Shown piece after piece: positions 1 to 64,000 of a stretch of DNA of 64,000 bases. Each line of letters starts with the position of its first letter. Position 1 is the first letter of the stretch. Position numbers and translations under genes: made by a program. Where the stretch lies: assembly GCA_035546035.1 (NCBI GenBank), contig DASZXC010000008.1, positions 123,951 to 187,950 of the forward strand, given 5' to 3'. The notes beneath the pieces were generated by a model, which saw nothing but the letters and a program-made list of their open reading frames with translations, was not told the DNA's origin and ran no database searches. The DNA is from Minisyncoccota bacterium. Its GTDB lineage: Bacteria; Patescibacteriota; Minisyncoccia; Phycocordibacterales; UBA6065.

Positions 1-242
1 TCGAACGTCGCGCGCACGATCTGTCCCCGCTTGCCGTATTCTTTCTTATATGCGGTCGCGAGAGCCATCTCGATAGCCTCGATGATCTTCTCTTTCGGTA
101 TGCCACGCTCCTCCTCGAGCTGGCCGAGGACGGAATGAATCGTTTTAAGGTCGAAAAGCATTTTTTCTGCTATAAGGGCTTTTAATAAAGAAAGTCCGCC
201 CCCATGGACGAACTGCGCGGACTTCTCTGATATTTCTATCAT
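1..242 (-). CDS. nusA: Transcription termination/antitermination factor NusA, N-terminal part (C-terminal part lies off-window to the left)
   Basis: Minus-strand translation from ATG at 240-242 gives MIEISEKSAQFVHGGGLSLLKALIAEKMLFDLKTIHSVLGQLEEERGIPKEKIIEAIEMALATAYKKEYGKRGQIVRATF. This resembles the conserved NusA N-terminal domain. Not in the ORF track because it is truncated by the window edge. Confidence 0.65.
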   Translation of the reverse strand, partial: MIEISEKSAQFVHGGGLSLLKALIAEKMLFDLKTIHSVLGQLEEERGIPKEKIIEAIEMALATAYKKEYGKRGQIVRATF

Positions 243-319
243 ATCACTTCGCCGAAATATGTCAAATCGAATTCCGGCACCCGTAAGGGATGCTTTCATG
301 CGTATAGTACAATATATGT

Positions 320-826
320 ATGAAAGCATTTGCCGCCCTCTTGTTCATACTGCTTGTCTGTGCGGGAGCCTATTATTTCTTCATGAATACGACGCTTTTC
401 GATACATCGTATCAGTCTCTCGACCTCGGTATACGCTTTAGCCACGCTTCAGATCTCCTCGTCCGCAATTCAGCTAACGGCGACGGCCTCGATATCAGTG
501 ATTCTTCCTTGGACAAAGAAGTCGTCCTTATACGCCGTTACAGGAACGATACGTTTCCCGGAGAGGACATCTCTTTCCGCATCGCGAGGGAATTCGGCTC
601 TAACATGTTCGACGAAAAGGACGCTACATTCAATCATATAGACGGCCTGGCATTTGAATGGCAGGGAGAAAAAGGTCGGGAAAGCGCGTTCGCATTCCAG
701 TCGGGGCTCTATGACATCGTCGTCTCTACCTTCGGCATGCCCGATCGAAACGTTGCCAGGTACGCGAACGGGGTCTTGGGCTCTCTCGAGATCGTAGACG
801 CTCGCCCTGATACAGGGGAGTTCTAG
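320..826 (+). CDS. Hypothetical exported/membrane-anchored protein (N-terminal hydrophobic segment)
   Basis: 168-aa ORF starting MKAFAALLFILLVCAGAYYFF (signal/anchor-like). No recognisable catalytic motif. First gene of a same-strand block of surface proteins. Confidence 0.5.
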   Translation: MKAFAALLFILLVCAGAYYFFMNTTLFDTSYQSLDLGIRFSHASDLLVRNSANGDGLDISDSSLDKEVVLIRRYRNDTFPGEDISFRIAREFGSNMFDEKDATFNHIDGLAFEWQGEKGRESAFAFQSGLYDIVVSTFGMPDRNVARYANGVLGSLEIVDARPDTGEF

Positions 827-863
827 GATTGACGGCTGCATACGCGTGATACAATTAATCCGT

Positions 864-2192
864 ATGAAAAAAATAAGAAGCACTTTTGCCCTTCGAGGGG
901 GGCTTATCATCGCGATACTGCTCATGCCGCAAGCCGCTGCTTTCGGCGCCACCGCGATCCCGAAGGGGACCGCCACGTTACCGGTGCCCGCTTCCTGCGA
1001 TCTCGTGCTGAACGGGGTCAAGGCGCGCATTGCGCCCATAGGCGAAGTTCCTGTCGCAGGCGGGGATCTGGACCTCTCTGTCACTCTTTCGAACGAGAAC
1101 GCCTATCCGGTAAGGGGCATGGATGTCGTCGCACGCATCTCGAAGCTCGCTCAGAAGGCCGGCGACGCATATGCGATGGCTACCGATACCGTCGCCCGCA
1201 TCGATCTGGCCAAAGGAGTCTCTCTTTCGACCGGCGAATCCCGAGAGATCGCCCTTGCGTGGCATATGCCGGCAAATCTCGTAGCAGGGCCGTATCGCGT
1301 CGATATCTTCGCTAATTCAGGCGATTCGGCCGTAGGGGGGAACGAATATCTCGGCGTGCCGGCAGGAAGCTATCCGGTCCGCATCGCAGGCGGAACAAAG
1401 GAAGTCTCGTTCCTGAAGCCTTCTTCGGTCGCCGTCAACGGAGCCAAGCCGTTCGCCAATCTTGTCGCCGACGTAAGATCGGCCTCGAATGCCGTGTCTG
1501 TCGTGGCCCAGAGCACTCATTCAAAGGCGGTATCGGCGACGATGCGCTGGAGGGTCTATAGCTCTTATTTCGCGGACGAGGCCGCTCTCGTAACGACGAA
1601 ATCGGAGGCGGTGACTATCCCTGCGGGTGGAACGCAGGCTGTATCCTATTCGTTCAGCGGAGCGGAGAAGGGAACCTATCTCGTCGTCGGCGAGCTCGTC
1701 GACCAATCGAAGGTCTCGCGCGTAGCCGTGCGATTGAACAGGACAGACAAGCCTGAACCGGTCGTTCGATCGCTCGTGCTCTCTGATTTTCCCCTCTCGT
1801 CGTCGGGCGCAACTCCCGTATTCGGCTGCATCGCCGACAGCTCTAACGGAAATCTCCCTGCGACCGCGGTAAAAGTGACTCTTACCGATGCGAAAGGCTC
1901 CGTCGTATATTCAGGCGCTTTCCACAAGACCCCATCGAATCCCTTCCTTCAGTTCATCGGCAATATACTTCCGAATATAAAAGCCGAGAATCCTCTTACG
2001 CTCGCCCTTACCGCGTATGCCGCGGACGGAAGCGTCATCGCCGCGAAATCGGTCGTCTATTCATGCGATGACGGCTCTTGCGACCAGAGCTCAGGAGAGG
2101 ATACGGCCACATACGCCGGCATCGTCGCGCTCGCTCTCCTCGCGATCGCCGCGCTTCTGGTCTGGGAAAAGAAGCACAGGAAACAACTCTAA
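864..2192 (+). CDS. Hypothetical cell-surface protein with N-terminal signal peptide and C-terminal TM anchor plus basic tail
   Basis: ORF 846..2192. Likely start is the internal Met at 864 (MKKIRSTFALRGGLIIAILLMPQAAAFGA). C-terminus YAGIVALALLAIAALLVWEKKHRKQL is a hydrophobic helix plus basic tail. No LPXTG motif seen. Confidence 0.55.
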   Translation: MKKIRSTFALRGGLIIAILLMPQAAAFGATAIPKGTATLPVPASCDLVLNGVKARIAPIGEVPVAGGDLDLSVTLSNENAYPVRGMDVVARISKLAQKAGDAYAMATDTVARIDLAKGVSLSTGESREIALAWHMPANLVAGPYRVDIFANSGDSAVGGNEYLGVPAGSYPVRIAGGTKEVSFLKPSSVAVNGAKPFANLVADVRSASNAVSVVAQSTHSKAVSATMRWRVYSSYFADEAALVTTKSEAVTIPAGGTQAVSYSFSGAEKGTYLVVGELVDQSKVSRVAVRLNRTDKPEPVVRSLVLSDFPLSSSGATPVFGCIADSSNGNLPATAVKVTLTDAKGSVVYSGAFHKTPSNPFLQFIGNILPNIKAENPLTLALTAYAADGSVIAAKSVVYSCDDGSCDQSSGEDTATYAGIVALALLAIAALLVWEKKHRKQL

Positions 2193-2193
2193 T

Positions 2194-3465
2194 ATGAAAC
2201 ATATGAAGAACCTGTTGAAATACGTTTCGGTCGCAGCAGCGGTGCTCGTCTTGGCGCTGATCGTCGTGCCGCATGCGGCTTCGGCTCAGTGGTACTACGG
2301 CTTTGGAGGCTATAGCTTTAACCCTAATACGGACGCGCTCTACATAGACGGCGTTCGCGTCGAGTTCTGGCCTCCTAATGAGGGCGGAGACAATGGAGGA
2401 GGAGGTGGTTCCGTCAGCATGGATACTCAGTGCCCTGACGGCTCTACGGTCCCGGAGGGACAGCAGTGCCCTCCGACCACAAAGGTATGTCAGGACGGCA
2501 GCGTCGTCGCCATAAACGATTCGTGTCCTCCGCTCACCAAACAATGCCCTGACGGCAGCACGGTTGATATCTCTGCCCAATGCCCTCCGACGACGAAACA
2601 ATGCCCTGACGGCAGCGTCGTGGCCATAAATGCCCAATGCGCGCCGAATACATGCCAGGACCCTTCGGCATCGAACTATGGCGGAAGCCTTCCGTGCGAC
2701 TATCCTCCGGCTCTCTGCACGGATCCGTCCGCTTCTAACTACGGCAATTCGCTTCCATGCCAATATGTGCCGATTCAGTATTGCAACGACCCAGCGGCTC
2801 TAAACTATGGCCAGCCGGGAGATTGTGACTATCCTCCTGCAGTGACTATATGCCAGGACCCTTCGGCATCGAACTATGGCGGAAGCCTTCCGTGCGACTA
2901 TCCGCCGATATGCTCTGATCCGTCCGCTTTGAACTATGGCCAGGAAGGCTCGTGCTCGTATCCTCCGCAGAATGTATGCGAGGATCCGAATGCCAACAAT
3001 TACGGCCAGGTCGGCGGATGCACATATGGCGGCGGGGGAAACAATGGCGACAATAATAACGCCCAAACAGGCTTCACCATCTCCGGTCCGAACAGCGTGA
3101 GCGCCACGTTCATCGGAACCCAGTCGGGCGAATCCCAGGTCGCTTCAGTCACGGTGAATCCGGTCGGTGGGTTCGACTCCGATGTCGCCGTTGGAGTGAG
3201 TTCGACCTCGTGCCCGAACGTTTCCGGCTATTCGTTCGACGGCGGTCCGTATACGTCGTCACCGGCGACGGTCATGCGACAGAATCCTAGCGGATGGTAT
3301 GCAGCTCCTTCAGGCAATCTCTATCTCGCGGTGAGGGTCGGTTTCTCGAGTCCTATCCCGTCTCCGTGTCAGGTGACGATCGCCGCTTCGGGCGGCGGCA
3401 AGAGCGCGGATTTCACCATGACCGTCCATCCTGATTCCAAGAATCCTCAATTCCAGGAATTCTAG
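2194..3465 (+). CDS. Secreted Cys-rich tandem-repeat protein with C-terminal -FQEF
   Basis: Start ATG 2194 (MKHMKNLLKYVSVAAAVLVLALIVVPHAASA = signal peptide), in frame inside track ORF 2017..3465. About 19-aa repeats CPDGSTV...QCPPTTK occur 4 times, and about 21-aa repeats C.DPSASNYG.SLPCDYPP occur about 6 times. Ends ...KNPQFQEF-stop. Confidence 0.7.
   Translation: MKHMKNLLKYVSVAAAVLVLALIVVPHAASAQWYYGFGGYSFNPNTDALYIDGVRVEFWPPNEGGDNGGGGGSVSMDTQCPDGSTVPEGQQCPPTTKVCQDGSVVAINDSCPPLTKQCPDGSTVDISAQCPPTTKQCPDGSVVAINAQCAPNTCQDPSASNYGGSLPCDYPPALCTDPSASNYGNSLPCQYVPIQYCNDPAALNYGQPGDCDYPPAVTICQDPSASNYGGSLPCDYPPICSDPSALNYGQEGSCSYPPQNVCEDPNANNYGQVGGCTYGGGGNNGDNNNAQTGFTISGPNSVSATFIGTQSGESQVASVTVNPVGGFDSDVAVGVSSTSCPNVSGYSFDGGPYTSSPATVMRQNPSGWYAAPSGNLYLAVRVGFSSPIPSPCQVTIAASGGGKSADFTMTVHPDSKNPQFQEF
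2652..2903 (+). repeat. Exact 54-nt direct repeat (copies 2652-2705 and 2850-2903) inside the Cys-rich repeat gene
   Basis: atgccaggacccttcggcatcgaactatggcggaagccttccgtgcgactatcc occurs identically twice, 198 nt apart. It encodes the CQDPSASNYGGSLPCDYP unit. Other repeat units are diverged. Confidence 0.8.
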
Positions 3466-3477
3466 GCGCTTCGCGGT

Positions 3478-4839
3478 ATGGACTTCGTCTTCATACTTCA
3501 CGCTATAGCCAACGCATTCGCGTCGGGAAGAAGCGTGATCAAAGTCGTGCTCCTTGCCGTCGCTGTTCTTATCGCTATCGGCGCGCGGCTTTACTATCGG
3601 AGAAGAGAGGGCGAAAAAGGCGCGGCTGCAGGGATACCGGAGAGGATATTTTTCTGGGCCTTGGGCGCATCATTCCTCCTGGGAGCCGTCGTCACATGGT
3701 ATGCGTATGTGACGTTCGGTGCCGGACCGGACCGGGTCATCGTCGCGATCGCCGAGCGCGACATCTCGACGACGCAGCCTTTTCATAGCCATGTGATGAA
3801 GGCGGCCTTTGGTGCGATCGCCGGCCTTGTTCCGGAGCATACGAGGCTCGCATGGGAGAATTCGGCTGATTTCGGCTATGCATACGCAAAGACATTGCCG
3901 CCGTGGATCGGCTTCGCGGGCTTCGCTGATTGCGCCGCGCTCGTCTCTCTGGCGATATGGCTCTTTGTCCGCTTCGCGGCGAGAGAGCGCAGGCTTTCCC
4001 TCGTCATCCTCTTTGCCGTCGCTCTGGTATCCGCGCTAAAGAACGTATTTGACGGAGGGGCGACGAACCACGAAGCGATTCCGGCGACCATCGTCTTGGG
4101 GCTCCTCGTTTTTGGGACGCGGCCCAAGAAGGCTCTGCTCGGGCTCGCGATCTTGCCTCTAGGCTTCGCGCTCGCAGGGGTCTGCTTTTCAGGCATGCCT
4201 TTGGGCGGAGCAGCGGAATATCTCCGTCATGCATTCGGATTAATGCTCATATATATATGCTGGTTCGCTCTTTCGGAGGATCGTGTTCCCAAGGTCCCCG
4301 CTATCATCGGGCTCATTGCCGGGGTGTTGTCTCTCGCGTCTCTCTTCGGTCTCGGCGCGCGCGACGCGCAATATGCCGCGACGCCGATATCGTATATCCA
4401 GACGTTCATCGGCACCTACGGCGACACCGAGCTCGGACAGTCGTACGAGAGGATCGGGTCTCTTTCTATACGCTCGTTCGCGACCACTTCTTCTCTTACG
4501 ATCGGCGGCTTGGCGTCCCTGATTGGAGAGGGTACTGCCTATAGCCCTATCTCTATCCGTACGAAGAGCTGCGAGTTCAAGAATGCGACGGCGCGTGTCT
4601 CGCTTGAAGCCGTCTCACGCTTCGACCTTGCCAAGCCGGCGGTTGTCCACAAGCTCGCGCGTATAGACAGCCTTATCTTTCGAGGAGAGAGCGATGGGTG
4701 GAAGCGATATGACGCCGATGTTTCCTTTTCAGAATGCGTCCCTCGTTCATTGACCGTCATCGCAGAGCTTTTTCATGAAGCGGGGGCGCCGTATCTTATC
4801 CTCCTGCCGCGATTAGGCGAGTCAGGCATGCCTTACTGA
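3478..4839 (+). CDS. Polytopic integral membrane protein (about 8-9 TM N-terminal region plus ~150-aa C-terminal soluble domain), function unknown
   Basis: 453-aa ORF with many hydrophobic helices, starting 13 nt after the preceding gene and ending 3 nt before the next. No family recognised by eye. A GT-C-like glycosyltransferase or exosortase-like role is speculative. Confidence 0.6.
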   Translation: MDFVFILHAIANAFASGRSVIKVVLLAVAVLIAIGARLYYRRREGEKGAAAGIPERIFFWALGASFLLGAVVTWYAYVTFGAGPDRVIVAIAERDISTTQPFHSHVMKAAFGAIAGLVPEHTRLAWENSADFGYAYAKTLPPWIGFAGFADCAALVSLAIWLFVRFAARERRLSLVILFAVALVSALKNVFDGGATNHEAIPATIVLGLLVFGTRPKKALLGLAILPLGFALAGVCFSGMPLGGAAEYLRHAFGLMLIYICWFALSEDRVPKVPAIIGLIAGVLSLASLFGLGARDAQYAATPISYIQTFIGTYGDTELGQSYERIGSLSIRSFATTSSLTIGGLASLIGEGTAYSPISIRTKSCEFKNATARVSLEAVSRFDLAKPAVVHKLARIDSLIFRGESDGWKRYDADVSFSECVPRSLTVIAELFHEAGAPYLILLPRLGESGMPY

Positions 4840-4842
4840 TCT

Positions 4843-5334
4843 ATGGATACTCTCTTCAAAGAGGCAGAGACTCTCATAATTCTTGCAGGAGCCGTGAATA
4901 TCGCTCTCAATATACTCGGCGCGCTTAAGCGCCGCTTCGGTCTGGAGAGATTCGACGCACCATTCGATTTCCGGATCGCCATCGGCGGGAGGAGGCTTTT
5001 GGGCGCGTCGACGACTTGGATCGGATTCATCCTCTGTGCTCTTTCGGGGGCGCTTATGTCCGTTTGGGGCATAGCATACGGCTATGTCATAGCATTCGGG
5101 GTCTTTTTTGGGCATGCTCTGGGCAGTTTCATAAAGCGAAGGATGGGCGTAGCTGACGGGGGTCCGCTTCCTCTGGTAGATCGTGCCAATTTCGTCGTCC
5201 TATCGGGAGCCGCGCTTCTCTTTATGGGCTCGATGCGCCCTGTCGCATATGTCGCGGCGGTCATCCTTGCCTATTTCATTCATCCTGTATTCTGTAAACT
5301 GGGTGTCATGCTCGGTATCAGGGTGGTACAATAG
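4843..5334 (+). CDS. Small membrane protein with divergent CdsA/CarS/dolichol-kinase-like (CTP-transferase superfamily) motif
   Basis: 163 aa, about 5 TM. Segment GHALGSFIKRRMGVADGGPLPLVDRANFVV resembles the S-x-F-K-R-x4-(K)D-...-DR signature of the CdsA/CarS family but lacks the HGG triplet. Size is similar to archaeal CDP-archaeol synthase. Assignment is tentative. Confidence 0.45.
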   Translation: MDTLFKEAETLIILAGAVNIALNILGALKRRFGLERFDAPFDFRIAIGGRRLLGASTTWIGFILCALSGALMSVWGIAYGYVIAFGVFFGHALGSFIKRRMGVADGGPLPLVDRANFVVLSGAALLFMGSMRPVAYVAAVILAYFIHPVFCKLGVMLGIRVVQ

Positions 5335-5342
5335 GGCCAGTC

Positions 5343-6566
5343 ATGAAAAATAGATTCGCGGCAATATTTTTCGCTCTCGCGGCGGTCATCTTCGCCTTTC
5401 CTTCCGTCTCTTCGGCCGGTTCCGCTCATAATATGTCAGGCTTCGCCTGGTCGTCGACCATAGGTTGGATCAGTTTCAACTGTACCAATGACAGCAGCTG
5501 TGCGACCGCTGACTATGGCGTGAATAAAGACGCTGACGGCACTCTCAACGGCTATGCGTGGTCTTCGAACGTCGGCTGGATACAGTTCAGCGGCCTTTCG
5601 AGCTTTCCGACGGGCGGCGGCACTTCGGCGGTAAATGCCCAAATGTCCGGATCGAGCCTTATCGGCTGGGTCAAAGCCGTCGCGGCTGACGGCAATGGCT
5701 GGGACGGATGGATAGCGCTCTCCGGCACGGGCTACGGCGTGACTCTTTCAGGCACGGCATTCACCGGCTATGCATGGGGAAGCGATACGGTCGGCTGGAT
5801 AAGCTGGAATTGCCTCTCTGACAGTTCCTGCGGAGCGGCGAGCTATGCCGTCAGCCTCTCCGGCGACGCGTCTCTCGACATAACGAGCGGCGGCTCGACC
5901 ATCGTCGGGTCGAGTTCGGTCCCCTACGGCACTATCCCGACATTCCAGTGGACCCTCACGACTCTTCCGGTCGGGACGACATGCGCGGTCTCCAAAACCT
6001 CTTCCGGAGGCACGGCATTCACGACTATAAGCGGCATAACGTCTTCGGGTTCCGCATCGGGAGACCCTCTGACCGAAGGCCCGTACACGTTCCAGATACA
6101 ATGCATGAACGGCGGTTCGACGCTCGTTACCAAGACGGCGAGTTTCACCGTCGCCTCCCAGCCGCCCGGCTTCGATCTAGGCCCGTCCGAAACCGCTTTC
6201 ATCCAATTCCTCAACGCAGGAGAGGCGACATCCCAGCAGAAGAGCATATTCGTGAGCGCATTCGGCGGTTTTTCGAATCCGGTCACCATATCGATCACTG
6301 GATTCCCGGCCGCCCCGGCTTCGACGACCTTCTCGTATTCGCTCGGCGGCAGCGCTTTTTCCGCCAATCCGCCGAGCGTCGTCATCAGTAGCCCGTATTC
6401 ATCGGGTACGACGCTCAAGATCCGCGTGACGAGGGTCTCCGGCGCCCCGGCATTCACCGGAAATTTCACGGTGACGCTCACAGGCACGGCCGCGGGAGCG
6501 TCGGCTGATACCAAAGATATCGTCCTCACGCCGACGACCTTCGTCCCGGCATTCCAAGAATTCTAA
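5343..6566 (+). CDS. Secreted Trp-rich repeat protein with C-terminal -FQEF
   Basis: Signal peptide MKNRFAAIFFALAAVIFAFPSVSSA. Repeated motif G(Y/F)AW(S/G)S..GWI(S/Q)(F/W)(N/S)C occurs 3-4 times, followed by a Thr/Ser/Gly-rich region. Ends ...FVPAFQEF-stop, the same last four residues as the 2194..3465 gene. Confidence 0.7.
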   Translation: MKNRFAAIFFALAAVIFAFPSVSSAGSAHNMSGFAWSSTIGWISFNCTNDSSCATADYGVNKDADGTLNGYAWSSNVGWIQFSGLSSFPTGGGTSAVNAQMSGSSLIGWVKAVAADGNGWDGWIALSGTGYGVTLSGTAFTGYAWGSDTVGWISWNCLSDSSCGAASYAVSLSGDASLDITSGGSTIVGSSSVPYGTIPTFQWTLTTLPVGTTCAVSKTSSGGTAFTTISGITSSGSASGDPLTEGPYTFQIQCMNGGSTLVTKTASFTVASQPPGFDLGPSETAFIQFLNAGEATSQQKSIFVSAFGGFSNPVTISITGFPAAPASTTFSYSLGGSAFSANPPSVVISSPYSSGTTLKIRVTRVSGAPAFTGNFTVTLTGTAAGASADTKDIVLTPTTFVPAFQEF

Positions 6567-6582
6567 GCCTAAGAATAAAATC

Positions 6583-6831
6583 ATGAGCAAAACAACGAAA
6601 GTGATCATTCCAATCCTTCTCCTTACCGTCGTGGCGGGCCTTGTCGCGCTTATGATGCGGGCACATAATAAAGGCATGGAGGATACTCCCGAATACCGCG
6701 CGCAGGTCATCGATACGCTTACCGCATCATCGAACCCAAAGCCTGACCAGAAAGTCATCGATTCTCTTTCCGCTCCCGCCGCTCCATCGAAAGAAGAAGG
6801 AGACATATTAAAAACATTACAAGCGCAATAA
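6583..6831 (+). CDS. Small single-pass membrane protein, hypothetical
   Basis: 82-aa ORF. N-terminal VIIPILLLTVVAGLVALMM hydrophobic helix. Tightly spaced in the surface-protein block. Confidence 0.4.
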   Translation: MSKTTKVIIPILLLTVVAGLVALMMRAHNKGMEDTPEYRAQVIDTLTASSNPKPDQKVIDSLSAPAAPSKEEGDILKTLQAQ

Positions 6832-6837
6832 AAATCC

Positions 6838-8394
6838 ATGAGCCGAAAGATCTTTAAGACGTTCGTCATAGCTCTCGCCGCAGTCCTGCCTCTTTCCGCC
6901 TCTGCGCAGTGGTCAGGGCCGGGAGCGACCCCGCCTTCAGGCAATGCTGCTCCGCCTCTCAATACGTCCTCGACCGCGCAATCGAAAGCAGGCGGACTCC
7001 TCTTGAATACCGGCAACGCGACGAACGGCCTCATCGTTCAATATGGAAACGTCGGCGTGGGCGCTACGTCTCCGGGAGCGAAGCTTCATGTGCTCGGCGG
7101 CGGCGCCATTCTGGGCACCACGGGGTCGGCCGCTAGTTCAAGGACCCTCACCATCCTCGATAACGCTGACGGCCAGATAAACTTCGGCTCGTATTCCGGC
7201 CAATGGAGGTCGTCTATCCAGATCCAGTCGAACGACGCGGCGCGCCTCCTCTTTATCGCTCCTCCTGAATCGGACTACGGATACGGCATCCTCCGCGCGG
7301 CGAACGGCGGACTTAAAATAGACGTCGGCGGCACGACGGGGGACAGCGGCAGCAATGCGATCTCGATCGAATCGAACGCCAAGGTCGGCATCGGCATGAC
7401 GCCGTCGGTCAAGCTCGACGTGAACGGCGAGATACAGACGAACGACTGGCTCTACAACTCGACGTCAGCCAAAGGCCTCTACAATACCAGCACGGGCAAG
7501 CATTTCTATTCGGAATCCGCGAGCTATTGGGCGCTGAACTCTACCAACGGCCTTGTCCTTCGGAACGGCTACGCGGGAACGGTTACGGGCTACCTCTATT
7601 GGGACGGAACGGCCGGTTCGAACAACTTCGGCCTCCTTTCGCCGAACGGCTCCTGGAAAGTGCGAACGGATAATTCCACGACCCAGCTCTACGGCAACGT
7701 GTACATGCCCTTCTTCTATGACACTGACAACTCGGCCTATTATGTCGACCCTCATAGCGTGTCGCGATTCAATGATATCCGTCCGAACATCATCTATGAC
7801 GGCAACGACACGAACTATTATCTCGATATGAACGGCTCGTCGAAGATCGGGTATACGCTCTTCCCGGGCGGTGCGAACATGCAGTCGACGCTCTATATAA
7901 CGGGCGGCGCTCTGTGGGCGCAGGGAGGAGTGACGACATACCTCGACGGATATGTCTGGGTCCGAGGCCCGGCATACGGAGGGCAGGGCGATGTCCAGAT
8001 CGACGGCGACCTCTCGCTCGGCGCTCATGTAGCGAGCGGAGGAGGAGGAACGATACATCTCTATGGCGACGGCTACTATTGGGGCTCGTGGAACAACATG
8101 TCGGACCAGAGGCTCAAGAAGAATATCGTGCCTATCGCCGATCCTATCGAGAAGATCGAAAAATTGAACGGCGTCGCATTCGATTGGAAGGATTCGGGCA
8201 AACATTCCGTCGGCGTCATCGCGCAGGACGTCGAGAAAGTATTTCCGGAGCTCGTATCCACCGATGACAAGACGGGATACAAGGCGGTCCAATATCAGAA
8301 CCTCGTCGCTCCTCTCATAGAAGCCGTAAAGGCTCAGCAGAAGGAGATCGAGGCGCTCAAGGCGGAAGTCGAAGCCCTCAAGAAAGACAGATAA
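6838..8394 (+). CDS. Secreted fibre-like protein with C-terminal intramolecular chaperone/auto-processing domain (Peptidase S74, endosialidase-chaperone type)
   Basis: Signal peptide MSRKIFKTFVIALAAVLPLSASA, followed by a long Gly/Thr/Asn/Ser-rich region. C-terminus SDQRLKKNIVPIADPIEKIEKLNGVAFDWKDSGKHSVGVIAQDVEKVFPELVSTDDKTGYKAVQYQNLVAPLIEAVKAQQKEIEALKAEVEALKK matches the S-D-x-R-L-K ... IAQE(V).PE.V ... LI.A.K coiled-coil pattern of phage tail-spike chaperone domains. Confidence 0.7.
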   Translation: MSRKIFKTFVIALAAVLPLSASAQWSGPGATPPSGNAAPPLNTSSTAQSKAGGLLLNTGNATNGLIVQYGNVGVGATSPGAKLHVLGGGAILGTTGSAASSRTLTILDNADGQINFGSYSGQWRSSIQIQSNDAARLLFIAPPESDYGYGILRAANGGLKIDVGGTTGDSGSNAISIESNAKVGIGMTPSVKLDVNGEIQTNDWLYNSTSAKGLYNTSTGKHFYSESASYWALNSTNGLVLRNGYAGTVTGYLYWDGTAGSNNFGLLSPNGSWKVRTDNSTTQLYGNVYMPFFYDTDNSAYYVDPHSVSRFNDIRPNIIYDGNDTNYYLDMNGSSKIGYTLFPGGANMQSTLYITGGALWAQGGVTTYLDGYVWVRGPAYGGQGDVQIDGDLSLGAHVASGGGGTIHLYGDGYYWGSWNNMSDQRLKKNIVPIADPIEKIEKLNGVAFDWKDSGKHSVGVIAQDVEKVFPELVSTDDKTGYKAVQYQNLVAPLIEAVKAQQKEIEALKAEVEALKKDR

Positions 8395-8408
8395 CTGATA
8401 CACTTAAT

Positions 8409-9206
8409 ATGATCAAACACATGAAAATCATATATCGAGCATCGTCTGCCGCCGCTGCGCTCCTTGCCGCCGCTTCGGTCCATGCTCAAGCGATCCCTCA
8501 GCAGACCGTAACGCCGCCTCCGCCCCCTCCGAACATCGTAGCCCCGACGCCGGCGACCCCTGCGATCGGAGCAGGTTCTTCGGCGAGCGTCGTCTCTGAG
8601 ACGGCGCCTGCCGCCAATACGGCGGCTTCTTCGGGAGGTACCGCGTTGGCGGCTCCCGGCAACGCTTCGGCATCGGGCGAAGCTCCTGTCGGAAACGTCA
8701 CGGCAAAGCCGACGGCTGATCCTTTGTCGAGCCTTAACGCTCCCGGCGCTTCGACGGCAGGAAAGACGAATACGCCCGTCACGGCTCCCGTGAAAAGCAC
8801 GACAAGCGCTGCTACGGGCGCCATCTCTTCGCTCCTTCCGGTCGATGCGGCGAACCAGCTCTCGTCGAATGCAAATATCGTGTCTGATAAGCTTCGTGGC
8901 GCCATCGATAAGCTCGTCGCGGCCCGCGACAAGATCGTCGTGAGGAACGAGGCAGTGAAGGCGCGCGCGGCAGCCGGCACGGCTTCTGAGGCCGACGCTA
9001 AACTCGCAATGGCGGACGCCAAGCTCGCCCTCGCGCGTGCGGCGGTAACGGCGATCGCTGCTTCGATATCAGGCAGATCGACGGTCGAATCGGCGGCGAC
9101 GGCTCTCGAGTCGGCTGATGAAATCGCCCGCACGTCCATTCGCGCCGCGCAGGGCGCTTTGAAAGCCGCCCTTACAGTTCTTCAGGCCGCCGAGGCGAAT
9201 AAATAA
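8409..9206 (+). CDS. Secreted Ala/Pro/Thr-rich low-complexity protein, hypothetical
   Basis: Signal peptide (..AAALLAAASVHAQA), a PPPPPP stretch, and an Ala-rich helical C-terminal region. No catalytic motif. Confidence 0.5.
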   Translation: MIKHMKIIYRASSAAAALLAAASVHAQAIPQQTVTPPPPPPNIVAPTPATPAIGAGSSASVVSETAPAANTAASSGGTALAAPGNASASGEAPVGNVTAKPTADPLSSLNAPGASTAGKTNTPVTAPVKSTTSAATGAISSLLPVDAANQLSSNANIVSDKLRGAIDKLVAARDKIVVRNEAVKARAAAGTASEADAKLAMADAKLALARAAVTAIAASISGRSTVESAATALESADEIARTSIRAAQGALKAALTVLQAAEANK

Positions 9207-9212
9207 ACGCAT

Positions 9213-9500
9213 ATGAACCCACAAGAAAATTCAAGCAACCGCGCATACTGGATGATCCTCGCTGGCGTCGCTCTCCTCGCTGCTTTGGGCCTCGTCGCGT
9301 TCTATCTCTATCTCCAGAAAGAGGCCGCTCAGACGCCCGTTGACCAGACTCCCGTCACGACGGTTCCTGTGAATAGCGGCTCGCAGCAGAATGCGGCGTC
9401 ATCGGGCTCTCAAAGCGGGGCCACGACTGCAGAGCAGGATCTTTCGGGGGACGTGCTTTCAGGCACTGAATACAATCTCCGCGCTGGTTTGAGCCAATAA
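9213..9500 (+). CDS. Small membrane protein, hypothetical
   Basis: 95 aa. TM helix YWMILAGVALLAALGLVAFYLYL. Rest is Ser/Gln-rich. Confidence 0.4.
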   Translation: MNPQENSSNRAYWMILAGVALLAALGLVAFYLYLQKEAAQTPVDQTPVTTVPVNSGSQQNAASSGSQSGATTAEQDLSGDVLSGTEYNLRAGLSQ

Positions 9501-9705
9501 TGGCCGATTGACGCCCTTTGTCAGGCGAGGGATAATTTTCTTAGTATGAACCCTCTAGACCATCCTGTGATAGCGGGGTTTGCAGTCATCGTCGCGACCG
9601 GCCTGTGGCTCGTCTTGCTCAAGGCAAGGCAGGCTCCCAAAGGCATCGAAGACGAGCAGGGGTTCCATTATGCCGAAAAATAGCCCCATACCCCGAAGCG
9701 TTGCG

Positions 9706-9731
9706 AGAGCGGCCTTAAAGGCCGCTCTTTT
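9706..9731 (+). terminator. Intrinsic terminator hairpin before the pilus operon
   Basis: agagcggcc-ttaa-ggccgctct followed by TTTT. Confidence 0.55.
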
Positions 9732-9735
9732 CCGT

Positions 9736-9766
9736 TTAGCCGTCTGCGCCCGTCTTGCGGTATAAT
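9736..9766 (+). promoter_or_regulatory. Putative sigma70-type promoter of the type IV pilus operon
   Basis: TATAAT at 9761-9766 with TTAGCC about 19 nt upstream. Lies 18 nt before the pilB ATG at 9785. Confidence 0.4.
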
Positions 9767-9784
9767 AGATACACCGCTCTCTCT

Positions 9785-11536
9785 ATGTACATCGAAGAAT
9801 CCCAGCTCAAGCAATTCATCGCTGATTCGGGCCTCGTCTCGAAGAAAGACATGACCGATGCTCAGACAGAAGCCAAAGCCAAGAAGACGGGTCTCGGAGA
9901 GATCCTCGTCAACCACGGAAAGATATCCGAAGACGATCTCCGCAAGATGCAGGCATACATCCTTGGCATCCCGTTCGTGGATCTCAAGGGCCAGAAAATA
10001 GATTTCGCCATCCTCTCTCTCATTCCCGAGCCGATCGCGCGAAACCATAATATCGTCGCGTTCAAGAAAGACCCTTCGGCTCTCGAGGTTGCCATGCTCG
10101 ACACCGACGACCTTTCGGCCATCGATTTCATAAAGAAGAAGACCGGCCTCAAGATCCTCTCGCGCCTCACCGATACCGAATCCATAAAATCGGTCCTTCT
10201 CCAATATCAGAAGAGCCTTAAGGCCGAATTCGGCGATCTCATAAAAAACGAGACCGCGACTCTGAAAGCGCTCTCCGAGGAGATCGGTTCGAAAGGGAAG
10301 AGCGGCGACGACCTGAAGAAGATGGCCGAGGACCTGCCGGTCATCCGCATCGTGGATACGCTCTTAAAGCATGCCATCATCCAGGGCGCATCCGATATAC
10401 ATATCGAGCCTCTGGAAAAAGAGCTTTTGGTCCGCTACCGCATAGACGGCCTCCTCCACGACGCTATGGTCCTGCCGAAAGAAGCCGAGATGTCCATCAC
10501 GGCGCGCATCAAGGTGCTCTCGAACCTCAAGCTCGACGAGAAGCGCCTTCCGCAGGACGGACGATTCAAAGTAGAGATGAACGGCGAGAAAGTCTCGCTC
10601 CGCGTCTCTATCATGCCGACGTTCTATGGCGAAAAGACGGTGATGCGCCTGCTCCGTGAATCGGTTTCCGGATTCACGCTCGAGCATCTCGGTTTCCACG
10701 GCCCTGCGCTTGAACGGATCCACGATGCGACGCGATTGGCGACGGGCATGATCCTGGCTACAGGCCCTACGGGTTCGGGCAAATCGACGACGCTCTATAC
10801 GGTCCTCGATATCCTGAACCAGCCCGACGTGAATATCGCGACGGTCGAAGATCCTGTCGAATATCAGATGCCGCGCGTGAACCAGACCCAGGTCCGCCCC
10901 GACATCGGATTCACGTTCGCGTCGGGCCTCCGATCCCTTGTCCGCCAGGATCCGGACATCATCATGGTAGGCGAGATCCGCGACAACGAGACGGCGTCCC
11001 TTGCCGTGAACGCGGCTCTTACGGGTCACCTCGTGCTTTCGACCCTTCATACCAATTCCGCCGCGGGCTCCATGCCGCGCCTCATGGATATGAAGATCGA
11101 GCCGTTCCTGCTCGCTTCAACGCTTGCCGTCGTCATCGGCCAGCGCCTCGTGCGGCGCCTCGCGGACAATAAAGACCTCAAGCCTTTGACTAAGGCCGAG
11201 CTCGGCGCATTGGGCAAGGTCGTGGATCTTGACCGCATGCTCGCGCTTCTCCGCGACGAGAAGATCATCGGTCCGAAGGACGATTGGGCTAAGGTCATGT
11301 TCGGCTCCCCTCGCGCCGAAGGCGACAATGACGGATACAAGGGCCGCGTCGGCATCCATGAAGTGCTCAAGATGACGCCGACGATCAGGGAGCTGATCAT
11401 GAAAGGAGCGACGTCCGCCGAGATCGAGGCGCAGGCCAAGAAAGAGGGAATGATCACCATGCTCGAAGACGGCATATTCTCCGCCGCTCAGGGCCTGACG
11501 ACGATCGAAGAGGTTCTCCGCGTGGTTTCCGAATAG
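9785..11536 (+). CDS. pilB: Type IV pilus assembly ATPase PilB (GspE family)
   Basis: Walker A GPTGSGKST, ..VEDPVEYQ.., and the tetracysteine-less GspE core are recognisable. Start taken at internal Met (MYIEES) of track ORF 9755..11536, just downstream of the promoter. Confidence 0.9.
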   Translation: MYIEESQLKQFIADSGLVSKKDMTDAQTEAKAKKTGLGEILVNHGKISEDDLRKMQAYILGIPFVDLKGQKIDFAILSLIPEPIARNHNIVAFKKDPSALEVAMLDTDDLSAIDFIKKKTGLKILSRLTDTESIKSVLLQYQKSLKAEFGDLIKNETATLKALSEEIGSKGKSGDDLKKMAEDLPVIRIVDTLLKHAIIQGASDIHIEPLEKELLVRYRIDGLLHDAMVLPKEAEMSITARIKVLSNLKLDEKRLPQDGRFKVEMNGEKVSLRVSIMPTFYGEKTVMRLLRESVSGFTLEHLGFHGPALERIHDATRLATGMILATGPTGSGKSTTLYTVLDILNQPDVNIATVEDPVEYQMPRVNQTQVRPDIGFTFASGLRSLVRQDPDIIMVGEIRDNETASLAVNAALTGHLVLSTLHTNSAAGSMPRLMDMKIEPFLLASTLAVVIGQRLVRRLADNKDLKPLTKAELGALGKVVDLDRMLALLRDEKIIGPKDDWAKVMFGSPRAEGDNDGYKGRVGIHEVLKMTPTIRELIMKGATSAEIEAQAKKEGMITMLEDGIFSAAQGLTTIEEVLRVVSE

Positions 11537-11548
11537 ATCTCGAACAAA

Positions 11549-12763
11549 ATGCTTTTCTCATACACAGCGGTTCGAAAAGACGGCACCCATTACGAGGATA
11601 CGCTCGAGGCTGCCGACAAATTCGCTCTTTATAAAGAGCTCCATGCCCGCGGCGAGACCGTGCTCTCCGTTTCCGACAAGAGATCGAAGCCGAACGCGCT
11701 CAAGCGCTTCGCATCGATTAGCCTCGGCGGCATAAAGGCCGAAGACAGGATCCTTTTTGCCAAGAATCTCTCCGCTATGATCAAGGCGGGCCTTCCTCTG
11801 TCGCGCTCGCTCGCGGTCCTCGATCGCCAGATGAATAAGAAGCAGTGGAAGGGGATCATTGCGTCTCTCGAAGACTCTCTCTCCAAAGGGTCGAGCTTTT
11901 CCCAGGCTCTGGCAGCGTTCCCGAAGTATTTCCCGCCGTTCCTCACGTCCATGGTCGCCGTGGGCGAAGAATCCGGATCGCTCTCCCAGTCCCTTTTGAT
12001 CGTCGCGGACCAGCTGGAGAAATCGCATAACCTCCAGAAAAAAGTCCGCGGCGCGATGATATATCCAGCTATCATCCTTACCGTCATGGCGGCGATCGGC
12101 GTCATGATGTTCGTATTCGTCGTGCCGAAATTGACCGCGACGTTCGCTTCATTCAATACCGAGCTTCCTCTCGCTACCCGCTCCGTCATCGCGGCGAGCG
12201 ATTTCTTCAGCCATTACTGGCTCATCGTCCTTGTCGCGCTTATCCTCGTCGTCCTTGGCGTATATGCATTGGCGAAGACCGCCGGAGGCAAGAGGGCGAT
12301 CCACAAGCTCATCCTCAAGCTACCTATCACCGGCAAGATCGCGGTCAATATAAATACCGCCCGCACGGCCCGAACCCTTTCGTCCATGCTCGCGTCGGGT
12401 GTCGATGTCGTCGCGGCGCTCCGCATCACGGGCGACGTCGTCCAGAACATCCATTATCGCGCGATGCTCCAGAAAGCCGCCGATGATATACAAAAAGGCT
12501 CCACGCTCCAGTCGCTTTTCGTCAGCCGCGAAGACATATATCCGGCATTCATAGCCGAGATGATCGGGGTGGGAGAGGAGACAGGCACGCTCTCGAAGAC
12601 TCTCCTCGAAGTCGCGTCGTTCTATGAAGCCGAAGTTGAGGAAAAGACCAAGGACATGTCCACTATCATCGAGCCTGTGCTCATGGTGATCATCGGCATC
12701 GGCGTCGGTTTCTTCGCGCTCGCCATGATATCGCCGATCTACTCGCTCTCGAGCGCTATATAG
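11549..12763 (+). CDS. pilC: Type IV pilus inner-membrane platform protein PilC (GspF family)
   Basis: 404 aa with two GspF repeats (..LSAMIKAGLPLSRSLAVL.. / ..LSSMLASGVDVVAALRI..) and three TM segments. Immediately follows pilB. Confidence 0.9.
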   Translation: MLFSYTAVRKDGTHYEDTLEAADKFALYKELHARGETVLSVSDKRSKPNALKRFASISLGGIKAEDRILFAKNLSAMIKAGLPLSRSLAVLDRQMNKKQWKGIIASLEDSLSKGSSFSQALAAFPKYFPPFLTSMVAVGEESGSLSQSLLIVADQLEKSHNLQKKVRGAMIYPAIILTVMAAIGVMMFVFVVPKLTATFASFNTELPLATRSVIAASDFFSHYWLIVLVALILVVLGVYALAKTAGGKRAIHKLILKLPITGKIAVNINTARTARTLSSMLASGVDVVAALRITGDVVQNIHYRAMLQKAADDIQKGSTLQSLFVSREDIYPAFIAEMIGVGEETGTLSKTLLEVASFYEAEVEEKTKDMSTIIEPVLMVIIGIGVGFFALAMISPIYSLSSAI

Positions 12764-13231
12764 ATGAAAACTCCTGTTCCCACAACGCGCGGATTCAATA
12801 TCGTCGAGCTCCTCCTCGTCATCGCCATTCTTAGCCTGGTCGTGGGCGTTTCCGTCCAGTCCTATGTGAACTTCTCGCGCGCGCAAAGCCTCGCCGCCTC
12901 GGCTTCGGCTCTCGCCGGCGCGCTCCGCGACGCCCGCGCGCGCACCCTCGCCTCTGTTTCCGCCTCCCAGTACGGCGTGAAGACCGACACGAACATATTC
13001 ACGGTCTTCAAGGGCTCTTCGTTCTCTTCGTCCACCCCGGGGAACGAGACGTTCACGTTCCCTTATCCCGTGGCCGCTTCCTCGTCTTCGTCCATGCGCA
13101 CGGTCACGTTCACCCGCGTGACGGGGAACGCGTCGGCGTCTGGTACAATTGACCTGTACCTTCCTGGCCTCCCCGGTGTCCAGAAAAAGACGGTCTCCAT
13201 ACAGAATACGGGGCTCGTAAGCATCCAATAG
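12764..13231 (+). CDS. Prepilin-type (pseudo)pilin
   Basis: N-terminus ...TRG/FNIVELLLVIAILSLVVGV is a class III signal peptide with Glu at +5. Start is adjacent to the pilC stop. Confidence 0.75.
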   Translation: MKTPVPTTRGFNIVELLLVIAILSLVVGVSVQSYVNFSRAQSLAASASALAGALRDARARTLASVSASQYGVKTDTNIFTVFKGSSFSSSTPGNETFTFPYPVAASSSSSMRTVTFTRVTGNASASGTIDLYLPGLPGVQKKTVSIQNTGLVSIQ

Positions 13232-13693
13232 ATGAATCCCAAAGGATCAGTGATTCTCGAAGTCGTGGTCGCCGCGTCCATCATGGCCGTCGTCGCTCTC
13301 GCATTCCTCGGCAGCTTCGCTGTCCTCACGCGCGTCCATGAAAGGAATATGTTGTTCATCAAGGGCGACCTCCTCGCCGAAGAGGGCCTCGAGGCGATGC
13401 GCTTCATCAAGGCCGCGGGCTGGAACAACCTTTCCGGCATTCCTTCCGGTACGGCGCGATATCTGGCCGTCGGCGTCTCGGCCTGGAGCGTCACGACGAC
13501 TCCTGAAAGGATCGACGGCGATTTCTACCGCACCATAAGGGTCTATCAGGTATCAAGGAATTCGTCCGACGACATCGTCGCGTCGGGCGGGACCGTCGAC
13601 GCGAATACGCTCCTTACCGAATCGAGCGTCTCGTGGTCGTATCGCGGCGCCACGACGACCGTAACATATAAGGCTTATGTCACGAACATCTAA
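13232..13693 (+). CDS. Minor pilin-like protein (PilV-like N-terminus)
   Basis: MNPKG/SVILEVVVAASIMAVVALAFLG: prepilin-like leader with Glu+5. Start abuts the previous stop. Confidence 0.6.
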   Translation: MNPKGSVILEVVVAASIMAVVALAFLGSFAVLTRVHERNMLFIKGDLLAEEGLEAMRFIKAAGWNNLSGIPSGTARYLAVGVSAWSVTTTPERIDGDFYRTIRVYQVSRNSSDDIVASGGTVDANTLLTESSVSWSYRGATTTVTYKAYVTNI

Positions 13694-14195
13694 AGGATAT
13701 ACTCTCGTCGAGATGCTCGTCTATATCGCGCTCATCGCGCTCCTCTTCAGCGCGCTCGCGGCGGCGGTCTCACAGATATCGAAATCAGAGCGCCGCGCCC
13801 GCGCATTCCTCGACATAAACTCTGCGGCCATATCGGCATTCAGTCGCTTCTCGCGCGACATCCGCCGCGCTACGTCCATCGATATCGTGAACAGTACGCT
13901 CTCCGCGAGCTCAGGCAAGCTCGCTCTCATCATGAAGAATGCCGACGGCACGTCTTCGACGACGAAATTCTATCTGTCCGCCGACGGCATGGTCAAAGTC
14001 GAGCAGGACGGCGTATACGCCGGAAGCGTGACATCCGACAACATGCAGGTTTCGAACCTGACGTTCTGGAAATTCTCGCAGGCTTCGACCACGGCAGTGA
14101 GGATAGAGATGACGCTCGCTCCCGATGCTTCCACAACCGTGCCGGCGCTTAACTTCTACGGCACGTACGTCCTGCGAGGCTCATATCTTGAATAA
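13677..14195 (+). CDS. Prepilin-type (pseudo)pilin
   Basis: MSRTSKG/YTLVEMLVYIALIALLFSALAAAV, a canonical prepilin cleavage/methylation motif. Overlaps the previous gene by 17 nt. Confidence 0.75.
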   Translation: MSRTSKGYTLVEMLVYIALIALLFSALAAAVSQISKSERRARAFLDINSAAISAFSRFSRDIRRATSIDIVNSTLSASSGKLALIMKNADGTSSTTKFYLSADGMVKVEQDGVYAGSVTSDNMQVSNLTFWKFSQASTTAVRIEMTLAPDASTTVPALNFYGTYVLRGSYLE

Positions 14196-14207
14196 CTAAG
14201 GCCTTCC

Positions 14208-15938
14208 ATGAAAAAAATATACGAAACGCAGAAAGGATTCGCTCTCATGACCGCGCTCATATTTGTCCTCGTGGGCGGGGCGGTGATCGTGGGCGGCATC
14301 GCGGACGCCGTCTCGCGCGAGGTCAAAACGGTCCGCAACGAATCTAATTCCAAGCAGAGCTACTACACGTCTGAGTCGTCTCTCGAAGACTCCATATACA
14401 GGATCAAAAACAGCAAGCAGATCGGATCGGTCGAGACGCTCGCTATCGGCACGACGAAGGCAACTTCCACTATTGTTACGGGCTCTGATGGCGACAAGCA
14501 GATAGATTCGGCGAGCGACGTCGTCGGCACGAACCGCACGACCGAAGCGACGCTCGATATAACTGCGGGCGTGTCATTCCCATTCGTGCTCCAGGGCGGA
14601 GTAGGGGGCATAGACCTGAATAGCGGCTCGGTTACGGGCGATATCTATACGACCGGATCAATCCGCGGCTGCGGATTCTGCAGCATATCAGGCCTCGCCA
14701 CGGCAGCGGGCGGATCGTCGGCTGACTTGGACCAAGATAATTCATCGCCTTCGACGCCGACTAATTCCATAAGCTTCGCTTCGACGACGAATGCCCAGGA
14801 CTTTGCGCAGAGCTTCACTGTTTCGCAGACGCTTTCGATCGCCGATCTCCAGCTATATATAAAGAAAGTGGGCAGTCCTTCGAATGCGACCATCAGGATC
14901 ACGACGAATAGTTCCGGCTCGCCGTCGAATACGGTTCTTGCGAGCGGCACACTCTCCTCGTCCCTGGTTTCGACGTCGTATTCATGGGAAGACATCACCC
15001 TCACGGCCAATCCGATACTGACCATGGGCACGACCTATTGGATAGTCATAGACGCTAATAACAACTCCTCGAATTATTACGTCATCGCCGCGAATAATAA
15101 CGCCTATAGCTCCGGCTCGGCGAAGCTTGGTAAATACAACACGTCGTGGAGCAACGTCTCTCCGGCGACTCTCGATGCGTATTTCAGGATCTATATCGGC
15201 ACGAATCAGACGAGTATCGAAGGCATAGACAGCTATACCGGATTCACGGTCGGAAGCGCGTATGGATACAACGTATCGAACGTGACCTCGTCGGGCGTGC
15301 TCTACTGCCAGACAGGAAGCGAGAATAACAAGGCCTGTGACACGTCCCGCGGCGATCCTCCGATAGAGCAATATCCCGCGGCCGACTCGACCATCACGGG
15401 TTGGAAGGCTACTGCAGCCGCAGGCGGCACGTATTCGGGCAATCGAAGCGTCGATTGGTCGGGCGCGACCATCGGCCCGCAGAAGATAAGCGGCAACCTG
15501 ACGGTTTCCGGCGGCGGAACGCTCGTCGTATCTGGCATAATATGGGTCACGGGCGACGTGACGATAAACGGCGGCGCGACCGTCATGCCGCAGGGAACGG
15601 GCAAAAGCTTCGCCATCATCTCTGACGGCAAGATAAGCCTCAACGGCGGCGCGAGCATCACCGGAAGCTCTGGAAACGGCCACATACTCCTCGTTTCCAC
15701 CAATACGGCCGATCCGGCCATCACCATAAACGGCGGGGCGAATGATACGGTCGTTTTCGTGCCGTACGGCGGCCTCCTCATCACCGGCGGCGCCACCGCA
15801 AAAGCGGCTTCGGCAAAGCATATAACGACCGACGGCGGGGCGAACCTCATATATGACCCTTCTGTAGCGAGTTTGAACCTTACCGGCGGTACGACCGAAG
15901 GCTCTTTCGGCATAAAGACCTGGAAAGAAACCCAATAG
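14208..15938 (+). CDS. Large pilus-associated minor pilin/tip protein (PilX-like N-terminus plus beta-helix-like repeats)
   Basis: MKKIYETQKG/FALMTALIFVLVGGAVIVGG prepilin-like N-terminus. 576 aa rich in Gly/Thr/Ser with repeated ..NGGA../..TGG.. units. Last gene of the pil operon. Confidence 0.6.
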   Translation: MKKIYETQKGFALMTALIFVLVGGAVIVGGIADAVSREVKTVRNESNSKQSYYTSESSLEDSIYRIKNSKQIGSVETLAIGTTKATSTIVTGSDGDKQIDSASDVVGTNRTTEATLDITAGVSFPFVLQGGVGGIDLNSGSVTGDIYTTGSIRGCGFCSISGLATAAGGSSADLDQDNSSPSTPTNSISFASTTNAQDFAQSFTVSQTLSIADLQLYIKKVGSPSNATIRITTNSSGSPSNTVLASGTLSSSLVSTSYSWEDITLTANPILTMGTTYWIVIDANNNSSNYYVIAANNNAYSSGSAKLGKYNTSWSNVSPATLDAYFRIYIGTNQTSIEGIDSYTGFTVGSAYGYNVSNVTSSGVLYCQTGSENNKACDTSRGDPPIEQYPAADSTITGWKATAAAGGTYSGNRSVDWSGATIGPQKISGNLTVSGGGTLVVSGIIWVTGDVTINGGATVMPQGTGKSFAIISDGKISLNGGASITGSSGNGHILLVSTNTADPAITINGGANDTVVFVPYGGLLITGGATAKAASAKHITTDGGANLIYDPSVASLNLTGGTTEGSFGIKTWKETQ

Positions 15939-15959
15939 CGCCTCTGCTATAATTGGGCG

Positions 15960-16727
15960 ATGGGCATAGCAAAGAAAAGCTTCATACTGGTCGGCAATTG
16001 GAAGATGAATCCCGCTACGCGCGAAGAAGCGAAGGCGATATTTTCGCCCATTCTGCGCGCCGCAAAGGACGCTCGAAAGACTACGGTCGTCATAGCTCCT
16101 CCGGCGCCTTTTATCCGCGAGCTCGTCGGAAAAGGACCGATCCATATTTCCGCTCAGGATGTTTCCGAACATGCCGAGGGCGCTTTCACCGGCTCGGTAT
16201 CGGCGCGCGAGCTCAAGAGCGCAGGCGCAGAATACGCCATCGTCGGCCATAGCGAGCGACGCAAAGCAGGCGATACGGACGAGATCGTAGCGAAAAAAGC
16301 GGCGCAGGCTCTTGAGGCGGGCCTCCGCGTCATCGTCTGCGTCGGAGAATCCGAGCGCGACCCGAATGCACAGTATCTACGCGCCGTGCGGGAGCAGGTC
16401 ATCGGCATACTCTCTTCGGTAAATAAGAAGCTTGCGAAGTGGGTTACGATCGCCTATGAGCCTGTCTGGGCGATCGGCAAAAGCTATGACACGTCGCTCT
16501 CGCCGTCAGACATCCACGAGATGACTATATATATCCGCAAGGTCGCGGCCGAAGCCCTCGGAAAAAAAGACGGGCTCAAGATCCCCGTCCTCTATGGAGG
16601 CTCCGTCGATTTCGAGCATGCCAAAGCGATGCTCGCCGAATCGTCCGTCGACGGGCTTTTGATCGGCCGCCAGTCGCTCGATCCGAAGGCTTTCAGCGCG
16701 ATCATCGAATATGCCGACTCCCTTTAA
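15960..16727 (+). CDS. tpiA: Triosephosphate isomerase
   Basis: FILVGNWKMN, IAPPAPFI, VGHSERR and YEPVWAIG motifs are present. Confidence 0.9.
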   Translation: MGIAKKSFILVGNWKMNPATREEAKAIFSPILRAAKDARKTTVVIAPPAPFIRELVGKGPIHISAQDVSEHAEGAFTGSVSARELKSAGAEYAIVGHSERRKAGDTDEIVAKKAAQALEAGLRVIVCVGESERDPNAQYLRAVREQVIGILSSVNKKLAKWVTIAYEPVWAIGKSYDTSLSPSDIHEMTIYIRKVAAEALGKKDGLKIPVLYGGSVDFEHAKAMLAESSVDGLLIGRQSLDPKAFSAIIEYADSL

Positions 16728-17838
16728 GAAAATCGCAGACGAAAAGGATATCAAGGGCAAGAAGATCCTCTTGCGCCTCGATTTGAACGTCCCTATCGTC
16801 GGCGGGGAAGTCCGAGACGATTTCCGCATCCGGCGCTCGATGCCGACGCTTAAAATGCTCCGCGAAAAGGGCGCTAAGACCATCGTCATAAGCCATATCG
16901 AAAGCGATGTGACGGATTCTCTATCGCGAGTCGCCACATATATAACCGCGAAAATGCCGGTCAAGGCATTCGTCGCCAAACTCGAAGACGCTCAGAAAGT
17001 CGTGAACACCATGCAGGACGGCGATATCATCATCCTCGAAAATCTCCGCCAGGATCCGGGGGAAAAGGAGAACGACCCCGTATTCGCCGGCCGTTTGGCG
17101 TCTCTGGCCGACTATTACGTGAACGACGCGTTCGCCGTGTCGCATCGCGAGCACGCTTCGATCGTATCCGTGCCGAGACTGATCCCTCATTTCGCGGGCC
17201 CGCTTTTGGCAGAAGAGGTGGGAGAGCTTTCAAAGGCCTTCAACCCTCCGCATCCGTTCTTGTTCGTCCTCGGCGGAGCGAAATTCGACACGAAATTGCC
17301 TCTCATCGAAAAATTCCTGGATATCGCCGACTATGTTTTCGTCGGCGGCGCATTGGCGAACGATATTTACAAAGAGAAAGGCTATGAAGTCGGCATTTCG
17401 ACTATTGCTAAAGCCCGCGTCAATCTGAAGCACATCGAAAAGAACCCGCGCCTCATGATACCGGCCGACGTCGTCGTATCGAGCCCTCTTGAGAGGGTCG
17501 TGCGCGATCCCGAACTGGTCGGTCCCGGCGAAAAGATCATGGACGCCGGGCCGCGCACCATAAGCGAGCTCGCCGATCTTTTGAACGAGATCGAATTCGT
17601 GCTCTGGAACGGCCCGCTCGGCGACTATGAGAGCGGTTTCGGGGAGGGAACGGAATCTTTGGCCCGCGCCATCGCCGACAGCCATGCGAGGTCTATCATC
17701 GGCGGAGGCGACACCATCGCATCGGTCGCTAAAATGGGGCTCCTGGATAGATTCTCTTTCGTATCCACGGGCGGCGGCGCCATGATCGAATTCCTCGCTA
17801 AGGGAACCCTGCCGGGAATAGAAGCTCTTGGCGCCTAA
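16711..17838 (+). CDS. pgk: Phosphoglycerate kinase
   Basis: ILLRLDLNVP, ..GGAKFDTK.. and ..GGGDT.. motifs. Overlaps tpiA by 17 nt (operon). Confidence 0.9.
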   Translation: MPTPFKKIADEKDIKGKKILLRLDLNVPIVGGEVRDDFRIRRSMPTLKMLREKGAKTIVISHIESDVTDSLSRVATYITAKMPVKAFVAKLEDAQKVVNTMQDGDIIILENLRQDPGEKENDPVFAGRLASLADYYVNDAFAVSHREHASIVSVPRLIPHFAGPLLAEEVGELSKAFNPPHPFLFVLGGAKFDTKLPLIEKFLDIADYVFVGGALANDIYKEKGYEVGISTIAKARVNLKHIEKNPRLMIPADVVVSSPLERVVRDPELVGPGEKIMDAGPRTISELADLLNEIEFVLWNGPLGDYESGFGEGTESLARAIADSHARSIIGGGDTIASVAKMGLLDRFSFVSTGGGAMIEFLAKGTLPGIEALGA

Positions 17839-18200
17839 GTCCGGAGATTGTCGCGGATAAGCTCTGCATTTTTGGCGAAATCTTTCGGATCCCCGGCGAT
17901 ATTCTTATCCGGATATATCCAGATGTGCGCATGGGGCACTTCTTCGCCTATGATCTTTGAGAGGACGAAGTCGGTGTCGAAGGCTTTTTTCTGGGCAAGG
18001 GCGATTTTGCGCGCGATCTCGAAATATGCGCCTGCATTCGGAACGTCCCAGACCCAGCGATAGTGCTTTTTCGGTATGACGAGCGCGTGTCCCGGCGAAA
18101 GGGGATTTATATCGAGAAATCCCAGGAAATCAGGGTCCTCGTAGACCTTGTGGGCGGGTATCGTTCCCGCAACTATCTTACAGAATATGCAGCTTTCCAT
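17835..18200 (-). CDS. HIT (histidine triad) family hydrolase
   Basis: CIFCKI...HxHxHxx (HAHIWIY) motifs in a 121-aa protein. Confidence 0.8.
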   Translation of the reverse strand: MESCIFCKIVAGTIPAHKVYEDPDFLGFLDINPLSPGHALVIPKKHYRWVWDVPNAGAYFEIARKIALAQKKAFDTDFVLSKIIGEEVPHAHIWIYPDKNIAGDPKDFAKNAELIRDNLRT

Positions 18201-18232
18201 ATCTCGATGATATCACATGCTAAAATACGCTT

Positions 18233-19996
18233 ATGAATTACGCCGTCCGGACGCCTCTCGCAGACAAACCAGCCGAACTCGGAGCTTTTTCGGACGTCGT
18301 CGCGAACCTCTTATACTCACGCGGCGTCAGGACGGCAGAAGACGCGGCGGCATTCCTTACCCCTGATTATGATTCCCATACGCACGATCCGTTCCTGATG
18401 CGCGATATGGACAAAGCGGTCGAGCGCGTCCATCGCGCCGTCAAAAATAACGAAAAGATCATCATATACAGCGACTATGACGCCGACGGCATACCGGGCG
18501 GAGTCGTTTTGCATGATGCCTTGAAGAAGATCGGTTATGACAATTTCGAAAATTACATCCCGCACCGCCACGACGAAGGGTTCGGCCTCAATTCCGGCGC
18601 GATCCAAGGATTCAAGGAAAGCGGCGCCAAGCTCCTCATCACCATAGATTGCGGCATCGCCGATTTGGAAGAGGTCGCTGAAGCGATGGGCGCGGGAATA
18701 GACGTCGTCGTGACCGACCATCATATGCCGCCGCTCGCCGAAGATGGGATAATGCAGAGATTGCCGGATGCATACGCGATTCTCAACCCGAAAGTGGCGT
18801 CGTGCGCGTATCCGGAGAAGATGCTCTGCGGTTCGGGCGTCGTCTTTAAATTCGTCCAGGCATTCTTCCGCAAGCACGGCGCTGAATTCGGCATAAAGCA
18901 GGACTGGGAGAAATGGTTCCTCGACATGGTGGGCATAGCGACGCTCTCCGATATGGTACCTTTGACCGGCGAGAACCGCACGCTCGCGTTCTATGGCCTT
19001 AAAGTACTGAAGAAGACCGCGCGGCCCGGCCTTTCCCAGCTTTTCAGGAAGCTGCGCGTAAAGCGCGAGTATATCTCCGAAGACGATGTCGGATTCACTA
19101 TAACTCCGCGCATCAATGCCGCGTCGCGGATGGGCGAACCGAAGGTCGCCTTTGATCTGCTGTCGACATCGGACGAAGCGCTGGCGGGCGCATATGCCGA
19201 CGCCCTCGAGCACGTGAACAACGAGCGTAAGGGGACCGTTGCCGCCTTGGTCAAAGAGGTCAAAAAGATATTAGCCGAGCGCGACATCGTCGATAAAAAA
19301 GCGATCGTCCTCGGAAATCCGGCCTGGAGGCCGTCGCTTTTGGGGCTTGTAGCCAATAGTTTGGCCGAAGAATACGGCAGGCCCGCATTCCTGTGGGGCA
19401 GGGACGGCGAAGGCGTCATCAAGGGCTCGTGCAGGTCGGGGAAGACGAATGCGTCAGGCGGTGCGGCGAGCGTCCTTGCCATCATGCAGAAGACGCCGGC
19501 TTCATTCATCGCATTCGGCGGCCACGGAGCGTCCGGAGGCTTTGAGGTTTCGAATGAAAGCGTTCATATGCTTGCCGAATCTCTCGAAAAAGCGGCTGAA
19601 GAGCTTTCGGCAGCGCACGCCGACGGAAATCCTGCTTTGGCGCAATCGGCGGTCGAGGTAGACGCGGTCATATCGCTCGAAGAAATCTCTTGGGACCTTT
19701 ATAAGGACATAGAAAAGCTCGCGCCGTTCGGCGTAGGCAATCCGAAGCCGATGTTCCTCGTAAAGGGAGCGTTCATTGACGCGGTGAAGTCGTTTGGCAA
19801 GGAAGGAAATCACACAGAACTCATCTTCCGCGACCTTGCGGGTAGGAAGATATCGGCGATCCAGTTTTTCTCGCCTACGGAATCGCTCCCGAAGCACGTC
19901 GCAGCGCAAAAGCCCGTAGACATCGTCGCTCATATAGAAAAATCGACGTTCAAGAATTATCCCGAACTGCGCCTGCGCATTGTTGATATACTCTAG
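18233..19996 (+). CDS. recJ: Single-stranded-DNA-specific exonuclease RecJ (DHH/DHHA1)
   Basis: DYDADG, VVTDHH and GGH motifs of DHH phosphoesterases. 587 aa with a C-terminal OB-like region. Confidence 0.85.
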   Translation: MNYAVRTPLADKPAELGAFSDVVANLLYSRGVRTAEDAAAFLTPDYDSHTHDPFLMRDMDKAVERVHRAVKNNEKIIIYSDYDADGIPGGVVLHDALKKIGYDNFENYIPHRHDEGFGLNSGAIQGFKESGAKLLITIDCGIADLEEVAEAMGAGIDVVVTDHHMPPLAEDGIMQRLPDAYAILNPKVASCAYPEKMLCGSGVVFKFVQAFFRKHGAEFGIKQDWEKWFLDMVGIATLSDMVPLTGENRTLAFYGLKVLKKTARPGLSQLFRKLRVKREYISEDDVGFTITPRINAASRMGEPKVAFDLLSTSDEALAGAYADALEHVNNERKGTVAALVKEVKKILAERDIVDKKAIVLGNPAWRPSLLGLVANSLAEEYGRPAFLWGRDGEGVIKGSCRSGKTNASGGAASVLAIMQKTPASFIAFGGHGASGGFEVSNESVHMLAESLEKAAEELSAAHADGNPALAQSAVEVDAVISLEEISWDLYKDIEKLAPFGVGNPKPMFLVKGAFIDAVKSFGKEGNHTELIFRDLAGRKISAIQFFSPTESLPKHVAAQKPVDIVAHIEKSTFKNYPELRLRIVDIL

Positions 19997-19998
19997 CC

Positions 19999-20685
19999 AT
20001 GTCCATCACTATATTCACCGACGGATCCTCCCGAGGGAATCCCGGCTCCGGCGGCTGGGGAGCTATCATCCGCACCGACGATGAGGTAACTGAATTGGGC
20101 GGCAGGGAGGAGAATACTACCAATAATCGCATGGAGCTTTCGGCAGCGATAAACTCCCTTGTATTTGTGAGCGAGAACAAGGTTGAGGGACCGATCGTCG
20201 TTCAAAGCGACTCGAAATACGTTATTCAGGGCATAACCGAATGGGTTTCGGGCTGGCAAAGGAACGGTTGGAAGACCGCAGGCAAAAAAGACGTGGGCAA
20301 TCGCGACCTTTGGGAAGCTCTGGCGTTCGCCGTGAAAGGTCTCTCTATACAATGGAAATATGTCGAAGGGCATGCGGGATATCCGGGCAACGAACGCTGT
20401 GACGAGATAGCGACATCCTGCGCCGATGGGCGCGATCCGGGTCTGTATCAAGGCGCTCGCAAACAGTACCCGATCGATCTCGATGCGAAGCCTGCCGCTG
20501 GGACGAAAAGACTATCGTCTTCGGCTCCCGCATATTCGTATCTGTCTCTCGTCGACGGCGTTTTGGAAAAGCATAAGACCTGGACCGAGTGCGAGGCTCG
20601 CGTCAAAGGCGTTCGCGGGGCGAAATTCAAGAAATCAGTGAGCGCCGTGGACGAAGCGGCTATCATTAAAGAGTGGGGGATGTAG
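19999..20685 (+). CDS. rnhA: Ribonuclease HI with C-terminal Cauli_VI-like hybrid-binding domain
   Basis: N-terminal 150 aa: IFTDGSSRGNPGSGGWGAII...NNRMEL...H...D catalytic RNase H fold. C-terminal 70 aa ..KTWTECEARVKGVRGAKFKKSVSAVDEAAIIKEW resembles the TW.EC...V.G..GA.FK.F....EA hybrid-binding (Cauli_VI) motif. Confidence 0.8.
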   Translation: MSITIFTDGSSRGNPGSGGWGAIIRTDDEVTELGGREENTTNNRMELSAAINSLVFVSENKVEGPIVVQSDSKYVIQGITEWVSGWQRNGWKTAGKKDVGNRDLWEALAFAVKGLSIQWKYVEGHAGYPGNERCDEIATSCADGRDPGLYQGARKQYPIDLDAKPAAGTKRLSSSAPAYSYLSLVDGVLEKHKTWTECEARVKGVRGAKFKKSVSAVDEAAIIKEWGM

Positions 20686-20710
20686 GGATCGGGAAATAGG
20701 CGGAAATAAA

Positions 20711-20746
20711 AGGCGGCGCGATTCTCATCGCGCCGCCTGGTTATTT
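20711..20746. terminator. Bidirectional hairpin between convergent rnhA and the hypothetical gene
   Basis: aggcggcgcg-attctcat-cgcgccgcct, a 10-bp GC stem, with T-runs nearby. Confidence 0.55.
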
Positions 20747-21085
20747 GAATGTCCGAGGTTCAGGGTCTTGGATGTACGGATCGTCGATCAATCCTGCGCA
20801 GAGCTGTTCGGAATAGCGCCTGTCTGTCACTGCCGGTTCGAGCTTCGCGAGCATATAGAAGTCGAACGCGCCGACTTCCGCCCGAAGGAGCCACTGGCCG
20901 TGAGGGCTTCCGATCTGGTGGGCCGGATCGGTATGCCATTTTTCGCGCTTTTTCCGGGCTTCGAGCCATTGCCTTCGCGCAGATTCGATTCTGTTCCGCC
21001 GCCGCTTATCCCACACCTCGAATATCGTCACCGCGATGATCAATATGGCGATCACGGATAGCAGTATCCATTCGATGGGCCTCAT
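20741..21085 (-). CDS. Small membrane protein, hypothetical
   Basis: 114 aa. N-terminal TM helix WILLSVIAILIIAVTIF then a basic stretch. Confidence 0.4.
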   Translation of the reverse strand: MRPIEWILLSVIAILIIAVTIFEVWDKRRRNRIESARRQWLEARKKREKWHTDPAHQIGSPHGQWLLRAEVGAFDFYMLAKLEPAVTDRRYSEQLCAGLIDDPYIQDPEPRTFK

Positions 21086-21165
21086 GATTCTTTTTCTACC
21101 TTACCATCGGGATTTTTTCTGCGCTACTTCACGTTTCCTTCATCTTCCTTCGATAAAGTTTCGGT

Positions 21166-22638
21166 ATGAAGAGCTTCGCATTCTATCTTTTATCCATATC
21201 TTTTTTCGCCGGAGTGCTCGCGGCGTCTTTTGTCGCTATGCCTTTTGCATTTCTCATATGCGGTGCGATCGCATGCGCGATTGTTCTGATACTGATGCGG
21301 GGCAGGCCGAAGCCTTTCCTATACACATGCTCCGTGCTCGTATGCATAGTCGGAGCTTTGCGATTCGGCGTTACTAAGAGCGACGATCATCCTCTGGATC
21401 AATATATAGGCAGAAAGACGACGGTTTCCGGCATCGTCTGCGCAGAGCCGGATCAAAAGGCGGACGGGCAGAGGTTTTGCTTTCAGCCTGAAAAGAGCCC
21501 TGACCGTATCGTCGTTTCCGCGTCAAAATTTCCCGGATATCGCTATGGGGACGAGCTTCTGATAACGGCGACGCTCAAATTGCCGGAGAATTTCGAGACG
21601 TTCGAAGGCGGCCCTGAATTCGATTACATCTCATATCTCGGCAAAGACGGCATCCGCTATAAAATGTCTTTTCCCAAAATAAAAAGGCTCGCTTCGGGAA
21701 AAGGGAATCCGATCGTTTCGGGGCTCATCGCCATCAAATCCGCTTTCATGGACCGGATACGCGATGCCTTGCCCGAACCGCAGTCGTCATTCGTCGGCGG
21801 ACTGCTTCTGGGCGAAAAGGGGGCTTTGCCCGAAGACGTAACGGAACATTTCCGCCGGTCGGGCTTGACGCATATACTCGTCCTTTCCGGCTCGAACGTA
21901 ACGGTTGTCGCCGAAAGCCTCCTGGCGGCTTTTTCTTTCCTGCCGAAAACGGCGGGAAGATCCGCGGGCGCCGTATCCGTCGTGCTTTTCGCCGTGATGA
22001 CGGGTGCATCCGCCACGACCGTGCGCGCGACGATCATGGCCCTTGTGCATTTATTCGCCGAAGGCATGGGCAGGCGATATGACGTCGTGCGGGCGCTCGT
22101 CCTTTCGGCATTTGTCATGCTCGTTCAGAATCCGCGCATACTGGCATTCGATATATCGTTCCAGCTCTCGTTCCTTGCGACGATAGCCGTTATATTCGTC
22201 GCACCTCTCATAAAAGAACGGCTCTCATTCATCCCTGAACGGTTCGGCATGCGCGAAACTCTTTCGATGACGATCGGAACGCAGATATTCACCCTGCCTT
22301 TCATCCTTTCCAAGATGGGCGAGATATCGGTCATAGCGCTCATACCGAATCTTCTAGTATTGCCGGGCGTCCCGTACGCCATGCTTGGAGGATTCGTACT
22401 GGGCATGGCCGGATTCATCGGCCATATCATTGCCGTACCCTTTGCATGGGCGACGAATCTGCTCCTTGTATACATGCTTAAGACGGTCGATGTGTTCGGT
22501 TCGCTCCCGTTCGCGACGATAAAGGCGCGCGGCTCCCTCTTCGGGGCGCCTCTCTTCGCGGTCTCTTACGCGATCTTCGCCGCGGTCCTTATTTTCCTGC
22601 GGAAGCGGCGTAATTCTCCTCAGCCGTCTGCCAATTGA
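21166..22638 (+). CDS. comEC: DNA internalisation competence protein ComEC/Rec2, membrane (competence) domain only
   Basis: Multi-TM protein with LTHILVLSGSNVTVV competence-domain motif and an N-terminal DUF4131-like region. No metallo-beta-lactamase domain in this ORF. Confidence 0.8.
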   Translation: MKSFAFYLLSISFFAGVLAASFVAMPFAFLICGAIACAIVLILMRGRPKPFLYTCSVLVCIVGALRFGVTKSDDHPLDQYIGRKTTVSGIVCAEPDQKADGQRFCFQPEKSPDRIVVSASKFPGYRYGDELLITATLKLPENFETFEGGPEFDYISYLGKDGIRYKMSFPKIKRLASGKGNPIVSGLIAIKSAFMDRIRDALPEPQSSFVGGLLLGEKGALPEDVTEHFRRSGLTHILVLSGSNVTVVAESLLAAFSFLPKTAGRSAGAVSVVLFAVMTGASATTVRATIMALVHLFAEGMGRRYDVVRALVLSAFVMLVQNPRILAFDISFQLSFLATIAVIFVAPLIKERLSFIPERFGMRETLSMTIGTQIFTLPFILSKMGEISVIALIPNLLVLPGVPYAMLGGFVLGMAGFIGHIIAVPFAWATNLLLVYMLKTVDVFGSLPFATIKARGSLFGAPLFAVSYAIFAAVLIFLRKRRNSPQPSAN

Positions 22639-23188
22639 GATTGACGAAGAAGTCTTCGACGTAATTCTTCTTGCCGGAAGGCTGATAGTCAGTCACGAAC
22701 GAATGCTCCCACATGTCGAGGGTCAGGATAGGGGACGCGTCTACGAGCTGGCCAAGGTGCTGTTCGTCCACCCAGCCGTTCACGAGGCGGCCGGTCTTCT
22801 TGTCGGCATAGAGCATTGCCCAGCCCACGCCGCGGGTCAAAGCGATCGCCTTGAATCGCGCGAGCCAGCCGTCGAACGAGCCCCATTCAGCCTCGATCTC
22901 GGAGCGGAGGATGCTTCCATCGGCAAGGGTCTTCGGACCGCCTTCGAAATGGGCGAAATAGTATTCATGGTTCCTCATGCCGCCCCATTCGAAGCCGAAG
23001 CGCCTCTGGAGTTCGCCAAGGGCATACGCGTTTTTCTCGGAATCCTTCGCCATCTCGTCTATCTTCTCGAGGATGAGGTTTACGTGCTTCACATAGCCGG
23101 AATAGAGCTTAAGGTGCTCTTCGATATTTTTGGCGCTGATGCCTTTGAGGGCAGGGATATTGAATTTCTTTTCTTCGAATTTCTTCAT
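22589..23188 (-). CDS. sod: Fe/Mn superoxide dismutase
   Basis: ..HH..YV..LN...., ..FGSGW-like GWAML.., and DMWEH..V.DYQ motifs. 199 aa. 3' end overlaps the comEC 3' end by 50 nt (convergent). Confidence 0.9.
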   Translation of the reverse strand: MKKFEEKKFNIPALKGISAKNIEEHLKLYSGYVKHVNLILEKIDEMAKDSEKNAYALGELQRRFGFEWGGMRNHEYYFAHFEGGPKTLADGSILRSEIEAEWGSFDGWLARFKAIALTRGVGWAMLYADKKTGRLVNGWVDEQHLGQLVDASPILTLDMWEHSFVTDYQPSGKKNYVEDFFVNLNWQTAEENYAASAGK

Positions 23189-23259
23189 AGTAGTGATGGT
23201 TATATTTTGATTATACGCTCTTCATCTTTATTTCATAGAGGGCCGATATATTCCTCTCT

Positions 23260-24153
23260 ATGGATATACGAATGGATACAAGGATAAGGACGGGAATCGT
23301 TTTCGGTTTCGCGATTTTGGTATGCGCCGTCTTCGTTCGGTTCTTTATCGCGCGTCCGCATGATGCCTGGCGAGCTTTCGTCGAAGATGGGCTTCTTCAT
23401 GTCTATTTCCTCGATATAGGGCAAGGCGACGCCATATATGTCCGCGCGCCTGACGGAAGCGACATGCTCGTAGACAGCGGCCCTTCGGCGGAAGTTTTGC
23501 GGGAGAAGCTCTCTGACGTCATGCCGCCCGGCGACAGGAAAATAGACGTCGTCGTCGAAACCCATCCCGATGCCGATCATATCTCCGGCTTCCCGGACAT
23601 TTTGGAGGATTTCGAGGTCGGATCATTCCTCGAGCCCGGCATCGGCTCGAAGAATTCTATCGATGACGAGATCAAAAAGCTTGTTTCGGAGAAAGGCATC
23701 CGCGATATCCGCGCGCGGAGAGGAGAGTCGTATAAAATCGGCCCGGACGTCTCGTTCAGGATCCTTTTTCCCGACGAAGACGTCTCGAATTATAAAGACA
23801 CGAATGAAGCCTCCATCGTAGCGGAGGTCGTCTACGCTTCGACGACGGTACTCCTCACAGGCGATTCCCCGAAGAAAATAGAGAATCATCTTATGAAGCT
23901 CGATGCGGCAGGCTTGAGAAGCGATATTCTGAAGCTCGGTCACCACGGATCGCGAACATCGTCGGGCAAAGCCTTCGTCCAAGCGGTGTCTCCCGCATAT
24001 GCCATCGTCTCTGCCGGAGAGGGGAACCGATACGGCCATCCTCACAAGGAAGTCCTGGATATTTTGCGGTCGCTCCATATTCCCGTGCTCCGAACTGATC
24101 GGGAAGGCACGATCGAATTCGTCAGCGACGGAAAAAGGGTTTGGCGAAAATGA
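23260..24153 (+). CDS. ComEC-type metallo-beta-lactamase domain protein (stand-alone C-terminal module of ComEC)
   Basis: N-terminal TM anchor, then HVYFLDIGQGDAIYV..., VETHPDADHISG, LKLGHHGSRTSS: the MBL module normally fused to ComEC. Confidence 0.75.
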   Translation: MDIRMDTRIRTGIVFGFAILVCAVFVRFFIARPHDAWRAFVEDGLLHVYFLDIGQGDAIYVRAPDGSDMLVDSGPSAEVLREKLSDVMPPGDRKIDVVVETHPDADHISGFPDILEDFEVGSFLEPGIGSKNSIDDEIKKLVSEKGIRDIRARRGESYKIGPDVSFRILFPDEDVSNYKDTNEASIVAEVVYASTTVLLTGDSPKKIENHLMKLDAAGLRSDILKLGHHGSRTSSGKAFVQAVSPAYAIVSAGEGNRYGHPHKEVLDILRSLHIPVLRTDREGTIEFVSDGKRVWRK

Positions 24154-24182
24154 AAAAACCCCGCTCCGGCGGGGTTTTTTCG
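24154..24182. terminator. Bidirectional intrinsic terminator between comEC-MBL (+) and rpmB (-)
   Basis: aaaaaaccccgc-tccg-gcggggtttttt, a perfect GC stem flanked by A-run and T-run. Confidence 0.8.
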
Positions 24183-24184
24183 CA

Positions 24185-24427
24185 TTAGATGATGCCTGCC
24201 TTCTTGAGAGTCGCGTACGCGCCGTTCTTATTGATGGTCTTGATGGCGCGAGTCGAAAGAGTGAGTCGGATAGACTTCTTCATCTCAGGGATATAGATCT
24301 TCTTCGGCTGAAGATTGAGGTGTCGGCGGACTTTTCCGGTAGGGTTGAACTGCGTCGCACGGGTGCGGTTCGAATATCCGCCTCCTACGAGGGACGTCCT
24401 TTTTGTGACTGGGCAGATTTTTGCCAT
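24185..24427 (-). CDS. rpmB: 50S ribosomal protein L28
   Basis: MAKICPVTKRTSLVGGGYSNRTRATQFNPTGKVRRHLNLQ... matches bL28. Confidence 0.85.
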   Translation of the reverse strand: MAKICPVTKRTSLVGGGYSNRTRATQFNPTGKVRRHLNLQPKKIYIPEMKKSIRLTLSTRAIKTINKNGAYATLKKAGII

Positions 24428-24435
24428 AGGCCGTC

Positions 24436-25101
24436 ATGCTATCATACGTATGTCTTTTCGCAAGCTTTTCGCTTTATATGGCCTTTCAATTCATATTTTC
24501 GCTTATCGTCCTTCTGTTCTCGGTCATCATCCATGAAGTAGCCCATGGATATGCGGCTTTGGCCCAAGGCGACCGCACCGCCGAATACGAAGGCCGCCTG
24601 ACGCTCAACCCGCTCAAGCATATAGACCCTGTCGGCACTATCATATTGCCCGCGCTGTCGCTGATGCTTCCGGGAAGCTTCCTCTTCGGCTGGGCCAAGC
24701 CCGTTCCGTTCAATCCGTACAACCTGCGCAATCAGCGTTGGGGCGAAGCGATCGTGGCGGCCGCCGGACCATTGTCCAATCTCGGGATAGCCTTCGTATT
24801 CGGATTGATCATCCGTTTCTATATAGCCCCGCAGGGCATGATCGCCGGTCCGGCGGCCGCGCTCTGCGCCATCATCGCTCTCGTGAATGTCACGCTCGCG
24901 ATATTCAATCTTATTCCCATACCGCCCCTCGACGGGTCAAAGATATTGAGCGCGATCCTCCCGCGATCGTGGATGCGCGTGCGCCAATCCATAGAGCGCC
25001 TCGGCTTTATCGGCGTGCTTATATTCCTCGTCTTCCTTTGGCCAATCTTCGAGCCGGTCATTCCCTGGCTCTTCCGCGTCATTACGGGGGTGTCGCTCTA
25101 G
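24436..25101 (+). CDS. Site-2-protease-like (M50 family) membrane zinc metallopeptidase
   Basis: HEVAHGY (HExxH) motif inside a TM helix. 221 aa, polytopic. Confidence 0.6.
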   Translation: MLSYVCLFASFSLYMAFQFIFSLIVLLFSVIIHEVAHGYAALAQGDRTAEYEGRLTLNPLKHIDPVGTIILPALSLMLPGSFLFGWAKPVPFNPYNLRNQRWGEAIVAAAGPLSNLGIAFVFGLIIRFYIAPQGMIAGPAAALCAIIALVNVTLAIFNLIPIPPLDGSKILSAILPRSWMRVRQSIERLGFIGVLIFLVFLWPIFEPVIPWLFRVITGVSL

Positions 25102-25129
25102 TCTTCTCGGCGTGCGTCGTTCGGTGTGA

Positions 25130-26056
25130 TTATACGCGGCTCCTCAATACTTTGAATTTGCCGTCATCGGCTATCGTTTCGGTCGGGCCTATATATTTTT
25201 CAAGCGTCCCTTCATATGCGAGGAACGAGTTCGCGACGATATAGCATTCGCCGCCCGGCTTCAAATGCTTCTTCGCTCCCGCGGCGAATCTCTCTATGAA
25301 TGAATAGTTCGTCTCGATGCCTGAATGGAACGGGGGATTGGATACGATGAGATCGAATCGGCCTTCGATCGATTCGAATGCGTCTGAATGAACGACTTGC
25401 GCGGCCAGTCCGTTCTTTTTCCTCGTCTCCTCGCTTGCATGCACAGCGATCATGCTCGTATCTGACATGGTCACATCTGCCGTCGGATTCGTCTCCTTGT
25501 ATACCGCGCCTATGATGCCTGCTCCGCAACCGATATCGAGGATAGAAGCTTTGTCGTATGGAATATTATCCAAGAGCAGCTTGGTCCCTTCATCCAATTC
25601 GCCTGCGCTGAAGACGCCGGGGATATTGGCGATGTCGAGCGTCAGATTTTTATATGAAAGCGAGAAGAACTTCAGAAAATCTCGCCACGTCTTGCCTGCG
25701 CCGAGTCTTTTATTGCGACCGACATAGAGCGCTGAATGGTTTCCGACGATCTTTCGGTCGACGGGGCCTATATTTTTCTCATACAGGTCTTTCGCCGACC
25801 TGATACCCGCATCGTTCGCGCCCGCGAGCACGATCAGGCCGTTTTCCGCGACCATTCCCGACACGAGAGCGAGCGTCATGTCTATTAGTCCCTTTGATTT
25901 AGGCAAGAACACGACCGCGCTCTGGGCAGCGGCGCCAGCAGCAGAGAACGCAGGCCTGAAGATATCGGCATCGCTCTCTATAAAAAGCGGTTCGACGAGG
26001 TCGAGCTCCTGGGCGTGCTTGCGGAATAGCTCATAGGGCTGATTGCCGGTTTTCAT
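25130..26056 (-). CDS. rsmC: Class I SAM-dependent rRNA (guanine-N2) methyltransferase, RsmC/RlmG-like
   Basis: PGVFSAGELDEGTKLLL, VLDIGCGAGIIG (motif I) and LIVSNPPFH (motif IV, N-methylation type). Confidence 0.7.
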   Translation of the reverse strand: MKTGNQPYELFRKHAQELDLVEPLFIESDADIFRPAFSAAGAAAQSAVVFLPKSKGLIDMTLALVSGMVAENGLIVLAGANDAGIRSAKDLYEKNIGPVDRKIVGNHSALYVGRNKRLGAGKTWRDFLKFFSLSYKNLTLDIANIPGVFSAGELDEGTKLLLDNIPYDKASILDIGCGAGIIGAVYKETNPTADVTMSDTSMIAVHASEETRKKNGLAAQVVHSDAFESIEGRFDLIVSNPPFHSGIETNYSFIERFAAGAKKHLKPGGECYIVANSFLAYEGTLEKYIGPTETIADDGKFKVLRSRV

Positions 26057-26250
26057 ACTGCAAATCTAGCATATCCCTGCTTTTATGCTTTTTCTTGCCC
26101 AAACTCTCTATTTATAGTAATCTCACGAGGCGTCCCAGATTTAAGTATCTGGCGCTATTTAACAGGGAAGAGGCGAGTAACGGCGCCGGACACTGAACAA
26201 CCTCGTCCGGAACCGCGAAGTCACCGCATCTTCCGTAACAAAACCAACGA

Positions 26251-26667
26251 ATGCCAACCATTCACCAGCTGGTGAAGCGAAACCGACGTTCCCTCAAAAG
26301 GAAGTCGAAGTCCGTCGCCCTCACCAAGAGCTTCAACGTGCTCAAGAACAAGCCTCGTTATTTCTATTCGCCGTTCAAGCGCGGCGTGTGCATCAAAGTG
26401 ACGACCAAGACCCCGAAGAAGCCTAACTCGGCAATCCGAAAGATCGCCCGCGTTCGACTCTCTAACGGTATGGAAGTCACCGCATACGTCCCAGGCATGG
26501 GCCACAACCTCCAGGAGCACTCTGTGGTGCTTCTCAAGGGCGGTCGCGTCAAAGACGTCGGTCTTCGATACTCCGTCGTCCGCGGCGTCCTCGACTCCGC
26601 AGGCGTGGAGACTCGTCGCAAAGGTCGCAGCCAGTATGGCACCAAGAGGCCAAAGGCGGCTAAATAA
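26251..26667 (+). CDS. rpsL: 30S ribosomal protein S12
   Basis: [13 protein letters not shown]...[13 protein letters not shown].. conserved uS12. Confidence 0.95.
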
Positions 26668-26695
26668 GCTTTATATTCCTTAAACCAACAATCCC

Positions 26696-27166
26696 ATGCG
26701 ACGCAAGATCAATATAAAGCGCGACCTCGCTCCAGACGTAAAATACCAGTCTGAAAAGGTCTCGAAGCTTATGAACTACATCATGTACGACGGCAAGAAG
26801 AACCAGGCCCGCACGAACGTGTACAAATGCTTCGAAATCATCAAAGAGAAGACCAAGTCTGAGAATCCTCTCGACGTCTTCGAGGCGGCTCTCAAGAATA
26901 CCGCTCCTAACGTAGAAGTACGCTCCCGACGCGTCGGCGGCGCCAACTATCAGGTCCCTGTCGAAGTCAGGCCGAAGCGCAAGGACGCTCTCTCTATCAA
27001 GTGGATCATAGACGCCGCTCGTTCGAAGAAGGGCGCGCCTATCTCCGCGAAGCTCGCTGACGAGATCATCGCCGCATCGAAGAACGAAGGCGAGGCGGTC
27101 AAGAAGCGTGAGAACACCCATAAGATGGCCGAAGCCAACAAGGCGTTCGCTCATTTCGCTTGGTAA
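26696..27166 (+). CDS. rpsG: 30S ribosomal protein S7
   Basis: uS7 conserved sequence. Position after rpsL. Confidence 0.95.
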   Translation: MRRKINIKRDLAPDVKYQSEKVSKLMNYIMYDGKKNQARTNVYKCFEIIKEKTKSENPLDVFEAALKNTAPNVEVRSRRVGGANYQVPVEVRPKRKDALSIKWIIDAARSKKGAPISAKLADEIIAASKNEGEAVKKRENTHKMAEANKAFAHFAW

Positions 27167-27198
27167 TTATCTAGTTCTTTTGTTCAATTAATTAATCT

Positions 27199-29343
27199 AT
27201 GAATCGAGACTACCCATTGGATAAGGTCCGGAACTTCGGCGTCATCGCCCACATCGATGCGGGTAAGACCACGACTTCGGAGCGAATCCTTTACTACACC
27301 GGCATGATCCACAAGATCGGCGAGGTGCACGAGGGCGAGACGACCACTGACTGGATGGAACAGGAGAGGGAGCGCGGCATCACTATTACGGCTGCCGCTA
27401 TCACCTGTTTCTGGAATCCGACGTACATGCCGAAGGGCGACAACAGCATGAAGCACCGCTTCAACGTCATCGACACTCCGGGACACATCGACTTCACCGT
27501 AGAGGTCAAGCGATCCCTCCGCGTGCTCGACGGCGCGGTCGTCGTATTCGACGGCGTGGCAGGCGTAGAGCCGCAGTCTGAGACTAACTGGCGCTATGCG
27601 GACGAGTCGAACGTCCCCCGCATCTGTTTCATCAACAAGCTCGACCGCATGGGCGCTTCGTTCGAAAAGTCGTTCGCATCGATCCTCGAACGCCTTAATA
27701 AGAACGGCGTGCGCATCCAGATCCCTGTCGGCGCGGAAGAGAACTTCAAGGGCGTCATAGACCTCGTTAAAATGAAGTTCTATACCTTCGAAGGCGAAAT
27801 GGGCATCAACGTCATCGAACAAGAAATCCCTGCGGACATGCAGGCAGAGGCAGACAAATACCGGGCTATCCTCATCGAAAAGATCGCGGAAACCGACGAC
27901 AGCCTCATGAACGCGTACCTCGAAGGAAAGCAGTTCGACATCTCGACCATCAAGGCCGGCCTCCGCAAGGCGACCCTCGCATGCAAGCTCTTCCCGGTCA
28001 TGACCGGTACGGCTCTCAAGAACAAGGGCGTCCAGCTCGTTCTCGACGCCGTCGTGGACTATCTCCCGTCGCCGCTCGACATTCCTGCGGTTAAGGGCCA
28101 TCACCCTGATACGGGCGAGGAGATCCTCCGTCACGCAGACGACAAGGAGCCTTTCGCGGCGCTCGCATTTAAGCTCCAGAACGATCCGTTCGTCGGCGCG
28201 CTCACGTTCTTCCGCGTGTACTCCGGTACCGTAGAAGCTGGTTCGTACATATATAACTCGACCACGGGCAAAAAAGAGCGCCTCTCGCGCATCGTGCGCC
28301 TTCAGGCGAACAAGCGCGAAGAAGTGACGAAAGTCTATGCAGGCGAGATCGCTGCAGCCGTAGGCTTAAAGGACGCTCTCACGTCTCATACGCTCTGCGA
28401 CGAGAACAATCCGATCGTCCTCGAAGCCATCAAGTTCATGGAACCGGTCATCTCGCTTCGCATCGAGCCTGCTACTAAGGCCGACCAGGAGAAGATGGGC
28501 ACGGCGCTCCGCAAGCTCGCGAACGAAGACCCTACGTTCCGCATCACGTCCAACGCTGAAACGGGCGAGACCCTCATCGCAGGCATGGGCGAGCTCCATC
28601 TCGAGATCATGGTAGACCGCATGAAGCGCGAATTCGGCGTCAATGCGAACGTCGGCAAGCCGCAGGTGGCATATCGCGAAACGATCCTCGGGACCGCGGA
28701 AGCAGAGCACAAGTACATCAAGCAATCGGGCGGTAAGGGTCAGTACGGCCACGTAAAGATCACTCTCAAGCCTCTCCCTGCATTGATAGAAGGCGAGAAG
28801 ATCCCGAAGAACGTCTCCCGATACGATGACTTCGAATTCATCGACTCGATCAAGGGCGGCGTCATCCCGGGCGAATTCATCCCTGCGGTAGAGAAAGGTG
28901 TTCACGAAGCTATGGATCGCGGTATCGTCGCGGGCTACAAGATGGTGAACGTATCGTGCGAATTGACCTACGGTTCGTACCACGACGTGGACTCTTCGGA
29001 AATCGCATATAAGATCGCCGCCTCGATGGCATTCCAGGAAGGCGCCAAGCGTGCGAAGCCCGTCATCCTCGAGCCGATCATGAAGCTCGAAGTCGTAGCC
29101 CCGGAGAAATTCATGGGCGACGTCACCGGCTCCATCATGGCGAAGCGCGGCATGATCGAAGGCACGAACCCGAAGGGCCAGGCCGTTTCGATCATCGCAA
29201 AGGTCCCGTTGGCCGAGATGTTCGGCTATACGACCGCTCTCCGCTCGATGACCTCGGGCCAGGGAAGCGCGCAGATGGAATTCGACCACTACGAGGTCGT
29301 TCCTCCGAACGTCGAGAAGACGATCGTCGAGGCAAGGAAATAG
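27199..29343 (+). CDS. fusA: Elongation factor G
   Basis: [18 protein letters not shown], and 714 aa with EF-G domains IV/V. Confidence 0.95.
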
Positions 29344-29363
29344 CCTTATTCGAATCTTGCAAG

Positions 29364-29392
29364 AAAAAGCCGCCTCGCGAGGCGGCTTTTTC
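29364..29392 (+). terminator. Intrinsic terminator after fusA
   Basis: aaaaagccgcctcgcgaggcggctttttc. Confidence 0.75.
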
Positions 29393-29444
29393 TTGACCTG
29401 TGGCGAAAGCAGGGTAGTATCGAGACGAAACTTGTACATCAATT

Positions 29445-30059
29445 ATGATTAAAATCGTTGAAAGAACAAAAAGGAATCCTCCGGAAACTGGGCTCCTTAT
29501 CCGCCGCGACGGCATATGGCGTCGCGTCATTCAATTGGACGACCGGCTCGTCGAGGAGCCTTACGAAGGAGTGATCTTTCCGGCGACCGAAAAAGAGATC
29601 GACGAGCTCCTCGCGCGAGGCGTTTCCCCGTATTGGCAGGCCTTCGGAGAGGTCTTCTATGGCGTTCCCCTTGATGACATCAGCGAGACTGCCGATGTCA
29701 GGAAGATCTTCTGGAATAGCAGTCTGGGCAGTCCGGCGTGGCAGAAAGGCTCCGTTCCGAGCCTTCCTCTTCTCGCCGCCGACGTCATCGTCTGCCGGTT
29801 CTTCGAGCATCCGTTCCCGCCGGGGACGCAGGTCCCGGTCAGCGAATTGCTTGCAGGCTTTACGCCGAGCGAAAAAGACCTCGATATCGCTGACGATCCT
29901 CATAAGACGAGCGATCTCCAGGTCTGGCTCACGGCCTGGGCCGCATACCGGAAAGTCACATTCAGCGAATCGCTTCCGATGCGCTCGCTCCTGCTCGACA
30001 AGCTCAAATGCGCGCTCATCGAGCTTGAAGCTCTGGCTAGGGCAGGGAGTTCGGACTAA
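29445..30059 (+). CDS. Hypothetical protein inserted between fusA and tuf
   Basis: 204-aa ORF, no recognisable motif. Own terminator upstream. Confidence 0.45.
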   Translation: MIKIVERTKRNPPETGLLIRRDGIWRRVIQLDDRLVEEPYEGVIFPATEKEIDELLARGVSPYWQAFGEVFYGVPLDDISETADVRKIFWNSSLGSPAWQKGSVPSLPLLAADVIVCRFFEHPFPPGTQVPVSELLAGFTPSEKDLDIADDPHKTSDLQVWLTAWAAYRKVTFSESLPMRSLLLDKLKCALIELEALARAGSSD

Positions 30060-30275
30060 TCGGGCTCCGAAACGCTTTCGATCGATGTCCGAGGCCGCTC
30101 CCTGATAGGGAAGCGGCCTTTTCTTAACATAAATTGACTTCAGCGTCCGTTCTGATACTATGCTCTCATACGCATTTTTGCGTCTTTTATTATCCTTAGA
30201 ACATTCATTTCGTAGACGCTCTGGATCTGGCATCTCTCGCGCACAGATCTAGGCCGCCTACAAAAGAAAAATCTT

Positions 30276-31469
30276 ATGGCAGAATTCACACGAAGCAAGC
30301 CGCACGTTAACGTGGGTACCATCGGCCACGTTGACCACGGCAAGACTACGCTTACGACTGCGATCCTCGCGACGCAGGCTCGAGACGGTCTTGCAGTAGG
30401 CAAGGCATACGCAGATATCGCCAAGGGCGGTACCGTGCGCGATGCATCGAAGGTCGTTACCATCTCGCTCGCTCACGTCGAGTACGAGTCGAACGCGCGC
30501 CACTACGCTCACATCGACGCTCCTGGCCACGCCGACTATATCAAGAACATGATCACGGGTGCCGCTCAAATGGACGGCGCTATCCTCGTAGTGTCGGCGA
30601 TCGACGGCCCTATGCCGCAGACTCGAGAGCACATCCTCCTCGCAAAGCAGGTCGGCGTGCCAAGGATCGTGGTATTCCTCAACAAATGCGATGCCGTTGA
30701 AGACAAGGATCTCATCGACCTTGTCGAAGGCGAAGTCAGGGATCTCCTTACGAAATACGGCTATGACGGCGCTAACACTCCTGTTATCCGCGGATCGGCT
30801 CTCAAGGCTCTTGAAGCGAAGGACAATACGGACGAGTGGGCAATGAAGATCAAGGATCTCATGAATACGCTCGACACCTATATCCCTATGCCGGAGCGCG
30901 CTACGGACAAGCCATTCCTCATGCCTATCGAGGACATCTTCTCGATCGAAGGCCGCGGAACTGTGGTCACGGGCCGTATCGAGCGCGGTCAGGTAAAAGT
31001 CGGCGACACCGTCGAGATCGTCGGTATCAAGGACACCACGAACACGACGATCACTGGTATCGAAATGTTCAACAAGCAGCTCCAGTCGGGCATGGCGGGC
31101 GACAACGCCGGCGTTCTCCTCCGCGGCACCGCGAAGGACGCCGTCCATCGCGGTCAGGTCCTCGCAAAGCCGGGCTCGGTCACCCCTCACACCGAATTCG
31201 AGGCAGAGGTCCTCATCCTCAAGAAGGAAGAAGGTGGCCGCCACACTCCATTCTTCAACGGTTACAAGCCGCAGTTCTACGTTCGAACCACGGACGTTAC
31301 CGGCGAAGTCACCCTCAAGCCTGGCGTTGAAATGGTCATGCCTGGCGACACCGTCACGTTTTCGGTCAAGCTCCACGCTCCTATCGCCCTTGAGGCGCAG
31401 CAGCGCTTCGCTATCCGCGAAGGCGGCAAGACCGTAGGCGCAGGCGTCGTCACCAAGATCAACAAGTAA
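30276..31469 (+). CDS. tuf: Elongation factor Tu
   Basis: [22 protein letters not shown]. 397 aa. Confidence 0.97.
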
Positions 31470-31471
31470 TT

Positions 31472-31843
31472 ATGGCTACGGCTCCTAAAAAAGCAGCTCC
31501 GAAGAAGGCTCCGGCAAAAGCGAAAGCGGCAGACACCTCTCCTCGCTTGAGGATCCGCGTGCGAGCGTACGAGAACAAGATCCTCGACGCTTCGGTCAAG
31601 CAGATCATCGACACCGCTCTCCGTTACGACGTAACGGTTCTCGGCCCGGTCCCTCTTCCTACGGAGATCAAGAAATATACGGTGAACCGCTCGTCGTTCG
31701 TATACAAGAATGCGCGAGAACAGTTCGAGATGCGAGTCCACAAGCGCCTCATCGATATCTTGAATCCGAACGCGAAGATCATCGAAGCCCTTACGAATAT
31801 GTCGCTCCCATCGGGCGTGAACATCGACGTCAAGATGATCTAA
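31472..31843 (+). CDS. rpsJ: 30S ribosomal protein S10 (with about 22-aa Lys/Ala-rich N-terminal extension)
   Basis: ..RLRIRVRAYENKILDASVKQIIDTA.. core of uS10. Preceded by MATAPKKAAPKKAPAKAKAA. Confidence 0.92.
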   Translation: MATAPKKAAPKKAPAKAKAADTSPRLRIRVRAYENKILDASVKQIIDTALRYDVTVLGPVPLPTEIKKYTVNRSSFVYKNAREQFEMRVHKRLIDILNPNAKIIEALTNMSLPSGVNIDVKMI

Positions 31844-31844
31844 A

Positions 31845-31910
31845 GCAGAAACCTGCAATATAAAACCACCCCGCCGAGGCCTGGGGTGGTTTTATATTGC
31901 AGGTTTCTGC
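31845..31910. terminator. 66-nt perfect hairpin (28-bp stem) between convergent rpsJ and the pilin gene; bidirectional terminator candidate
   Basis: gcagaaacctgcaatataaaaccacccc-gccgaggcct-ggggtggttttatattgcaggtttctgc. Stem abuts the rpsJ stop (31841-43) and overlaps the pilin stop (31910-12). Confidence 0.7.
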
Positions 31911-32356
31911 TAAGGACAGACCGACGACGTGGCAGGACCCGACGAACCCTTCGATGCGCCCATAGAGTCTACGCACCAATAAGTCGAGGTCGAGACGAGC
32001 TGCGCCGATACCGCCCATGCCGTCTGGGTTCCGGCAGGGGATGCGTAGCATGCCACTGCAGGGGACGTAGATGCCAATGCCGCTATCTGGTCGCTCATCT
32101 TCGGGTCGGCGACGAATATCGAGCCAGAGGTCGAGCATGACGAGACCGTGCCTGCCGCCGATCCGTAATTGCCCGCGCCGTCGAAATAGAGCTCCGCTTG
32201 AGGGCGAAGGGAGACGAGCTGCGCCTTTACGGCCGCGTCGCTGCCCTTGTTTCGCGCCGAATTCAACGATGCGAGCACTACCGACGACAATATGCCGATG
32301 ATAGCGATCACAACGAGGAGTTCGATGAGGGTAAAGCCTTTCTTCAAATTCTTCAT
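31910..32356 (-). CDS. pilA: Type IV major pilin (PilA-like prepilin)
   Basis: Start at internal Met (complement 32354-32356): MKNLKKG/FTLIELLVVIAIIGILSSVVLASL is a class III signal with Glu+5. 148 aa Ser/Ala-rich with C-terminal Cys pair (..WCVD...SVCP). Confidence 0.8.
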   Translation of the reverse strand: MKNLKKGFTLIELLVVIAIIGILSSVVLASLNSARNKGSDAAVKAQLVSLRPQAELYFDGAGNYGSAAGTVSSCSTSGSIFVADPKMSDQIAALASTSPAVACYASPAGTQTAWAVSAQLVSTSTYWCVDSMGASKGSSGPATSSVCP

Positions 32357-32560
32357 ATCGATCAAAAAACTAATAATGCTGTGTTTTTCAGCTCGAGGAT
32401 AAGTATAGCAGGCGTTTTCGGCCCTCATTTGCTTTATTTTCCCCAGTGGGGTAGTATGACCCCCACAAGAGAAGCACGGCTTCTTTTTTGATTTCAGTTT
32501 TATTTATTTGGGATATTAAGAGAGCCTACGGAGCCCCCAGCTCCGCGCTCGCGCAAACCA

Positions 32561-33193
32561 ATGAAGAAATTCATCCTTGGCACTAAAAAGGCCATGACGC
32601 AGGTCTTCGACGCAGAGGGCCGCGCCTTCCCGGCGACGGTCCTTTCGGCAGGCCCTGTTACGGTCACGCAGGTAAAGACGGTAGACAACGACGGATATTC
32701 GGCTTTCCAGGTCGGCTTCGGCGACCAGAAGGAGTCTCGCCTCGGTAAGGCTCTTGTCGGACATATGAAGGACAAAGGCGCCGGCAATTTCCGACACCTC
32801 GGCGAATTCTGCGTTTCCGCGGAAGAGGCCGCTAAATTCAAGGTCGGCGACAAGATCGACCTTTCCATGTTCGCCGTAGGCGATACGGTTTCGGTTCGCT
32901 CGGAATCGAAGGGCAAGGGCTTCCAGGGTGCCGTCAAGCGCCACCACTTCAAGGGCGGTTCGCGAACCCACGGCCAGAAGCACTCGGAGCGCGAAGTCGG
33001 TTCGATCAACGGCAAAGGCCGCCACAGCTCGGGCCGCGTCAACAAGGGCAAGCGCATGCCGGGACGCATGGGCGGCGACATGGTCACCGTCAAGAATCTC
33101 AAGGTCCTCCAGGTCCGCCCGGAGACCAATGAACTCGTTATCCACGGCTCTCTTCCCGGTCGAAAGGGAGTTCTCGTATCTATCGTCGCGTAA
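32561..33193 (+). CDS. rplC: 50S ribosomal protein L3
   Basis: uL3 conserved sequence (..KGKGFQG..KRHHF.GG..THG). Confidence 0.95.
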   Translation: MKKFILGTKKAMTQVFDAEGRAFPATVLSAGPVTVTQVKTVDNDGYSAFQVGFGDQKESRLGKALVGHMKDKGAGNFRHLGEFCVSAEEAAKFKVGDKIDLSMFAVGDTVSVRSESKGKGFQGAVKRHHFKGGSRTHGQKHSEREVGSINGKGRHSSGRVNKGKRMPGRMGGDMVTVKNLKVLQVRPETNELVIHGSLPGRKGVLVSIVA

Positions 33194-33210
33194 TCTTCAC
33201 ATACACGAAT

Positions 33211-33951
33211 ATGAAAAACGAAACTAAAGCAGTAAAGAAGGCGGCAGCGCCAAAGGCGAAGGCTCCAAAGGCAGCAAAAGCTTCTGTCGGCCTCGAGGCG
33301 ACGATCTATAACACCAAGGGCGCATCGGCAGGCACGGTCAAGCTCCCTGAAAAGGTCTTCGGCCTTCCATGGAATGCTGACCTTGTCCACCAGGTCATGC
33401 ACTCGATGATGTCGACCGCTCGACAGCCTATTGCTCATACCAAGACCCGCGGGGAAGTGCGCGGCGGCGGCAAGAAGCCATGGCGCCAGAAGGGCACCGG
33501 TCGCGCTCGACACGGCTCTACCCGATCGCCTCTTTGGGTAGGCGGCGGCGTCGCTCACGGCCCTCGCAACGACAAGAACTATGATCGCAAGGTCAATAAG
33601 GGCGCGAAGGCGAAGGCTTTCCTCACGCTCCTTTCCAAGAAGTACCGCGACGGCGAGGTCATCTTCGTCGAATCGCTCTCGTTCTCGGCTCCGAAGACCG
33701 CTGAGGCTATCTCGGCTCTTGCCGGCCTCGCCAAGAATAAGGATTTCAGCAAGCTCGTCACGAAGCCTAAGAACGCGGCATTCATCGCTCTTTCGAAGAA
33801 AGACGTCAACGTCGAGAAGTCCTTCAGGAACGTCCGCGCAGTCTCCGTAGACGAAGTGCGAAACGTCAACCTCCTCGATGTCCTCACCAACAAATTCCTC
33901 GTCATCGAGAATCCTACGGAGTCGCTCAAGGTTATCGAAAATAAGATCTAA
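33211..33951 (+). CDS. rplD: 50S ribosomal protein L4
   Basis: ..[18 protein letters not shown].. uL4 motif. Lys/Ala-rich N-terminal extension. Confidence 0.93.
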
Positions 33952-33955
33952 TACC

Positions 33956-34408
33956 ATGTCGCTTTTCAACACACAAAGGAAGAAGGCCGGCAATGCGACC
34001 GCAGGCGAGGACAAGGCAAAGAAGACCAAGGCCGTCGCCGTAGTTAAGCCTGCCAAGGAGGATAAAAAGGAAGCAAAAGCAAAGAAGGAGTCCAAGGACG
34101 AAAAGCGCGCTGCAGCGGCTGCGGGCGTCGTCTTCGACAAGAAGTCGGTCATCATCAAACCCCGCGTCACGGAAAAGGCAGGCATCCTCTCGCAGTCGGG
34201 CGTATACACGTTCGATGTGAAGGTAGGCGCGAACGTCCGCCAGATCGCTGACGCTATCGAAGCCGCATACAAGGTCACGCCGGTAAAGGTCTCGACCGCT
34301 GCGGTAAAGGGCAAGGCCATGTTCGCTCGCGGCCGAAAGGGTTCGACTTCGGCAGGCAAGAAGGCCTACGTCTATCTCGAGAAGGGACAGACCATCGAAT
34401 TCATATAA
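33956..34408 (+). CDS. rplW: 50S ribosomal protein L23 (with long Lys/Ala-rich N-terminal extension)
   Basis: Start at ATG 33956 (MSLFN...), in frame within track ORF 33878..34408 and right after the rplD stop. C-terminal uL23 core ..IKPRVTEKA....YTFDV...ANVRQIADAIEAAYKV. Confidence 0.9.
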   Translation: MSLFNTQRKKAGNATAGEDKAKKTKAVAVVKPAKEDKKEAKAKKESKDEKRAAAAAGVVFDKKSVIIKPRVTEKAGILSQSGVYTFDVKVGANVRQIADAIEAAYKVTPVKVSTAAVKGKAMFARGRKGSTSAGKKAYVYLEKGQTIEFI

Positions 34409-34428
34409 TCTAAGTAATTATCAATCCA

Positions 34429-35283
34429 ATGAAATCATATCGACCAACATCTCCAGGCAGGCGCCAGATGCAGACGATCAACTTCAAGGAGTACATCACC
34501 CAGAAGGATCCTGTTAAGGCTCTCACCTATGGCCGAAAGCGCGACGTAGGACGAAACGCGGCAGGACGCGTTACCGTGCGCCACAAGGGCGGCGGCCATA
34601 AGCGCCTCTATCGCGACATCTCTTTCATGTATGACAAGAAAGACATTCCTGCGACCATCAAGTCCATTGAATACGATCCGAACCGATCGGGCTTCATCGG
34701 CCTCGCGGCATATCGCGACGGCGAGCGACGCTACGTCCTCCTTCCGAAGGGCGTAAAGCCAGGCACGACCATCGTGACCGGCGTCACCGCTCCTCTCCAG
34801 CCAGGCAACGCTCTTCCTTTGAAGAAGATCCCTGTAGGCACCTTCATCTACAACATCGAGCTTAAGCCGAACTCCGGCGCAAAGGCGGCTCGTGCAGCAG
34901 GCATATTCGCCCAGGTCATCGGTAACGACGCAGGCTATACCATGATCAAGATGCCTTCGACCGAAGTCCGAAAGGTCCACGAAGAGGCATTCGCTACCGT
35001 CGGCCAGGTATCGAACGACGAGCACTGGCTCGTGAACTCGGGTAAGGCAGGCCGCTCGCGATGGCTGGGTATCCGCCCGACGGTCCGTGGTACCGCGCAG
35101 AACCCGGTAGACCATCCATACGGCGGCGGTGAAGGCCGACAGGGCCGCGGTCTCCGAAGGCTCAAGACCCGATGGGGCAAGCCGGCCGGCAAGGGCCAGA
35201 AGACCCGTACGCCGAAGAAGTACTCGAACGTCTTCATCGTTTCGAGGCGCAAGGTTGGAAAGGATAGGAACAATATTCAGTAA
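34429..35283 (+). CDS. rplB: 50S ribosomal protein L2
   Basis: uL2 conserved sequence (..RHKGGGHKR.YR..., ..GGGEGR..). Confidence 0.95.
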   Translation: MKSYRPTSPGRRQMQTINFKEYITQKDPVKALTYGRKRDVGRNAAGRVTVRHKGGGHKRLYRDISFMYDKKDIPATIKSIEYDPNRSGFIGLAAYRDGERRYVLLPKGVKPGTTIVTGVTAPLQPGNALPLKKIPVGTFIYNIELKPNSGAKAARAAGIFAQVIGNDAGYTMIKMPSTEVRKVHEEAFATVGQVSNDEHWLVNSGKAGRSRWLGIRPTVRGTAQNPVDHPYGGGEGRQGRGLRRLKTRWGKPAGKGQKTRTPKKYSNVFIVSRRKVGKDRNNIQ

Positions 35284-35287
35284 TGAA

Positions 35288-35320
35288 ACAAAAAAACGGC
35301 CGGATGGCCGTTTTTTTGTT
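35288..35320 (+). terminator. Strong intrinsic terminator immediately after rplB, at the start of the AT-rich insertion
   Basis: aaaaaaacggccggatggccgtttttttg. Confidence 0.8.
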
Positions 35321-36231
35321 TCTATGCTTGAATGGATTAAACTTCTTTAACTTATGACTGCTACTCCGTTTGAAATAAAACTTATCGGCAAGATGGCTCT
35401 CGCGAATGAAAAGATTAAGAAGATTCCTCGAAAACTCCATGCGGCCACGTGTCCCATCGAAGGACCGTCGGGAGGAGAGAAATGTAATTGTGGGGCTCAA
35501 GATTTCAATTCGAACCTTGATGGGATCGTCAACGATCTTAAGGTCGATTAATCTCTTTGCAAATCTGGCCACTCCATTGGTCGGGTTTTTTTGAGGAAAT
35601 CGTTGTTTAATAGCGAAAAGTCTTTTACCTATGTCATCCATAAGCCCAGACGTCAGCGATGCTCCGCCCATGGACGATTCTATGCGGCAGTTCATCGCGA
35701 AGATTCCAAAAATCCTTCGAAATGCATCGAATTGGTAAACAAGATCAGCAAAGAGCATGGAGGAGCAGAGGGATTAAGTCCCTCTATTCACAAGAGAGCT
35801 AAGGAGCTCTCTTTTTGTTTGCTTTCTTAGGCTTTAGCCTGGATGATAGAATGTTCCTTATAGATCAATGTTAATTAAACATGATTAAAGTAGAATTTGA
35901 TAAGGGGAGGGGATTTAATCCGCACGTTTCCGATTTCTTAGATGCTCATAAGGAAATGACGTTACTTGGACTTGCATGGGCTTTGTTTTGGAGATTTTCA
36001 GTCGCATATGGCGCTATAGGCATTATTTTTGCAACTTTGTCTAACATTTTAGGCTGGTAATGCAAAATATTTGACTTATTTCCGTCCTCTGATAGGATAT
36101 CCACCACTAGCTTCGGAATGGGCACTAGACGGTAGAAACTAGGTAAAAGCCTAGTTTTTATCTTCCACCAGTTGTTTCTAGCAACTATAGCCCAGACGCC
36201 CGAGCTGTAATCCATTGTTTCAACACAGCAA

Positions 36232-36576
36232 ATGACGCGATCCCTTTCAAAAGGACTGAACGTAGATCCAAGGCTTCTCAAGAAGATCGAGGGCAAGAAA
36301 CCCCAGGAAACCGGCGTTATTAAGACGTGGCTTCGCGCATGCCACATTTCGCCTGAAATGGTGGGTTTCAAGTTCGGCGTCCATAACGGCAAAGACTTCG
36401 TCGAGGTCCTCGTGTCGGAAGACATGGTAGGTCACCGCCTCGGCGAATTTTCTTTGACCCGCAAGTTCACCAAGCACGGCGGCAAGATGCAGAAGGAGCT
36501 TGAAATGAAGAAGAAGGAGTCTGAAATGGCGGCTGCATCGGCAGCTAAGGCCGCTACGACCGAGAAAAAGGCCTAA
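36232..36576 (+). CDS. rpsS: 30S ribosomal protein S19
   Basis: [20 protein letters not shown]....IKTW.R...[36 protein letters not shown]. conserved uS19. Lys/Ala-rich C-terminal tail. Confidence 0.92.
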
Positions 36577-36591
36577 TATCTATATATTCCC

Positions 36592-36969
36592 ATGGTCACC
36601 GCATCTCTCACTAACTATCGCCAGTCTCCTCGCAAGGTCCGCCTCGTCGCGTCTTTGATCAAGGGCAAGACCGTCGCGCAGGCTCTCGATATGCTCGGCG
36701 TGACCACAAAACGCGCTTCGGATCCATTGGCCAAGCTCATTAATTCGGCAGTCGCTAATGCCAAGAACCTCGGCGTAGCAACAGAGAACCTCTACGTAAA
36801 GGAGTGCACCGTGAACCAGGGCGTCACCATGAACCGCTATATGCCGGGCGCCCGCGGCTCTGCGTTCCCGATCAGGAAGAAGTCGAGCCACGTAAAGCTC
36901 GTCCTCGAGACCAAGGAACCGAAGGCCAAGAAAGCAGCCAAAGCAAAGGCTCCTAAGACAACCAAATAA
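36592..36969 (+). CDS. rplV: 50S ribosomal protein L22
   Basis: uL22 conserved sequence. Confidence 0.93.
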   Translation: MVTASLTNYRQSPRKVRLVASLIKGKTVAQALDMLGVTTKRASDPLAKLINSAVANAKNLGVATENLYVKECTVNQGVTMNRYMPGARGSAFPIRKKSSHVKLVLETKEPKAKKAAKAKAPKTTK

Positions 36970-36974
36970 TTACT

Positions 36975-37667
36975 ATGTCACACACCGTACATCCATACGC
37001 GCATCGCCTCGGCATCATCAGGGACTGGAAGTCCCGATGGTTCGCAGGTAAGGGCAAGTACCAGGAGAACCTCAAGTCCGACGTCCTTTTGCGCGAATTC
37101 CTCGCCAAGAAGTTCCGCGGCATGTACGTCGCCGACCTCAACATAGAGCGCAACGAGAAAGCCGTCCGCATCATCATTACGACCTCGCGACCGGGCGTAA
37201 TCATCGGCCGACAGGGCGAGGGCGCGGTAAAGCTCAAGTCCGATATCCTCTCGTTCATGCAGAAGAACGGCTCCAAGCTCGCAAAGGGTCAGGACCTCAA
37301 GATCGACATCGAAGAGATCCGATCGCCTGAATCTAATGCGGCTATCGTCGCGTACATGATCGCCGAATCCCTCGAGAAACGCCTCCCGTTCCGCCGCGTC
37401 ATGAAGCAGACCGTCGAAAAGGTCATGGCTAACCGCGATGTGAAGGGCGTCCGCATCTTCCTCGGCGGCCGCCTCGGCGGAGCTGAAATGGCGCGCGTCG
37501 AAGACATGAAGAAGGGCCAGGTTCCTCTCCAGACCTTCCGCGCCGACATCGATTTCGCTCGCGAGAAGGCTCACATGACCTATGGAGACATCGGCATCAA
37601 GGTCTGGATCTATAAGGGCGAGGTTTTCAATAAGAAGGAGGCCGCTCGTCCTAACGCCGCTAAATAA
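36975..37667 (+). CDS. rpsC: 30S ribosomal protein S3
   Basis: uS3 (KH domain ..GIIIGRQG..). Confidence 0.95.
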   Translation: MSHTVHPYAHRLGIIRDWKSRWFAGKGKYQENLKSDVLLREFLAKKFRGMYVADLNIERNEKAVRIIITTSRPGVIIGRQGEGAVKLKSDILSFMQKNGSKLAKGQDLKIDIEEIRSPESNAAIVAYMIAESLEKRLPFRRVMKQTVEKVMANRDVKGVRIFLGGRLGGAEMARVEDMKKGQVPLQTFRADIDFAREKAHMTYGDIGIKVWIYKGEVFNKKEAARPNAAK

Positions 37668-37678
37668 TACAAACTCCC

Positions 37679-38104
37679 ATGCTTGTCCCTAAAAAAGTAA
37701 AGTACAGGAAGTGGCACGTGATGCGCAAGAACCCTTCGAAAGTGGGTATGGAGACCCGCGGCACGTACCTTTCGTTCGGATCGTTCGGCCTCAAGGCTAT
37801 CTCTGCGGCTCGCATCCGATCTGAGCAGATCGAATCGGCCCGCAAGGTCATCTCTCGCGAGATCGGCAAGAACGGCAAGCTCTGGATCCGCATCTTCCCG
37901 GACATGCCGTATACCCAGAAGCCTGCCGAAGTTAAGCTCGGCAAGGGCAAGGGCGATCTCCAGGGCTACTGCGCTCCGGTAAAGCCCGGCCGCGTGCTCT
38001 TCGAAGTGGACGGCATCGACGAAGCTATGGCCCGCGAGGCTCTCCGCAAGGGCGGCACCAAGCTCCCGACCAAGACGGTCATAATCTCCCGCGAGATCGC
38101 GTAA
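37679..38104 (+). CDS. rplP: 50S ribosomal protein L16
   Basis: uL16 conserved sequence. Confidence 0.95.
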   Translation: MLVPKKVKYRKWHVMRKNPSKVGMETRGTYLSFGSFGLKAISAARIRSEQIESARKVISREIGKNGKLWIRIFPDMPYTQKPAEVKLGKGKGDLQGYCAPVKPGRVLFEVDGIDEAMAREALRKGGTKLPTKTVIISREIA

Positions 38105-38125
38105 TACGACGTAACACTTAATACC

Positions 38126-38437
38126 ATGTCTATCTTTAGCAAAAAACCAGCAGCAGAGAAGAAAGCGGACGCCCCGAAATCCGTCGCCTCTTCGACGACC
38201 GCTAAGGCCGGCGAGGGCAAGATCCTTCAGGGTGTCGTCGTCTCCGCAAAGATGAAGGACACTGTCGTCGTCAAAGTAGACCGCTTCGTAAAGGTCCCTA
38301 AATACGAGCGCTTCATGAAGGTTTCGAAGAAGTTCAAGGCTCACGACGCCGGCAACACCAAGAAAGAAGGCGACAAAGTCACCATCGTCGAGTGCGCGCC
38401 TATCTCCAAGGACAAGAATTTCATCGTAGCCGCATAA
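38126..38437 (+). CDS. rpsQ: 30S ribosomal protein S17 (with about 30-aa N-terminal extension)
   Basis: ..KILQGVVVSAKMKDTVVVKVDRFVKVPKYERFMK.. uS17 core. Starts 21 nt after the rplP stop, so there is no rpmC between them. Confidence 0.92.
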   Translation: MSIFSKKPAAEKKADAPKSVASSTTAKAGEGKILQGVVVSAKMKDTVVVKVDRFVKVPKYERFMKVSKKFKAHDAGNTKKEGDKVTIVECAPISKDKNFIVAA

Positions 38438-38454
38438 TCATTTAATCAACTCCC

Positions 38455-38826
38455 ATGCTTCAGCCACGCTCAATAGTCGTAATAGCAGACAACTCCGGCG
38501 CAAAGATAGGCCGCATCTTCAAGGTGCTCGGCTCGGCCGCGAAGCGCTATGCGGAGATCGGCGACGTCGTCGTGCTCTCGGTTCAGAAAGCCGAGCCTCG
38601 CAAGGCCGTCAAAAAGAAGGACGTCCTCCACGCAGTCGTCGTCCGCACCGTAAAGGAAGCGAAGCGCAGGGACGGCTCGTATATCCGCTTCGACGAGAAC
38701 GCGGTCGTCATCCTCGAAAAGGGCAAGAAAGAGCCTCTCGCCGGACGCGTCTTCGGTCCTATCCCTCGCGAGCTCGCGGAGAAGGGCTTCCAGACCATCG
38801 CGTCGCGCGCAGCCGAAATCGTTTAA
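38455..38826 (+). CDS. rplN: 50S ribosomal protein L14
   Basis: uL14 conserved sequence. Confidence 0.95.
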   Translation: MLQPRSIVVIADNSGAKIGRIFKVLGSAAKRYAEIGDVVVLSVQKAEPRKAVKKKDVLHAVVVRTVKEAKRRDGSYIRFDENAVVILEKGKKEPLAGRVFGPIPRELAEKGFQTIASRAAEIV

Positions 38827-38837
38827 TACACACCACC

Positions 38838-39056
38838 ATGCACGTAAAGAAAGGAGACAAAGTGATAGTTTTGGCAGGGAAGGACGCAGGCAAGACCGGC
38901 GAGGTGGTTAAGTCTATGCCTAAGGAGAACAAGGTCATCGTATCTGGCGTCAATAAAATGAAGCGCCACATGAGGCCTCGCAAGCAGGGCGAGAAAGGCC
39001 AGGTCATAGACAAGGAGATGCCCCTCCACGCATCGAACGTCGCAAAGGCGAAGTAA
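38838..39056 (+). CDS. rplX: 50S ribosomal protein L24 (short form, 72 aa)
   Basis: MHVKKGDKVIVLAGKDAGKTGEVV.. KOW motif of uL24. Confidence 0.9.
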   Translation: MHVKKGDKVIVLAGKDAGKTGEVVKSMPKENKVIVSGVNKMKRHMRPRKQGEKGQVIDKEMPLHASNVAKAK

Positions 39057-39075
39057 TTTCAGTAACGACACCATT

Positions 39076-39612
39076 ATGAAAACTCTCAAAGAAAAGCAGG
39101 TCGCCGCATTCGAAGTCATGAAGAAAGACTTCGGCTACAAGAACGCCATGCAGGCTCCGAAGGTACTCAAGGTCGTCGTATCGGCCGGCGTAGGCTCGTT
39201 CAAGGACAAGAAGAAGATCGAACTCGCAGGCGATAGGCTCATGAAGATCACCGGCCAGAAGGCGGTATTGAAGGGCGCCAAGAAGTCCATCGCTTCGTTC
39301 AAATCGCGCGAAGGCGATCCAATGGGCTACCAGGTCACGCTGCGCGGCGTAAAGATGTGGAACTTCCTCGAGAAGCTCGTGCATATCGCGCTCCCTCGAA
39401 CCAAAGACTTCCGCGGCCTTCCTGCGGCTTCGATGGACGGCATGGGCGGCTACTCGATCGGCGTCAAAGAGCACTCGATCTTCCCGGAGACGACCGATGA
39501 AGAGCTCAAGGACGTCTTCGGCCTCGGCGTGACCGTTCTCACGAACGTCCGCAAGAAGGAAGAGACCAAGAAATTCCTCGAACTCCTCGGTTTCCCGATC
39601 AAGAAGGCGTAG
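39076..39612 (+). CDS. rplE: 50S ribosomal protein L5
   Basis: uL5 conserved sequence. Confidence 0.95.
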   Translation: MKTLKEKQVAAFEVMKKDFGYKNAMQAPKVLKVVVSAGVGSFKDKKKIELAGDRLMKITGQKAVLKGAKKSIASFKSREGDPMGYQVTLRGVKMWNFLEKLVHIALPRTKDFRGLPAASMDGMGGYSIGVKEHSIFPETTDEELKDVFGLGVTVLTNVRKKEETKKFLELLGFPIKKA

Positions 39613-39710
39613 TTTGACAGGGCGGTGTCGGTTTGATAGGATGGCTTTACAAAGCTTTTCCCAAGGCTTTTTATTTTTCGCCGGGCATTTTCCCGGCTTT
39701 CCCACAGCAA

Positions 39711-39896
39711 ATGGCAAAAACTTCAGTAGTAGCGCGAGCGAACAAGAAACCTAAGTTCTCTACGAGGGTTGTTCGACGCTGCTTCCGCTGCGGTCGCAAG
39801 AACGGCTTCATGCGCGACTTCGGCGTATGCCGCATCTGCTTCAGGGAGTTGGCTAACGACGGCCTCATCCCAGGCATCAAGAAATCATCCTGGTAG
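39711..39896 (+). CDS. rpsZ: 30S ribosomal protein S14, zinc-binding type Z (61 aa)
   Basis: Start at internal Met of track ORF 39633..39896: MAKTSVVARANKKPKFSTRVVRRCFRCGRKNGFMRDFGVCRICFRE. CxxC...CxxC zinc ribbon. Confidence 0.9.
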   Translation: MAKTSVVARANKKPKFSTRVVRRCFRCGRKNGFMRDFGVCRICFRELANDGLIPGIKKSSW

Positions 39897-39968
39897 ACCA
39901 TTATTAATTTAGGCAGTAGCGATCGGAGGACACTGACAGTTACGACCGAAAGCTATACGCTAAATCAC

Positions 39969-40358
39969 ATGCGAGACCCAATTTCAAACCTCATAACGAA
40001 CCTCAAGAACGGCTCCGCCGCGAAGAAAGACGTCGTGGCCGTCCCTCTTTCCAATTTCACCGAAGCCGTCGTCGCGGCTCTTTCGCGTAAAGGCTATGTA
40101 AAGCCCGGCATCAAGAAGGGTAAGAAGGTCGCGAAGACCCTCGAAGTAGGTCTTATCTATGTCGAGGGTAAGGCTCGCATCACGGACGTGAAGCGCCTCT
40201 CGAAGCCTTCGAAGCGCCTCTACAAGGGCTATTCCGAGATCTTTCCGGTCAAGCAGGGCTATGGCTCGACGTTCGTCTCTACCCCGAAGGGCATCCTCTC
40301 GGATGACGAAGTTCGTAAAGAAAAGGTCGGCGGCGAGATCCTCTTCCAGATCTGGTAA
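39969..40358 (+). CDS. rpsH: 30S ribosomal protein S8
   Basis: uS8 conserved sequence. Confidence 0.95.
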   Translation: MRDPISNLITNLKNGSAAKKDVVAVPLSNFTEAVVAALSRKGYVKPGIKKGKKVAKTLEVGLIYVEGKARITDVKRLSKPSKRLYKGYSEIFPVKQGYGSTFVSTPKGILSDDEVRKEKVGGEILFQIW

Positions 40359-40376
40359 TTTCTCATACAAAATCAC

Positions 40377-40904
40377 ATGTCACGCGTAGCAAAGAAACCA
40401 ATAGCGATACCAGAGAAGACGACCGTAGCCGTTAACGGCCAGACCGTTTCCGTAAAGGGCCCGTTGGGCGAGATGGTCCGCGACTTCAAGCCGGGCATCG
40501 AGTTCAAGGTAGAGAGCAATGCTGTCACCGTCGCTCTCCATCGCCCGGAAGATTATATGCTCTGGGGCACGTATGCATCGCACCTCAAGAACATGATCAA
40601 GGGCGTCAACGCTGGCTTCACCAAGAAGCTCATCATCGAAGGCATCGGCTTCAAGTCCGATGTCAAGGGGGCAAAGCTCGCTCTTTCGCTCGGCTTCTCG
40701 CATCCGATAGACCTCGATATACCGAAGGATCTTAAGGTGACCGCAGATAAGAACGTTATAACCATCACGGGCGTTTCGAACGAGAAGGTCGGCGAATTCG
40801 CTTCGAAGATCCGCGCATTGAAGAAGCCGGAGCCGTATAAGGGCAAGGGCATCCGATATGAGGGCGAGGTCATCCGCAGGAAGCAGGGTAAGAAAGCAGC
40901 GTAA
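40377..40904 (+). CDS. rplF: 50S ribosomal protein L6
   Basis: uL6 conserved sequence. Confidence 0.95.
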   Translation: MSRVAKKPIAIPEKTTVAVNGQTVSVKGPLGEMVRDFKPGIEFKVESNAVTVALHRPEDYMLWGTYASHLKNMIKGVNAGFTKKLIIEGIGFKSDVKGAKLALSLGFSHPIDLDIPKDLKVTADKNVITITGVSNEKVGEFASKIRALKKPEPYKGKGIRYEGEVIRRKQGKKAA

Positions 40905-40921
40905 TCCTTCGTAACAATCCT

Positions 40922-41284
40922 ATGAAACACAACATCAAAAAGGAAAAGAGGATACGACGCCACAAGGCGATCAGGACGCGCCTTTCGGGCACCGCTGAAA
41001 AGCCGCGTCTCGCGGTATTCCGCTCGAACAAGTTCATGTACGCCCAGCTTATAGATGACGCTGCGGCGAAAACGATCGCGTCGGCGACGTCGCATACGGG
41101 CAAGAAGGCGAAAGCCAAGTCCGCAAAGAAGGTAGATGCCGCATTCGCGGTCGGTAAGGCAATAGCCGAAAAGGCGGTCGCTCTCAAGGTGAAGGCGGTC
41201 GTATTCGATCGCGGAGGCTTCGGCTTCAAGGGCCGCGTCGCGGCTCTCGCTGCGGGCGCTCGCGAAGGCGGACTCAAATTCTAA
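40922..41284 (+). CDS. rplR: 50S ribosomal protein L18
   Basis: uL18 conserved sequence. Confidence 0.93.
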   Translation: MKHNIKKEKRIRRHKAIRTRLSGTAEKPRLAVFRSNKFMYAQLIDDAAAKTIASATSHTGKKAKAKSAKKVDAAFAVGKAIAEKAVALKVKAVVFDRGGFGFKGRVAALAAGAREGGLKF

Positions 41285-41295
41285 TAATTAAAAGT

Positions 41296-41946
41296 ATGAA
41301 CCCAGAGAACGAGAACAAGACGACGGCTCCGACTGCAGCTCCTGCTGCGGCCGCTTCGACGACGGCTTCGGCCGCTCCTGCAGAGAACCGCGATCGCGAT
41401 TTCCGCGGATTCCGCGATCAGGCAGGAAGGGGGCAGGGAGGCCGCGGTCGCGGTCCCCGCAAGGGCGACACTCGCGCCCCTCGCGCGAAGCCGGAGTATG
41501 ACTCCGTCATGCTCAATATCCGACGCGTTTCCCGAACCGTCGCCGGCGGACGACGCTTCGCATTCTCGGTCGCTCTCGTCGCAGGCAACAAGAAGGGCAT
41601 GGTGGGCGTCGGCCTCGGAAAGGCGGGCGACACCGCCCTTGCCATAGACAAGGCTACCCGCAACGCCAAGAAGCACATGATCAAGGTCAATACGACCAAG
41701 GACATGTCCATACCTCACGAAGTCTCGTCGAAATACTCGTCGGCCCGCGTCTCGATCCGCCCTGTGAAAGACCGCGGCCTCGTCGCGGGTTCGGCGGTCC
41801 GAACGGTCCTCGAGCTCGCCGGCGTCAAGAACGTCGCCGCGAAGATCGTCTCTCCTTCGAAGAACAAGCTCAACATCGCCCGCGCCACGATCGACGCCCT
41901 CGAGAGCCTTAACCTCGTCCGACCGGTCGGCTCCAAAAAGGCTTAA
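41296..41946 (+). CDS. rpsE: 30S ribosomal protein S5 (with about 60-aa Ala/Arg/Gly-rich N-terminal extension)
   Basis: uS5 core ..RRVSRTVAGGRRF.F.VA.VAGNKKGMVGVGLGKA... C-terminal domain. Confidence 0.93.
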   Translation: MNPENENKTTAPTAAPAAAASTTASAAPAENRDRDFRGFRDQAGRGQGGRGRGPRKGDTRAPRAKPEYDSVMLNIRRVSRTVAGGRRFAFSVALVAGNKKGMVGVGLGKAGDTALAIDKATRNAKKHMIKVNTTKDMSIPHEVSSKYSSARVSIRPVKDRGLVAGSAVRTVLELAGVKNVAAKIVSPSKNKLNIARATIDALESLNLVRPVGSKKA

Positions 41947-41958
41947 TACACAAATCAT

Positions 41959-42417
41959 ATGCAGCTTAACAACATCAGCAGGAAGACCCCGAACGCAAAG
42001 ACGCCCCTCATCGGTCGCGGCGGCAAGCGCGGCAAGACCTCGGGACGCGGCACCAAAGGCCAGAAGGCCCGTGCCGGCAACAAAAAGCGTCCGGAGATCC
42101 GCGATTTCATCAAGCGAATGCCGAAGCTTCGCGGCTATGCGTTCAAGTCGTTCGCGAAGAAACCCGTTCTCGTCGCTCTTTCGGCCGTCGAAAGGGAATT
42201 CAAGGCGGGTGATCGCGTCGAGCCGGCTACGCTCGTAGCCAAGGGTCTCGTTCAGAAGACGGAAGGCAACTTTCCTCGCATCAAGCTCCTCACGTCCAAG
42301 GCTTCGACCAAGCAGGGCGCGGTAGAGATCACCAAGAAACTCGTCGTTTCGGGCGTCGAAGTGTCCGCGGGCGCGAAAGTGGCCCTTGAAAAGGCGGGCG
42401 GTACGGTGCATGCTTAA
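41959..42417 (+). CDS. rplO: 50S ribosomal protein L15
   Basis: uL15 conserved sequence. Follows rpsE directly, so there is no rpmD (L30) between them. Confidence 0.93.
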   Translation: MQLNNISRKTPNAKTPLIGRGGKRGKTSGRGTKGQKARAGNKKRPEIRDFIKRMPKLRGYAFKSFAKKPVLVALSAVEREFKAGDRVEPATLVAKGLVQKTEGNFPRIKLLTSKASTKQGAVEITKKLVVSGVEVSAGAKVALEKAGGTVHA

Positions 42418-42439
42418 AAGGACGGGTTAGACCCCTCAT

Positions 42440-43711
42440 ATGAACGCTTTTTTCGAAAAAATCTCTCACGTCTTCAGGGATAAGAACTTGCGCAAGCGCA
42501 TCCTCTTCGTCGTCGGCGCGCTCGTCATATTCCGTCTCCTTACCATGATCCCGATCCCGGGCATCGATACGGCGAAATTGGCGTCCCTTTTCGCGAACAG
42601 CCAGTTCCTCGGCCTTCTCAACATATTCTCGGGCGGCGGCCTTTCGAACCTGTCGATCGTCATGCTCGGCGTCGGTCCGTACATCACGGCGTCTATCATC
42701 ATGCAGCTCCTCACCATCATGGTGCCCTCGCTCAAGGCCATGTATCAGGAGGAAGGCGAAGCCGGCCGCGCGAAGTTCGCGCAGTACTCGCGCCGACTCG
42801 CATTGCCGTTGGCTCTCATCCAGGCATTCTCTTTCATCGTCATATTCCAGCGACAGGGCATCATCGCCGACCTCACGGTATTCAGCCTCCTTCTGAACAT
42901 CTTCACCATCGCCGGCGGCTCGATGCTCCTTATGTGGCTCGGCGAGCTCATCACTGAATTCGGATTGGGCAACGGCACGTCGCTCATCATATTCGCCGGC
43001 ATCGTCGCGCGGATCCCGCAGGGCATTTCGGGCGCGCTCGCATCGTATGATCCGTCCCAGCTTCCGGTATATATCGCTATCGTCGCTCTCGCGGCCGTCA
43101 TCATATACGGCGTCGTCGTCGTCACCGAGGCGGAGCGACCGATCCCGGTCACATATGCCAAGCAAGTCCGCGGCATGAAAGTCTACGGCGGTGTTTCGAC
43201 ATACCTCCCGTTGCGCCTCAATCAGGCAGGCGTCATTCCTATCATATTCGCGCTCTCGATACTCTTGTTCCCGCAGATGCTCTTCAATTTCTTTGCCGTC
43301 TCGACGAACGAGGCCTTGAAGCACGTCTCGACCGTGGGACTTTCCCTCATCAACACGCCGTGGCTCTATGACTCGTTCTACTTCATCCTTGTCTTCGTCT
43401 TCACGTACTTCTATACGGCGGTGACGTTCGATCCGATGATGATATCGGAGAACCTCCAGAAGTCAGGCGCATTCATCCCGGGCGTCCGCCCCGGCCAGTC
43501 CACGGCCGAATACCTTTCCAAGATCGTCACGCGCATCACTCTTGTGGGCGCCCTGTTCCTCGGCATCATCGCGGTATTGCCGCTCGTTCTCAGGACCATT
43601 TCGGGCATCACGACTCTTGCTATCGGCGGCACCGCGCTTCTCATCGTGGTCTCTGTGGTGCTGGATGTGGTCAAGAAGCTGGATGCGCAAGTATCCATGC
43701 GAGAGTATTAA
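42440..43711 (+). CDS. secY: Preprotein translocase subunit SecY
   Basis: 10-TM protein, 423 aa, with conserved SecY motifs (..GGSMLLMWLGE.I.E.G.GNG.S.II..). Confidence 0.95.
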   Translation: MNAFFEKISHVFRDKNLRKRILFVVGALVIFRLLTMIPIPGIDTAKLASLFANSQFLGLLNIFSGGGLSNLSIVMLGVGPYITASIIMQLLTIMVPSLKAMYQEEGEAGRAKFAQYSRRLALPLALIQAFSFIVIFQRQGIIADLTVFSLLLNIFTIAGGSMLLMWLGELITEFGLGNGTSLIIFAGIVARIPQGISGALASYDPSQLPVYIAIVALAAVIIYGVVVVTEAERPIPVTYAKQVRGMKVYGGVSTYLPLRLNQAGVIPIIFALSILLFPQMLFNFFAVSTNEALKHVSTVGLSLINTPWLYDSFYFILVFVFTYFYTAVTFDPMMISENLQKSGAFIPGVRPGQSTAEYLSKIVTRITLVGALFLGIIAVLPLVLRTISGITTLAIGGTALLIVVSVVLDVVKKLDAQVSMREY

Positions 43712-43715
43712 TCCT

Positions 43716-43745
43716 TAAAAATCCCGCTCCGGCGGGATTTTTTAT
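43716..43745 (+). terminator. Intrinsic terminator after secY
   Basis: aaaaatcccgctccggcgggatttttt. Confidence 0.8.
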
Positions 43746-43772
43746 TTCCTGAAAGTCCTATAAAATAGAAGC

Positions 43773-44384
43773 ATGAAACATCCCATCACGGTGGTCTTCT
43801 TCGGCAAGTCGGGCGCGGGCAAGGGCACGCAGGCGACGCTTCTCCTTAAAAGCTTCGAAAGGCTGGACGCCGCCCGCCCGACCATATACGTGGAGACTGG
43901 CCAGAAATTTAGGAACTTCGTGAGCACGAGCCCGTCATACATGGCGAAAAGGATATATGAGGTCATCCATGCCGGAAAATTCCTCCCCCCGTTTATTCCT
44001 ATCTGGATGTGGACGCAGTTCTTCGTGGACGAGATCAAGACGGGCGAAGAGCATATGGTATTCGACGGCGTCTGTCGCCAGCCGGAAGAAGGGCCGATCC
44101 TCGACTCGGCGCTTCAATTCCTGGGCCGCATAAAGCCGGTCGTTATCTTGCTCGACGTCCATCATGACGAAGTCACCAAGCGCCTTCTGAAGCGCGGTCG
44201 TCACGACGACACCCATGAGAAGATCGCATCGCGCCTTGCCGCATTCGAAAAAGAGGGAATGCCGTCCGTCACTTATTTCAAAACCAGCCCGCACGTGAAA
44301 TTCGTGACCGTGAACGGCGACCAGCCCATAGAAAAGGTTCACGAAGACGTACTCGCCGCGATCGGGATCGAAGGTAGACTATAA
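43773..44384 (+). CDS. adk: Adenylate kinase
   Basis: P-loop GKSGAGKGTQA and the LID/NMP organisation. 203 aa. Confidence 0.88.
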   Translation: MKHPITVVFFGKSGAGKGTQATLLLKSFERLDAARPTIYVETGQKFRNFVSTSPSYMAKRIYEVIHAGKFLPPFIPIWMWTQFFVDEIKTGEEHMVFDGVCRQPEEGPILDSALQFLGRIKPVVILLDVHHDEVTKRLLKRGRHDDTHEKIASRLAAFEKEGMPSVTYFKTSPHVKFVTVNGDQPIEKVHEDVLAAIGIEGRL

Positions 44385-44403
44385 GCCCGTCACAGGGTAG
44401 TCT

Positions 44404-45180
44404 GTGGTCATGGCCATACGGCTCAAATCCAAGGAAGACATAGCCATCATGCGCGAAGGCGGCAAGCGCCACGCTTTCATATTAAAAGAGCTCGCCGGCA
44501 TGGTCGCTCCCGGCGTCTCTGCGCAGGCGCTCGACGATAGGGCGGCGGAATTGATAGCTGAAGGCGGCGACGCAGCGGCGTTTCTGAACTACAAGCCCTA
44601 TGGTGCCAAGCGCCCGTTTCCGGCAAGCCTCTGCGTGTCCGTAAATGACGCGGTCGTTCACGGCATACCGAACGAACGGCCGTATATCATCAAAGAGGGC
44701 GATATCGTATCGCTCGACCTCGGCCTCGTCCATAAGGGTTTCATCACCGATATGGCCGTGACCGTCCCTGCAGGAGAGATAGACAAAGGAGCGGCGGCGC
44801 TTTTGAAAGCGACGAAAAAGGCGCTCGAGCTCGGCGTGAAACAGGCCAAAGCAGGGAATACCACGGGACATATCGGCGAAGCCGTCGAATCGTTCATCGC
44901 GTCTCTCGGCTATGGCATCGTCGAAGAGCTCGCGGGCCACGGCGTCGGATATGAGGTCCACGAAGACCCGTACGTTCCGAATTACGGAACCGCGGGCGAC
45001 GGCGAAGCTCTCGTTCCCGGCATGGTCATAGCCATCGAGCCTATCGTCACCGAAGGATCGGGCAGGATCTTTTTGGATAAGGACGGATACACCTACCGCA
45101 CCAAAGACGGCAAGCGCAGCGCACATTTCGAAGTGACCGTCGCCATCACCGAAAAGGGAGCGGAGGTGCTGACAAAATAA
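44404..45180 (+). CDS. map: Type I methionine aminopeptidase
   Basis: Pita-bread fold metal ligands D..D..H..E..E pattern. ..VSVNDAVVHGIP.. motif. Confidence 0.9.
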   Translation: MVMAIRLKSKEDIAIMREGGKRHAFILKELAGMVAPGVSAQALDDRAAELIAEGGDAAAFLNYKPYGAKRPFPASLCVSVNDAVVHGIPNERPYIIKEGDIVSLDLGLVHKGFITDMAVTVPAGEIDKGAAALLKATKKALELGVKQAKAGNTTGHIGEAVESFIASLGYGIVEELAGHGVGYEVHEDPYVPNYGTAGDGEALVPGMVIAIEPIVTEGSGRIFLDKDGYTYRTKDGKRSAHFEVTVAITEKGAEVLTK

Positions 45181-45210
45181 TCCCACTGCTTCGGCACGCG
45201 ATAGGGTATA

Positions 45211-45774
45211 ATGTCGGGCATGCAACACCCGAAAAAAGAACGCACGCTCGTCATCGTGAAGCCTGACGGCATCCAGAGAAGCCTGGTCGGAGAGATCATC
45301 GGCAGGTTCGAGCGCATCGGATTGAAGATCGTCGCTGCAAAAATGACGGTCGCGACGCCTGAACATATCGAGGCGCACTACACCTTGGATTCGAACTGGC
45401 GCCGCGTCACAGGCGAGAAGACCATCAAAGCCTATACCGACAAAGGCCAGAAACATCCGGTCAGCCAGGATCCTATCGAAGTCACGGACGTCATACTGAA
45501 AAAGCTCAAAAAATACATGACGAGCGGGCCGATCATCCCGATGGTGCTCGAAGGCGCCCATTCCGTCGCCATCGTCAGGAAATTGATAGGCTCTACCGAG
45601 CCGCTCTCGTCCGATGTCGGCACCATTCGCGGCGATTTCGTCCTCGATTCCTATGCCATGAGCTACGCCGACGACCGATCGGTGCGAAATCTCGTCCATG
45701 CATCGGGTTCGGTAGGGGAAGCGGAGCAGGAGATCAAGCACTGGTTCAAGCCGGAAGAGATTCTCTACGGCTAG
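45211..45774 (+). CDS. ndk: Nucleoside diphosphate kinase (with about 40-aa internal insertion)
   Basis: ERTLVIVKPDGIQRSLVGEIIGRFE..., ..MTSGPIIPMVLEG.., ..NLVHASGSVGEAEQEI..W (active-site His). An insertion sits between the first helix hairpin and the Kpn loop region. Confidence 0.85.
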   Translation: MSGMQHPKKERTLVIVKPDGIQRSLVGEIIGRFERIGLKIVAAKMTVATPEHIEAHYTLDSNWRRVTGEKTIKAYTDKGQKHPVSQDPIEVTDVILKKLKKYMTSGPIIPMVLEGAHSVAIVRKLIGSTEPLSSDVGTIRGDFVLDSYAMSYADDRSVRNLVHASGSVGEAEQEIKHWFKPEEILYG

Positions 45775-46006
45775 AAACTTTTTCGACCGCCGGTCGTATT
45801 CATTTACTCTTTCCTTTTTTCGTTTTGCAGGCTTTGTCCCCACTTGTACCTCGGAGAAGGGAGATTATAATGAAATGGGTTATTCGAAAGATTAACTCTA
45901 TAACATTTTTTTAGGGAAATAGCGCATTGAGTCCGATCTTGGTCGGACGTTACGCTTCCCACCTAGTGCAAACTAGGGACAATCTTCCGAATGACCCCCA
46001 GAGAAC

Positions 46007-46036
46007 CCGTTCTCATCCCCGTGAGAACGGTTTTTC
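46007..46036 (+). terminator. Intrinsic terminator upstream of the GC-rich cassette
   Basis: ccgttctca-tccccg-tgagaacgg followed by TTTTT. Confidence 0.6.
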
Positions 46037-46062
46037 TATTCCGGACGGGCGCGCAGAGGCGT

Positions 46063-46091
46063 TTGACATAAAGTACTATAAGGTGTATAAT
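46063..46091 (+). promoter_or_regulatory. Consensus sigma70 promoter (TTGACA-17 nt-TATAAT)
   Basis: ttgaca at 46063-46068, a 17-nt spacer, tataat at 46086-46091. About 60 nt downstream is a consensus RBS aaggagatacaat-ATG (46155). Confidence 0.7.
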
Positions 46092-46154
46092 ATAATAAAG
46101 TTCATTGAGTAGAGGAAACCAAAACCGCCCGAATAAGGGCAAGGAGATACAATA

Positions 46155-46751
46155 ATGAGCACACATGCAGGATTCGCGGCCGCCGCTCCGGCGTTTAGCC
46201 GGCTCGGCGCCCTCTTCAGGAGATTCGCCGGTAGGGAAAGCGCGTTTCGCCCTGTACGGGGCGGCGTTCAGAACGGGATCATCCGCTTCAAGCTCACGGG
46301 CCGGGGAATGACCGATGAGCAATGGCTTGCCCGTTTCAAAGCCAGGGGTATCCGGGTCGAAGACCAAGCCAGAAGCGTGCTCCGTACGTCGGAGTTCAAA
46401 CCTGCCGAAGGCGTCGTCGCTGCGGAGGTTGCGATCCTGAAGGACGCGATCTGGCGCGGCTGCGATCGGAGCACCGAGAATATCCGGGTCTTCGCCGCCG
46501 GGCATGGGCTCGGACGGCCGAATGCCGACCTCGCCTGCCTTATCCGCGACTCGCTCTCGGACCAGGAGATCGAGGCGATGGGCCTCCGCTGGATCGTCGC
46601 CATGCACGAACCGATCAAGGATCCCTATGGCGATCCCGGCCTCCTCGCCGCAGGGCCCGGCCGCTGTCTGGATGCGTATTGCGTCAGGCCCGGCCAGACT
46701 TGGAAGCGAGGGATCGGTTTTGCGTTCATCGTCCCTCAGGCAAGCCCTTGA
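46155..46751 (+). CDS. Hypothetical protein (GC-rich cassette; no recognisable family)
   Basis: 198-aa ORF with a perfect AAGGAG RBS 8 nt upstream and a consensus promoter. Arg/Ala/Gly-rich. GC visibly higher than the flanks. The overlapping minus-strand ORF 45963..46607 was rejected. Confidence 0.5.
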   Translation: MSTHAGFAAAAPAFSRLGALFRRFAGRESAFRPVRGGVQNGIIRFKLTGRGMTDEQWLARFKARGIRVEDQARSVLRTSEFKPAEGVVAAEVAILKDAIWRGCDRSTENIRVFAAGHGLGRPNADLACLIRDSLSDQEIEAMGLRWIVAMHEPIKDPYGDPGLLAAGPGRCLDAYCVRPGQTWKRGIGFAFIVPQASP

Positions 46752-46765
46752 GGCCGCGTCATAGC

Positions 46766-46799
46766 CCCGTTCCGGTTTACCGGAACGGGGCTATTTTTT
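46766..46799 (+). terminator. Intrinsic terminator after the cassette ORF
   Basis: ccccgttccgg-tttac-cggaacgggg-ctatttttt. Confidence 0.75.
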
Positions 46800-46818
46800 C
46801 GCGTGCTATACTTTTTCT

Positions 46819-47211
46819 ATGTTCTGGAACCGATTCCTCTTTCCGATGCTCGCCGCGCTGGTCGCCGTTGCCGGCCTGAACTGGATAGGCGGGGCCGAAG
46901 GCTATTATTTTACGACCGCATGGTACGATTGGCCCGTACATTTTTTGGGCGGCGTCTGGTCCGGGCTCTTTCTGCTCTGGATATTCAATCTCCCGCATAT
47001 GGGTCGCTTCAAGCGGTTCGCTTCGCTCGAAGCCGTATTGGGCCTCGTATTCCTCATCGGCCTCGCATGGGAGGGATATGAGCTTTTCTTCGGCCTGACG
47101 AGCCTCTACAAAGCGGGATACGGCTTCGATACGTTCCATGACCTCGTGAACGACGTTCTCGGCGCGGCCGCGGCGTTCTGCCTTACCCGCCGAACTATCG
47201 CTCGCGCATAA
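46819..47211 (+). CDS. Small integral membrane protein (about 4 TM), hypothetical
   Basis: 130 aa, hydrophobic helices, aromatic-rich (WYDWPVHFLGGVWSGLFLLWIF). Confidence 0.45.
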   Translation: MFWNRFLFPMLAALVAVAGLNWIGGAEGYYFTTAWYDWPVHFLGGVWSGLFLLWIFNLPHMGRFKRFASLEAVLGLVFLIGLAWEGYELFFGLTSLYKAGYGFDTFHDLVNDVLGAAAAFCLTRRTIARA

Positions 47212-48590
47212 TGAAAGGATTCACGCTCACAGCATGTGCGGCGGTGGGGAATGCCACAGGGGCGAACTTCCTCGTAGAGACCCCGGAGACGTCGTTCCTC
47301 GTCGACTGCGGCCTGGTCCAGGGATCGCAGTTCGCTCAAGATGAAAATCGAGAACCCTTTCCTTTCGATATTCCCAAGGTATCGTTCCTCCTCGTGACCC
47401 ATGCGCATATGGATCATGTCGGCAGGATACCGAAGCTGGTCCGCGAAGGATTCAGCGGGACCATATATTCGACGCCGGAAACGAAAGAGCTTGCCGCGCT
47501 CATGCTCGACGACGCGGTAGGGCTCTTGGACAGGGAAGCGAAAGAAAAGAAGATCGCGCCTCTGTACGAGCGCTCCGATATCGCCCGCGCCATGGGCCTC
47601 TGGAAGGCGATCGAATACCATGCGCAGACGGACATAACGCCGGATATCTCTGCGCTCTTCAAGGACGCCGGGCACGTCCTCGGCTCCTCTATCATCGAAG
47701 TGACGCTCCGCAATGCCGCCGGCGACAAGGGCGTTACGATCGCGTTCACAGGCGACCTCGGCAATTCGCCGACGCCGCTCCTGCGCGACACGGAATATGT
47801 CACGAACGCCGATTACTTGGTCATGGAATCGGTCTACGGCGACAGGAACCACGAGCCGAAGGATGTCCGCGACCAAAGGCTCAAAGACATACTCGGCGCA
47901 GGCCTCCGGCGCGGCGGGACGGTGGTCATTCCCGCGTTCTCGCTGGAGCGGACGCAGGTCATTCTGTACGAGATCAATAACCTGATCGAATCAGGAGCTA
48001 TTCCGCGCGCTCCGGTATATCTTGATTCTCCTTTGGCCATAAAAGTGACGGACGTATACCGCAGGCATACGGCGGATTTCAATAAGAAGATACAGGGCGC
48101 TATCGAAGGAGGCGACGATATATTCGATTTTCCCGGCCTGCGCATCATCGGGAATCCGCAGGAATCCGCGGCGATCCACGGTATGAAAGGGGCCAAGATC
48201 GTCATCGCCGGTTCCGGTATGTCGGTCGGCGGCCGCGTCCTGTCGCATGAAGCGTTCTATCTTGGAGACCCGGACGCTACGATACTGCTCGTCGGCTATC
48301 AGGTGCCGGGCAGCCTCGGCAGGAAGATAGAGGAGCGCGCGTCGAAGCTCGTCATCAATGGCCAGCCGGTGCGCGTGCGCGCTCGTATAGAGAAGATCAG
48401 TGGCTATTCTTCGCACAAAGATTCGAACGGCATGGTCGAATTCGTGTCGCATGCGTTGCCGAGATTGAAGAGGGCGTTCATCGCCATGGGAGAGACTAAA
48501 TCTTCCGCCTTCCTGGCCCAGCGCCTTCGCGATGAGATCGGGGCGAATGCGATAGTGGCGGAGAAGAATAAGTCGTACGAACTAAAATAA
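47211..48590 (+). CDS. Beta-CASP family metallo-beta-lactamase ribonuclease (RNase J/CPSF-like)
   Basis: MBL motif LVTHAHMDHVGRIP (HxHxDH), downstream ..DAGH.LGSS.. and ..H..H, then beta-CASP and C-terminal RNA-metabolising MBL segments. 459 aa. Confidence 0.75.
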   Translation: MKGFTLTACAAVGNATGANFLVETPETSFLVDCGLVQGSQFAQDENREPFPFDIPKVSFLLVTHAHMDHVGRIPKLVREGFSGTIYSTPETKELAALMLDDAVGLLDREAKEKKIAPLYERSDIARAMGLWKAIEYHAQTDITPDISALFKDAGHVLGSSIIEVTLRNAAGDKGVTIAFTGDLGNSPTPLLRDTEYVTNADYLVMESVYGDRNHEPKDVRDQRLKDILGAGLRRGGTVVIPAFSLERTQVILYEINNLIESGAIPRAPVYLDSPLAIKVTDVYRRHTADFNKKIQGAIEGGDDIFDFPGLRIIGNPQESAAIHGMKGAKIVIAGSGMSVGGRVLSHEAFYLGDPDATILLVGYQVPGSLGRKIEERASKLVINGQPVRVRARIEKISGYSSHKDSNGMVEFVSHALPRLKRAFIAMGETKSSAFLAQRLRDEIGANAIVAEKNKSYELK

Positions 48591-48654
48591 ACTCCGAACG
48601 CATATAAAAACCACCCCAGGGCTTGGCGGGGTGGTTTTTATATGCGTTCGGAGT
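48591..48654. terminator. 64-nt perfect hairpin (27-bp stem) between convergent beta-CASP gene and rplT; sister of the 31845-31910 element
   Basis: actccgaacgcatataaaaaccacccc-agggcttggc-ggggtggtttttatatgcgttcggagt. Stem starts right after the stop at 48588-90 and ends at the rplT stop (48654-56). Confidence 0.7.
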
Positions 48655-48998
48655 TACTTTACCTTCGCAACGATCCTGTCGAACGTCTCCGGGTTGTTGT
48701 GAGCGAGGTCGGCGAGGATCTTGCGGTCGATCTGGATGTTCGCCTTCTTCATGGCGCCCATGAATTTCGAGTAGGAGAGGCTCTTTGCGTCGAGAGCCGC
48801 GTTGATCTTGATTATATTGAGGGAGCGGCGGTCAGATTTCTTGTCGCGGCGATGGGCGAACGCGTATGCGCCCGCGTGCGAGATAGCCTCGTATGCCGCG
48901 CGCTCGTTCGTAGAACGGCGGAAGCGATAGCCCTTTACCTGCTTGAGGACGTTGCGGCGGGTCTTAAGCGCATTTACTCCTTTTTTGACGCGTGCCAT
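48654..48998 (-). CDS. rplT: 50S ribosomal protein L20
   Basis: MARVKKGVNALKTRRNVLKQVKGYRFRRS.. conserved bL20. Confidence 0.92.
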   Translation of the reverse strand: MARVKKGVNALKTRRNVLKQVKGYRFRRSTNERAAYEAISHAGAYAFAHRRDKKSDRRSLNIIKINAALDAKSLSYSKFMGAMKKANIQIDRKILADLAHNNPETFDRIVAKVK

Positions 48999-49025
48999 GG
49001 GTGTTTAAGTTAAAGATATCGAGAA

Positions 49026-49214
49026 TTATCGGATGCCGGCGAGAAAGCGCGCCTTTTCCTTGTGGGTCATGTGAAATTCGACGGTCGAGCCCTTCTTGAT
49101 CTGCGATCGGCCCGATTCCTTGGCGTTGAAGTGGTTCTGGCCGGCGCGGCGCACGAGAACCTTGCCGTTCCTCGTCACTTTGAGCCTCTTCGCGAATGAC
49201 TTGTTCGTTTTCAT
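49026..49214 (-). CDS. rpmI: 50S ribosomal protein L35
   Basis: MKTNKSFAKRLKVTRNGKVLVRRAGQNHFNAK. bL35. Confidence 0.88.
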   Translation of the reverse strand: MKTNKSFAKRLKVTRNGKVLVRRAGQNHFNAKESGRSQIKKGSTVEFHMTHKEKARFLAGIR

Positions 49215-49278
49215 GAGATAAAAATAGCCCGAATGGGCGATAGGGCTATATTAGCGCATTTCCCGGATTTGTCCAGCG

Positions 49279-49791
49279 TTAGGCCCTTTCGATGATGGTC
49301 GTAAGACCTTTCGGGCTTTTCGTGGGCTTTTCGGCTAGCTTATGAGGCTCGGTCACGAGAGTGAGGATGCGCTTGAGGCGCTCTTCGAGGAATTTCGGAT
49401 CCATGTATTTAGACCTGCCCGGAAGGAAGAGGTCGAGCTTGATCCTGTGGCCTTCTTTGAGCCATTCGGACGCTTTCTTGGCCTTGAGCTCCAGATCGTG
49501 CTCGCCGGTCCCTATCTTGACCTGTAACGACTTTATCTCGATGACATGGGCCTTTGCTTTCTGAGCTTTTTGCTTCTTGTTCTCTTCGTACGAGAATTTG
49601 CCGTAGTCGGTGATCTTGGCTACAGGCGGGACGGCGTTAGGGGAGATCTCGATGAGGTCGAGTCCGGCGCCGTGCGCCTTTTGGAGCGCTTCGGAGAGGG
49701 AAATGACGCCATAGTTCTCGCCCTCGGGGCCGATGACGCGCAATTCCAGCGCTTTTATCTGGTGATTTATTCGAGTCCTGTCTTTGCTCAT
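49279..49791 (-). CDS. infC: Translation initiation factor IF-3
   Basis: ..INHQIKALELRVIGPEGENYGVISLSEALQKAHGAGLDLIEISPNAVPPVAKI. IF3 N- and C-domains. First gene of the infC-rpmI-rplT operon. Confidence 0.9.
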   Translation of the reverse strand: MSKDRTRINHQIKALELRVIGPEGENYGVISLSEALQKAHGAGLDLIEISPNAVPPVAKITDYGKFSYEENKKQKAQKAKAHVIEIKSLQVKIGTGEHDLELKAKKASEWLKEGHRIKLDLFLPGRSKYMDPKFLEERLKRILTLVTEPHKLAEKPTKSPKGLTTIIERA

Positions 49792-49830
49792 GAGACCCTA
49801 TAAAAGCATATTTAGGCATATAATGGAAGC

Positions 49831-50544
49831 ATGTTCGATGTATCCATTCCGGTCGCGTTCCTCGCGGGGCTTGTCTCGTTCGCGTCTCCGTGCGTCCTGC
49901 CGATCATTCCCGGCTTCCTCGCATACATAGCGGGTTCGGCCGCGTCATCAGAAGCGTCCCGGACGAACTCTCGCGACGTATTCCTCGCGAGCGTCTTCTT
50001 CGTGCTCGGATTTTCGGTCGTGTTCGCGCTTCTCGGCATACTTCTGAATACCGTCCTCGCCGATGCGGCGTACGGCGTTCAGACCTGGCTCGCGCGGATC
50101 GGCGGTTCGATCATCATCGTCTTCGGCCTCTATCTGGCGGGCCTTCTCGATATCCCGTGGCTTTCCCGCGCGCACACGATGAAGGTATCGGCGAAGAAGC
50201 ACTCGCGTAACGTCACGTCGTTCCTGTTCGGCTTCGCTTTCGCGGCGGGGTGGACGCCGTGCGTCGGCGCGATACTCGGGGCCATCATCGCCCTGGCCGC
50301 GTCGCACCCAGGGTCAGCGTTCTTTCTTTTGCTCTCGTATTCGATGGGGCTCGGCGCGCCGTTCCTCGCCGTGGGGCTTTTCGCGGGCAAGGCTTCGGCA
50401 TTCATCGAACGCTATGCGCGGACGTTCGCCCTTATCTCCAAGATATTCGGCGGCGTGCTCGTCGTCCTCGGCATATTCGTATTTACCCAAGAGCTTTCGC
50501 GCGTCGCTGATTTCGATTTCGTCAATAATATTTTGATCAAATGA
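49831..50544 (+). CDS. ccdA: Cytochrome c-type biogenesis / thiol-disulfide transporter CcdA (DsbD family)
   Basis: 6-TM protein with FASPCVLP and GWTPCVG Cys motifs in TM1/TM4. Confidence 0.8.
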   Translation: MFDVSIPVAFLAGLVSFASPCVLPIIPGFLAYIAGSAASSEASRTNSRDVFLASVFFVLGFSVVFALLGILLNTVLADAAYGVQTWLARIGGSIIIVFGLYLAGLLDIPWLSRAHTMKVSAKKHSRNVTSFLFGFAFAAGWTPCVGAILGAIIALAASHPGSAFFLLLSYSMGLGAPFLAVGLFAGKASAFIERYARTFALISKIFGGVLVVLGIFVFTQELSRVADFDFVNNILIK

Positions 50545-51674
50545 TGAGGAACAAGCAGATCGTCGGTCTCGTGGTCGCGATAGTCGTTATCGTGGTCAGC
50601 ATCATGTATCTCCAAATGGGCAAAGCGAAGCCGGTCATCTCTGGCGCGCCTGCAGCGGAGGTGACGGCCGCCGAGGCGTCTCCATCTCTGATGCCGGCCG
50701 ATTCTGCGGCGCGCATCGCGGCGAAGAGCGCCATGTATGAAAAGGCCAAAGAGATCGCCGCTCCGTCCGGGTTCGTGAATACGGACGGCCAGCCGATCAC
50801 GATATCGCAATACGTGGGCAAGAAGGTCGTCCTTCTCGACATCATGACCTACAGTTGCATCAACTGCATACGCACGTTCCCGTATCTCGTCGATTGGTAT
50901 AAAAAATATGAAGACAAGGGCCTCGTCATCATCGGCATACACACGCCGGAATTCGATTTCGAGAAGAACATAGATAATGTGACCGCGGCGATGAAGAAAT
51001 ACGGCATCACGTTCCCGGTCGTGCTCGATAACGACTATGGAACATGGTCGGCATACAAGAATCTCTATTGGCCGAGAAAGTATCTCATCGACATAGACGG
51101 ATTCATCCGCTATGACCATATCGGTGAAGGGGGCTATGGAGAGACCGAGGAAAAGATACAGGATCTGTTGAAGGAGCGCGCCGACGTTTTGGGCTTGGGC
51201 GCCGCCGTGTCATCGTCGATCGACATGCCGACGATGCCGGAAGCGGTGAGCCAGGCTCCGGAGTCGTTGGATCAGAGCAGGGAGACGTATTTTGGTTCTG
51301 CGAGGAACGAATTTTTCGGCAATGGCGCTCCGGGCCGGACGACAGGCGGCATGTTCACGATACCTGACAAACCGACGCTCAACCGGTTCTATCTTGGCGG
51401 CGAATGGAGCATCCTTCCTGACCATGCCGAAAACACCGCGGTGCCGGCAAAGATCGTCTACCCGTTCGTGGCGCGCAAGGTGTTCTTTGTCGCGTCGGCC
51501 GATTCCCCGGTCGCCGTAAACGTCTCCGTAGACGGAAAGGCCCTTGCTCCGATCACGGTCCATGAAGCGCGCCTCTATGACGTGTATGCGACCGACGCTC
51601 TGGGCCAGCATACGCTCGAGCTCTCCCCGCAGGGGAAGGGGCTCCAAGCGTTCACATTGACGTTCGGGAACTAA
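50541..51674 (+). CDS. Membrane-anchored thioredoxin-fold thiol-disulfide oxidoreductase (TlpA/ResA-like) with extra C-terminal domain
   Basis: N-terminal TM. Thioredoxin fold with ..TYSCINCIRTFP.. (CxxC), then ..GIHTPEFDFEKN.. Overlaps ccdA by 4 nt. Confidence 0.7.
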   Translation: MMRNKQIVGLVVAIVVIVVSIMYLQMGKAKPVISGAPAAEVTAAEASPSLMPADSAARIAAKSAMYEKAKEIAAPSGFVNTDGQPITISQYVGKKVVLLDIMTYSCINCIRTFPYLVDWYKKYEDKGLVIIGIHTPEFDFEKNIDNVTAAMKKYGITFPVVLDNDYGTWSAYKNLYWPRKYLIDIDGFIRYDHIGEGGYGETEEKIQDLLKERADVLGLGAAVSSSIDMPTMPEAVSQAPESLDQSRETYFGSARNEFFGNGAPGRTTGGMFTIPDKPTLNRFYLGGEWSILPDHAENTAVPAKIVYPFVARKVFFVASADSPVAVNVSVDGKALAPITVHEARLYDVYATDALGQHTLELSPQGKGLQAFTLTFGN

Positions 51675-52825
51675 TGCCGATGGCCGGCGTGCTCGATGAC
51701 GCGCATCTCTTCTTCTATCTTTTTATCATCGTCGGCGGGGGAAGGATTCTTTACGAGCATGAATACGGCGATCACGGTTGTCACCGGGACGGCGAGAATG
51801 AGCCCTATGGATCCCACGAGGGAGCGGACGATCTCGGTCGCGAACGTCTCTCGGTTCAATATGAGCCCGATCGATTCGCCTGAAGCCGAATAGAAGAGGA
51901 GGAGCAGGGGAAGCGACGCGCCGACATATGCGATGGCGAGCGTGTTCACGAGCGCGCCGATATGCTCGCGGCCTATGCGTATCGCCCGGCTGTATATAGT
52001 CCTGCGCGAGACGTGAGGGGCGATGCGGTGGAGCTCTTCGACCGATATGGCCTGGCCGATAGCGGCGTCGTACATGACGCCGAGCAGGCCGATGAGGATT
52101 CCGCCTAAAAGTATGCCCGCCAGATCGAGCGTGCCGCGGAAATTGAAATTGAGGTACGTCGCTTCTTCGTCCCCGAAACCGGCCAGCCGCGCGTAGCCGA
52201 TCGCAAAATGGGCGAAGATCCCGACGATGAGAACGGTGACGACCATGCCGATGACCGCCGACGTCGTGGTCTTATTGAATCCGTGCGTTATATACGAGCC
52301 GAGGACGATGATGACCGATGAGACGACGATCGAAAGCAGGATAGGGGAATAGCCCTGGATGATTCCGGGGATGAGGGCGAAAACGATGAATGCGAGACTG
52401 CCGATGAGAGATGCGATGCCCCGCGCGCCCTGTTTTCCGCCGAATATGACGACGAGAATGACGAATATGATCGCGAGCATGCCGAGCTGGGGCAGGCGAT
52501 CGGGTTCCGAGACGATGAATGTCTCGGTGCCGCCGTCCCACGGCACGAGGTGCGCCGCATAGAACGTCTCGCCTTCCTCGAGGCGGATGAGATCGTTTTT
52601 GATCGTCACGGTCTTGCCTTCGGCGAGGCCGGTAAGGATCTTCGCTTCGATATTCTGGATCAGATGAGGGGTATCAGTGCCCGGAATCATCTCCGTATTC
52701 GAATCTATGATGTGAACCACCTGGGCTCTCACGATCTCTTGCTTGTCCTGCATGACCTCCTGGCCATGCGCGCTGTTCGCGGCAAAAGCGAGGATGGAAA
52801 TAAGGATAAAGAGTATTCTTTTCAT
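51671..52825 (-). CDS. YibE/F-like polytopic membrane protein
   Basis: Signal peptide, then about 120-aa extracytoplasmic region, then about 7 TM helices. Architecture resembles YibE/F family. Tentative. Confidence 0.45.
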   Translation of the reverse strand: MKRILFILISILAFAANSAHGQEVMQDKQEIVRAQVVHIIDSNTEMIPGTDTPHLIQNIEAKILTGLAEGKTVTIKNDLIRLEEGETFYAAHLVPWDGGTETFIVSEPDRLPQLGMLAIIFVILVVIFGGKQGARGIASLIGSLAFIVFALIPGIIQGYSPILLSIVVSSVIIVLGSYITHGFNKTTTSAVIGMVVTVLIVGIFAHFAIGYARLAGFGDEEATYLNFNFRGTLDLAGILLGGILIGLLGVMYDAAIGQAISVEELHRIAPHVSRRTIYSRAIRIGREHIGALVNTLAIAYVGASLPLLLLFYSASGESIGLILNRETFATEIVRSLVGSIGLILAVPVTTVIAVFMLVKNPSPADDDKKIEEEMRVIEHAGHRH

Positions 52826-52835
52826 GCCGCGCTCA

Positions 52836-53297
52836 TTATACAGCGCATCGTTTGCATATGCCGAAGAATTCGAGGGTATGGTCGGTGATCTCCGCGAAGC
52901 GCTTCATGGCGAGCGAGTTTGCCGAAGGCATCGGCGCGCAGGCGTCCACCGATTCCATGGCGCCGCATGCCGTGCAGGTGATGTGATGATGATGCGGTCG
53001 GCCGATATTGGTCTCATAGAGTGCTTCGGTGCTGCCGATGTCTATCTTGCGGACGAGCTTTGCTTTCAGGAGAGTCTCCAGGGTGCGGTAGAGAGTTGCG
53101 GTGTCGTGTTTTTGCACGGATCGACGGAGCTCTTTTATCGAAACAGGGCGATCGAAATGCGAGAGGGCGGTCAAGATGTGGATCCTGGCTTTAGTCACTT
53201 TGCGCTTCGCGGTATATATATGGGTGCCGAGGGCGATCTCTTCGCTCGTATATTTTTCTAGGATGTCTTTTTTGTTCGACGGTCGGCGATTGTGCAT
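52836..53297 (-). CDS. zur: Fur-family metalloregulator (likely Zur)
   Basis: Start taken at internal Met (MHNRRPSNKK..). Winged-helix ..TKARIHILTAL.., then HHHHITCTAC....CKRC metal sites. Divergent from a ZIP zinc transporter. Confidence 0.78.
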   Translation of the reverse strand: MHNRRPSNKKDILEKYTSEEIALGTHIYTAKRKVTKARIHILTALSHFDRPVSIKELRRSVQKHDTATLYRTLETLLKAKLVRKIDIGSTEALYETNIGRPHHHHITCTACGAMESVDACAPMPSANSLAMKRFAEITDHTLEFFGICKRCAV

Positions 53298-53300
53298 AAA

Positions 53301-53347
53301 ACCATGATATTCTAGTTGCAAATGATTTGCAACTAGAATATCATGGT
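53301..53347. promoter_or_regulatory. 47-bp palindromic operator (23-bp perfect arms) in the zur-ZIP divergent intergenic region
   Basis: accatgatattctagttgcaaat-g-atttgcaactagaatatcatggt. Core TTGCAAATGATTTGCAA is Fur/Zur-box-like. It produces the artefactual shared MQLEYHGF N-termini of both flanking track ORFs. Confidence 0.7.
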
Positions 53348-53410
53348 TTTCGAGACGATATCTCGCCTCAAGTCCTCGATTTTATCTATCTAATATTTGC
53401 TCGTCCTATC

Positions 53411-54136
53411 ATGATCATCCTGATTGCCCTCGGCGCATTAGCGGCTACGTTCTTCGGCGGTCTCTTCGCTCTCAGATGGAGCGACAAGCTCCATCTGATC
53501 CTCGGCTTTTCCGCGGGCGCTCTTATCGGCGTCGCATTGTTCGACCTCATGCCGGAGGCATTAGAGCTCGGCGGGGGATATTGGAACCTCGACATGCTCA
53601 TGCTCGCCCTAGCGGGGGGATTCACCGCGTATCTTCTCCTTGATCGGATGTTCCTTATGCACTGCCATGAAGAGGACCATGACCATCGCTCTCATCACGC
53701 GCATCGCGGACGATTCGGCGCGGGAAGCCTCTCGTTCCATAGCTTCCTCGACGGCGCGGCGATAGGCGTCGCCTTCCACGTATCGCCGGTCATCGGTGCG
53801 GTCGTCGCGGCGGCGGTCTTGGCCCATGATTTCTCCGACGGTATCAATACGGTGAGCATGATCCTCCGACACGGCGGGGAAAAGAGGCAGGCGTTCCGCT
53901 GGCTCGTCGTGGACGCGGTCGCGCCGGTCGTCGGCATCGCCTCGACCTATTTCTTCTCGATATCGGAATCAGCGCTCTCGCTCGTCCTCATGGTGTTCTG
54001 CGGATTCTTTATATATATAGGCGCGAGCGACCTCCTGCCGGAAAGCCATCATAAGCACCCGACCCGCTGGACGACCATCACGACCATCATAGGCATGGCG
54101 GTCATATATATGGTGGTGCATATCGCAGGGGTTTAG
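53411..54136 (+). CDS. zupT: ZIP family metal (zinc) transporter ZupT-like
   Basis: Start at internal Met (MIILIALGA..). His-rich loop HEEDHDHRSHHAHRG. Conserved ..HSFLDGAAIGVAF.. and ..LAHDFSDGI.. ZIP motifs. Confidence 0.8.
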   Translation: MIILIALGALAATFFGGLFALRWSDKLHLILGFSAGALIGVALFDLMPEALELGGGYWNLDMLMLALAGGFTAYLLLDRMFLMHCHEEDHDHRSHHAHRGRFGAGSLSFHSFLDGAAIGVAFHVSPVIGAVVAAAVLAHDFSDGINTVSMILRHGGEKRQAFRWLVVDAVAPVVGIASTYFFSISESALSLVLMVFCGFFIYIGASDLLPESHHKHPTRWTTITTIIGMAVIYMVVHIAGV

Positions 54137-54151
54137 GTATACTAGACCCCT

Positions 54152-54385
54152 ATGAAAAGGACATTGAAGAAGATGAAGGACCACCGCGCGGCGTTCGGCG
54201 TCTGTTCCGGGATCGCCTATTGGATCGGCGCTCCTGTGTGGCTCGTACGATTCGCATGGGTATGTTCGGTGCTCTTCTGGGGCACGGGCTGCGCGCTCTA
54301 TCTCATCCTCGCCGTATTCATGCCGACGTGGGAGAAAGACCCTGCTGATTTCGACCAGGTAACGGGACATAAAGACGCTGCCTAA
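54152..54385 (+). CDS. PspC-domain membrane protein
   Basis: ..GVCSGIAYWIGAPVWLVRFAWVCSVLFWGTGCALYLILAVFMP.. matches PspC N-terminal domain. Confidence 0.7.
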   Translation: MKRTLKKMKDHRAAFGVCSGIAYWIGAPVWLVRFAWVCSVLFWGTGCALYLILAVFMPTWEKDPADFDQVTGHKDAA

Positions 54386-54386
54386 G

Positions 54387-54414
54387 CAAAAAGCTCCCTC
54401 GAGGGAGCTTTTTT
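54387..54414 (+). terminator. Intrinsic terminator after pspC-domain gene
   Basis: aaaaagctccctcgagggagctttttt. Confidence 0.8.
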
Positions 54415-54419
54415 ATTTG

Positions 54420-54819
54420 TGGAGATGCCGAGAGTCGAACTCGGGTGCAGAAAGATGTTCCAGTTGCTTCTACGCGACCTAGCGGTCTTTTGCCAGTGAG
54501 GCTTTAAGCGGGCGCACTATAAAGATTCGCGAAACGTGCGGACGCCGATCTTCGCGGGCCGAAGCCCTTCGATAAGGAGCGAAGAGTCTCCGTATCTATC
54601 CTGGATCTATAACACCGGGTCCTGCCGCGCCAGGAATGCGAGCGGGCCGATGTCGTTTAGGCGGGGCTTATTAAGCAGCCGCGTAAGCGAATGAAAACGT
54701 GTTCGTCGCGAAAGGCGATTTTACAGATTTTGCATTTGATGGGCGGAAAGTTTAGAGAGGTATCCTGCTCTATCGCGCGCAAAGGGAAGCTGTCCCTCTG
54801 TCTATGCCTGTCATCCCCA
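54420..54819 (-). ncRNA. ssrA: tmRNA (SsrA)
   Basis: Minus-strand 5' end GGGGAUGACAGGCAU... pairs with 3' end ...GGUUCGACUCUCGGCAUCUCC-A (T-arm-like GUUCGA, 7-bp acceptor stem with G3:U70). Immediately downstream of smpB. Internal frame GCG ACG AAC ACG UUU UCA UUC GCU UAC GCG GCU GCU UAA UAA (about 54669-54710) is a candidate tag ORF. Confidence 0.8.
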
Positions 54820-55266
54820 TTATTCTTGTCCTTTCAATGTTCTCCTGATGTCCCGGTCGGTCTCGCGCTTTTGGATCGAAGCCCGTTTGTCGAACTTCTT
54901 CTTGCCGCGGACGACTGCAATAGCTACCTTGAGCTTTGTTCCTTTATTATACACCCGAATTGGCACTATTGTCAAGCCCTTCTTGGCTTCCATATCAGCC
55001 AATTGGCGTATTTCGGCCTTGGTCATGATCAGTCGGCGCATGCGCATCGGGTCATAATCTGCCGGAGTGTTCGTCGGCTGATAGGGAGCGATTGACATCT
55101 GCAGTATATACGCCTCTCCGCCGCGTATAGTTACATAGGCGCCGTCGAGCACGGCGCCGTGCGTGCGCAAGGACTTCGCTTCGAGGCCGAGCAATTCGAT
55201 GCCGGCCTCGTATTCATCGAGGATCTCGTAGTCGAAGAAGGCTTTTTTGTTTTCCGCGAGGGCCAT
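54820..55266 (-). CDS. smpB: SsrA-binding protein SmpB
   Basis: ..NKKAFFDYEILD..EAGIELLGLEAKS.R...., basic C-terminal tail. 148 aa. Confidence 0.92.
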   Translation of the reverse strand: MALAENKKAFFDYEILDEYEAGIELLGLEAKSLRTHGAVLDGAYVTIRGGEAYILQMSIAPYQPTNTPADYDPMRMRRLIMTKAEIRQLADMEAKKGLTIVPIRVYNKGTKLKVAIAVVRGKKKFDKRASIQKRETDRDIRRTLKGQE

Positions 55267-55337
55267 GCGTTCATGCTATCACACATCGCAAATCATCTGC
55301 TCGCCGTTTCGGTTTTTCTGTTATAGACTGGCCCCAT

Positions 55338-57260
55338 ATGGCAATGCAATTTCAAAAGAATCCTAAGAACAAGAATAGGAAAGATATCCCTCGGCAGAGC
55401 ATGATGCGATTCCTCGGCAGCTTCGGTTCCGGGCTTCTCATATTCTTTTTCCTCATCGCGCTCTATTCGCTGCTTTCCGGAGGAGGCGATGCGGGGACGG
55501 CGATATCGCTGTCCGAGCTTTCTAACGACGTGAGCAAGGGCGCAGTCAAGGTCATACAGATAGACGGCACCGACCTGACCGCGACGTATAACGACGGCAC
55601 GACCAAGACGACGAAGAAAGAGGCCGACAGCCCTCTAACGACGACCCTTACTAATTATGGGGTCACGCCTCAAAAGATCTCTGCCGTTGATATACAGATA
55701 AAAGAGCCGTCAGGATTTTCGTACTGGTTCATCGCATTGGCGCCGTTCATCGTGCCTCTCATATTCATCGGCTTCCTCGTATGGCTTCTGACGCGGCAGG
55801 TCCGGGGAGCGGGCATGCAGGCGTTCTCGTTCGGCCAGTCGAAGGCGCGGATAACCCATCCTGACGACAAGAAATCGAAAGTGACGTTCAAGGACGTCGC
55901 GGGCGCGAAGGAAGCGAAGCAGGAGTTGATGGAGATCGTGGACTTCCTCCGCAATCCGAAGAAATTCCTTGACCTGGGCGCGGTGATACCGAAGGGCATT
56001 CTCTTGATGGGCGCGCCGGGCACGGGCAAGACCCTGTTGGCGCGCGCGGTCGCGGGCGAGGCAGGCGTGGCGTTCTTCTCTATATCAGGCTCCGAATTCG
56101 TCGAGATGTTCGTGGGCGTGGGCGCTTCGCGGGTGCGCGACCTGTTCAAGATGGCGAAATCGGCGGCGCCGGCCATCATATTCGTGGACGAGATCGACGC
56201 GGTGGGACGAAGCCGCGGCGTCGGCATGGGCGGCGGCAACGACGAGAGGGAGCAGACCTTGAACCAGATACTCGTCGAAATGGACGGCTTCGAGCCGAAC
56301 GAGAAAGTGATCGTCATGGCGGCGACCAACAGGCCTGACGTTCTGGACCCTGCGCTTTTGAGGCCGGGCCGATTCGACCGACGCGTCACCATAGATGTGC
56401 CTGATCGCAATGATCGCGAGGAGATCCTAAAGATACACGCGCGCAAGAAGCCGTTCGCGGAAGACGTCAATCTGAAGGTGATCGCGGAGCGCACGCCGGG
56501 CTTCTCGGGCGCCGATCTGTATTCGCTCATGAACGAAGGAGCGATCCTGGCCGCGCGCGAGAACCGTACCAAGGTCTCGCAATACGACCTGATCCGCGCT
56601 ATCGAAAAGGTCATGCTCGGCCCTGAACGCAAAAGCCATATATTGTCGCAGGAGGAGAAAAAGATCACTGCGTATCACGAAGCCGGCCATGCCGTCGTTT
56701 CTTCCACGCTCGATTATGCCGATCCGGTCCATAAGATATCGATCGTCTCGCGCGGGCGGGCTGCGGGATATGTCCTCCATCTGCCGCTCGAGGACAGGAA
56801 GCTTCAATCCAAGAAAGAATTCCTCGACGACATCGCCGTGTCGCTCGGCGGATATGTCGCCGAGCGTCTGATGTTCGCGGATCTCACGACCGGCCCGTCG
56901 AATGACCTGCAGGTCTCGACCGCACTGGCTCGCGATATGGTGACCAAATACGGTATGTCCGCGACGCTCGGTCCCGTGGCATTGGAAGGCGCCGGCGGCC
57001 GCGTATTGTTCGGCCGCGGCGTCGAAGAAGGAGAATATTCGGAAAAAGTAGCGTCTGAAATAGACGCTGAAGTGAAAGCCATCATGACCGAGGGCATGAG
57101 CCGCGCCGAAAAGACCATCAAGACGAACAAAAAATTGCTCGACGCCATCGCCAAGCGATTGATGGAAGTCGAGACGATAGAGCGGGATGAATTCGAAAAG
57201 CTCCTCGTTGCTCACGGCGTTACCCCGAAGAAGAAAAAGGACATAGAGCACCAGCCATAA
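55338..57260 (+). CDS. ftsH: ATP-dependent zinc metalloprotease FtsH
   Basis: N-terminal TMs. Walker [18 protein letters not shown] zinc site. 640 aa. Confidence 0.96.
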
Positions 57261-57290
57261 AAAAAGAGCCGCTCCGAAGGAGCGGCTCTT
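57259..57290. terminator. Bidirectional terminator between ftsH and the minus-strand hypothetical gene
   Basis: aaaaaagagccgctccgaaggagcggctctt. Confidence 0.7.
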
Positions 57291-57291
57291 G

Positions 57292-57690
57292 CTATGAGCG
57301 CGCGGTCGCGCGCTTTCCCAAAAGCTCTTGGAAGAGTCCGGAGAATTCAATCCGGATCGCATGGCTCGGAATCTCCGCGAGCGGGATGACGCTCGCTCCC
57401 GATCCCAGCTCCTTTCTCTTGCCCCGAAAGGCGAAAGAATAGAAACTGCAGGCGCAGTCTTTGCCCTCGAACCAGAACTGCTCCAGAGTCTCGATCACGG
57501 GCTCCATGCGAGAGAGCGACACGTCCTCGAAATAGGGTCGGAGCAGGCCGTTGAGGAAGATGTCATGCGAATGGGCGCCGTTTATGCCGTAGGGCAGGGT
57601 GAGCCTGCCTTGCCACGGAAGAAGGACGAGCTTGCCGTCCTCCGTGAGCGGGGCGAACACGTAAAGTGCCGGTTTTATATTGAAGATCAT
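57292..57690 (-). CDS. Hypothetical protein
   Basis: 132-aa ORF, no recognisable motif. Confidence 0.4.
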   Translation of the reverse strand: MIFNIKPALYVFAPLTEDGKLVLLPWQGRLTLPYGINGAHSHDIFLNGLLRPYFEDVSLSRMEPVIETLEQFWFEGKDCACSFYSFAFRGKRKELGSGASVIPLAEIPSHAIRIEFSGLFQELLGKRATARS

Positions 57691-57796
57691 GGTACCTCCT
57701 CGCTCTATTATAAGCCCATGCCCGATATTTGTATCCTCACCCGGTCTGGTTTAGTATAACGGAGCCTCTTATATTATATAGAGCCTGCCGCATCTT

Positions 57797-57872
57797 GCGC
57801 CTATAGCTCAGTTGGTTAGAGCATCGAGCTTATACCTCGAGGGTCCTTGGTTCGAATCCAAGTAGGCGCACC
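57797..57872 (+). tRNA. tRNA-Ile with anticodon UAU (reads AUA)
   Basis: Manual fold of gcgccta-ta-gctc-agttggtta-gagc-a-tcgag-ctTATac-ctcga-gggtc-cttgg-ttcgaat-ccaag-taggcgc-a-cc. All four stems pair (acceptor 7 bp). T-loop TTCGAAT. Anticodon loop c-t-TAT-a-c. CCA not encoded. Confidence 0.8.
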
Positions 57873-57890
57873 GGGTCGTAGCTGATATTA

Positions 57891-59423
57891 TTGGAAGCAT
57901 CGAAAGCAATGAATATATTCACTTATCTCAAACGTCACTCGGTACTCGCCACGACGCTCGCCATCGTGGCCGTTATAATGATGATCATCGCCGGCAGGAT
58001 GGCCGCGCGCAAAGGCGCCGCGATAGAGACGAATCTGGGCGCCCGCCAGGTCGCATTGGTCGCCGCGTCCGCCTTTAGGAAAGACGCTTCGACCGTCTCT
58101 GCGAACGGCACCGTAGAATCTATCGCCCAGGCCGACCTGAAAAGCCAGACATCCGCGCCCGTCTCGTCTATAAATGCCCAGGTGGGTGACAGCGTCTATG
58201 CAGGTCAGGTCATCCTGGAATTGAAGAACGCCGACATCCGTGCGCGCCTCGATCAAGCGAAGGCCTCTCTCGCATTGGCGCAGGGCCAGTACGAGACGGG
58301 CACGGTGTCGCTCGATTCTGCTCGGACAGGCGCTCGCGACAAGGCGAGGGACGCCTATTCAGCCGTCGACCAGGCGGCGAGGGGCCAGCTCGACCAGTTC
58401 TTGTTCAATGCTGCATCGGGCGTTCAGCCCCTTTCCGCGCGCGTCTCCGACGCCAAGCTCATCGACCAGCTCCACGCCGATCGCGACGACCTCGAGAACT
58501 ATCTCGCTCCCTGGAAGGCTAAGGTCGATTCGCTTACCGATACTTCCGACAATGACGAGCTCTTGGGCGTGCTGGCCCAGTCCAAGGTCGTCCTCGCTTC
58601 GGCGCAGAAACTGTTCGACGACGCCTCGACGGCTCTCAATTCCTTGTCCAAAGACATGTCATCATCCGATGCCGCCACCATTTCAGGATGGAAGGCCGTC
58701 GTCTCGTCCGCGAAGGCGTCCGTTTCGGGCGCGAGCGCGGCAGTGACGTCGGCTGATACGGCGCTCCGCAACGCCCAGTCGGGCCGCGGCACGACGGCAG
58801 AAGCGTCTATTGCTTCGGCGGAAGCCGGCGTAAAGAGCCTCGAAGCTGAGCTCGCCAAGACGATCGTCGTCTCTCCTATAAATGGCAAGGTCGCCGCGGT
58901 GCCTCTCCGCGTCGGCGAACTGGCGTCGCCGGGGACTCTCCTCGCGAGCGTCGTCGGCAGCCAGGGCCTTCAGGTCAAAGCCTTCGCGAGCGGGGAAGAC
59001 ATAGCGCGCATCACCAAAGGCGCGCCGGCGACTATCGCCGGCGCGGTCCAGGGCGTCGTTTCGGCCGTCGCTCCGAGCGTTAATCAGACCAATAAGAAAG
59101 TCGAGGTGACGATAGCCGTCTCGAATCCCGATCGGACGAACCTCGTCGTAGGGCAGAGCGTTTCGGTGGCCATCAAAGGCGCGTCGCAGACGGGCGCGAA
59201 TGCTGCGGGCTCGTACTTCCTGCCGATCCAGAACGTCAAGATAGTCCCCGGCGACGCGTATATATTCACCATCAACGCTGATTCGAAGCTCGTAAAGCAT
59301 TCGGTCACGCTCGGCGCGGTCCAGGGCGATTTCATCGAAGTCACGAGCGGTATCGCCGACGACATGAGGATCGTCTCGCCGGTATACGAATTGGAGGAAG
59401 GCCAGAAAGTAGACGCGGAATAG
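57891..59423 (+). CDS. Efflux RND periplasmic adaptor (membrane-fusion/HlyD family)
   Basis: N-terminal TM anchor, long coiled-coil Ala/Gln-rich hairpin region, then C-terminal beta-barrel ..VVSPINGKVAAVPLRVGE...G. An alternative start is possible at Met 57909. Confidence 0.75.
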   Translation: MEASKAMNIFTYLKRHSVLATTLAIVAVIMMIIAGRMAARKGAAIETNLGARQVALVAASAFRKDASTVSANGTVESIAQADLKSQTSAPVSSINAQVGDSVYAGQVILELKNADIRARLDQAKASLALAQGQYETGTVSLDSARTGARDKARDAYSAVDQAARGQLDQFLFNAASGVQPLSARVSDAKLIDQLHADRDDLENYLAPWKAKVDSLTDTSDNDELLGVLAQSKVVLASAQKLFDDASTALNSLSKDMSSSDAATISGWKAVVSSAKASVSGASAAVTSADTALRNAQSGRGTTAEASIASAEAGVKSLEAELAKTIVVSPINGKVAAVPLRVGELASPGTLLASVVGSQGLQVKAFASGEDIARITKGAPATIAGAVQGVVSAVAPSVNQTNKKVEVTIAVSNPDRTNLVVGQSVSVAIKGASQTGANAAGSYFLPIQNVKIVPGDAYIFTINADSKLVKHSVTLGAVQGDFIEVTSGIADDMRIVSPVYELEEGQKVDAE

Positions 59424-59439
59424 CGCGCCATAGATCATT

Positions 59440-62400
59440 ATGGATCATAAGAATAACGAGCATTCATCCGACAGCCGATATCTCGAACGCCTGACGTTCA
59501 ATCCGGAGCTCCGAAAGACGTGGCTCAACTTTTTCGTCACCAATTTCCGCGTGGTCATGCTCCTTATCCTCGTCATCACGGCGTGGGGCATATATTCGTT
59601 CGCGAGCCTGCCGCGCGAATCGAATCCCGAGGTAAAGATACCGATCGGCATCGTTTCGACGGTCTATCCGGGCGCGTCCCCGTCCGACGTCGAGGAATTC
59701 GTCACCAAGAAGATCGAGTCAAAGCTATCCGGCCTGAAGGGCGTCAAGAAAATCACGTCGAATTCCTACAATTCGCTTTCGTCGGTTCAGGTCGAGTTCA
59801 ACGCATCGGAGAACCTGGCCGACGCTATTCGAAACCTTCGCGACAAGGTCGCCGATGCCAAGCCCGACCTTTCGACCGAAGCGAAGGATCCTATAGTCAC
59901 CGAGATATCGCTCGACGATACGCCAATGTGGGCGATCTCCCTTACCGGACCCTATGATGGATTCACTTTGCGCGCATTCGCCGAAGACGTCAAAGACCAG
60001 CTCGAGCGCATCCCGGGCGTCAGGGAAGTGCATATATCCGGCGGCGACGAGACCGAATACGAGATCGCGTACAGGCCCGACGATCTTATCTTTTACGGCA
60101 TAAGCGCCGACGACGCCAACCGCGCTATCTTGTCGGCGAACGTCGCCATTCCTGCCGGAAACTTCGAGAGCGGCGCGTTCATATTCCCGATCCGTGCCGA
60201 CGGCCGCATGACCGAAGCCGACGAGATCGGTAACATTCCCGTCACCCATATGGCCGACGGGGGAACCGTCTATGTCCGAGACGTGGCCAACGTATCCGAA
60301 AAGGCCGTAAAGAAAACGTCGTATTCGAGGCTCTCTATCGGCGGCTCCGATCCGAAGAATGCGGTCAGCCTTTCCGTCGTAAAGCGCCAGGGCGCATCGG
60401 TTCTCGAGACTGCTGCGGCGGCGCGAGCAGTCGTCAATGCCGCCATCGCGAAATCGTCGCCGGGCATCACGTACAACGTGTCGCTCGACATGGCCAAAGA
60501 GATCGAGAAGAGCTTCGATCAGCTTTCGCACGACTTCCTCATAACCGTGCTCCTTGTTTCGGTCATCTTGTTCCTCATCGTCGGCCTCAAGGAAGCGTTC
60601 GTGGCAGGTCTCGCCATTCCGCTCGTATTCTTCGTGAGCTTCGGCTTTCTCCACGTGTTCGGCATGACGCTGAACTTCCTGTCGCTCTTCTCGCTCATAC
60701 TTTCGCTCGGCCTTCTCGTGGACGACGCTATCGTGGTGGTGTCCGCAACCAAGCAATATATCAATACGGGCAAATTCACGCCGGAAGAGGCGGTCCTATT
60801 GGTGCTCAACGACTTCAAATGGGTGCTCACCACGACGACCCTGGCGACGGTGTGGGCATTCCTGCCGCTCCTCATGGCGTCCGGTATCGTGGGCGAATAC
60901 CTTAAATCCATTCCGATCACGGTCTCGATCACGCTCGTCTCGTCGCTTCTGATCGCGCTCATGGTCAATCATCCATTAGCGGCTGTTCTCGAGCGCATTC
61001 GCATGACCAAGAAGCTCTTCTATGTCGCGGAAGCAGGCCTGGTCGTATTTGCGGGCATGATGTTCTATAACGCGGGTATGATACCGATCGTCCTCGGCAT
61101 CATCGCATTGGCTATCGAAGGCTGGCTCATATATTGGTATGAGAAGGGCGGCCGCGAAAAGATGGTCGAGAATGAGAGGCTCGTCGAAAGGGAATGGAAG
61201 GACGACGCTCTGGTCAGGCGCAAGCTCGCCGAGCAGGGCGCAAAGAACCACGATACGCTCACGTCGCGTTTCATACACGGCATCGTCAATTTCCATCGCT
61301 TCCTCCCAATATACGAGCGATCGCTCAAGCACTATATCTTCGACAAGAAGCGACGCCGATGGGTTTTGGGCGGCGTGACGGCTCTGTTCATCGCTTCTCT
61401 CATGCTCGTCGCGACGGGAATCGTCCGAAACGAATTCTTTCCGCAGTCTGACCAGGACTATGTATATATAGACGCGCGCGCGGCCGTCGGCTCGACGCTC
61501 GATCAGACGGACAGGCTTATCGCCCCTATAGAGAAGCGCGTGCAGGGATATGCCGAAGTCGGAAGCTATTCGAGCGTCGTCGGCCAGTCGAGCATCGCGG
61601 GCGGGGGATTCGGCGGCGGCACGGGCGCGTCGAACCTGGCGTCCATAACGCTTACCCTCAAGGACAAGAAAGACAGGGCGCATACGTCGTACGAGCTCGC
61701 CGATATCATCCGAAAGGACCTGACCGACGCGGATATTCCGGGCGTGACCATCAGCGTGTCGGCGCAGACGGGCGGCCCTCCGGCAGGCGCGGCATTCCAG
61801 GCCAATATCGCAGGCGACGACCTGACGGTACTGACGAAGATCATCAATGATCTGAAGCCGATCGTCGCTTCGATCCCGGGCGCGGTGAATGTGGATTCGT
61901 CTCTTAAAGATTCCGTCCCAGAATATACGTTCAAGCTCGACCAGACGGCGCTCGAGCGCAATTATCTGACCGCCGCTTCCGTCGGCACGACCCTTCGCAC
62001 CGCGGTTTCCGGCGTCGAATTGATGAAGGTCATAAAAGGGGAGAAAGAGATCAGCCTTCAGGCGACGTTCGACCGCGCCTCTATCCCTGACCTCGCTTCG
62101 ATCCAGAATCTCGAGATATTGAATGCACAGAAGCAGCCGGTATTCCTAAAAGACGTCGCGACGATCGAATTGCGCCCGGCCGTGGACACGATCACGCGCA
62201 TAGACCAGAAGCGCACGGTCGTCCTGACCGCCGCCGCCGACTCGACGACGAACGGCCCAGCGCTCCTCGCCGCATTCCAGAAAAAGACCGCCGACTACCG
62301 CTTGCCGGCAGGCTACACCATCACGTTCGGCGGCGAGAACGAGCAGAACGCCGAATCGTTCGCGTCTATACTCCGCGCTATGTTGATCGCCATGGTGCTC

Positions 62401-62847
62401 ATCGTCTCGACGCTCGTCATCCAGTTCAATTCGTTCAGGAAGGCGATCATCGTCCTGGTGCCGATCCCTTTGGCGCTTATCGGCGTATTCTGGGGCATGG
62501 CGGTATTCGACGTGTCGCTCGGCTTGCCCGGTTTGATCGGCATTCTCGCCCTATTCGGCATCGTGGTCAAAAACTCGATCATCCTGGTGGACAAGATCAA
62601 TCTGAACCTGAAGAGCGGCATCGCATTCGTCGACGCCGTCGCCGATGCGGGCAAGTCGCGACTGGAGGCCATCTTCATCACCTCCATCTGCACCATATTC
62701 GGCATATTGCCGGTGACGCTTTCCGATGAATTCTGGCGCGCGCTCGGCAGCTCGGTCATATTCGGCCTCATGCTGTCGTCGTTCCTGACGCTCTATATAG
62801 TGCCGGCGGTGTATCTCATCGTGATGAGGTCCAAAGAGGGAGAGTAG
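59440..62847 (+). CDS. RND superfamily efflux transporter permease (AcrB/HAE-like), 1135 aa
   Basis: Twelve-TM, two-large-loop architecture. Conserved ..FNPELRKTWLNFFV.. N-terminus and ..SLGLLVDDAIVVV.. TM4 motif. Confidence 0.85.
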   Translation: MDHKNNEHSSDSRYLERLTFNPELRKTWLNFFVTNFRVVMLLILVITAWGIYSFASLPRESNPEVKIPIGIVSTVYPGASPSDVEEFVTKKIESKLSGLKGVKKITSNSYNSLSSVQVEFNASENLADAIRNLRDKVADAKPDLSTEAKDPIVTEISLDDTPMWAISLTGPYDGFTLRAFAEDVKDQLERIPGVREVHISGGDETEYEIAYRPDDLIFYGISADDANRAILSANVAIPAGNFESGAFIFPIRADGRMTEADEIGNIPVTHMADGGTVYVRDVANVSEKAVKKTSYSRLSIGGSDPKNAVSLSVVKRQGASVLETAAAARAVVNAAIAKSSPGITYNVSLDMAKEIEKSFDQLSHDFLITVLLVSVILFLIVGLKEAFVAGLAIPLVFFVSFGFLHVFGMTLNFLSLFSLILSLGLLVDDAIVVVSATKQYINTGKFTPEEAVLLVLNDFKWVLTTTTLATVWAFLPLLMASGIVGEYLKSIPITVSITLVSSLLIALMVNHPLAAVLERIRMTKKLFYVAEAGLVVFAGMMFYNAGMIPIVLGIIALAIEGWLIYWYEKGGREKMVENERLVEREWKDDALVRRKLAEQGAKNHDTLTSRFIHGIVNFHRFLPIYERSLKHYIFDKKRRRWVLGGVTALFIASLMLVATGIVRNEFFPQSDQDYVYIDARAAVGSTLDQTDRLIAPIEKRVQGYAEVGSYSSVVGQSSIAGGGFGGGTGASNLASITLTLKDKKDRAHTSYELADIIRKDLTDADIPGVTISVSAQTGGPPAGAAFQANIAGDDLTVLTKIINDLKPIVASIPGAVNVDSSLKDSVPEYTFKLDQTALERNYLTAASVGTTLRTAVSGVELMKVIKGEKEISLQATFDRASIPDLASIQNLEILNAQKQPVFLKDVATIELRPAVDTITRIDQKRTVVLTAAADSTTNGPALLAAFQKKTADYRLPAGYTITFGGENEQNAESFASILRAMLIAMVLIVSTLVIQFNSFRKAIIVLVPIPLALIGVFWGMAVFDVSLGLPGLIGILALFGIVVKNSIILVDKINLNLKSGIAFVDAVADAGKSRLEAIFITSICTIFGILPVTLSDEFWRALGSSVIFGLMLSSFLTLYIVPAVYLIVMRSKEGE

Positions 62848-62877
62848 ATTGACTTTTCTATAGAAAGTGCTATAATA
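62848..62877 (+). promoter_or_regulatory. Near-consensus sigma70 promoter (TTGACT-17 nt-TATAAT) with no downstream protein gene
   Basis: ttgact at 62848-53, a 17-nt spacer, tataat at 62872-77. Confidence 0.65.
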
Positions 62878-62883
62878 CACAAA

Positions 62884-63118
62884 GGATACTCATTGGAGGT
62901 TTGATGCTACCCGCCACATGGTGTGACGGAGTGCAATTAGCCTCCAATGAGTCGAAAAAGAACGAAGCTGACGAAGAGTGATAGGCGAGTGCTTAAAAAC
63001 TTCGCGCTAGAAGTAGTTGCCCTGTGGATCTTGGTCCTGCCTCTAGCCTATTGGCTTCTTTGGGCCCTTGATCACCGGTACGATTAAAATCAGAGCCGCA
63101 AGAGCGGCTCTTTTATTT
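62884..63118 (+). ncRNA. Candidate structured small RNA of about 230 nt, identity unknown
   Basis: Promoter at 62848-77. Immediate 12-bp perfect hairpin acucauuggagg...ccuccaaugagu (62892-62957) enclosing a second hairpin ccgccaca-ugg-ugugacgg. Intrinsic terminator agagccgc-aaga-gcggctct-tttt at 63092-63118. No ORF longer than 12 codons with an RBS. Confidence 0.35.
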
Positions 63119-63176
63119 CGTTCGAATGCTTGGCAGGCCGACACTCCTGAGAGACCGATATTCTTCGTCTTTTCTC

Positions 63177-64000
63177 TCATTCGAAATGTATCTTGTCCCC
63201 GGCTCGGCGCTCGAGCTCTGCGCGGAGGCGGGGGAAGCGGGTCAGCGAATCGTCTTCGCCGACGAGGCGGAGCGCCTCATTGCGGGCAGCTTCGACCATC
63301 TTTACATTCTGTATCGCTTCCATGGCGATGTCGGATATGCCCCACTGCTTCCTGCCGTACAATTCGCCCGTGCCGCGGAACTTCAGGTCAAATTCAGCCA
63401 GTTCGAATCCGTTTTTGGCGGTCGAAAGCGCTTTCAGCCGCTTGATGGTCTTTTCGCTCTGTGTTTCGGCGAGGACGAAGCAATATGCCTGGTGGTTCGA
63501 GCGCACGACGCGGCCGCGGAGCTGGTGCAATTGGGCGAGGCCGAACCTTTCCGCGCCTTCGATCAGGATGACCGTAGCGTTCGGCACGTTCACGCCGACC
63601 TCGACGACGGAGGTGGCGACGAGGATATGTATCTTGCCGCGCTTGAATTCGAGCATGACGCGCTCTTTCTCGGCGTCTTTCATCTTACTGTGCAAAACGC
63701 CGATCTCACATTCCTTGAACACGGTCTCTTTAAGGCGTTTCGCCTCTTCTTTCACCGATTTTGCCTGGACGGCGCTCTCTTTGGTCGGGTCTGGCTCGTC
63801 TATGCGGGGGCATATGACATACGCCTGTCGGCCTTCGCGTAATTGGGCGCGGATCGCTTCGTATGCCTGTTCCCGGTCCATGACGTCGGCACTCGTTTTG
63901 ACGCTTTTCGCCGGAGCGACGATCTTCGTTATGATCGGCTTCCTGCCGTGGGGCATGGAATCGAGGAGCGATATATCGAGGTCTCCGTAGATAGTAAGAG
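63177..64000 (-). CDS. recG: ATP-dependent DNA helicase RecG, C-terminal part (N-terminus off-window to the right)
   Basis: Minus-strand frame gives helicase motifs ..YVICPRIDE.. and HSKMKDAEKERVMLEFKRGKIHILVATSVVEVGVNVPNATVILIEGAERFGLAQLHQLRGRVVR (motif VI), typical of RecG. Confidence 0.8.
   Translation of the reverse strand, partial: LTIYGDLDISLLDSMPHGRKPIITKIVAPAKSVKTSADVMDREQAYEAIRAQLREGRQAYVICPRIDEPDPTKESAVQAKSVKEEAKRLKETVFKECEIGVLHSKMKDAEKERVMLEFKRGKIHILVATSVVEVGVNVPNATVILIEGAERFGLAQLHQLRGRVVRSNHQAYCFVLAETQSEKTIKRLKALSTAKNGFELAEFDLKFRGTGELYGRKQWGISDIAMEAIQNVKMVEAARNEALRLVGEDDSLTRFPRLRAELERRAGDKIHFE

What the first reader, a model, noticed from the sequence alone, without database searches (positions are those of the whole stretch)
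57797..57872. tRNA-Ile with genomically encoded UAU anticodon
Manual folding gives a canonical cloverleaf whose anticodon loop is cuUAUac. Most bacteria decode AUA with a CAU-anticodon tRNA modified to lysidine by TilS. A UAU tRNA-Ile is the rare alternative (established for e.g. Mycoplasma mobile and a few other lineages). It usually coincides with loss of tilS and with changes in IleRS.
Basis: partly seen in the sequence, partly recalled or inferred. Interest (0 to 1): 0.5.

Follow-up and report, generated by a model that had tools for sequence, protein, structure and literature searches.

The report
Genuine UAU-anticodon isoleucine tRNA gene
This is a real, conserved isoleucine tRNA with a UAU anticodon in an uncultivated, small-genome CPR (Patescibacteria) bacterium; it most likely reads the AUA codon directly, without the lysidine modification most bacteria need.

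Summary
ARAGORN calls tRNA-Ile(tat) at exactly 57797-57872 (+), and Rfam's tRNA model scores 74.7 bits (E 1.6e-14). The anticodon loop is CUUAUAC.

The window comes from a Candidatus Paceibacterota (CPR/Patescibacteria) genome assembled from a metagenome. Its FtsH is GenBank HVU06607.1.

- **Conservation.** The same tRNA family was found in 43 stretches of related DNA, including 39 GTDB species genomes. It lies next to ftsH in 38 of these. All 441 base-pair cells form standard pairs, and six pairs show compensating double changes.
- **Meaning of AUA.** ATA codons in conserved genes align to E. coli Ile/Val/Leu exactly as ATC codons do, so AUA means isoleucine.
- **Use of AUA.** ATA is used at 18 per 1000 codons at 56% GC. 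That is 3.6 times ATT, and about four times the rate in control contigs of similar GC that carry a CAU tRNA.
- **tilS.** Neither tilS, ileS nor a tRNA-Ile(CAU) gene could be searched for in the rest of this genome. None lies in about 448 kb of related DNA held here. A published table finds the TilS family in only 123 of 2321 CPR genomes, and MnmG in 5.

Best reading: this is a lysidine-independent AUA decoder of the Mycoplasma mobile type. It is a new member of a known kind, in a large lineage where I found it undiscussed.

The parts
57797..57870 (+). tRNA-Ile(UAU), G1 to discriminator A73. Acceptor stem GCGCCUA/UAGGCGC, D arm, anticodon arm UCGAG-CUUAUAC-CUCGA, variable loop GGGUC, T arm CUUGG-UUCGAAU-CCAAG.
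   Evidence: ARAGORN. Rfam tRNA model 74.7 bits. Covariation over 43 related sequences.
57831..57833 (+). Anticodon TAT (U34 A35 U36), inside the loop C32-U33-U34-A35-U36-A37-C38 at 57829-57835.
   Evidence: Sequence read. ARAGORN puts the anticodon at position 35. The loop is identical in four relatives found through FtsH rather than through the tRNA.
57871..57873 (+). The bases after A73 are CCG, so the CCA end is not fully encoded and must be completed after transcription (inference).
   Evidence: Sequence. Most family members likewise lack an encoded CCA.
57750..57796 (+). AT-rich upstream region with -10-like boxes: TAGTAT at 57752-57757, then TATATT/TTATAT around 57770-57780. Candidate own promoter (inferred, not shown).
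   Evidence: A GGTTTAGTAT motif is shared with close relatives. TATAGT/TATGAT boxes lie 7-25 nt upstream in many family members, and many have a hairpin-plus-T terminator just downstream. The strict sigma-70 scan found no site upstream of the tRNA in the window.
55338..57260 (+). ftsH, the conserved neighbour of the tRNA. In this lineage it is preceded by smpB and tmRNA, not by tilS-hpt.
   Evidence: Pfam Peptidase_M41 + AAA. 100% identical to HVU06607.1. ftsH lies beside the tRNA in 38 of 43 related stretches.
57264..57290 (-). 12-bp GC-rich hairpin followed by a T run, lying between the end of ftsH and the tRNA region. Terminator-like.

Best explanation
The locus is a functional, vertically inherited gene for an isoleucine tRNA with a genomically encoded UAU anticodon, in a Paceibacteria (CPR/Patescibacteria) chromosome. 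It decodes the AUA codon by a direct U34-A pair.

This takes the place of the usual bacterial route, in which a CAU-anticodon tRNA is converted by TilS to a lysidine (LAU) anticodon.

**Shown here**
- The gene and its cloverleaf.
- Its conservation, with compensating changes, across the lineage.
- That AUA means isoleucine in this organism.
- That AUA is used unusually often for the GC content.

**Inferred**
- The tRNA is transcribed from its own promoter, and its CCA end is completed after transcription.
- A37 is modified to t6A. The TsaD family is common in CPR.
- U34 carries no xm5 modification. MnmG is almost absent from CPR.
- AUA is therefore read strongly and AUG only weakly, as measured for unmodified U34 in M. 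mobile and in the B. subtilis tilS-deletion suppressor.
- The genome has no tilS and no tRNA-Ile(CAU).
- Its IleRS accepts U34. E. coli IleRS does not.
For: **The tRNA is real**
- ARAGORN and Rfam agree on the gene, and the anticodon loop reads CUUAUAC.

**It is conserved and under selection**
- Relatives were found through FtsH, independently of the tRNA. All four carry tRNA-Ile(tat) just past ftsH.
- A family pattern found 39 GTDB species genomes, all Patescibacteria-type assemblies. ARAGORN calls every one tRNA-Ile(tat).
- Of 43 sequences, 21 are distinct. All 441 pair cells are standard pairs.
- Six of the seven pairs the pattern left free show double changes. 0 of 500 shuffles reach the covariation score.
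- ftsH is adjacent in 38 of 43 stretches, with FtsH identity of 57-89%.
- The family pattern has no match in viral contigs.

**AUA means Ile**
- 60 ATA codons in conserved genes align to E. coli I 23, V 17, L 6, M 5.
- ATC gives the same profile (I 109 of 290). ATG does not (M 53 of 161).

**AUA is heavily used**
- In 37 verified genes, ATA is 18.1 per 1000 codons, ATT 4.9 and ATC 50.8.
- At GC 0.50-0.62, family DNA has a median of 16.4 ATA per 1000. Contigs carrying a CAU tRNA have 4.0 (Mann-Whitney p = 1.3e-6).

**Ile-type body**
- It has G3-C70, C4-G69, C5-G68, U12-A23, A37 and A73.
- G3/C70 mark Ile rather than Met (PMC1635315).

**TilS**
- No PP-loop motif and no TilS or IleRS match lies in the window or in about 448 kb of related DNA.
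- The TilS family is present in 123 of 2321 CPR genomes against 866 of 1198 other bacteria.
- For MnmG the counts are 5 against 897, for TadA 158 against 873, and for TsaD 1942 against 995 (PMC6744442 Table S2).

**Unmodified U34 works**
- It reads AUA but binds AUG only weakly in M. mobile and in B. subtilis lacking tilS.
Against: - The rest of this genome could not be read. The absence of tilS and of tRNA-Ile(CAU) is inferred, not shown.
- The published CPR counts are for CPR as a whole, not for this lineage. They rest on protein clustering of incomplete genomes.
- Some bacteria carry both systems: L. casei, Cyanothece and Ferrimonas.
- IleRS was not seen. E. coli-type IleRS charges a UAU tRNA at about 1% efficiency.
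- A38 and C29-G41, which are identity elements in E. coli as I recall, are replaced by C38 and a variable 29-41 pair.
- ATA is avoided in translation genes, at 6.2 per 1000, so this tRNA is not a major species.
- The codon-usage controls are a convenience sample of unknown taxa, with crude ORF calling.
- The modification state of U34 and A37 is unknown.
Confidence: 0.8

Rival explanations
1. Redundant decoder. The genome also has tilS and a tRNA-Ile2(CAU), and the UAU tRNA merely supplements lysidine-dependent AUA reading, as proposed for Lactobacillus casei, Cyanothece and Ferrimonas.
For: Such double systems exist (PMC3575796). 123 CPR genomes do carry the TilS family. Only 64 kb of this genome, on a 380 kb contig, was visible.
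Against: TilS is present in about 5% of CPR genomes against about 72% of other bacteria. No tilS lies beside ftsH, a position where Mycoplasma genomes have it, in any of 38 related stretches. ATA is used about four times more often than in CAU-tRNA contigs of similar GC.
Confidence: 0.13
2. Non-functional or mispredicted tRNA: a pseudogene, or a chance cloverleaf.
For: The bare-sequence minimum-energy fold is not the cloverleaf. CCA is not encoded.
Against: The Rfam score is 74.7 bits. All base pairs are kept through compensating changes in 21 distinct sequences. The gene keeps its place beside ftsH down to 57% FtsH identity. Promoter-like boxes and terminators flank family members.
Confidence: 0.02
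3. A tRNA of another identity: AUA reassigned (for example to Met), or a Met/Lys-type body carrying a UAU anticodon.
For: The D arm is identical to that of E. coli elongator tRNA-Met, and overall identity to tRNA-Met (80%) is no lower than to the E. coli tRNA-Ile species.
Against: ATA codons align to Ile/Val/Leu just as ATC does, and unlike ATG. G3-C70 is an anti-Met, pro-Ile feature. With position 34 forced to be anything but T, the same backbone in metagenomes carries CAT with Ile2-type acceptor stems, or GAT.
Confidence: 0.02
4. A recently acquired tRNA carried by a phage or other mobile element.
For: Two relatives carry partial copies of the tRNA just upstream of the intact gene.
Against: The family pattern has no match in viral contigs. 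The neighbours are housekeeping genes (ftsH, smpB, tmRNA, efflux pump). GC content is flat across the region. The position is conserved in 38 of 43 related stretches.
Confidence: 0.02

Closest known systems
Mycoplasma mobile tRNA-Ile2(UAU) (Silva 2006, PMC1635315; Taniguchi 2013, PMC3575796)
   Same: A bacterial, genomically encoded UAU anticodon that reads AUA as Ile. The organism has a reduced genome. The tilS position beside ftsH is empty. AUA is used freely.
   Different: In M. mobile, the loss of tilS and of tRNA-Ile(CAU), the unmodified U34, the Arg865 change in IleRS and the discrimination by the ribosome were all shown by experiment. Here none of these could be tested. The host is a 56% GC CPR bacterium, not an AT-rich mollicute, and the tRNA is shared by a broad lineage rather than one species.
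Bacillus subtilis tilS-deletion suppressor tRNA1-Ile(G34U) (Fabret 2011, cited; Kohrer 2013, PMC3919564)
   Same: A UAU Ile tRNA suffices for AUA decoding without lysidine. Unmodified U34 binds AUA strongly and AUG weakly.
   Different: It is a laboratory mutant derived from tRNA-Ile(GAU). The present gene is natural, ancient and conserved. Whether it arose from a GAU or a CAU ancestor is unresolved.
Bifidobacterium and Neorickettsia tRNA-Ile(UAU) with a eukaryote-type IleRS (tRNAscan-SE 2.0 lists 17 such bacterial genomes)
   Same: Natural bacterial lineages that use UAU instead of CAU plus TilS.
   Different: Their adaptation is a eukaryote-type IleRS. The IleRS type of this lineage is unknown.
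Lactobacillus casei, Cyanothece and Ferrimonas: tRNA-Ile(TAT) together with tilS
   Same: A bacterial UAU Ile tRNA gene.
   Different: There both systems coexist. Here that is the minority rival, made less likely by the depletion of TilS in CPR.
Canonical bacterial tRNA-Ile2(CAU) modified to lysidine by TilS
   Same: The same job of reading AUA only. The body is similar: G3-C70, C4-G69, C5-G68, A73, and the same D and T arms as many metagenomic CAT tRNAs.
   Different: Position 34 is T in the gene, so no lysidine is possible. Position 38 is C, not A.
Archaeal (Nanoarchaeum equitans, Korarchaeum cryptofilum) and eukaryotic tRNA-Ile(UAU)
   Same: A UAU anticodon reading AUA. In the archaea it replaces a modified CAU tRNA.
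   Different: Different domains of life. As I recall, the eukaryotic tRNA carries pseudouridine at positions 34 and 36. Nothing is known here about modification.

Membership tests
Bacterial tRNA-Ile(UAU) AUA decoder (M. mobile type) | Canonical cloverleaf tRNA gene with anticodon TAT in a 7-nt loop, with U33 and a purine at 37 | tested here: met
   The loop is CUUAUAC.
Bacterial tRNA-Ile(UAU) AUA decoder (M. mobile type) | AUA codons are present in genes and mean isoleucine | tested here: met
   ATA codons align to E. coli I/V/L as ATC does. ATA is 18.1 per 1000 codons in 37 verified genes.
Bacterial tRNA-Ile(UAU) AUA decoder (M. mobile type) | Isoleucine-type tRNA body (identity elements for IleRS) | tested here: inconclusive
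   Present: A35, U36, A37, A73, C4-G69, U12-A23, and G3-C70, which is pro-Ile and anti-Met. Absent or variable: A38 is C38, and 29-41 is G-C here and varies in relatives. The E. coli element list is from my own recall (Nureki 1994), and determinants differ between phyla.
Bacterial tRNA-Ile(UAU) AUA decoder (M. mobile type) | The gene is under purifying selection and inherited vertically, not a pseudogene | tested here: met
   43 sequences, 100% of cells paired, six pairs with double changes. Adjacent to ftsH in 38 of 43 stretches.
Bacterial tRNA-Ile(UAU) AUA decoder (M. mobile type) | No tilS and no tRNA-Ile2(CAU) in the same genome | not testable with these tools
   Only 64 kb of the genome could be read, and the window's proteins are not on record in the contig index. 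Indirect evidence: none in about 448 kb of related DNA, and the TilS family in 123 of 2321 CPR genomes.
Bacterial tRNA-Ile(UAU) AUA decoder (M. mobile type) | IleRS adapted to U34: Arg or Lys in place of E. coli Trp905, or a eukaryote-type IleRS | not testable with these tools
   No ileS lies in the window or in the related DNA held.
Bacterial tRNA-Ile(UAU) AUA decoder (M. mobile type) | U34 unmodified, or modified so that AUG is not read | not testable with these tools
   This needs RNA mass spectrometry. Indirect evidence: the MnmG family is in 5 of 2321 CPR genomes.
tRNA-Ile2(CAU)/lysidine system | CAT anticodon in the gene, the substrate of TilS | tested here: not met
   Position 34 is T, at window position 57831.
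Elongator tRNA-Met | CAT anticodon and a C3-G70 pair | tested here: not met
   The anticodon is TAT and the pair is G3-C70. ATA codons do not behave like ATG.
Phage- or mobile-element-borne tRNA | Sits among phage or integrase genes, patchy distribution, matches on viral contigs | tested here: not met
   Housekeeping neighbours, conserved position, and no viral match for the family pattern.

The most novel reading that the evidence does not exclude
A whole branch of the Candidate Phyla Radiation, at least this Paceibacteria lineage and possibly much of the radiation, has replaced the 'near-universal' TilS/lysidine system with a genomically encoded tRNA-Ile(UAU). Its U34 would lack an xm5 modification, because MnmG is also missing.

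On this reading, lysidine-independent AUA decoding is the norm for a sizeable part of bacterial diversity rather than a curiosity of about 17 genomes. The retained high AUA usage in GC-rich members would be its genomic footprint. It would also require IleRS, and perhaps the ribosome, to have adapted to U34.
Probability: 0.5. Interest if true: 0.6.

Novelty: new member of a known kind. Interest (0 to 1): 0.45.

Why it matters
Reviews and recent papers still call bacterial tRNA-Ile(UAU) a rare exception and treat TilS as essential. The figures quoted are about 98% of annotated genomes carrying tilS and 17 bacterial genomes with the UAU tRNA; a 2026 preprint says 'rare cases'.

This finding places the UAU solution in a broad lineage of uncultivated CPR bacteria. 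It ties in with the CPR-wide depletion of three enzymes that modify the first anticodon position: TilS, TadA and MnmG. That suggests a simplified decoding scheme that depends little on modification.

It also gives three concrete, testable predictions:
- no tilS and no tRNA-Ile2 in these genomes;
- an altered residue in IleRS at the position that contacts base 34;
- an excess of AUA codons for the GC content.

It matters for annotation too, because TilS (TIGR02432) is, as I recall, one of the GTDB bac120 marker genes.

Tried and rejected
- **Looking up the window's own contig.** Exact look-ups of its FtsH and SmpB were not on record, so the window could not be extended.
- **Direct search for tilS and ileS.** The PP-loop motif SGGxDS was absent from all six reading frames of the window and of the related DNA. 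tblastn with E. coli TilS and IleRS against about 448 kb gave nothing. This says little about the whole genome.
- **An hpt seed to reach tilS through tilS-hpt linkage.** The candidate gene in L124 turned out to be ComF. Abandoned.
- **A CPR TilS or IleRS seed for homologue searches.** I did not run these. The tool lists only the best 120 hits, so an E. coli, Aquifex or Geobacillus query would return only its own relatives.
- **Metagenome scan for the same backbone with a non-T base at position 34.** Because the pattern had to start with plain bases, I dropped the 5' acceptor strand. It shows the body is Ile-type. It did not settle whether the UAU tRNA came from a CAU or a GAU ancestor.
- **L212.** It carries a 16S 3' end followed by a tRNA-Ile(GAU) with the same GCGC acceptor start and C38. 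I could not place it taxonomically.
- **Sequence identity to E. coli and B. subtilis tRNAs.** Rejected as evidence.
- **Strict promoter scan.** It found no site upstream of the tRNA.
- **Thermodynamic folding alone.** It does not give the cloverleaf.
- **Literature.** No paper in the library holds 'lysidine' together with 'Patescibacteria' or 'candidate phyla radiation'. 'TilS' with 'Parcubacteria' returned only irrelevant papers.

Full report
**1. The observation**

ARAGORN reports two RNA genes in the 64 kb window. One is a tmRNA at 54419-54818 (-).

Rfam's tRNA model matches 57797-57870 over its full length at 74.7 bits, against a gathering score of 29, with E 1.6e-14.

Read from the sequence, the anticodon loop is C32-U33-U34-A35-U36-A37-C38 at 57829-57835. 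The acceptor stem is GCGCCUA/UAGGCGC and the discriminator is A73. The following bases are CCG, so CCA is not fully encoded.

The minimum-energy fold of the bare sequence is not the cloverleaf: -28.3 against -25.8 kcal/mol. The comparative data below support the cloverleaf.

**2. Organism and surroundings**

The upstream gene is ftsH, at 55338-57260. Its product is 100% identical to GenBank HVU06607.1, named 'MAG TPA: Candidatus Paceibacterota bacterium', on a 380,287-bp contig. The next 119 FtsH hits are Paceibacterota, Taylorbacteria, Parcubacteria or Patescibacteria assemblies, or carry no name.

The window is an ordinary piece of CPR chromosome. It holds:
- type IV pilus genes;
- tpiA, pgk, recJ, rnhA and a split comEC;
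- the str/S10/spc ribosomal-protein operon, from rpsL to map, at 26251-45180;
- tmRNA with smpB, then ftsH and the tRNA;
- an HlyD/AcrB-type efflux pair.

GC content is flat at 54-59%. Nothing resembling a phage or integrase lies near the tRNA.

**3. Conservation**

I fetched relatives through FtsH, independently of the tRNA. There were four contigs, with 86%, 84%, 81% and 75% FtsH identity. All have the order tmRNA-smpB-ftsH, and all carry a tRNA-Ile(tat) just beyond ftsH. In one of them the tRNA is inverted. Their anticodon loops are identical, while the anticodon and acceptor stems differ by compensating changes.

A pattern built from these sequences left seven base pairs free. It found 39 species-representative genomes in the GTDB collection. 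All are Patescibacteria-type assemblies, and ARAGORN calls every one tRNA-Ile(tat).

Over 43 sequences, 21 of them distinct:
- all 441 pair cells are standard pairs;
- six of the seven free pairs show changes on both sides;
- no shuffle out of 500 reaches the observed covariation score;
- sliding the partners destroys the pairing.

The invariance of the anticodon among the 39 pattern hits is by construction. Among the four FtsH-derived relatives it is not.

ftsH lies beside the tRNA in 38 of the 43 stretches, at 57-89% identity to the window's FtsH. Local GC content of these stretches ranges from 34% to 61%.

The family pattern has no match in viral contigs. Many members have a TATAGT- or TATGAT-like box 7-25 nt upstream and a hairpin-plus-T terminator downstream.

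This is an old, vertically inherited gene under selection.

**4. What AUA means and how much it is used**

I aligned 27 conserved window genes to their E. coli orthologues. The 60 ATA codons fall opposite I (23), V (17), L (6) and M (5). That is the profile of ATC (I 109, V 70, L 50 of 290), not of ATG (M 53 of 161). AUA is therefore isoleucine, and no change of genetic code is involved.

In 37 genes verified by family matches:

| Codon | Per 1000 codons | Share of Ile codons |
|---|---|---|
| ATA | 18.1 | 24.5% |
| ATT | 4.9 | 6.7% |
| ATC | 50.8 | 68.8% |

A published scale calls more than 10 per 1000 'high', and E. coli is at 4.9. ATA is rarer in translation genes (6.2 per 1000) than in the other verified genes (23.0), so it remains a non-preferred codon.

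Across the lineage, stretches with GC 0.50-0.62 have a median of 16.4 ATA per 1000. Metagenome contigs of the same GC range that carry a CAU tRNA of similar backbone have 4.0 (Mann-Whitney p = 1.3e-6). In GC-rich family members ATA exceeds ATT; in nearly all controls of similar GC the order is reversed.

There are two caveats. The controls are a convenience sample of unknown taxa, and genes were called crudely as longest ORFs.

**5. tilS, tRNA-Ile(CAU) and IleRS**

These could not be tested in this genome.

What can be said:
- No PP-loop motif and no similarity to E. coli TilS or IleRS occurs in the window or in about 448 kb of related DNA.
- The slot beside ftsH, where Mycoplasma genomes keep tilS, holds smpB/tmRNA upstream and the UAU tRNA downstream in this lineage.
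- Table S2 of Meheust et al. 2019 (PMC6744442) gives these counts, out of 2321 CPR genomes and 1198 other bacteria:

| Family | CPR genomes | Other bacteria | Flag in the table |
|---|---|---|---|
| TilS (K04075, PF01171) | 123 | 866 | depleted |
| MnmG | 5 | 897 | depleted |
| TadA | 158 | 873 | depleted |
| TsaD (t6A37) | 1942 | 995 | equally distributed |
| MnmA | 1495 | 948 | equally distributed |
| family containing IleRS | 2302 | 1182 | equally distributed |

Independently, CPR genomes appear to lack tRNA-Arg(ACG).

On this basis I put the absence of tilS from this genome at roughly 85-90%. This is an inference, not an observation.

**6. Most likely mechanism**

The tRNA is probably transcribed from its own promoter, trimmed, and given its CCA end. 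A37, which follows U36, is probably modified to t6A. The lineage's IleRS then charges it with isoleucine. E. coli IleRS accepts a UAU tRNA at only about 1% efficiency, so this IleRS must tolerate U34.

U34 pairs directly with the A of AUA. Without MnmG there is no xm5U modification, which would favour reading G. Unmodified U34 binds AUA strongly and AUG weakly in both M. mobile and the B. subtilis tilS-deletion suppressor.

Shown: the gene, its fold, its conservation, the meaning of AUA and its usage. Inferred: processing, modification state, IleRS adaptation, absence of TilS, and discrimination against AUG.

**7. Identity and origin of the tRNA body**

G3-C70 marks tRNA-Ile rather than Met or fMet, and C4-G69 and C5-G68 are frequent in tRNA-Ile(CAT) (PMC1635315). 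The tRNA has all three, together with U12-A23, A37 and A73. It differs from the E. coli element set, as I recall it, at C38 and at the 29-41 pair.

I searched metagenomes for the same D and T arms with position 34 forced to be anything but T. Of the 120 hits, 117 were CAT tRNAs, nearly all with Ile2-type acceptor stems (mostly GGGCC, with A73), and 3 were GAT tRNAs. One GAT tRNA, in L212, lies after a 16S 3' end and shares the GCGC acceptor start and C38.

The body is thus Ile-type. Whether it arose from a CAU or a GAU ancestor is open.

**8. Comparison with what is known, and novelty**

The closest known case is M. mobile tRNA-Ile2(UAU). Others are Bifidobacterium and Neorickettsia, the B. 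subtilis suppressor, and the double-system bacteria. The membership table lists which defining features were met and which could not be tested.

tRNAscan-SE 2.0 listed 17 bacterial genomes with UAU in place of CAU, and named no CPR organism among them. A 2026 preprint still says 'rare cases'. No paper in the searchable library combines 'lysidine' with 'Patescibacteria' or 'candidate phyla radiation'.

I therefore class this as a new member of a known kind. Its interest is that it marks a whole lineage, perhaps much of the CPR, rather than a single genome.

**9. Limits**

- Everything about TilS, IleRS and modifications is indirect.
- The family pattern was strict, so 39 species is a lower bound for this tRNA family and says nothing about other CPR classes.
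- The codon-usage controls are crude.

Noticed in passing
window 54417-54818 (-) and 54820-55266 (-): A tmRNA with tag peptide AKSVKSPFATNTFSFAYAAA lies directly beside smpB and faces away from ftsH. The order tmRNA-smpB-ftsH-tRNA-Ile(UAU) is conserved in the lineage, and the tags vary (for example ...FSFAYAIA, ...FAFAYARA).
   Followed up: partly
window-wide; verified genes listed: ATA (18.1 per 1000) exceeds ATT (4.9 per 1000) by 3.6-fold at 56% GC, although CTA is very rare (19, against 193 CTT). The Ile box has its own codon-usage signature. It is shared by GC-rich relatives and absent from contigs carrying a CAU tRNA.
   Followed up: yes
window 32500-34359 (-), 41281-42411 (-), 44482-45843 (-): Long ORFs of 376-619 aa lie antisense to the ribosomal-protein, adk and map genes. 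They match no family and overlap verified + strand genes, so they are almost certainly spurious.
   Followed up: partly
window 57292-57690 (-): A 132-aa ORF lies between ftsH and the tRNA and matches no family. A same-sized ORF sits at the same place in L121, but the two show no detectable similarity (E 1.9), although FtsH is 86% identical. It is either a very fast-evolving gene or not a gene.
   Followed up: partly
window 21166-22638 (+) and 23260-24153 (+): ComEC is split into a competence-domain ORF and a separate metallo-beta-lactamase-domain ORF. This agrees with the published remark that the fused form is almost absent from CPR.
   Followed up: no
window 2017-8394 and 9755-14195 (+): A type IV pilus cluster (PilB-like ATPase, PilC-like platform protein, small pilin-sized ORFs) is preceded by four large proteins of 407-518 aa that match no NCBIfam family.
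   Followed up: no
window 47211-48590 (+): A beta-CASP/metallo-beta-lactamase ribonuclease. Its best NCBIfam match is the 'type VII CRISPR Cas14' model, at 361 bits, far below that model's cutoff of 800. It is probably an ordinary RNase J/CPSF-like enzyme.
   Followed up: no
L164 about 6725-6790 and L127 (upstream of the tRNA on the - strand): Two relatives carry a degenerate partial copy of the 5' half of the tRNA, about 25-35 nt upstream of the intact gene. In L164 it reads ...CCCCTAGCTCAGTTGGTTAGAGCATCGAGCTTTAAGCC.... It could be a remnant of a duplication or of an insertion or excision event.
   Followed up: no
L212 1416-1489 (-) and 1851-2475 (-): A 35% GC metagenome contig has a 16S rRNA 3' end followed about 360 nt later by a tRNA-Ile(GAU). 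That tRNA shares the GCGC acceptor start, C38 and the D and T arms with the UAU tRNA. No tRNA-Ala or 23S rRNA follows. It may be the major Ile tRNA of a related CPR organism.
   Followed up: partly
P0002 (FtsH homologue, 1076 aa): One close relative's FtsH carries intein and LAGLIDADG homing-endonuclease domains.
   Followed up: no
L123 12594-12669 (-): In the Taylorbacteria assembly GCA_016215405.1 the tRNA is inverted relative to ftsH. It is on the same strand as ftsH in the window, L121, L124 and L125.
   Followed up: no
tRNAs with a UAU anticodon are therefore common on viral contigs, unlike in bacterial chromosomes.
   Followed up: no

What the first reader, a model, noticed from the sequence alone, without database searches (positions are those of the whole stretch)
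62848..63118. Orphan consensus promoter driving a ~230-nt structured transcript with terminator: candidate novel sRNA
TTGACT-17-TATAAT (62848-62877) is followed by sequence with no plausible ORF. The sequence has a 12-bp perfect hairpin (acucauuggagg/ccuccaaugagu) nesting a second stem-loop, further GC-rich pairing segments, and a clean intrinsic terminator at 63092-63118. It lies in a convergent gap between the RND transporter and recG. It does not show the SRP-RNA GGAA/AGCAG domain IV motif or RNase P conserved regions that I can recognise.
Basis: seen in the sequence. Interest (0 to 1): 0.5.

Follow-up and report, generated by a model that had tools for sequence, protein, structure and literature searches.

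The report
Orphan small gene with locked start
The promoter, hairpin and terminator are real, but the roughly 235-nt transcript most likely encodes an unannotated 46-residue membrane peptide whose start codon is buried in the hairpin, and it is strain-specific cargo absent from all relatives rather than a conserved structured small RNA.

Summary
The window is from a Candidatus Paceibacterota (CPR) genome.
- a near-consensus extended -10 promoter (62849-62876);
- a 12-14 bp hairpin with a nested stem (62888-62952, z = -5.9);
- a terminator (63092-63118) that reads as a terminator on both strands.

- "No plausible ORF" is wrong. ATG 62947 to TAA 63087 encodes 46 aa, with a +7 charged N-terminus and one clean transmembrane helix. 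The stop lies 4 nt before the terminator stem. A 25-aa upstream ORF has a GGAGG Shine-Dalgarno (SD) sequence.
- The 136-nt body is no more structured than shuffled sequence (z = -0.75).

Peptide features this strong occur in none of 661 random ORFs from related DNA. Both the SD and the ORF46 AUG are fully paired in the hairpin, and opening that region costs about 21 kcal/mol.

No RNA family, protein family or homologue matches anywhere. Five syntenic relatives have flanks 78-87% identical but entirely different content in this gap, so covariation cannot be tested.

Best reading: a lineage-specific small mRNA with a translationally locked start, built like a type I toxin mRNA but with no antitoxin evidence. 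A noncoding or dual-function sRNA, or a decaying gene remnant, remain possible.

The parts
62849..62854 (+). -35 hexamer TTGACT (5/6 matches), starting 2 nt after the RND stop codon
62855..62866 (.). Perfect 12-nt palindrome TTTCTATAGAAA filling the promoter spacer. It may be an operator (inferred). It is unique in the window and absent from the 97 loci.
62868..62876 (+). Extended -10 element TGcTATAAT (6/6 plus TG). The predicted start of transcription is about 62883-62884 (inferred from the usual 7-nt distance).
62888..62952 (+). 5' hairpin. Perfect 12-bp arms at 62888-62899 and 62941-62952 extend to 14 bp with U-A and U-G pairs, and a second stem-loop is nested inside. Energy -35.5 kcal/mol, z = -5.9. 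It sequesters the SD and the ORF46 AUG.
62895..62899 (+). GGAGG Shine-Dalgarno (SD) sequence, 4 nt before ATG 62904. A conserved 130-aa gene in this clade has the same geometry. P(unpaired) = 0.000 in the full transcript, but it is largely free in the nascent 53-nt RNA.
62904..62981 (+). Upstream ORF of 25 aa (MLPATWCDGVQLASNESKKNEADEE). It overlaps the first 35 nt of ORF46 in another frame. Whether it is translated is unknown.
62947..63087 (+). ORF46: MSRKRTKLTKSDRRVLKNFALEVVALWILVLPLAYWLLWALDHRYD. Net charge +7 in residues 1-19, one hydrophobic helix (KD19 = 2.29), tail DHRYD. The AUG lies in the 3' arm of the hairpin, and TAA is 4 nt before the terminator stem.
63092..63118 (.). Intrinsic terminator: 8-bp stem AGAGCCGC/GCGGCUCU with a 4-nt loop, then UUUUAUUU. 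The scan also calls it on the minus strand, with tail GAUUUUAAUC. It is shared with the RND operon and with recG.
59440..62847 (+). Upstream neighbour: AcrB-family RND pump of 1135 aa (100% identical to HVU06610.1), preceded by a HlyD-family adaptor at 57891-59423. There is no terminator between its stop and the element.
63177..64000 (-). Convergent neighbour: recG 3' part. The reading frame stays open to the window edge.

Best explanation
The RND-recG gap holds a lineage-specific, self-contained small gene.

A strong sigma-70-type promoter, possibly repressor-controlled through the palindrome in its spacer, starts a roughly 235-nt RNA at about 62883. The RNA has three parts:
1. a very stable 5' hairpin;
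2. an unstructured body that is the reading frame of a 46-residue peptide, with a basic cytoplasmic N-terminus and one C-terminal transmembrane helix;
3. an intrinsic terminator 4 nt after the stop codon.

The folded RNA is translationally locked. The only Shine-Dalgarno (SD) sequence, GGAGG, sits in the 5' arm and pairs with CCUCC in the 3' arm, and the ORF46 AUG lies inside that same helix.

The inferred mechanism is a kinetic or regulated gate. On the nascent RNA the SD and the AUG of a 25-codon upstream ORF are exposed before the 3' arm is made. A ribosome translating the upstream ORF, or a nuclease or helicase that opens or cuts the helix, would free the ORF46 AUG. This resembles the way mok translation gates hok in type I toxin mRNAs. 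Once folded, the RNA is silent and probably long-lived.

Shown by computation: the promoter, hairpin, ORF, peptide features, occlusion of the start site and absence from relatives. Inferred: transcription itself, translation, the gating mechanism, and any toxic or membrane function.
For: - Promoter: 11/12 with an extended -10. Chance expectation is 0.01 per window. The other three sites of >=11/12 in the window all precede real genes: nusA, an SD-led 198-aa gene and tmRNA.
- ORF46 exists. An ATG ORF of >=46 aa arises in 3.5% of dinucleotide shuffles of the transcript body, and one ending within 10 nt of the terminator in 0.8%.
- Hydrophobic core KD19 = 2.29 was matched by none of 137 spurious ORFs in the window and by 6 of 661 in GC-matched related DNA. 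None of the 661 also had an N-flank charge of >= +5.
- AlphaFold2, single sequence: one helix spanning residues 10-45, mean pLDDT 84.
- Of the six frames over the ORF span, the ORF46 frame scores far best on the genome's codon table: -6, against -15 to -51 for the others.
- The ORF body is unstructured (z = -0.75), while the leader hairpin (z = -5.9) and terminator (z = -4.75) are structured. This is the layout of an mRNA.
- P(unpaired) is 0.000 for the SD and 0.001 for the ORF46 AUG. Freeing positions -10..+13 costs 21 kcal/mol. In the 53-nt nascent RNA the SD takes part only in a weak 3-bp helix.
- The GGAGG-4 nt-ATG geometry is the same as for a 130-aa gene whose SD is conserved in this clade.
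- The gap is a cargo hot spot. Relatives carry ClpP-like, inositol-phosphatase, or YafQ/RelB plus methyltransferase genes there, or nothing.
Against: - No homologue of ORF46 exists: 0 hits in 1.84 billion representatives, and none in Pfam, NCBIfam, PHROGs, PADLOC or the PDB. There is therefore no evolutionary evidence of selection on the frame.
- The codon score of -6 lies below the 5th percentile of real genes here (mean 19, sd 10). GC3 is 0.54 against 0.70. That fits foreign origin, or noncoding sequence.
- ORF46 has no SD of its own, and its AUG is buried. In a genome that mostly uses leaderless, unstructured starts, it might never be translated.
- The ORF is not annotated in the source record.
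- No antisense promoter faces the ORF, so the type I toxin analogy lacks its second component.
- The statistics were computed after the ORF had been seen.
Confidence: 0.45

Rival explanations
1. It is a true regulatory small RNA, noncoding or dual-function. The 5' hairpin would protect the RNA, the 136-nt single-stranded body would pair with target mRNAs, and the ORF would be incidental or a second function, as in SgrS/SgrT or RNAIII/hld.
For: - Strong orphan promoter and a terminator about 235 nt apart.
- A stable 5' stem-loop 5 nt from the predicted 5' end.
- A long accessible body, mean P(unpaired) 0.45.
- The start codon is fully occluded.
- The codon score is poor for a real gene.
- Another full-consensus promoter in the window precedes a stable RNA, tmRNA.
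Against: - No Rfam match, even at E <= 10.
- The element is absent from 97 related loci, including 5 syntenic ones, so there is no conservation or covariation.
- No extended complementarity to anything else in the 64-kb window.
- The body shows no structure above chance.
- The ORF's membrane-peptide features and the placement of its stop are improbable for an incidental frame.
Confidence: 0.25
2. It is a decaying remnant. The promoter, leader and N-terminal membrane anchor would be left over from a longer cargo gene that was truncated by the rearrangements that churn this hot spot. It would have no present function.
For: - The gap content differs in every relative although the flanks are 78-87% identical, which indicates frequent gain and loss.
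- A basic N-terminus followed by one TM helix is also the shape of a signal-anchor of a larger protein. A chance-level example is in L033.
- GC is lower (0.46-0.50 against 0.56), and codon usage is foreign.
Against: - The promoter, hairpin and terminator are all intact and near-perfect. A perfect 12-bp stem and an 11/12 promoter would erode quickly without selection.
- The ORF stops 4 nt before the terminator, like a complete gene.
- No longer protein with a similar N-terminus was found.
- No tblastx trace of a longer gene in any frame.
Confidence: 0.2
3. ORF46 is an accessory subunit of the adjacent RND pump, analogous to AcrZ with AcrB. It would be co-transcribed by read-through from the HlyD-RND operon and boosted by its own promoter.
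For: - It is co-directional, starts 99 nt after the RND stop with no terminator between, and shares the terminator.
- It is a single-pass peptide of AcrZ-like size.
Against: - None of 16 relatives with an orthologous pump (70-85% identity) has any similar or analogous small TM ORF downstream. In 7 of the 11 metagenome loci examined, trpS follows within about 60 nt of the RND stop.
- No match to any Pfam family, AcrZ included.
- The topology is opposite: a basic N-terminus then the TM helix. In AcrZ the TM helix is N-terminal (from established knowledge, not tested here).
Confidence: 0.07

Closest known systems
Type I toxin mRNAs (hok/mok-sok, Fst, TisB, ZorO and others)
   Same: - A peptide under 60 aa with one TM helix and a polar/aromatic C-terminal tail (criteria of Fozo et al. 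2010, PMC2887945).
- A highly structured 5' region that hides the ribosome-binding site and start codon.
- An overlapping upstream reading frame that could gate translation, as mok does for hok.
- Narrow, patchy distribution.
- A location in a hot spot that holds a type II TA module (YafQ/RelB) in a relative.
   Different: - No antisense or nearby sRNA antitoxin promoter was found.
- There is little room for one: 99 nt upstream and 89 nt downstream, against the >400/>250 nt heuristic.
- No homology to any toxin family.
- The charge is at the N-terminus rather than the C-terminus.
- Toxicity is untested.
Small single-pass membrane proteins (AcrZ, MgrB, Prli42-type tail-anchored miniproteins)
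   Same: - 30-50 aa, with one TM helix and a short charged cytoplasmic segment.
- Often unannotated.
- AcrZ partners an AcrB-family pump, and ORF46 lies next to one.
   Different: - No sequence similarity to any of them.
- Not conserved with the pump in relatives.
- The translational lock by a -35 kcal/mol hairpin is not a feature of those genes (from established knowledge, not tested here).
Dual-function or independently transcribed sRNAs at the 3' ends of operons (SgrS/SgrT, RNAIII/hld, SR1/SR1P; own-promoter 3'-UTR sRNAs such as MicL and DapZ)
   Same: - A discrete promoter-to-terminator unit of about 200-250 nt at the end of an operon, sharing the operon's terminator.
- It contains a small ORF.
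   Different: - No conservation, no identified target complementarity and no family match.
- The promoter lies just after the stop codon, not inside the upstream ORF.

Membership tests
Known RNA families (Rfam 15, including SRP RNA, RNase P RNA, 6S RNA, riboswitches and thermometers) | Covariance-model score at or above the family's gathering threshold | tested here: not met
   At gathering thresholds the whole window gives only tRNA and tmRNA. Scanning 62700-63300 at E <= 10 gives only chance-level hits of 11-17 bits.
Generic independent sRNA gene | Own promoter and own intrinsic terminator in an intergenic gap | tested here: met
   Caveat: the terminator is also needed by recG and by the RND operon.
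Generic independent sRNA gene | No credible protein-coding frame | tested here: not met
   ORF46 has features rare among random ORFs.
Generic independent sRNA gene | Conservation and structural covariation in relatives | tested here: not met
   No similar sequence in 97 loci. Five syntenic relatives have different gap content. With no homologues, covariation cannot be computed.
Type I toxin-antitoxin | Peptide under about 60-70 aa with a predicted TM region (at least 10 of 15 hydrophobic residues) and a polar/aromatic C-terminus (PMC2887945) | tested here: met
   ALEVVALWILVLPLA has 12 of 15 hydrophobic residues. The tail LLWALDHRYD has 6 of 10 polar or aromatic residues. KD19 = 2.29.
Type I toxin-antitoxin | Toxin mRNA folded so that the ribosome-binding site or start is occluded | tested here: met
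   P(unpaired) is 0.000 for the SD and 0.001 for the AUG. Opening the region costs 21 kcal/mol.
Type I toxin-antitoxin | Antisense or nearby sRNA antitoxin complementary to the toxin mRNA | tested here: not met
   No -10/-35 candidate on the minus strand opposite 62950-63090. No complementary sequence elsewhere in the window. A distant trans-encoded antitoxin cannot be excluded.
Type I toxin-antitoxin | Homology to a described toxin family | tested here: not met
   Pfam, NCBIfam and PADLOC gave no hits; PHROGs gave only E >= 0.11.
Type I toxin-antitoxin | Growth arrest or membrane damage on overexpression | not testable with these tools
   Needs an experiment.
AcrZ-like RND accessory peptide | Sequence membership in the AcrZ family, or co-occurrence with the pump across relatives | tested here: not met
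   No Pfam hit. No such ORF downstream of orthologous pumps in 16 relatives.
Leaderless mRNA (the common gene type in this genome) | Start codon at the transcription start, 6-8 nt after the -10 box | tested here: not met
   The first ATG is 27 nt after the -10 box (28th nt, 62904), and the ORF46 ATG is 70 nt after it.

The most novel reading that the evidence does not exclude
This would be the first type I toxin-like, or dual-function sRNA, module described in a CPR/Patescibacteria genome. An SD-sequestering hairpin with an upstream-ORF gate would control a membrane peptide in an organism that otherwise translates almost without SD sequences. The module would sit as mobile cargo in the same hot spot where a relative carries a type II toxin-antitoxin pair.
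Probability: 0.12. Interest if true: 0.55.

Novelty: new member of a known kind. Interest (0 to 1): 0.28.

Why it matters
If ORF46 is real, it is one more unannotated membrane miniprotein, in a phylum where small proteins and RNA-based regulation are essentially uncharted. Its SD/anti-SD lock in an almost SD-free, largely leaderless genome would be a convenient natural test of how translation initiation is chosen in Parcubacteria. It does not bear on any long-standing open question. It is confined to one genome, so its general importance is low unless an activity such as toxicity, pump modulation or regulation is shown.

Tried and rejected
- **Rfam.** Scans at gathering thresholds and at E <= 10 gave nothing.
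- **Protein family and structure libraries.** Pfam, NCBIfam, PHROGs, PADLOC and the PDB gave nothing for ORF46, and the family libraries nothing for the upstream ORF. Pfam and NCBIfam gave nothing for a 45-aa minus-strand ORF.
- **Protein homology.** The word-index search gave no hit, and the exhaustive phmmer search of 1.84 billion representatives gave none.
- **Back-translated pattern scans.** A two-copy self-alignment got round the 48-residue limit. The scans of metagenome and viral contigs then gave nothing.
- **Searches of fetched loci.** blastn, nhmmer, tblastn and tblastx of the element against 80 recG loci, 13 RND loci and 4 closer syntenic loci gave only chance hits. The best, in L033, is the N-terminal anchor of a longer unrelated protein.
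- **Phage and plasmid collections.** No match.
- **L092.** It looked 97% identical over 60 aa but is an unrelated low-GC contig.
- **Exact look-ups in the contig index.** The look-up of the RND protein failed, so the source contig's own gene calls could not be read.
- **Rejected readings.**
  - SRP, 6S and RNase P RNA: no model hit, and the fold is not rod-like.
  - Integron attC and CIRCE: my reading of the hairpin sequence shows no matching end motifs. No scan was run.
  - A paralogous or repeated element: the hairpin arm is unique in the window.
  - A remnant of L004's ClpP-like gene: no tblastx similarity.
  - An antisense antitoxin: no promoter.
- **Literature.** I found no paper on leaderless translation, sRNAs or type I toxins in Parcubacteria/Patescibacteria. 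One paper reports the anti-SD motif in only 48% of Parcubacteria (PMC9297842).

Full report
**Origin and neighbours.** RecG and RND relatives place the window in Candidatus Paceibacterota (Parcubacteria, CPR/Patescibacteria). The RND pump is 100% identical to NCBI protein HVU06610.1 from a Paceibacterota MAG. The finding lies in the 329-nt gap between two genes:
- an AcrB-family pump at 59440-62847 (+), which follows a HlyD-family adaptor;
- the convergent 3' end of recG at 63177-64000 (-), whose frame stays open to the window edge.

**Checking the observation.**
- **Promoter.** It is real: TTGACT at 62849-62854, a 16-nt spacer, then TGcTATAAT ending at 62876.
  - My scan of both strands of the window found only four sites with >=11/12 matches, against 0.24 expected. 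With the TG motif there were two, against 0.01 expected.
  - The other three strong sites all sit upstream of real genes: nusA, an SD-led 198-aa gene with its own terminator, and tmRNA.
- **Hairpin.** The perfect 12-bp inverted repeat is at 62888-62899 and 62941-62952. With its nested stem it folds at -35.5 kcal/mol (z = -5.9).
- **Terminator.** The stem at 63092-63111 plus its U-tract is real. The scan also calls it on the minus strand. Nothing terminates the RND operon before it, so it serves three transcripts and is not private to this unit.

- **There is an ORF**. ATG 62947 to TAA 63087 encodes MSRKRTKLTKSDRRVLKNFALEVVALWILVLPLAYWLLWALDHRYD.
  - An overlapping 25-codon ORF starts at 62904, 4 nt after a GGAGG.
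- **The transcript is not structured along its length.** Folded in parts, the 136-nt body has z = -0.75, while the leader and terminator account for the overall z of -4.3. The unstructured body coincides with ORF46. A structured leader, an open coding body and a stop codon 4 nt before the terminator make up the layout of a small mRNA.

**Is ORF46 more than chance?**
- *For:* An ATG ORF of >=46 codons appears in 3.5% of dinucleotide shuffles of the transcript body. One ending within 10 nt of the terminator appears in 0.8%.
- *For:* The product has net charge +7 in its first 19 residues and a 19-residue hydrophobic core of mean Kyte-Doolittle 2.29.
  - None of 137 spurious ORFs nested in genes of this window reaches that hydrophobicity.
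  - In 235 kb of GC-matched related DNA, 6 of 661 random ORFs reach it, and none also has the charged N-flank.
- *For:* AlphaFold2 predicts one helix over residues 10-45 (pLDDT 84). This is weak evidence, since the prediction used a single sequence.
- *For:* On the genome's codon table the ORF46 frame scores -6, while the other five frames score -15 to -51.
- *Against:* Real genes average +19 on that table (sd 10). GC3 is 0.54 against 0.70, and local GC is 0.46-0.50 against 0.56. This fits foreign, recently acquired DNA, or a frame under no selection.
- *Against:* These tests were done after seeing the ORF.

**Translation context.**
- Almost no gene in the window has a Shine-Dalgarno (SD) sequence: 2 of 62 ORFs of >=90 aa.
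- 19 of the 62 have a TAnnnT box just upstream of the start codon, which suggests leaderless mRNAs.
- A published survey found the anti-SD motif in only 48% of Parcubacteria (PMC9297842).
- SD use is not absent here, however.
  - A 130-aa gene next to tRNA-Ile has GGAGG-4 nt-ATG, and the SD is kept in two of three close relatives.
  - The 198-aa gene has AAGGAGA.
  - The upstream ORF of the finding has the same GGAGG-4 nt-ATG geometry.
- In the full-length RNA, P(unpaired) is 0.000 for that SD and 0.001 for the ORF46 AUG. Forcing positions -10..+13 of ORF46 open costs 21 kcal/mol.
- In the first 53 nt of nascent RNA the SD takes part only in a weak 3-bp helix.
- Inference: the hairpin is a translational lock. 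It could be bypassed co-transcriptionally through the upstream ORF, or opened by processing.

**Comparative evidence.**
- ORF46 and the element have no detectable relative in any of these:
  - protein-family and structure libraries;
  - 5.8 billion clustered proteins, by word index;
  - 1.84 billion representatives, by exhaustive phmmer;
  - metagenome or viral contigs, by back-translated patterns;
  - phage or plasmid records;
  - the 97 fetched loci.
- The exact peptide is not in the 15-billion-protein collection although its neighbour is, so it is unannotated.
- Five relatives keep the RND-to-recG arrangement. Four of them (L094-L097) share 80-87% DNA identity with the window at the RND end. 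Three of those share 78-79% at the recG end. In L097 recG lies farther off and gave no DNA match. The fifth, L004, has recG 77% identical at protein level. Each has different gap content:

| Locus | Content of the RND-recG gap |
|---|---|
| L095 | 41 nt, just a terminator |
| L096 | 186-nt long hairpin, unrelated in sequence |
| L094 | inositol-phosphatase gene |
| L097 | 186-aa gene, YafQ/RelB and a methyltransferase |
| L004 | SD-led ClpP-like gene |

- In more distant relatives the pump is followed by trpS, and recG abuts tRNA-Ile(UAU).
- The element is therefore strain- or species-specific cargo in a hot spot.

**Explanation and rivals.**
- **Best reading, about 0.45.** A small mRNA for a 46-aa membrane-anchored peptide with a hairpin-locked start. 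It resembles type I toxin mRNAs in peptide type, RBS occlusion, overlapping upstream frame and patchy distribution.
  - It fails membership of that family on the antitoxin: no antisense promoter and no complementary sequence in the window.
  - It also fails on homology and on spacing from its neighbours. I therefore say it works like one and do not file it as one.
- **Noncoding or dual-function sRNA, about 0.25.** The promoter, 5' stem, accessible body and occluded AUG fit. Nothing positive supports it beyond that.
- **Decaying remnant of a truncated cargo gene, about 0.2.** This fits the hot spot, but not the pristine state of the promoter, stem and terminator.
- **AcrZ-like pump accessory peptide, about 0.07.** Adjacency suggests it. 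Its absence next to 16 orthologous pumps argues against it.

**Verdict.**
- The sequence features are real and non-random. The ORF-less structured sRNA interpretation is only partly supported.
- The element is best described as an orphan, unannotated small gene: a new member of a known kind.
- Interest is modest. It would rise if translation gating or toxicity were shown in a CPR bacterium.

Noticed in passing
window 62855-62866: A perfect 12-nt palindrome, TTTCTATAGAAA, fills the spacer between the -35 and -10 of the finding's promoter. It is unique in the window and absent from all 97 loci. It may be an operator for an unknown repressor.
   Followed up: partly
window 265-150 (minus strand): A TTGACA-16-TGaTATGAT promoter is followed by a GC-rich hairpin and a U-tract (about 225-185) before the nusA start codon (about 150). 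It looks like a leader attenuator or a very short RNA upstream of nusA.
   Followed up: no
window 46063-46800: A perfect 12/12 promoter (46063-46091) precedes a 63-nt leader with an AAGGAGA SD, then a 198-aa ORF (46155-46751) with no Pfam match, then a strong terminator. This is another orphan, SD-led, strongly promoted gene in an otherwise SD-poor genome. A naive longest-ORF call picks the opposite strand here.
   Followed up: partly
window 54975-54946 (minus strand): A perfect 12/12 promoter lies inside the 3' part of smpB, 127 nt upstream of the mature tmRNA 5' end (54818). It is probably an internal promoter for ssrA.
   Followed up: no
whole window: Genes almost never have an SD (2 of 62 ORFs of >=90 aa). 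19 of the 62 have a TAnnnT box just upstream of the start codon, which suggests leaderless mRNAs. The exceptions with GGAGG-type SDs are a 130-aa gene at 57695-57300 (-), the 198-aa orphan gene, and cargo genes in relatives (L004 ClpP-like, L089 74-aa ORF).
   Followed up: partly
L096 6403-6588: In this close relative the RND-recG gap is a 186-nt near-perfect long hairpin (-88 kcal/mol, z = -5.85) plus a terminator. A TTGACG-17-TAGAAT promoter-like site lies inside the hairpin. There is no Rfam match, and the sequence is unrelated to the window's element.
   Followed up: partly
L094, L095, L096, L097, L004 (RND-recG junction): The junction is a cargo hot spot. Depending on the genome it holds an inositol-phosphatase gene, nothing, a long hairpin, a 186-aa gene with YafQ/RelB and a methyltransferase, or a ClpP-like gene. 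The flanking DNA stays about 78-87% identical in L094-L097.
   Followed up: yes
window 57797-57870; L002 4750-4824; L006 5164-5238: tRNA-Ile(UAU) lies directly next to recG in more distant relatives, but upstream of the HlyD-RND operon in the window's clade. The whole pump operon plus the gap may therefore be an insertion beside this tRNA.
   Followed up: no
window 63113-63135 vs 63177-63195: Just past the terminator, the motif TTCGAATG resembles the recG 3' end (TTCGAAATG). It may be a relic of an older recG end or of a junction. It could also be chance.
   Followed up: no
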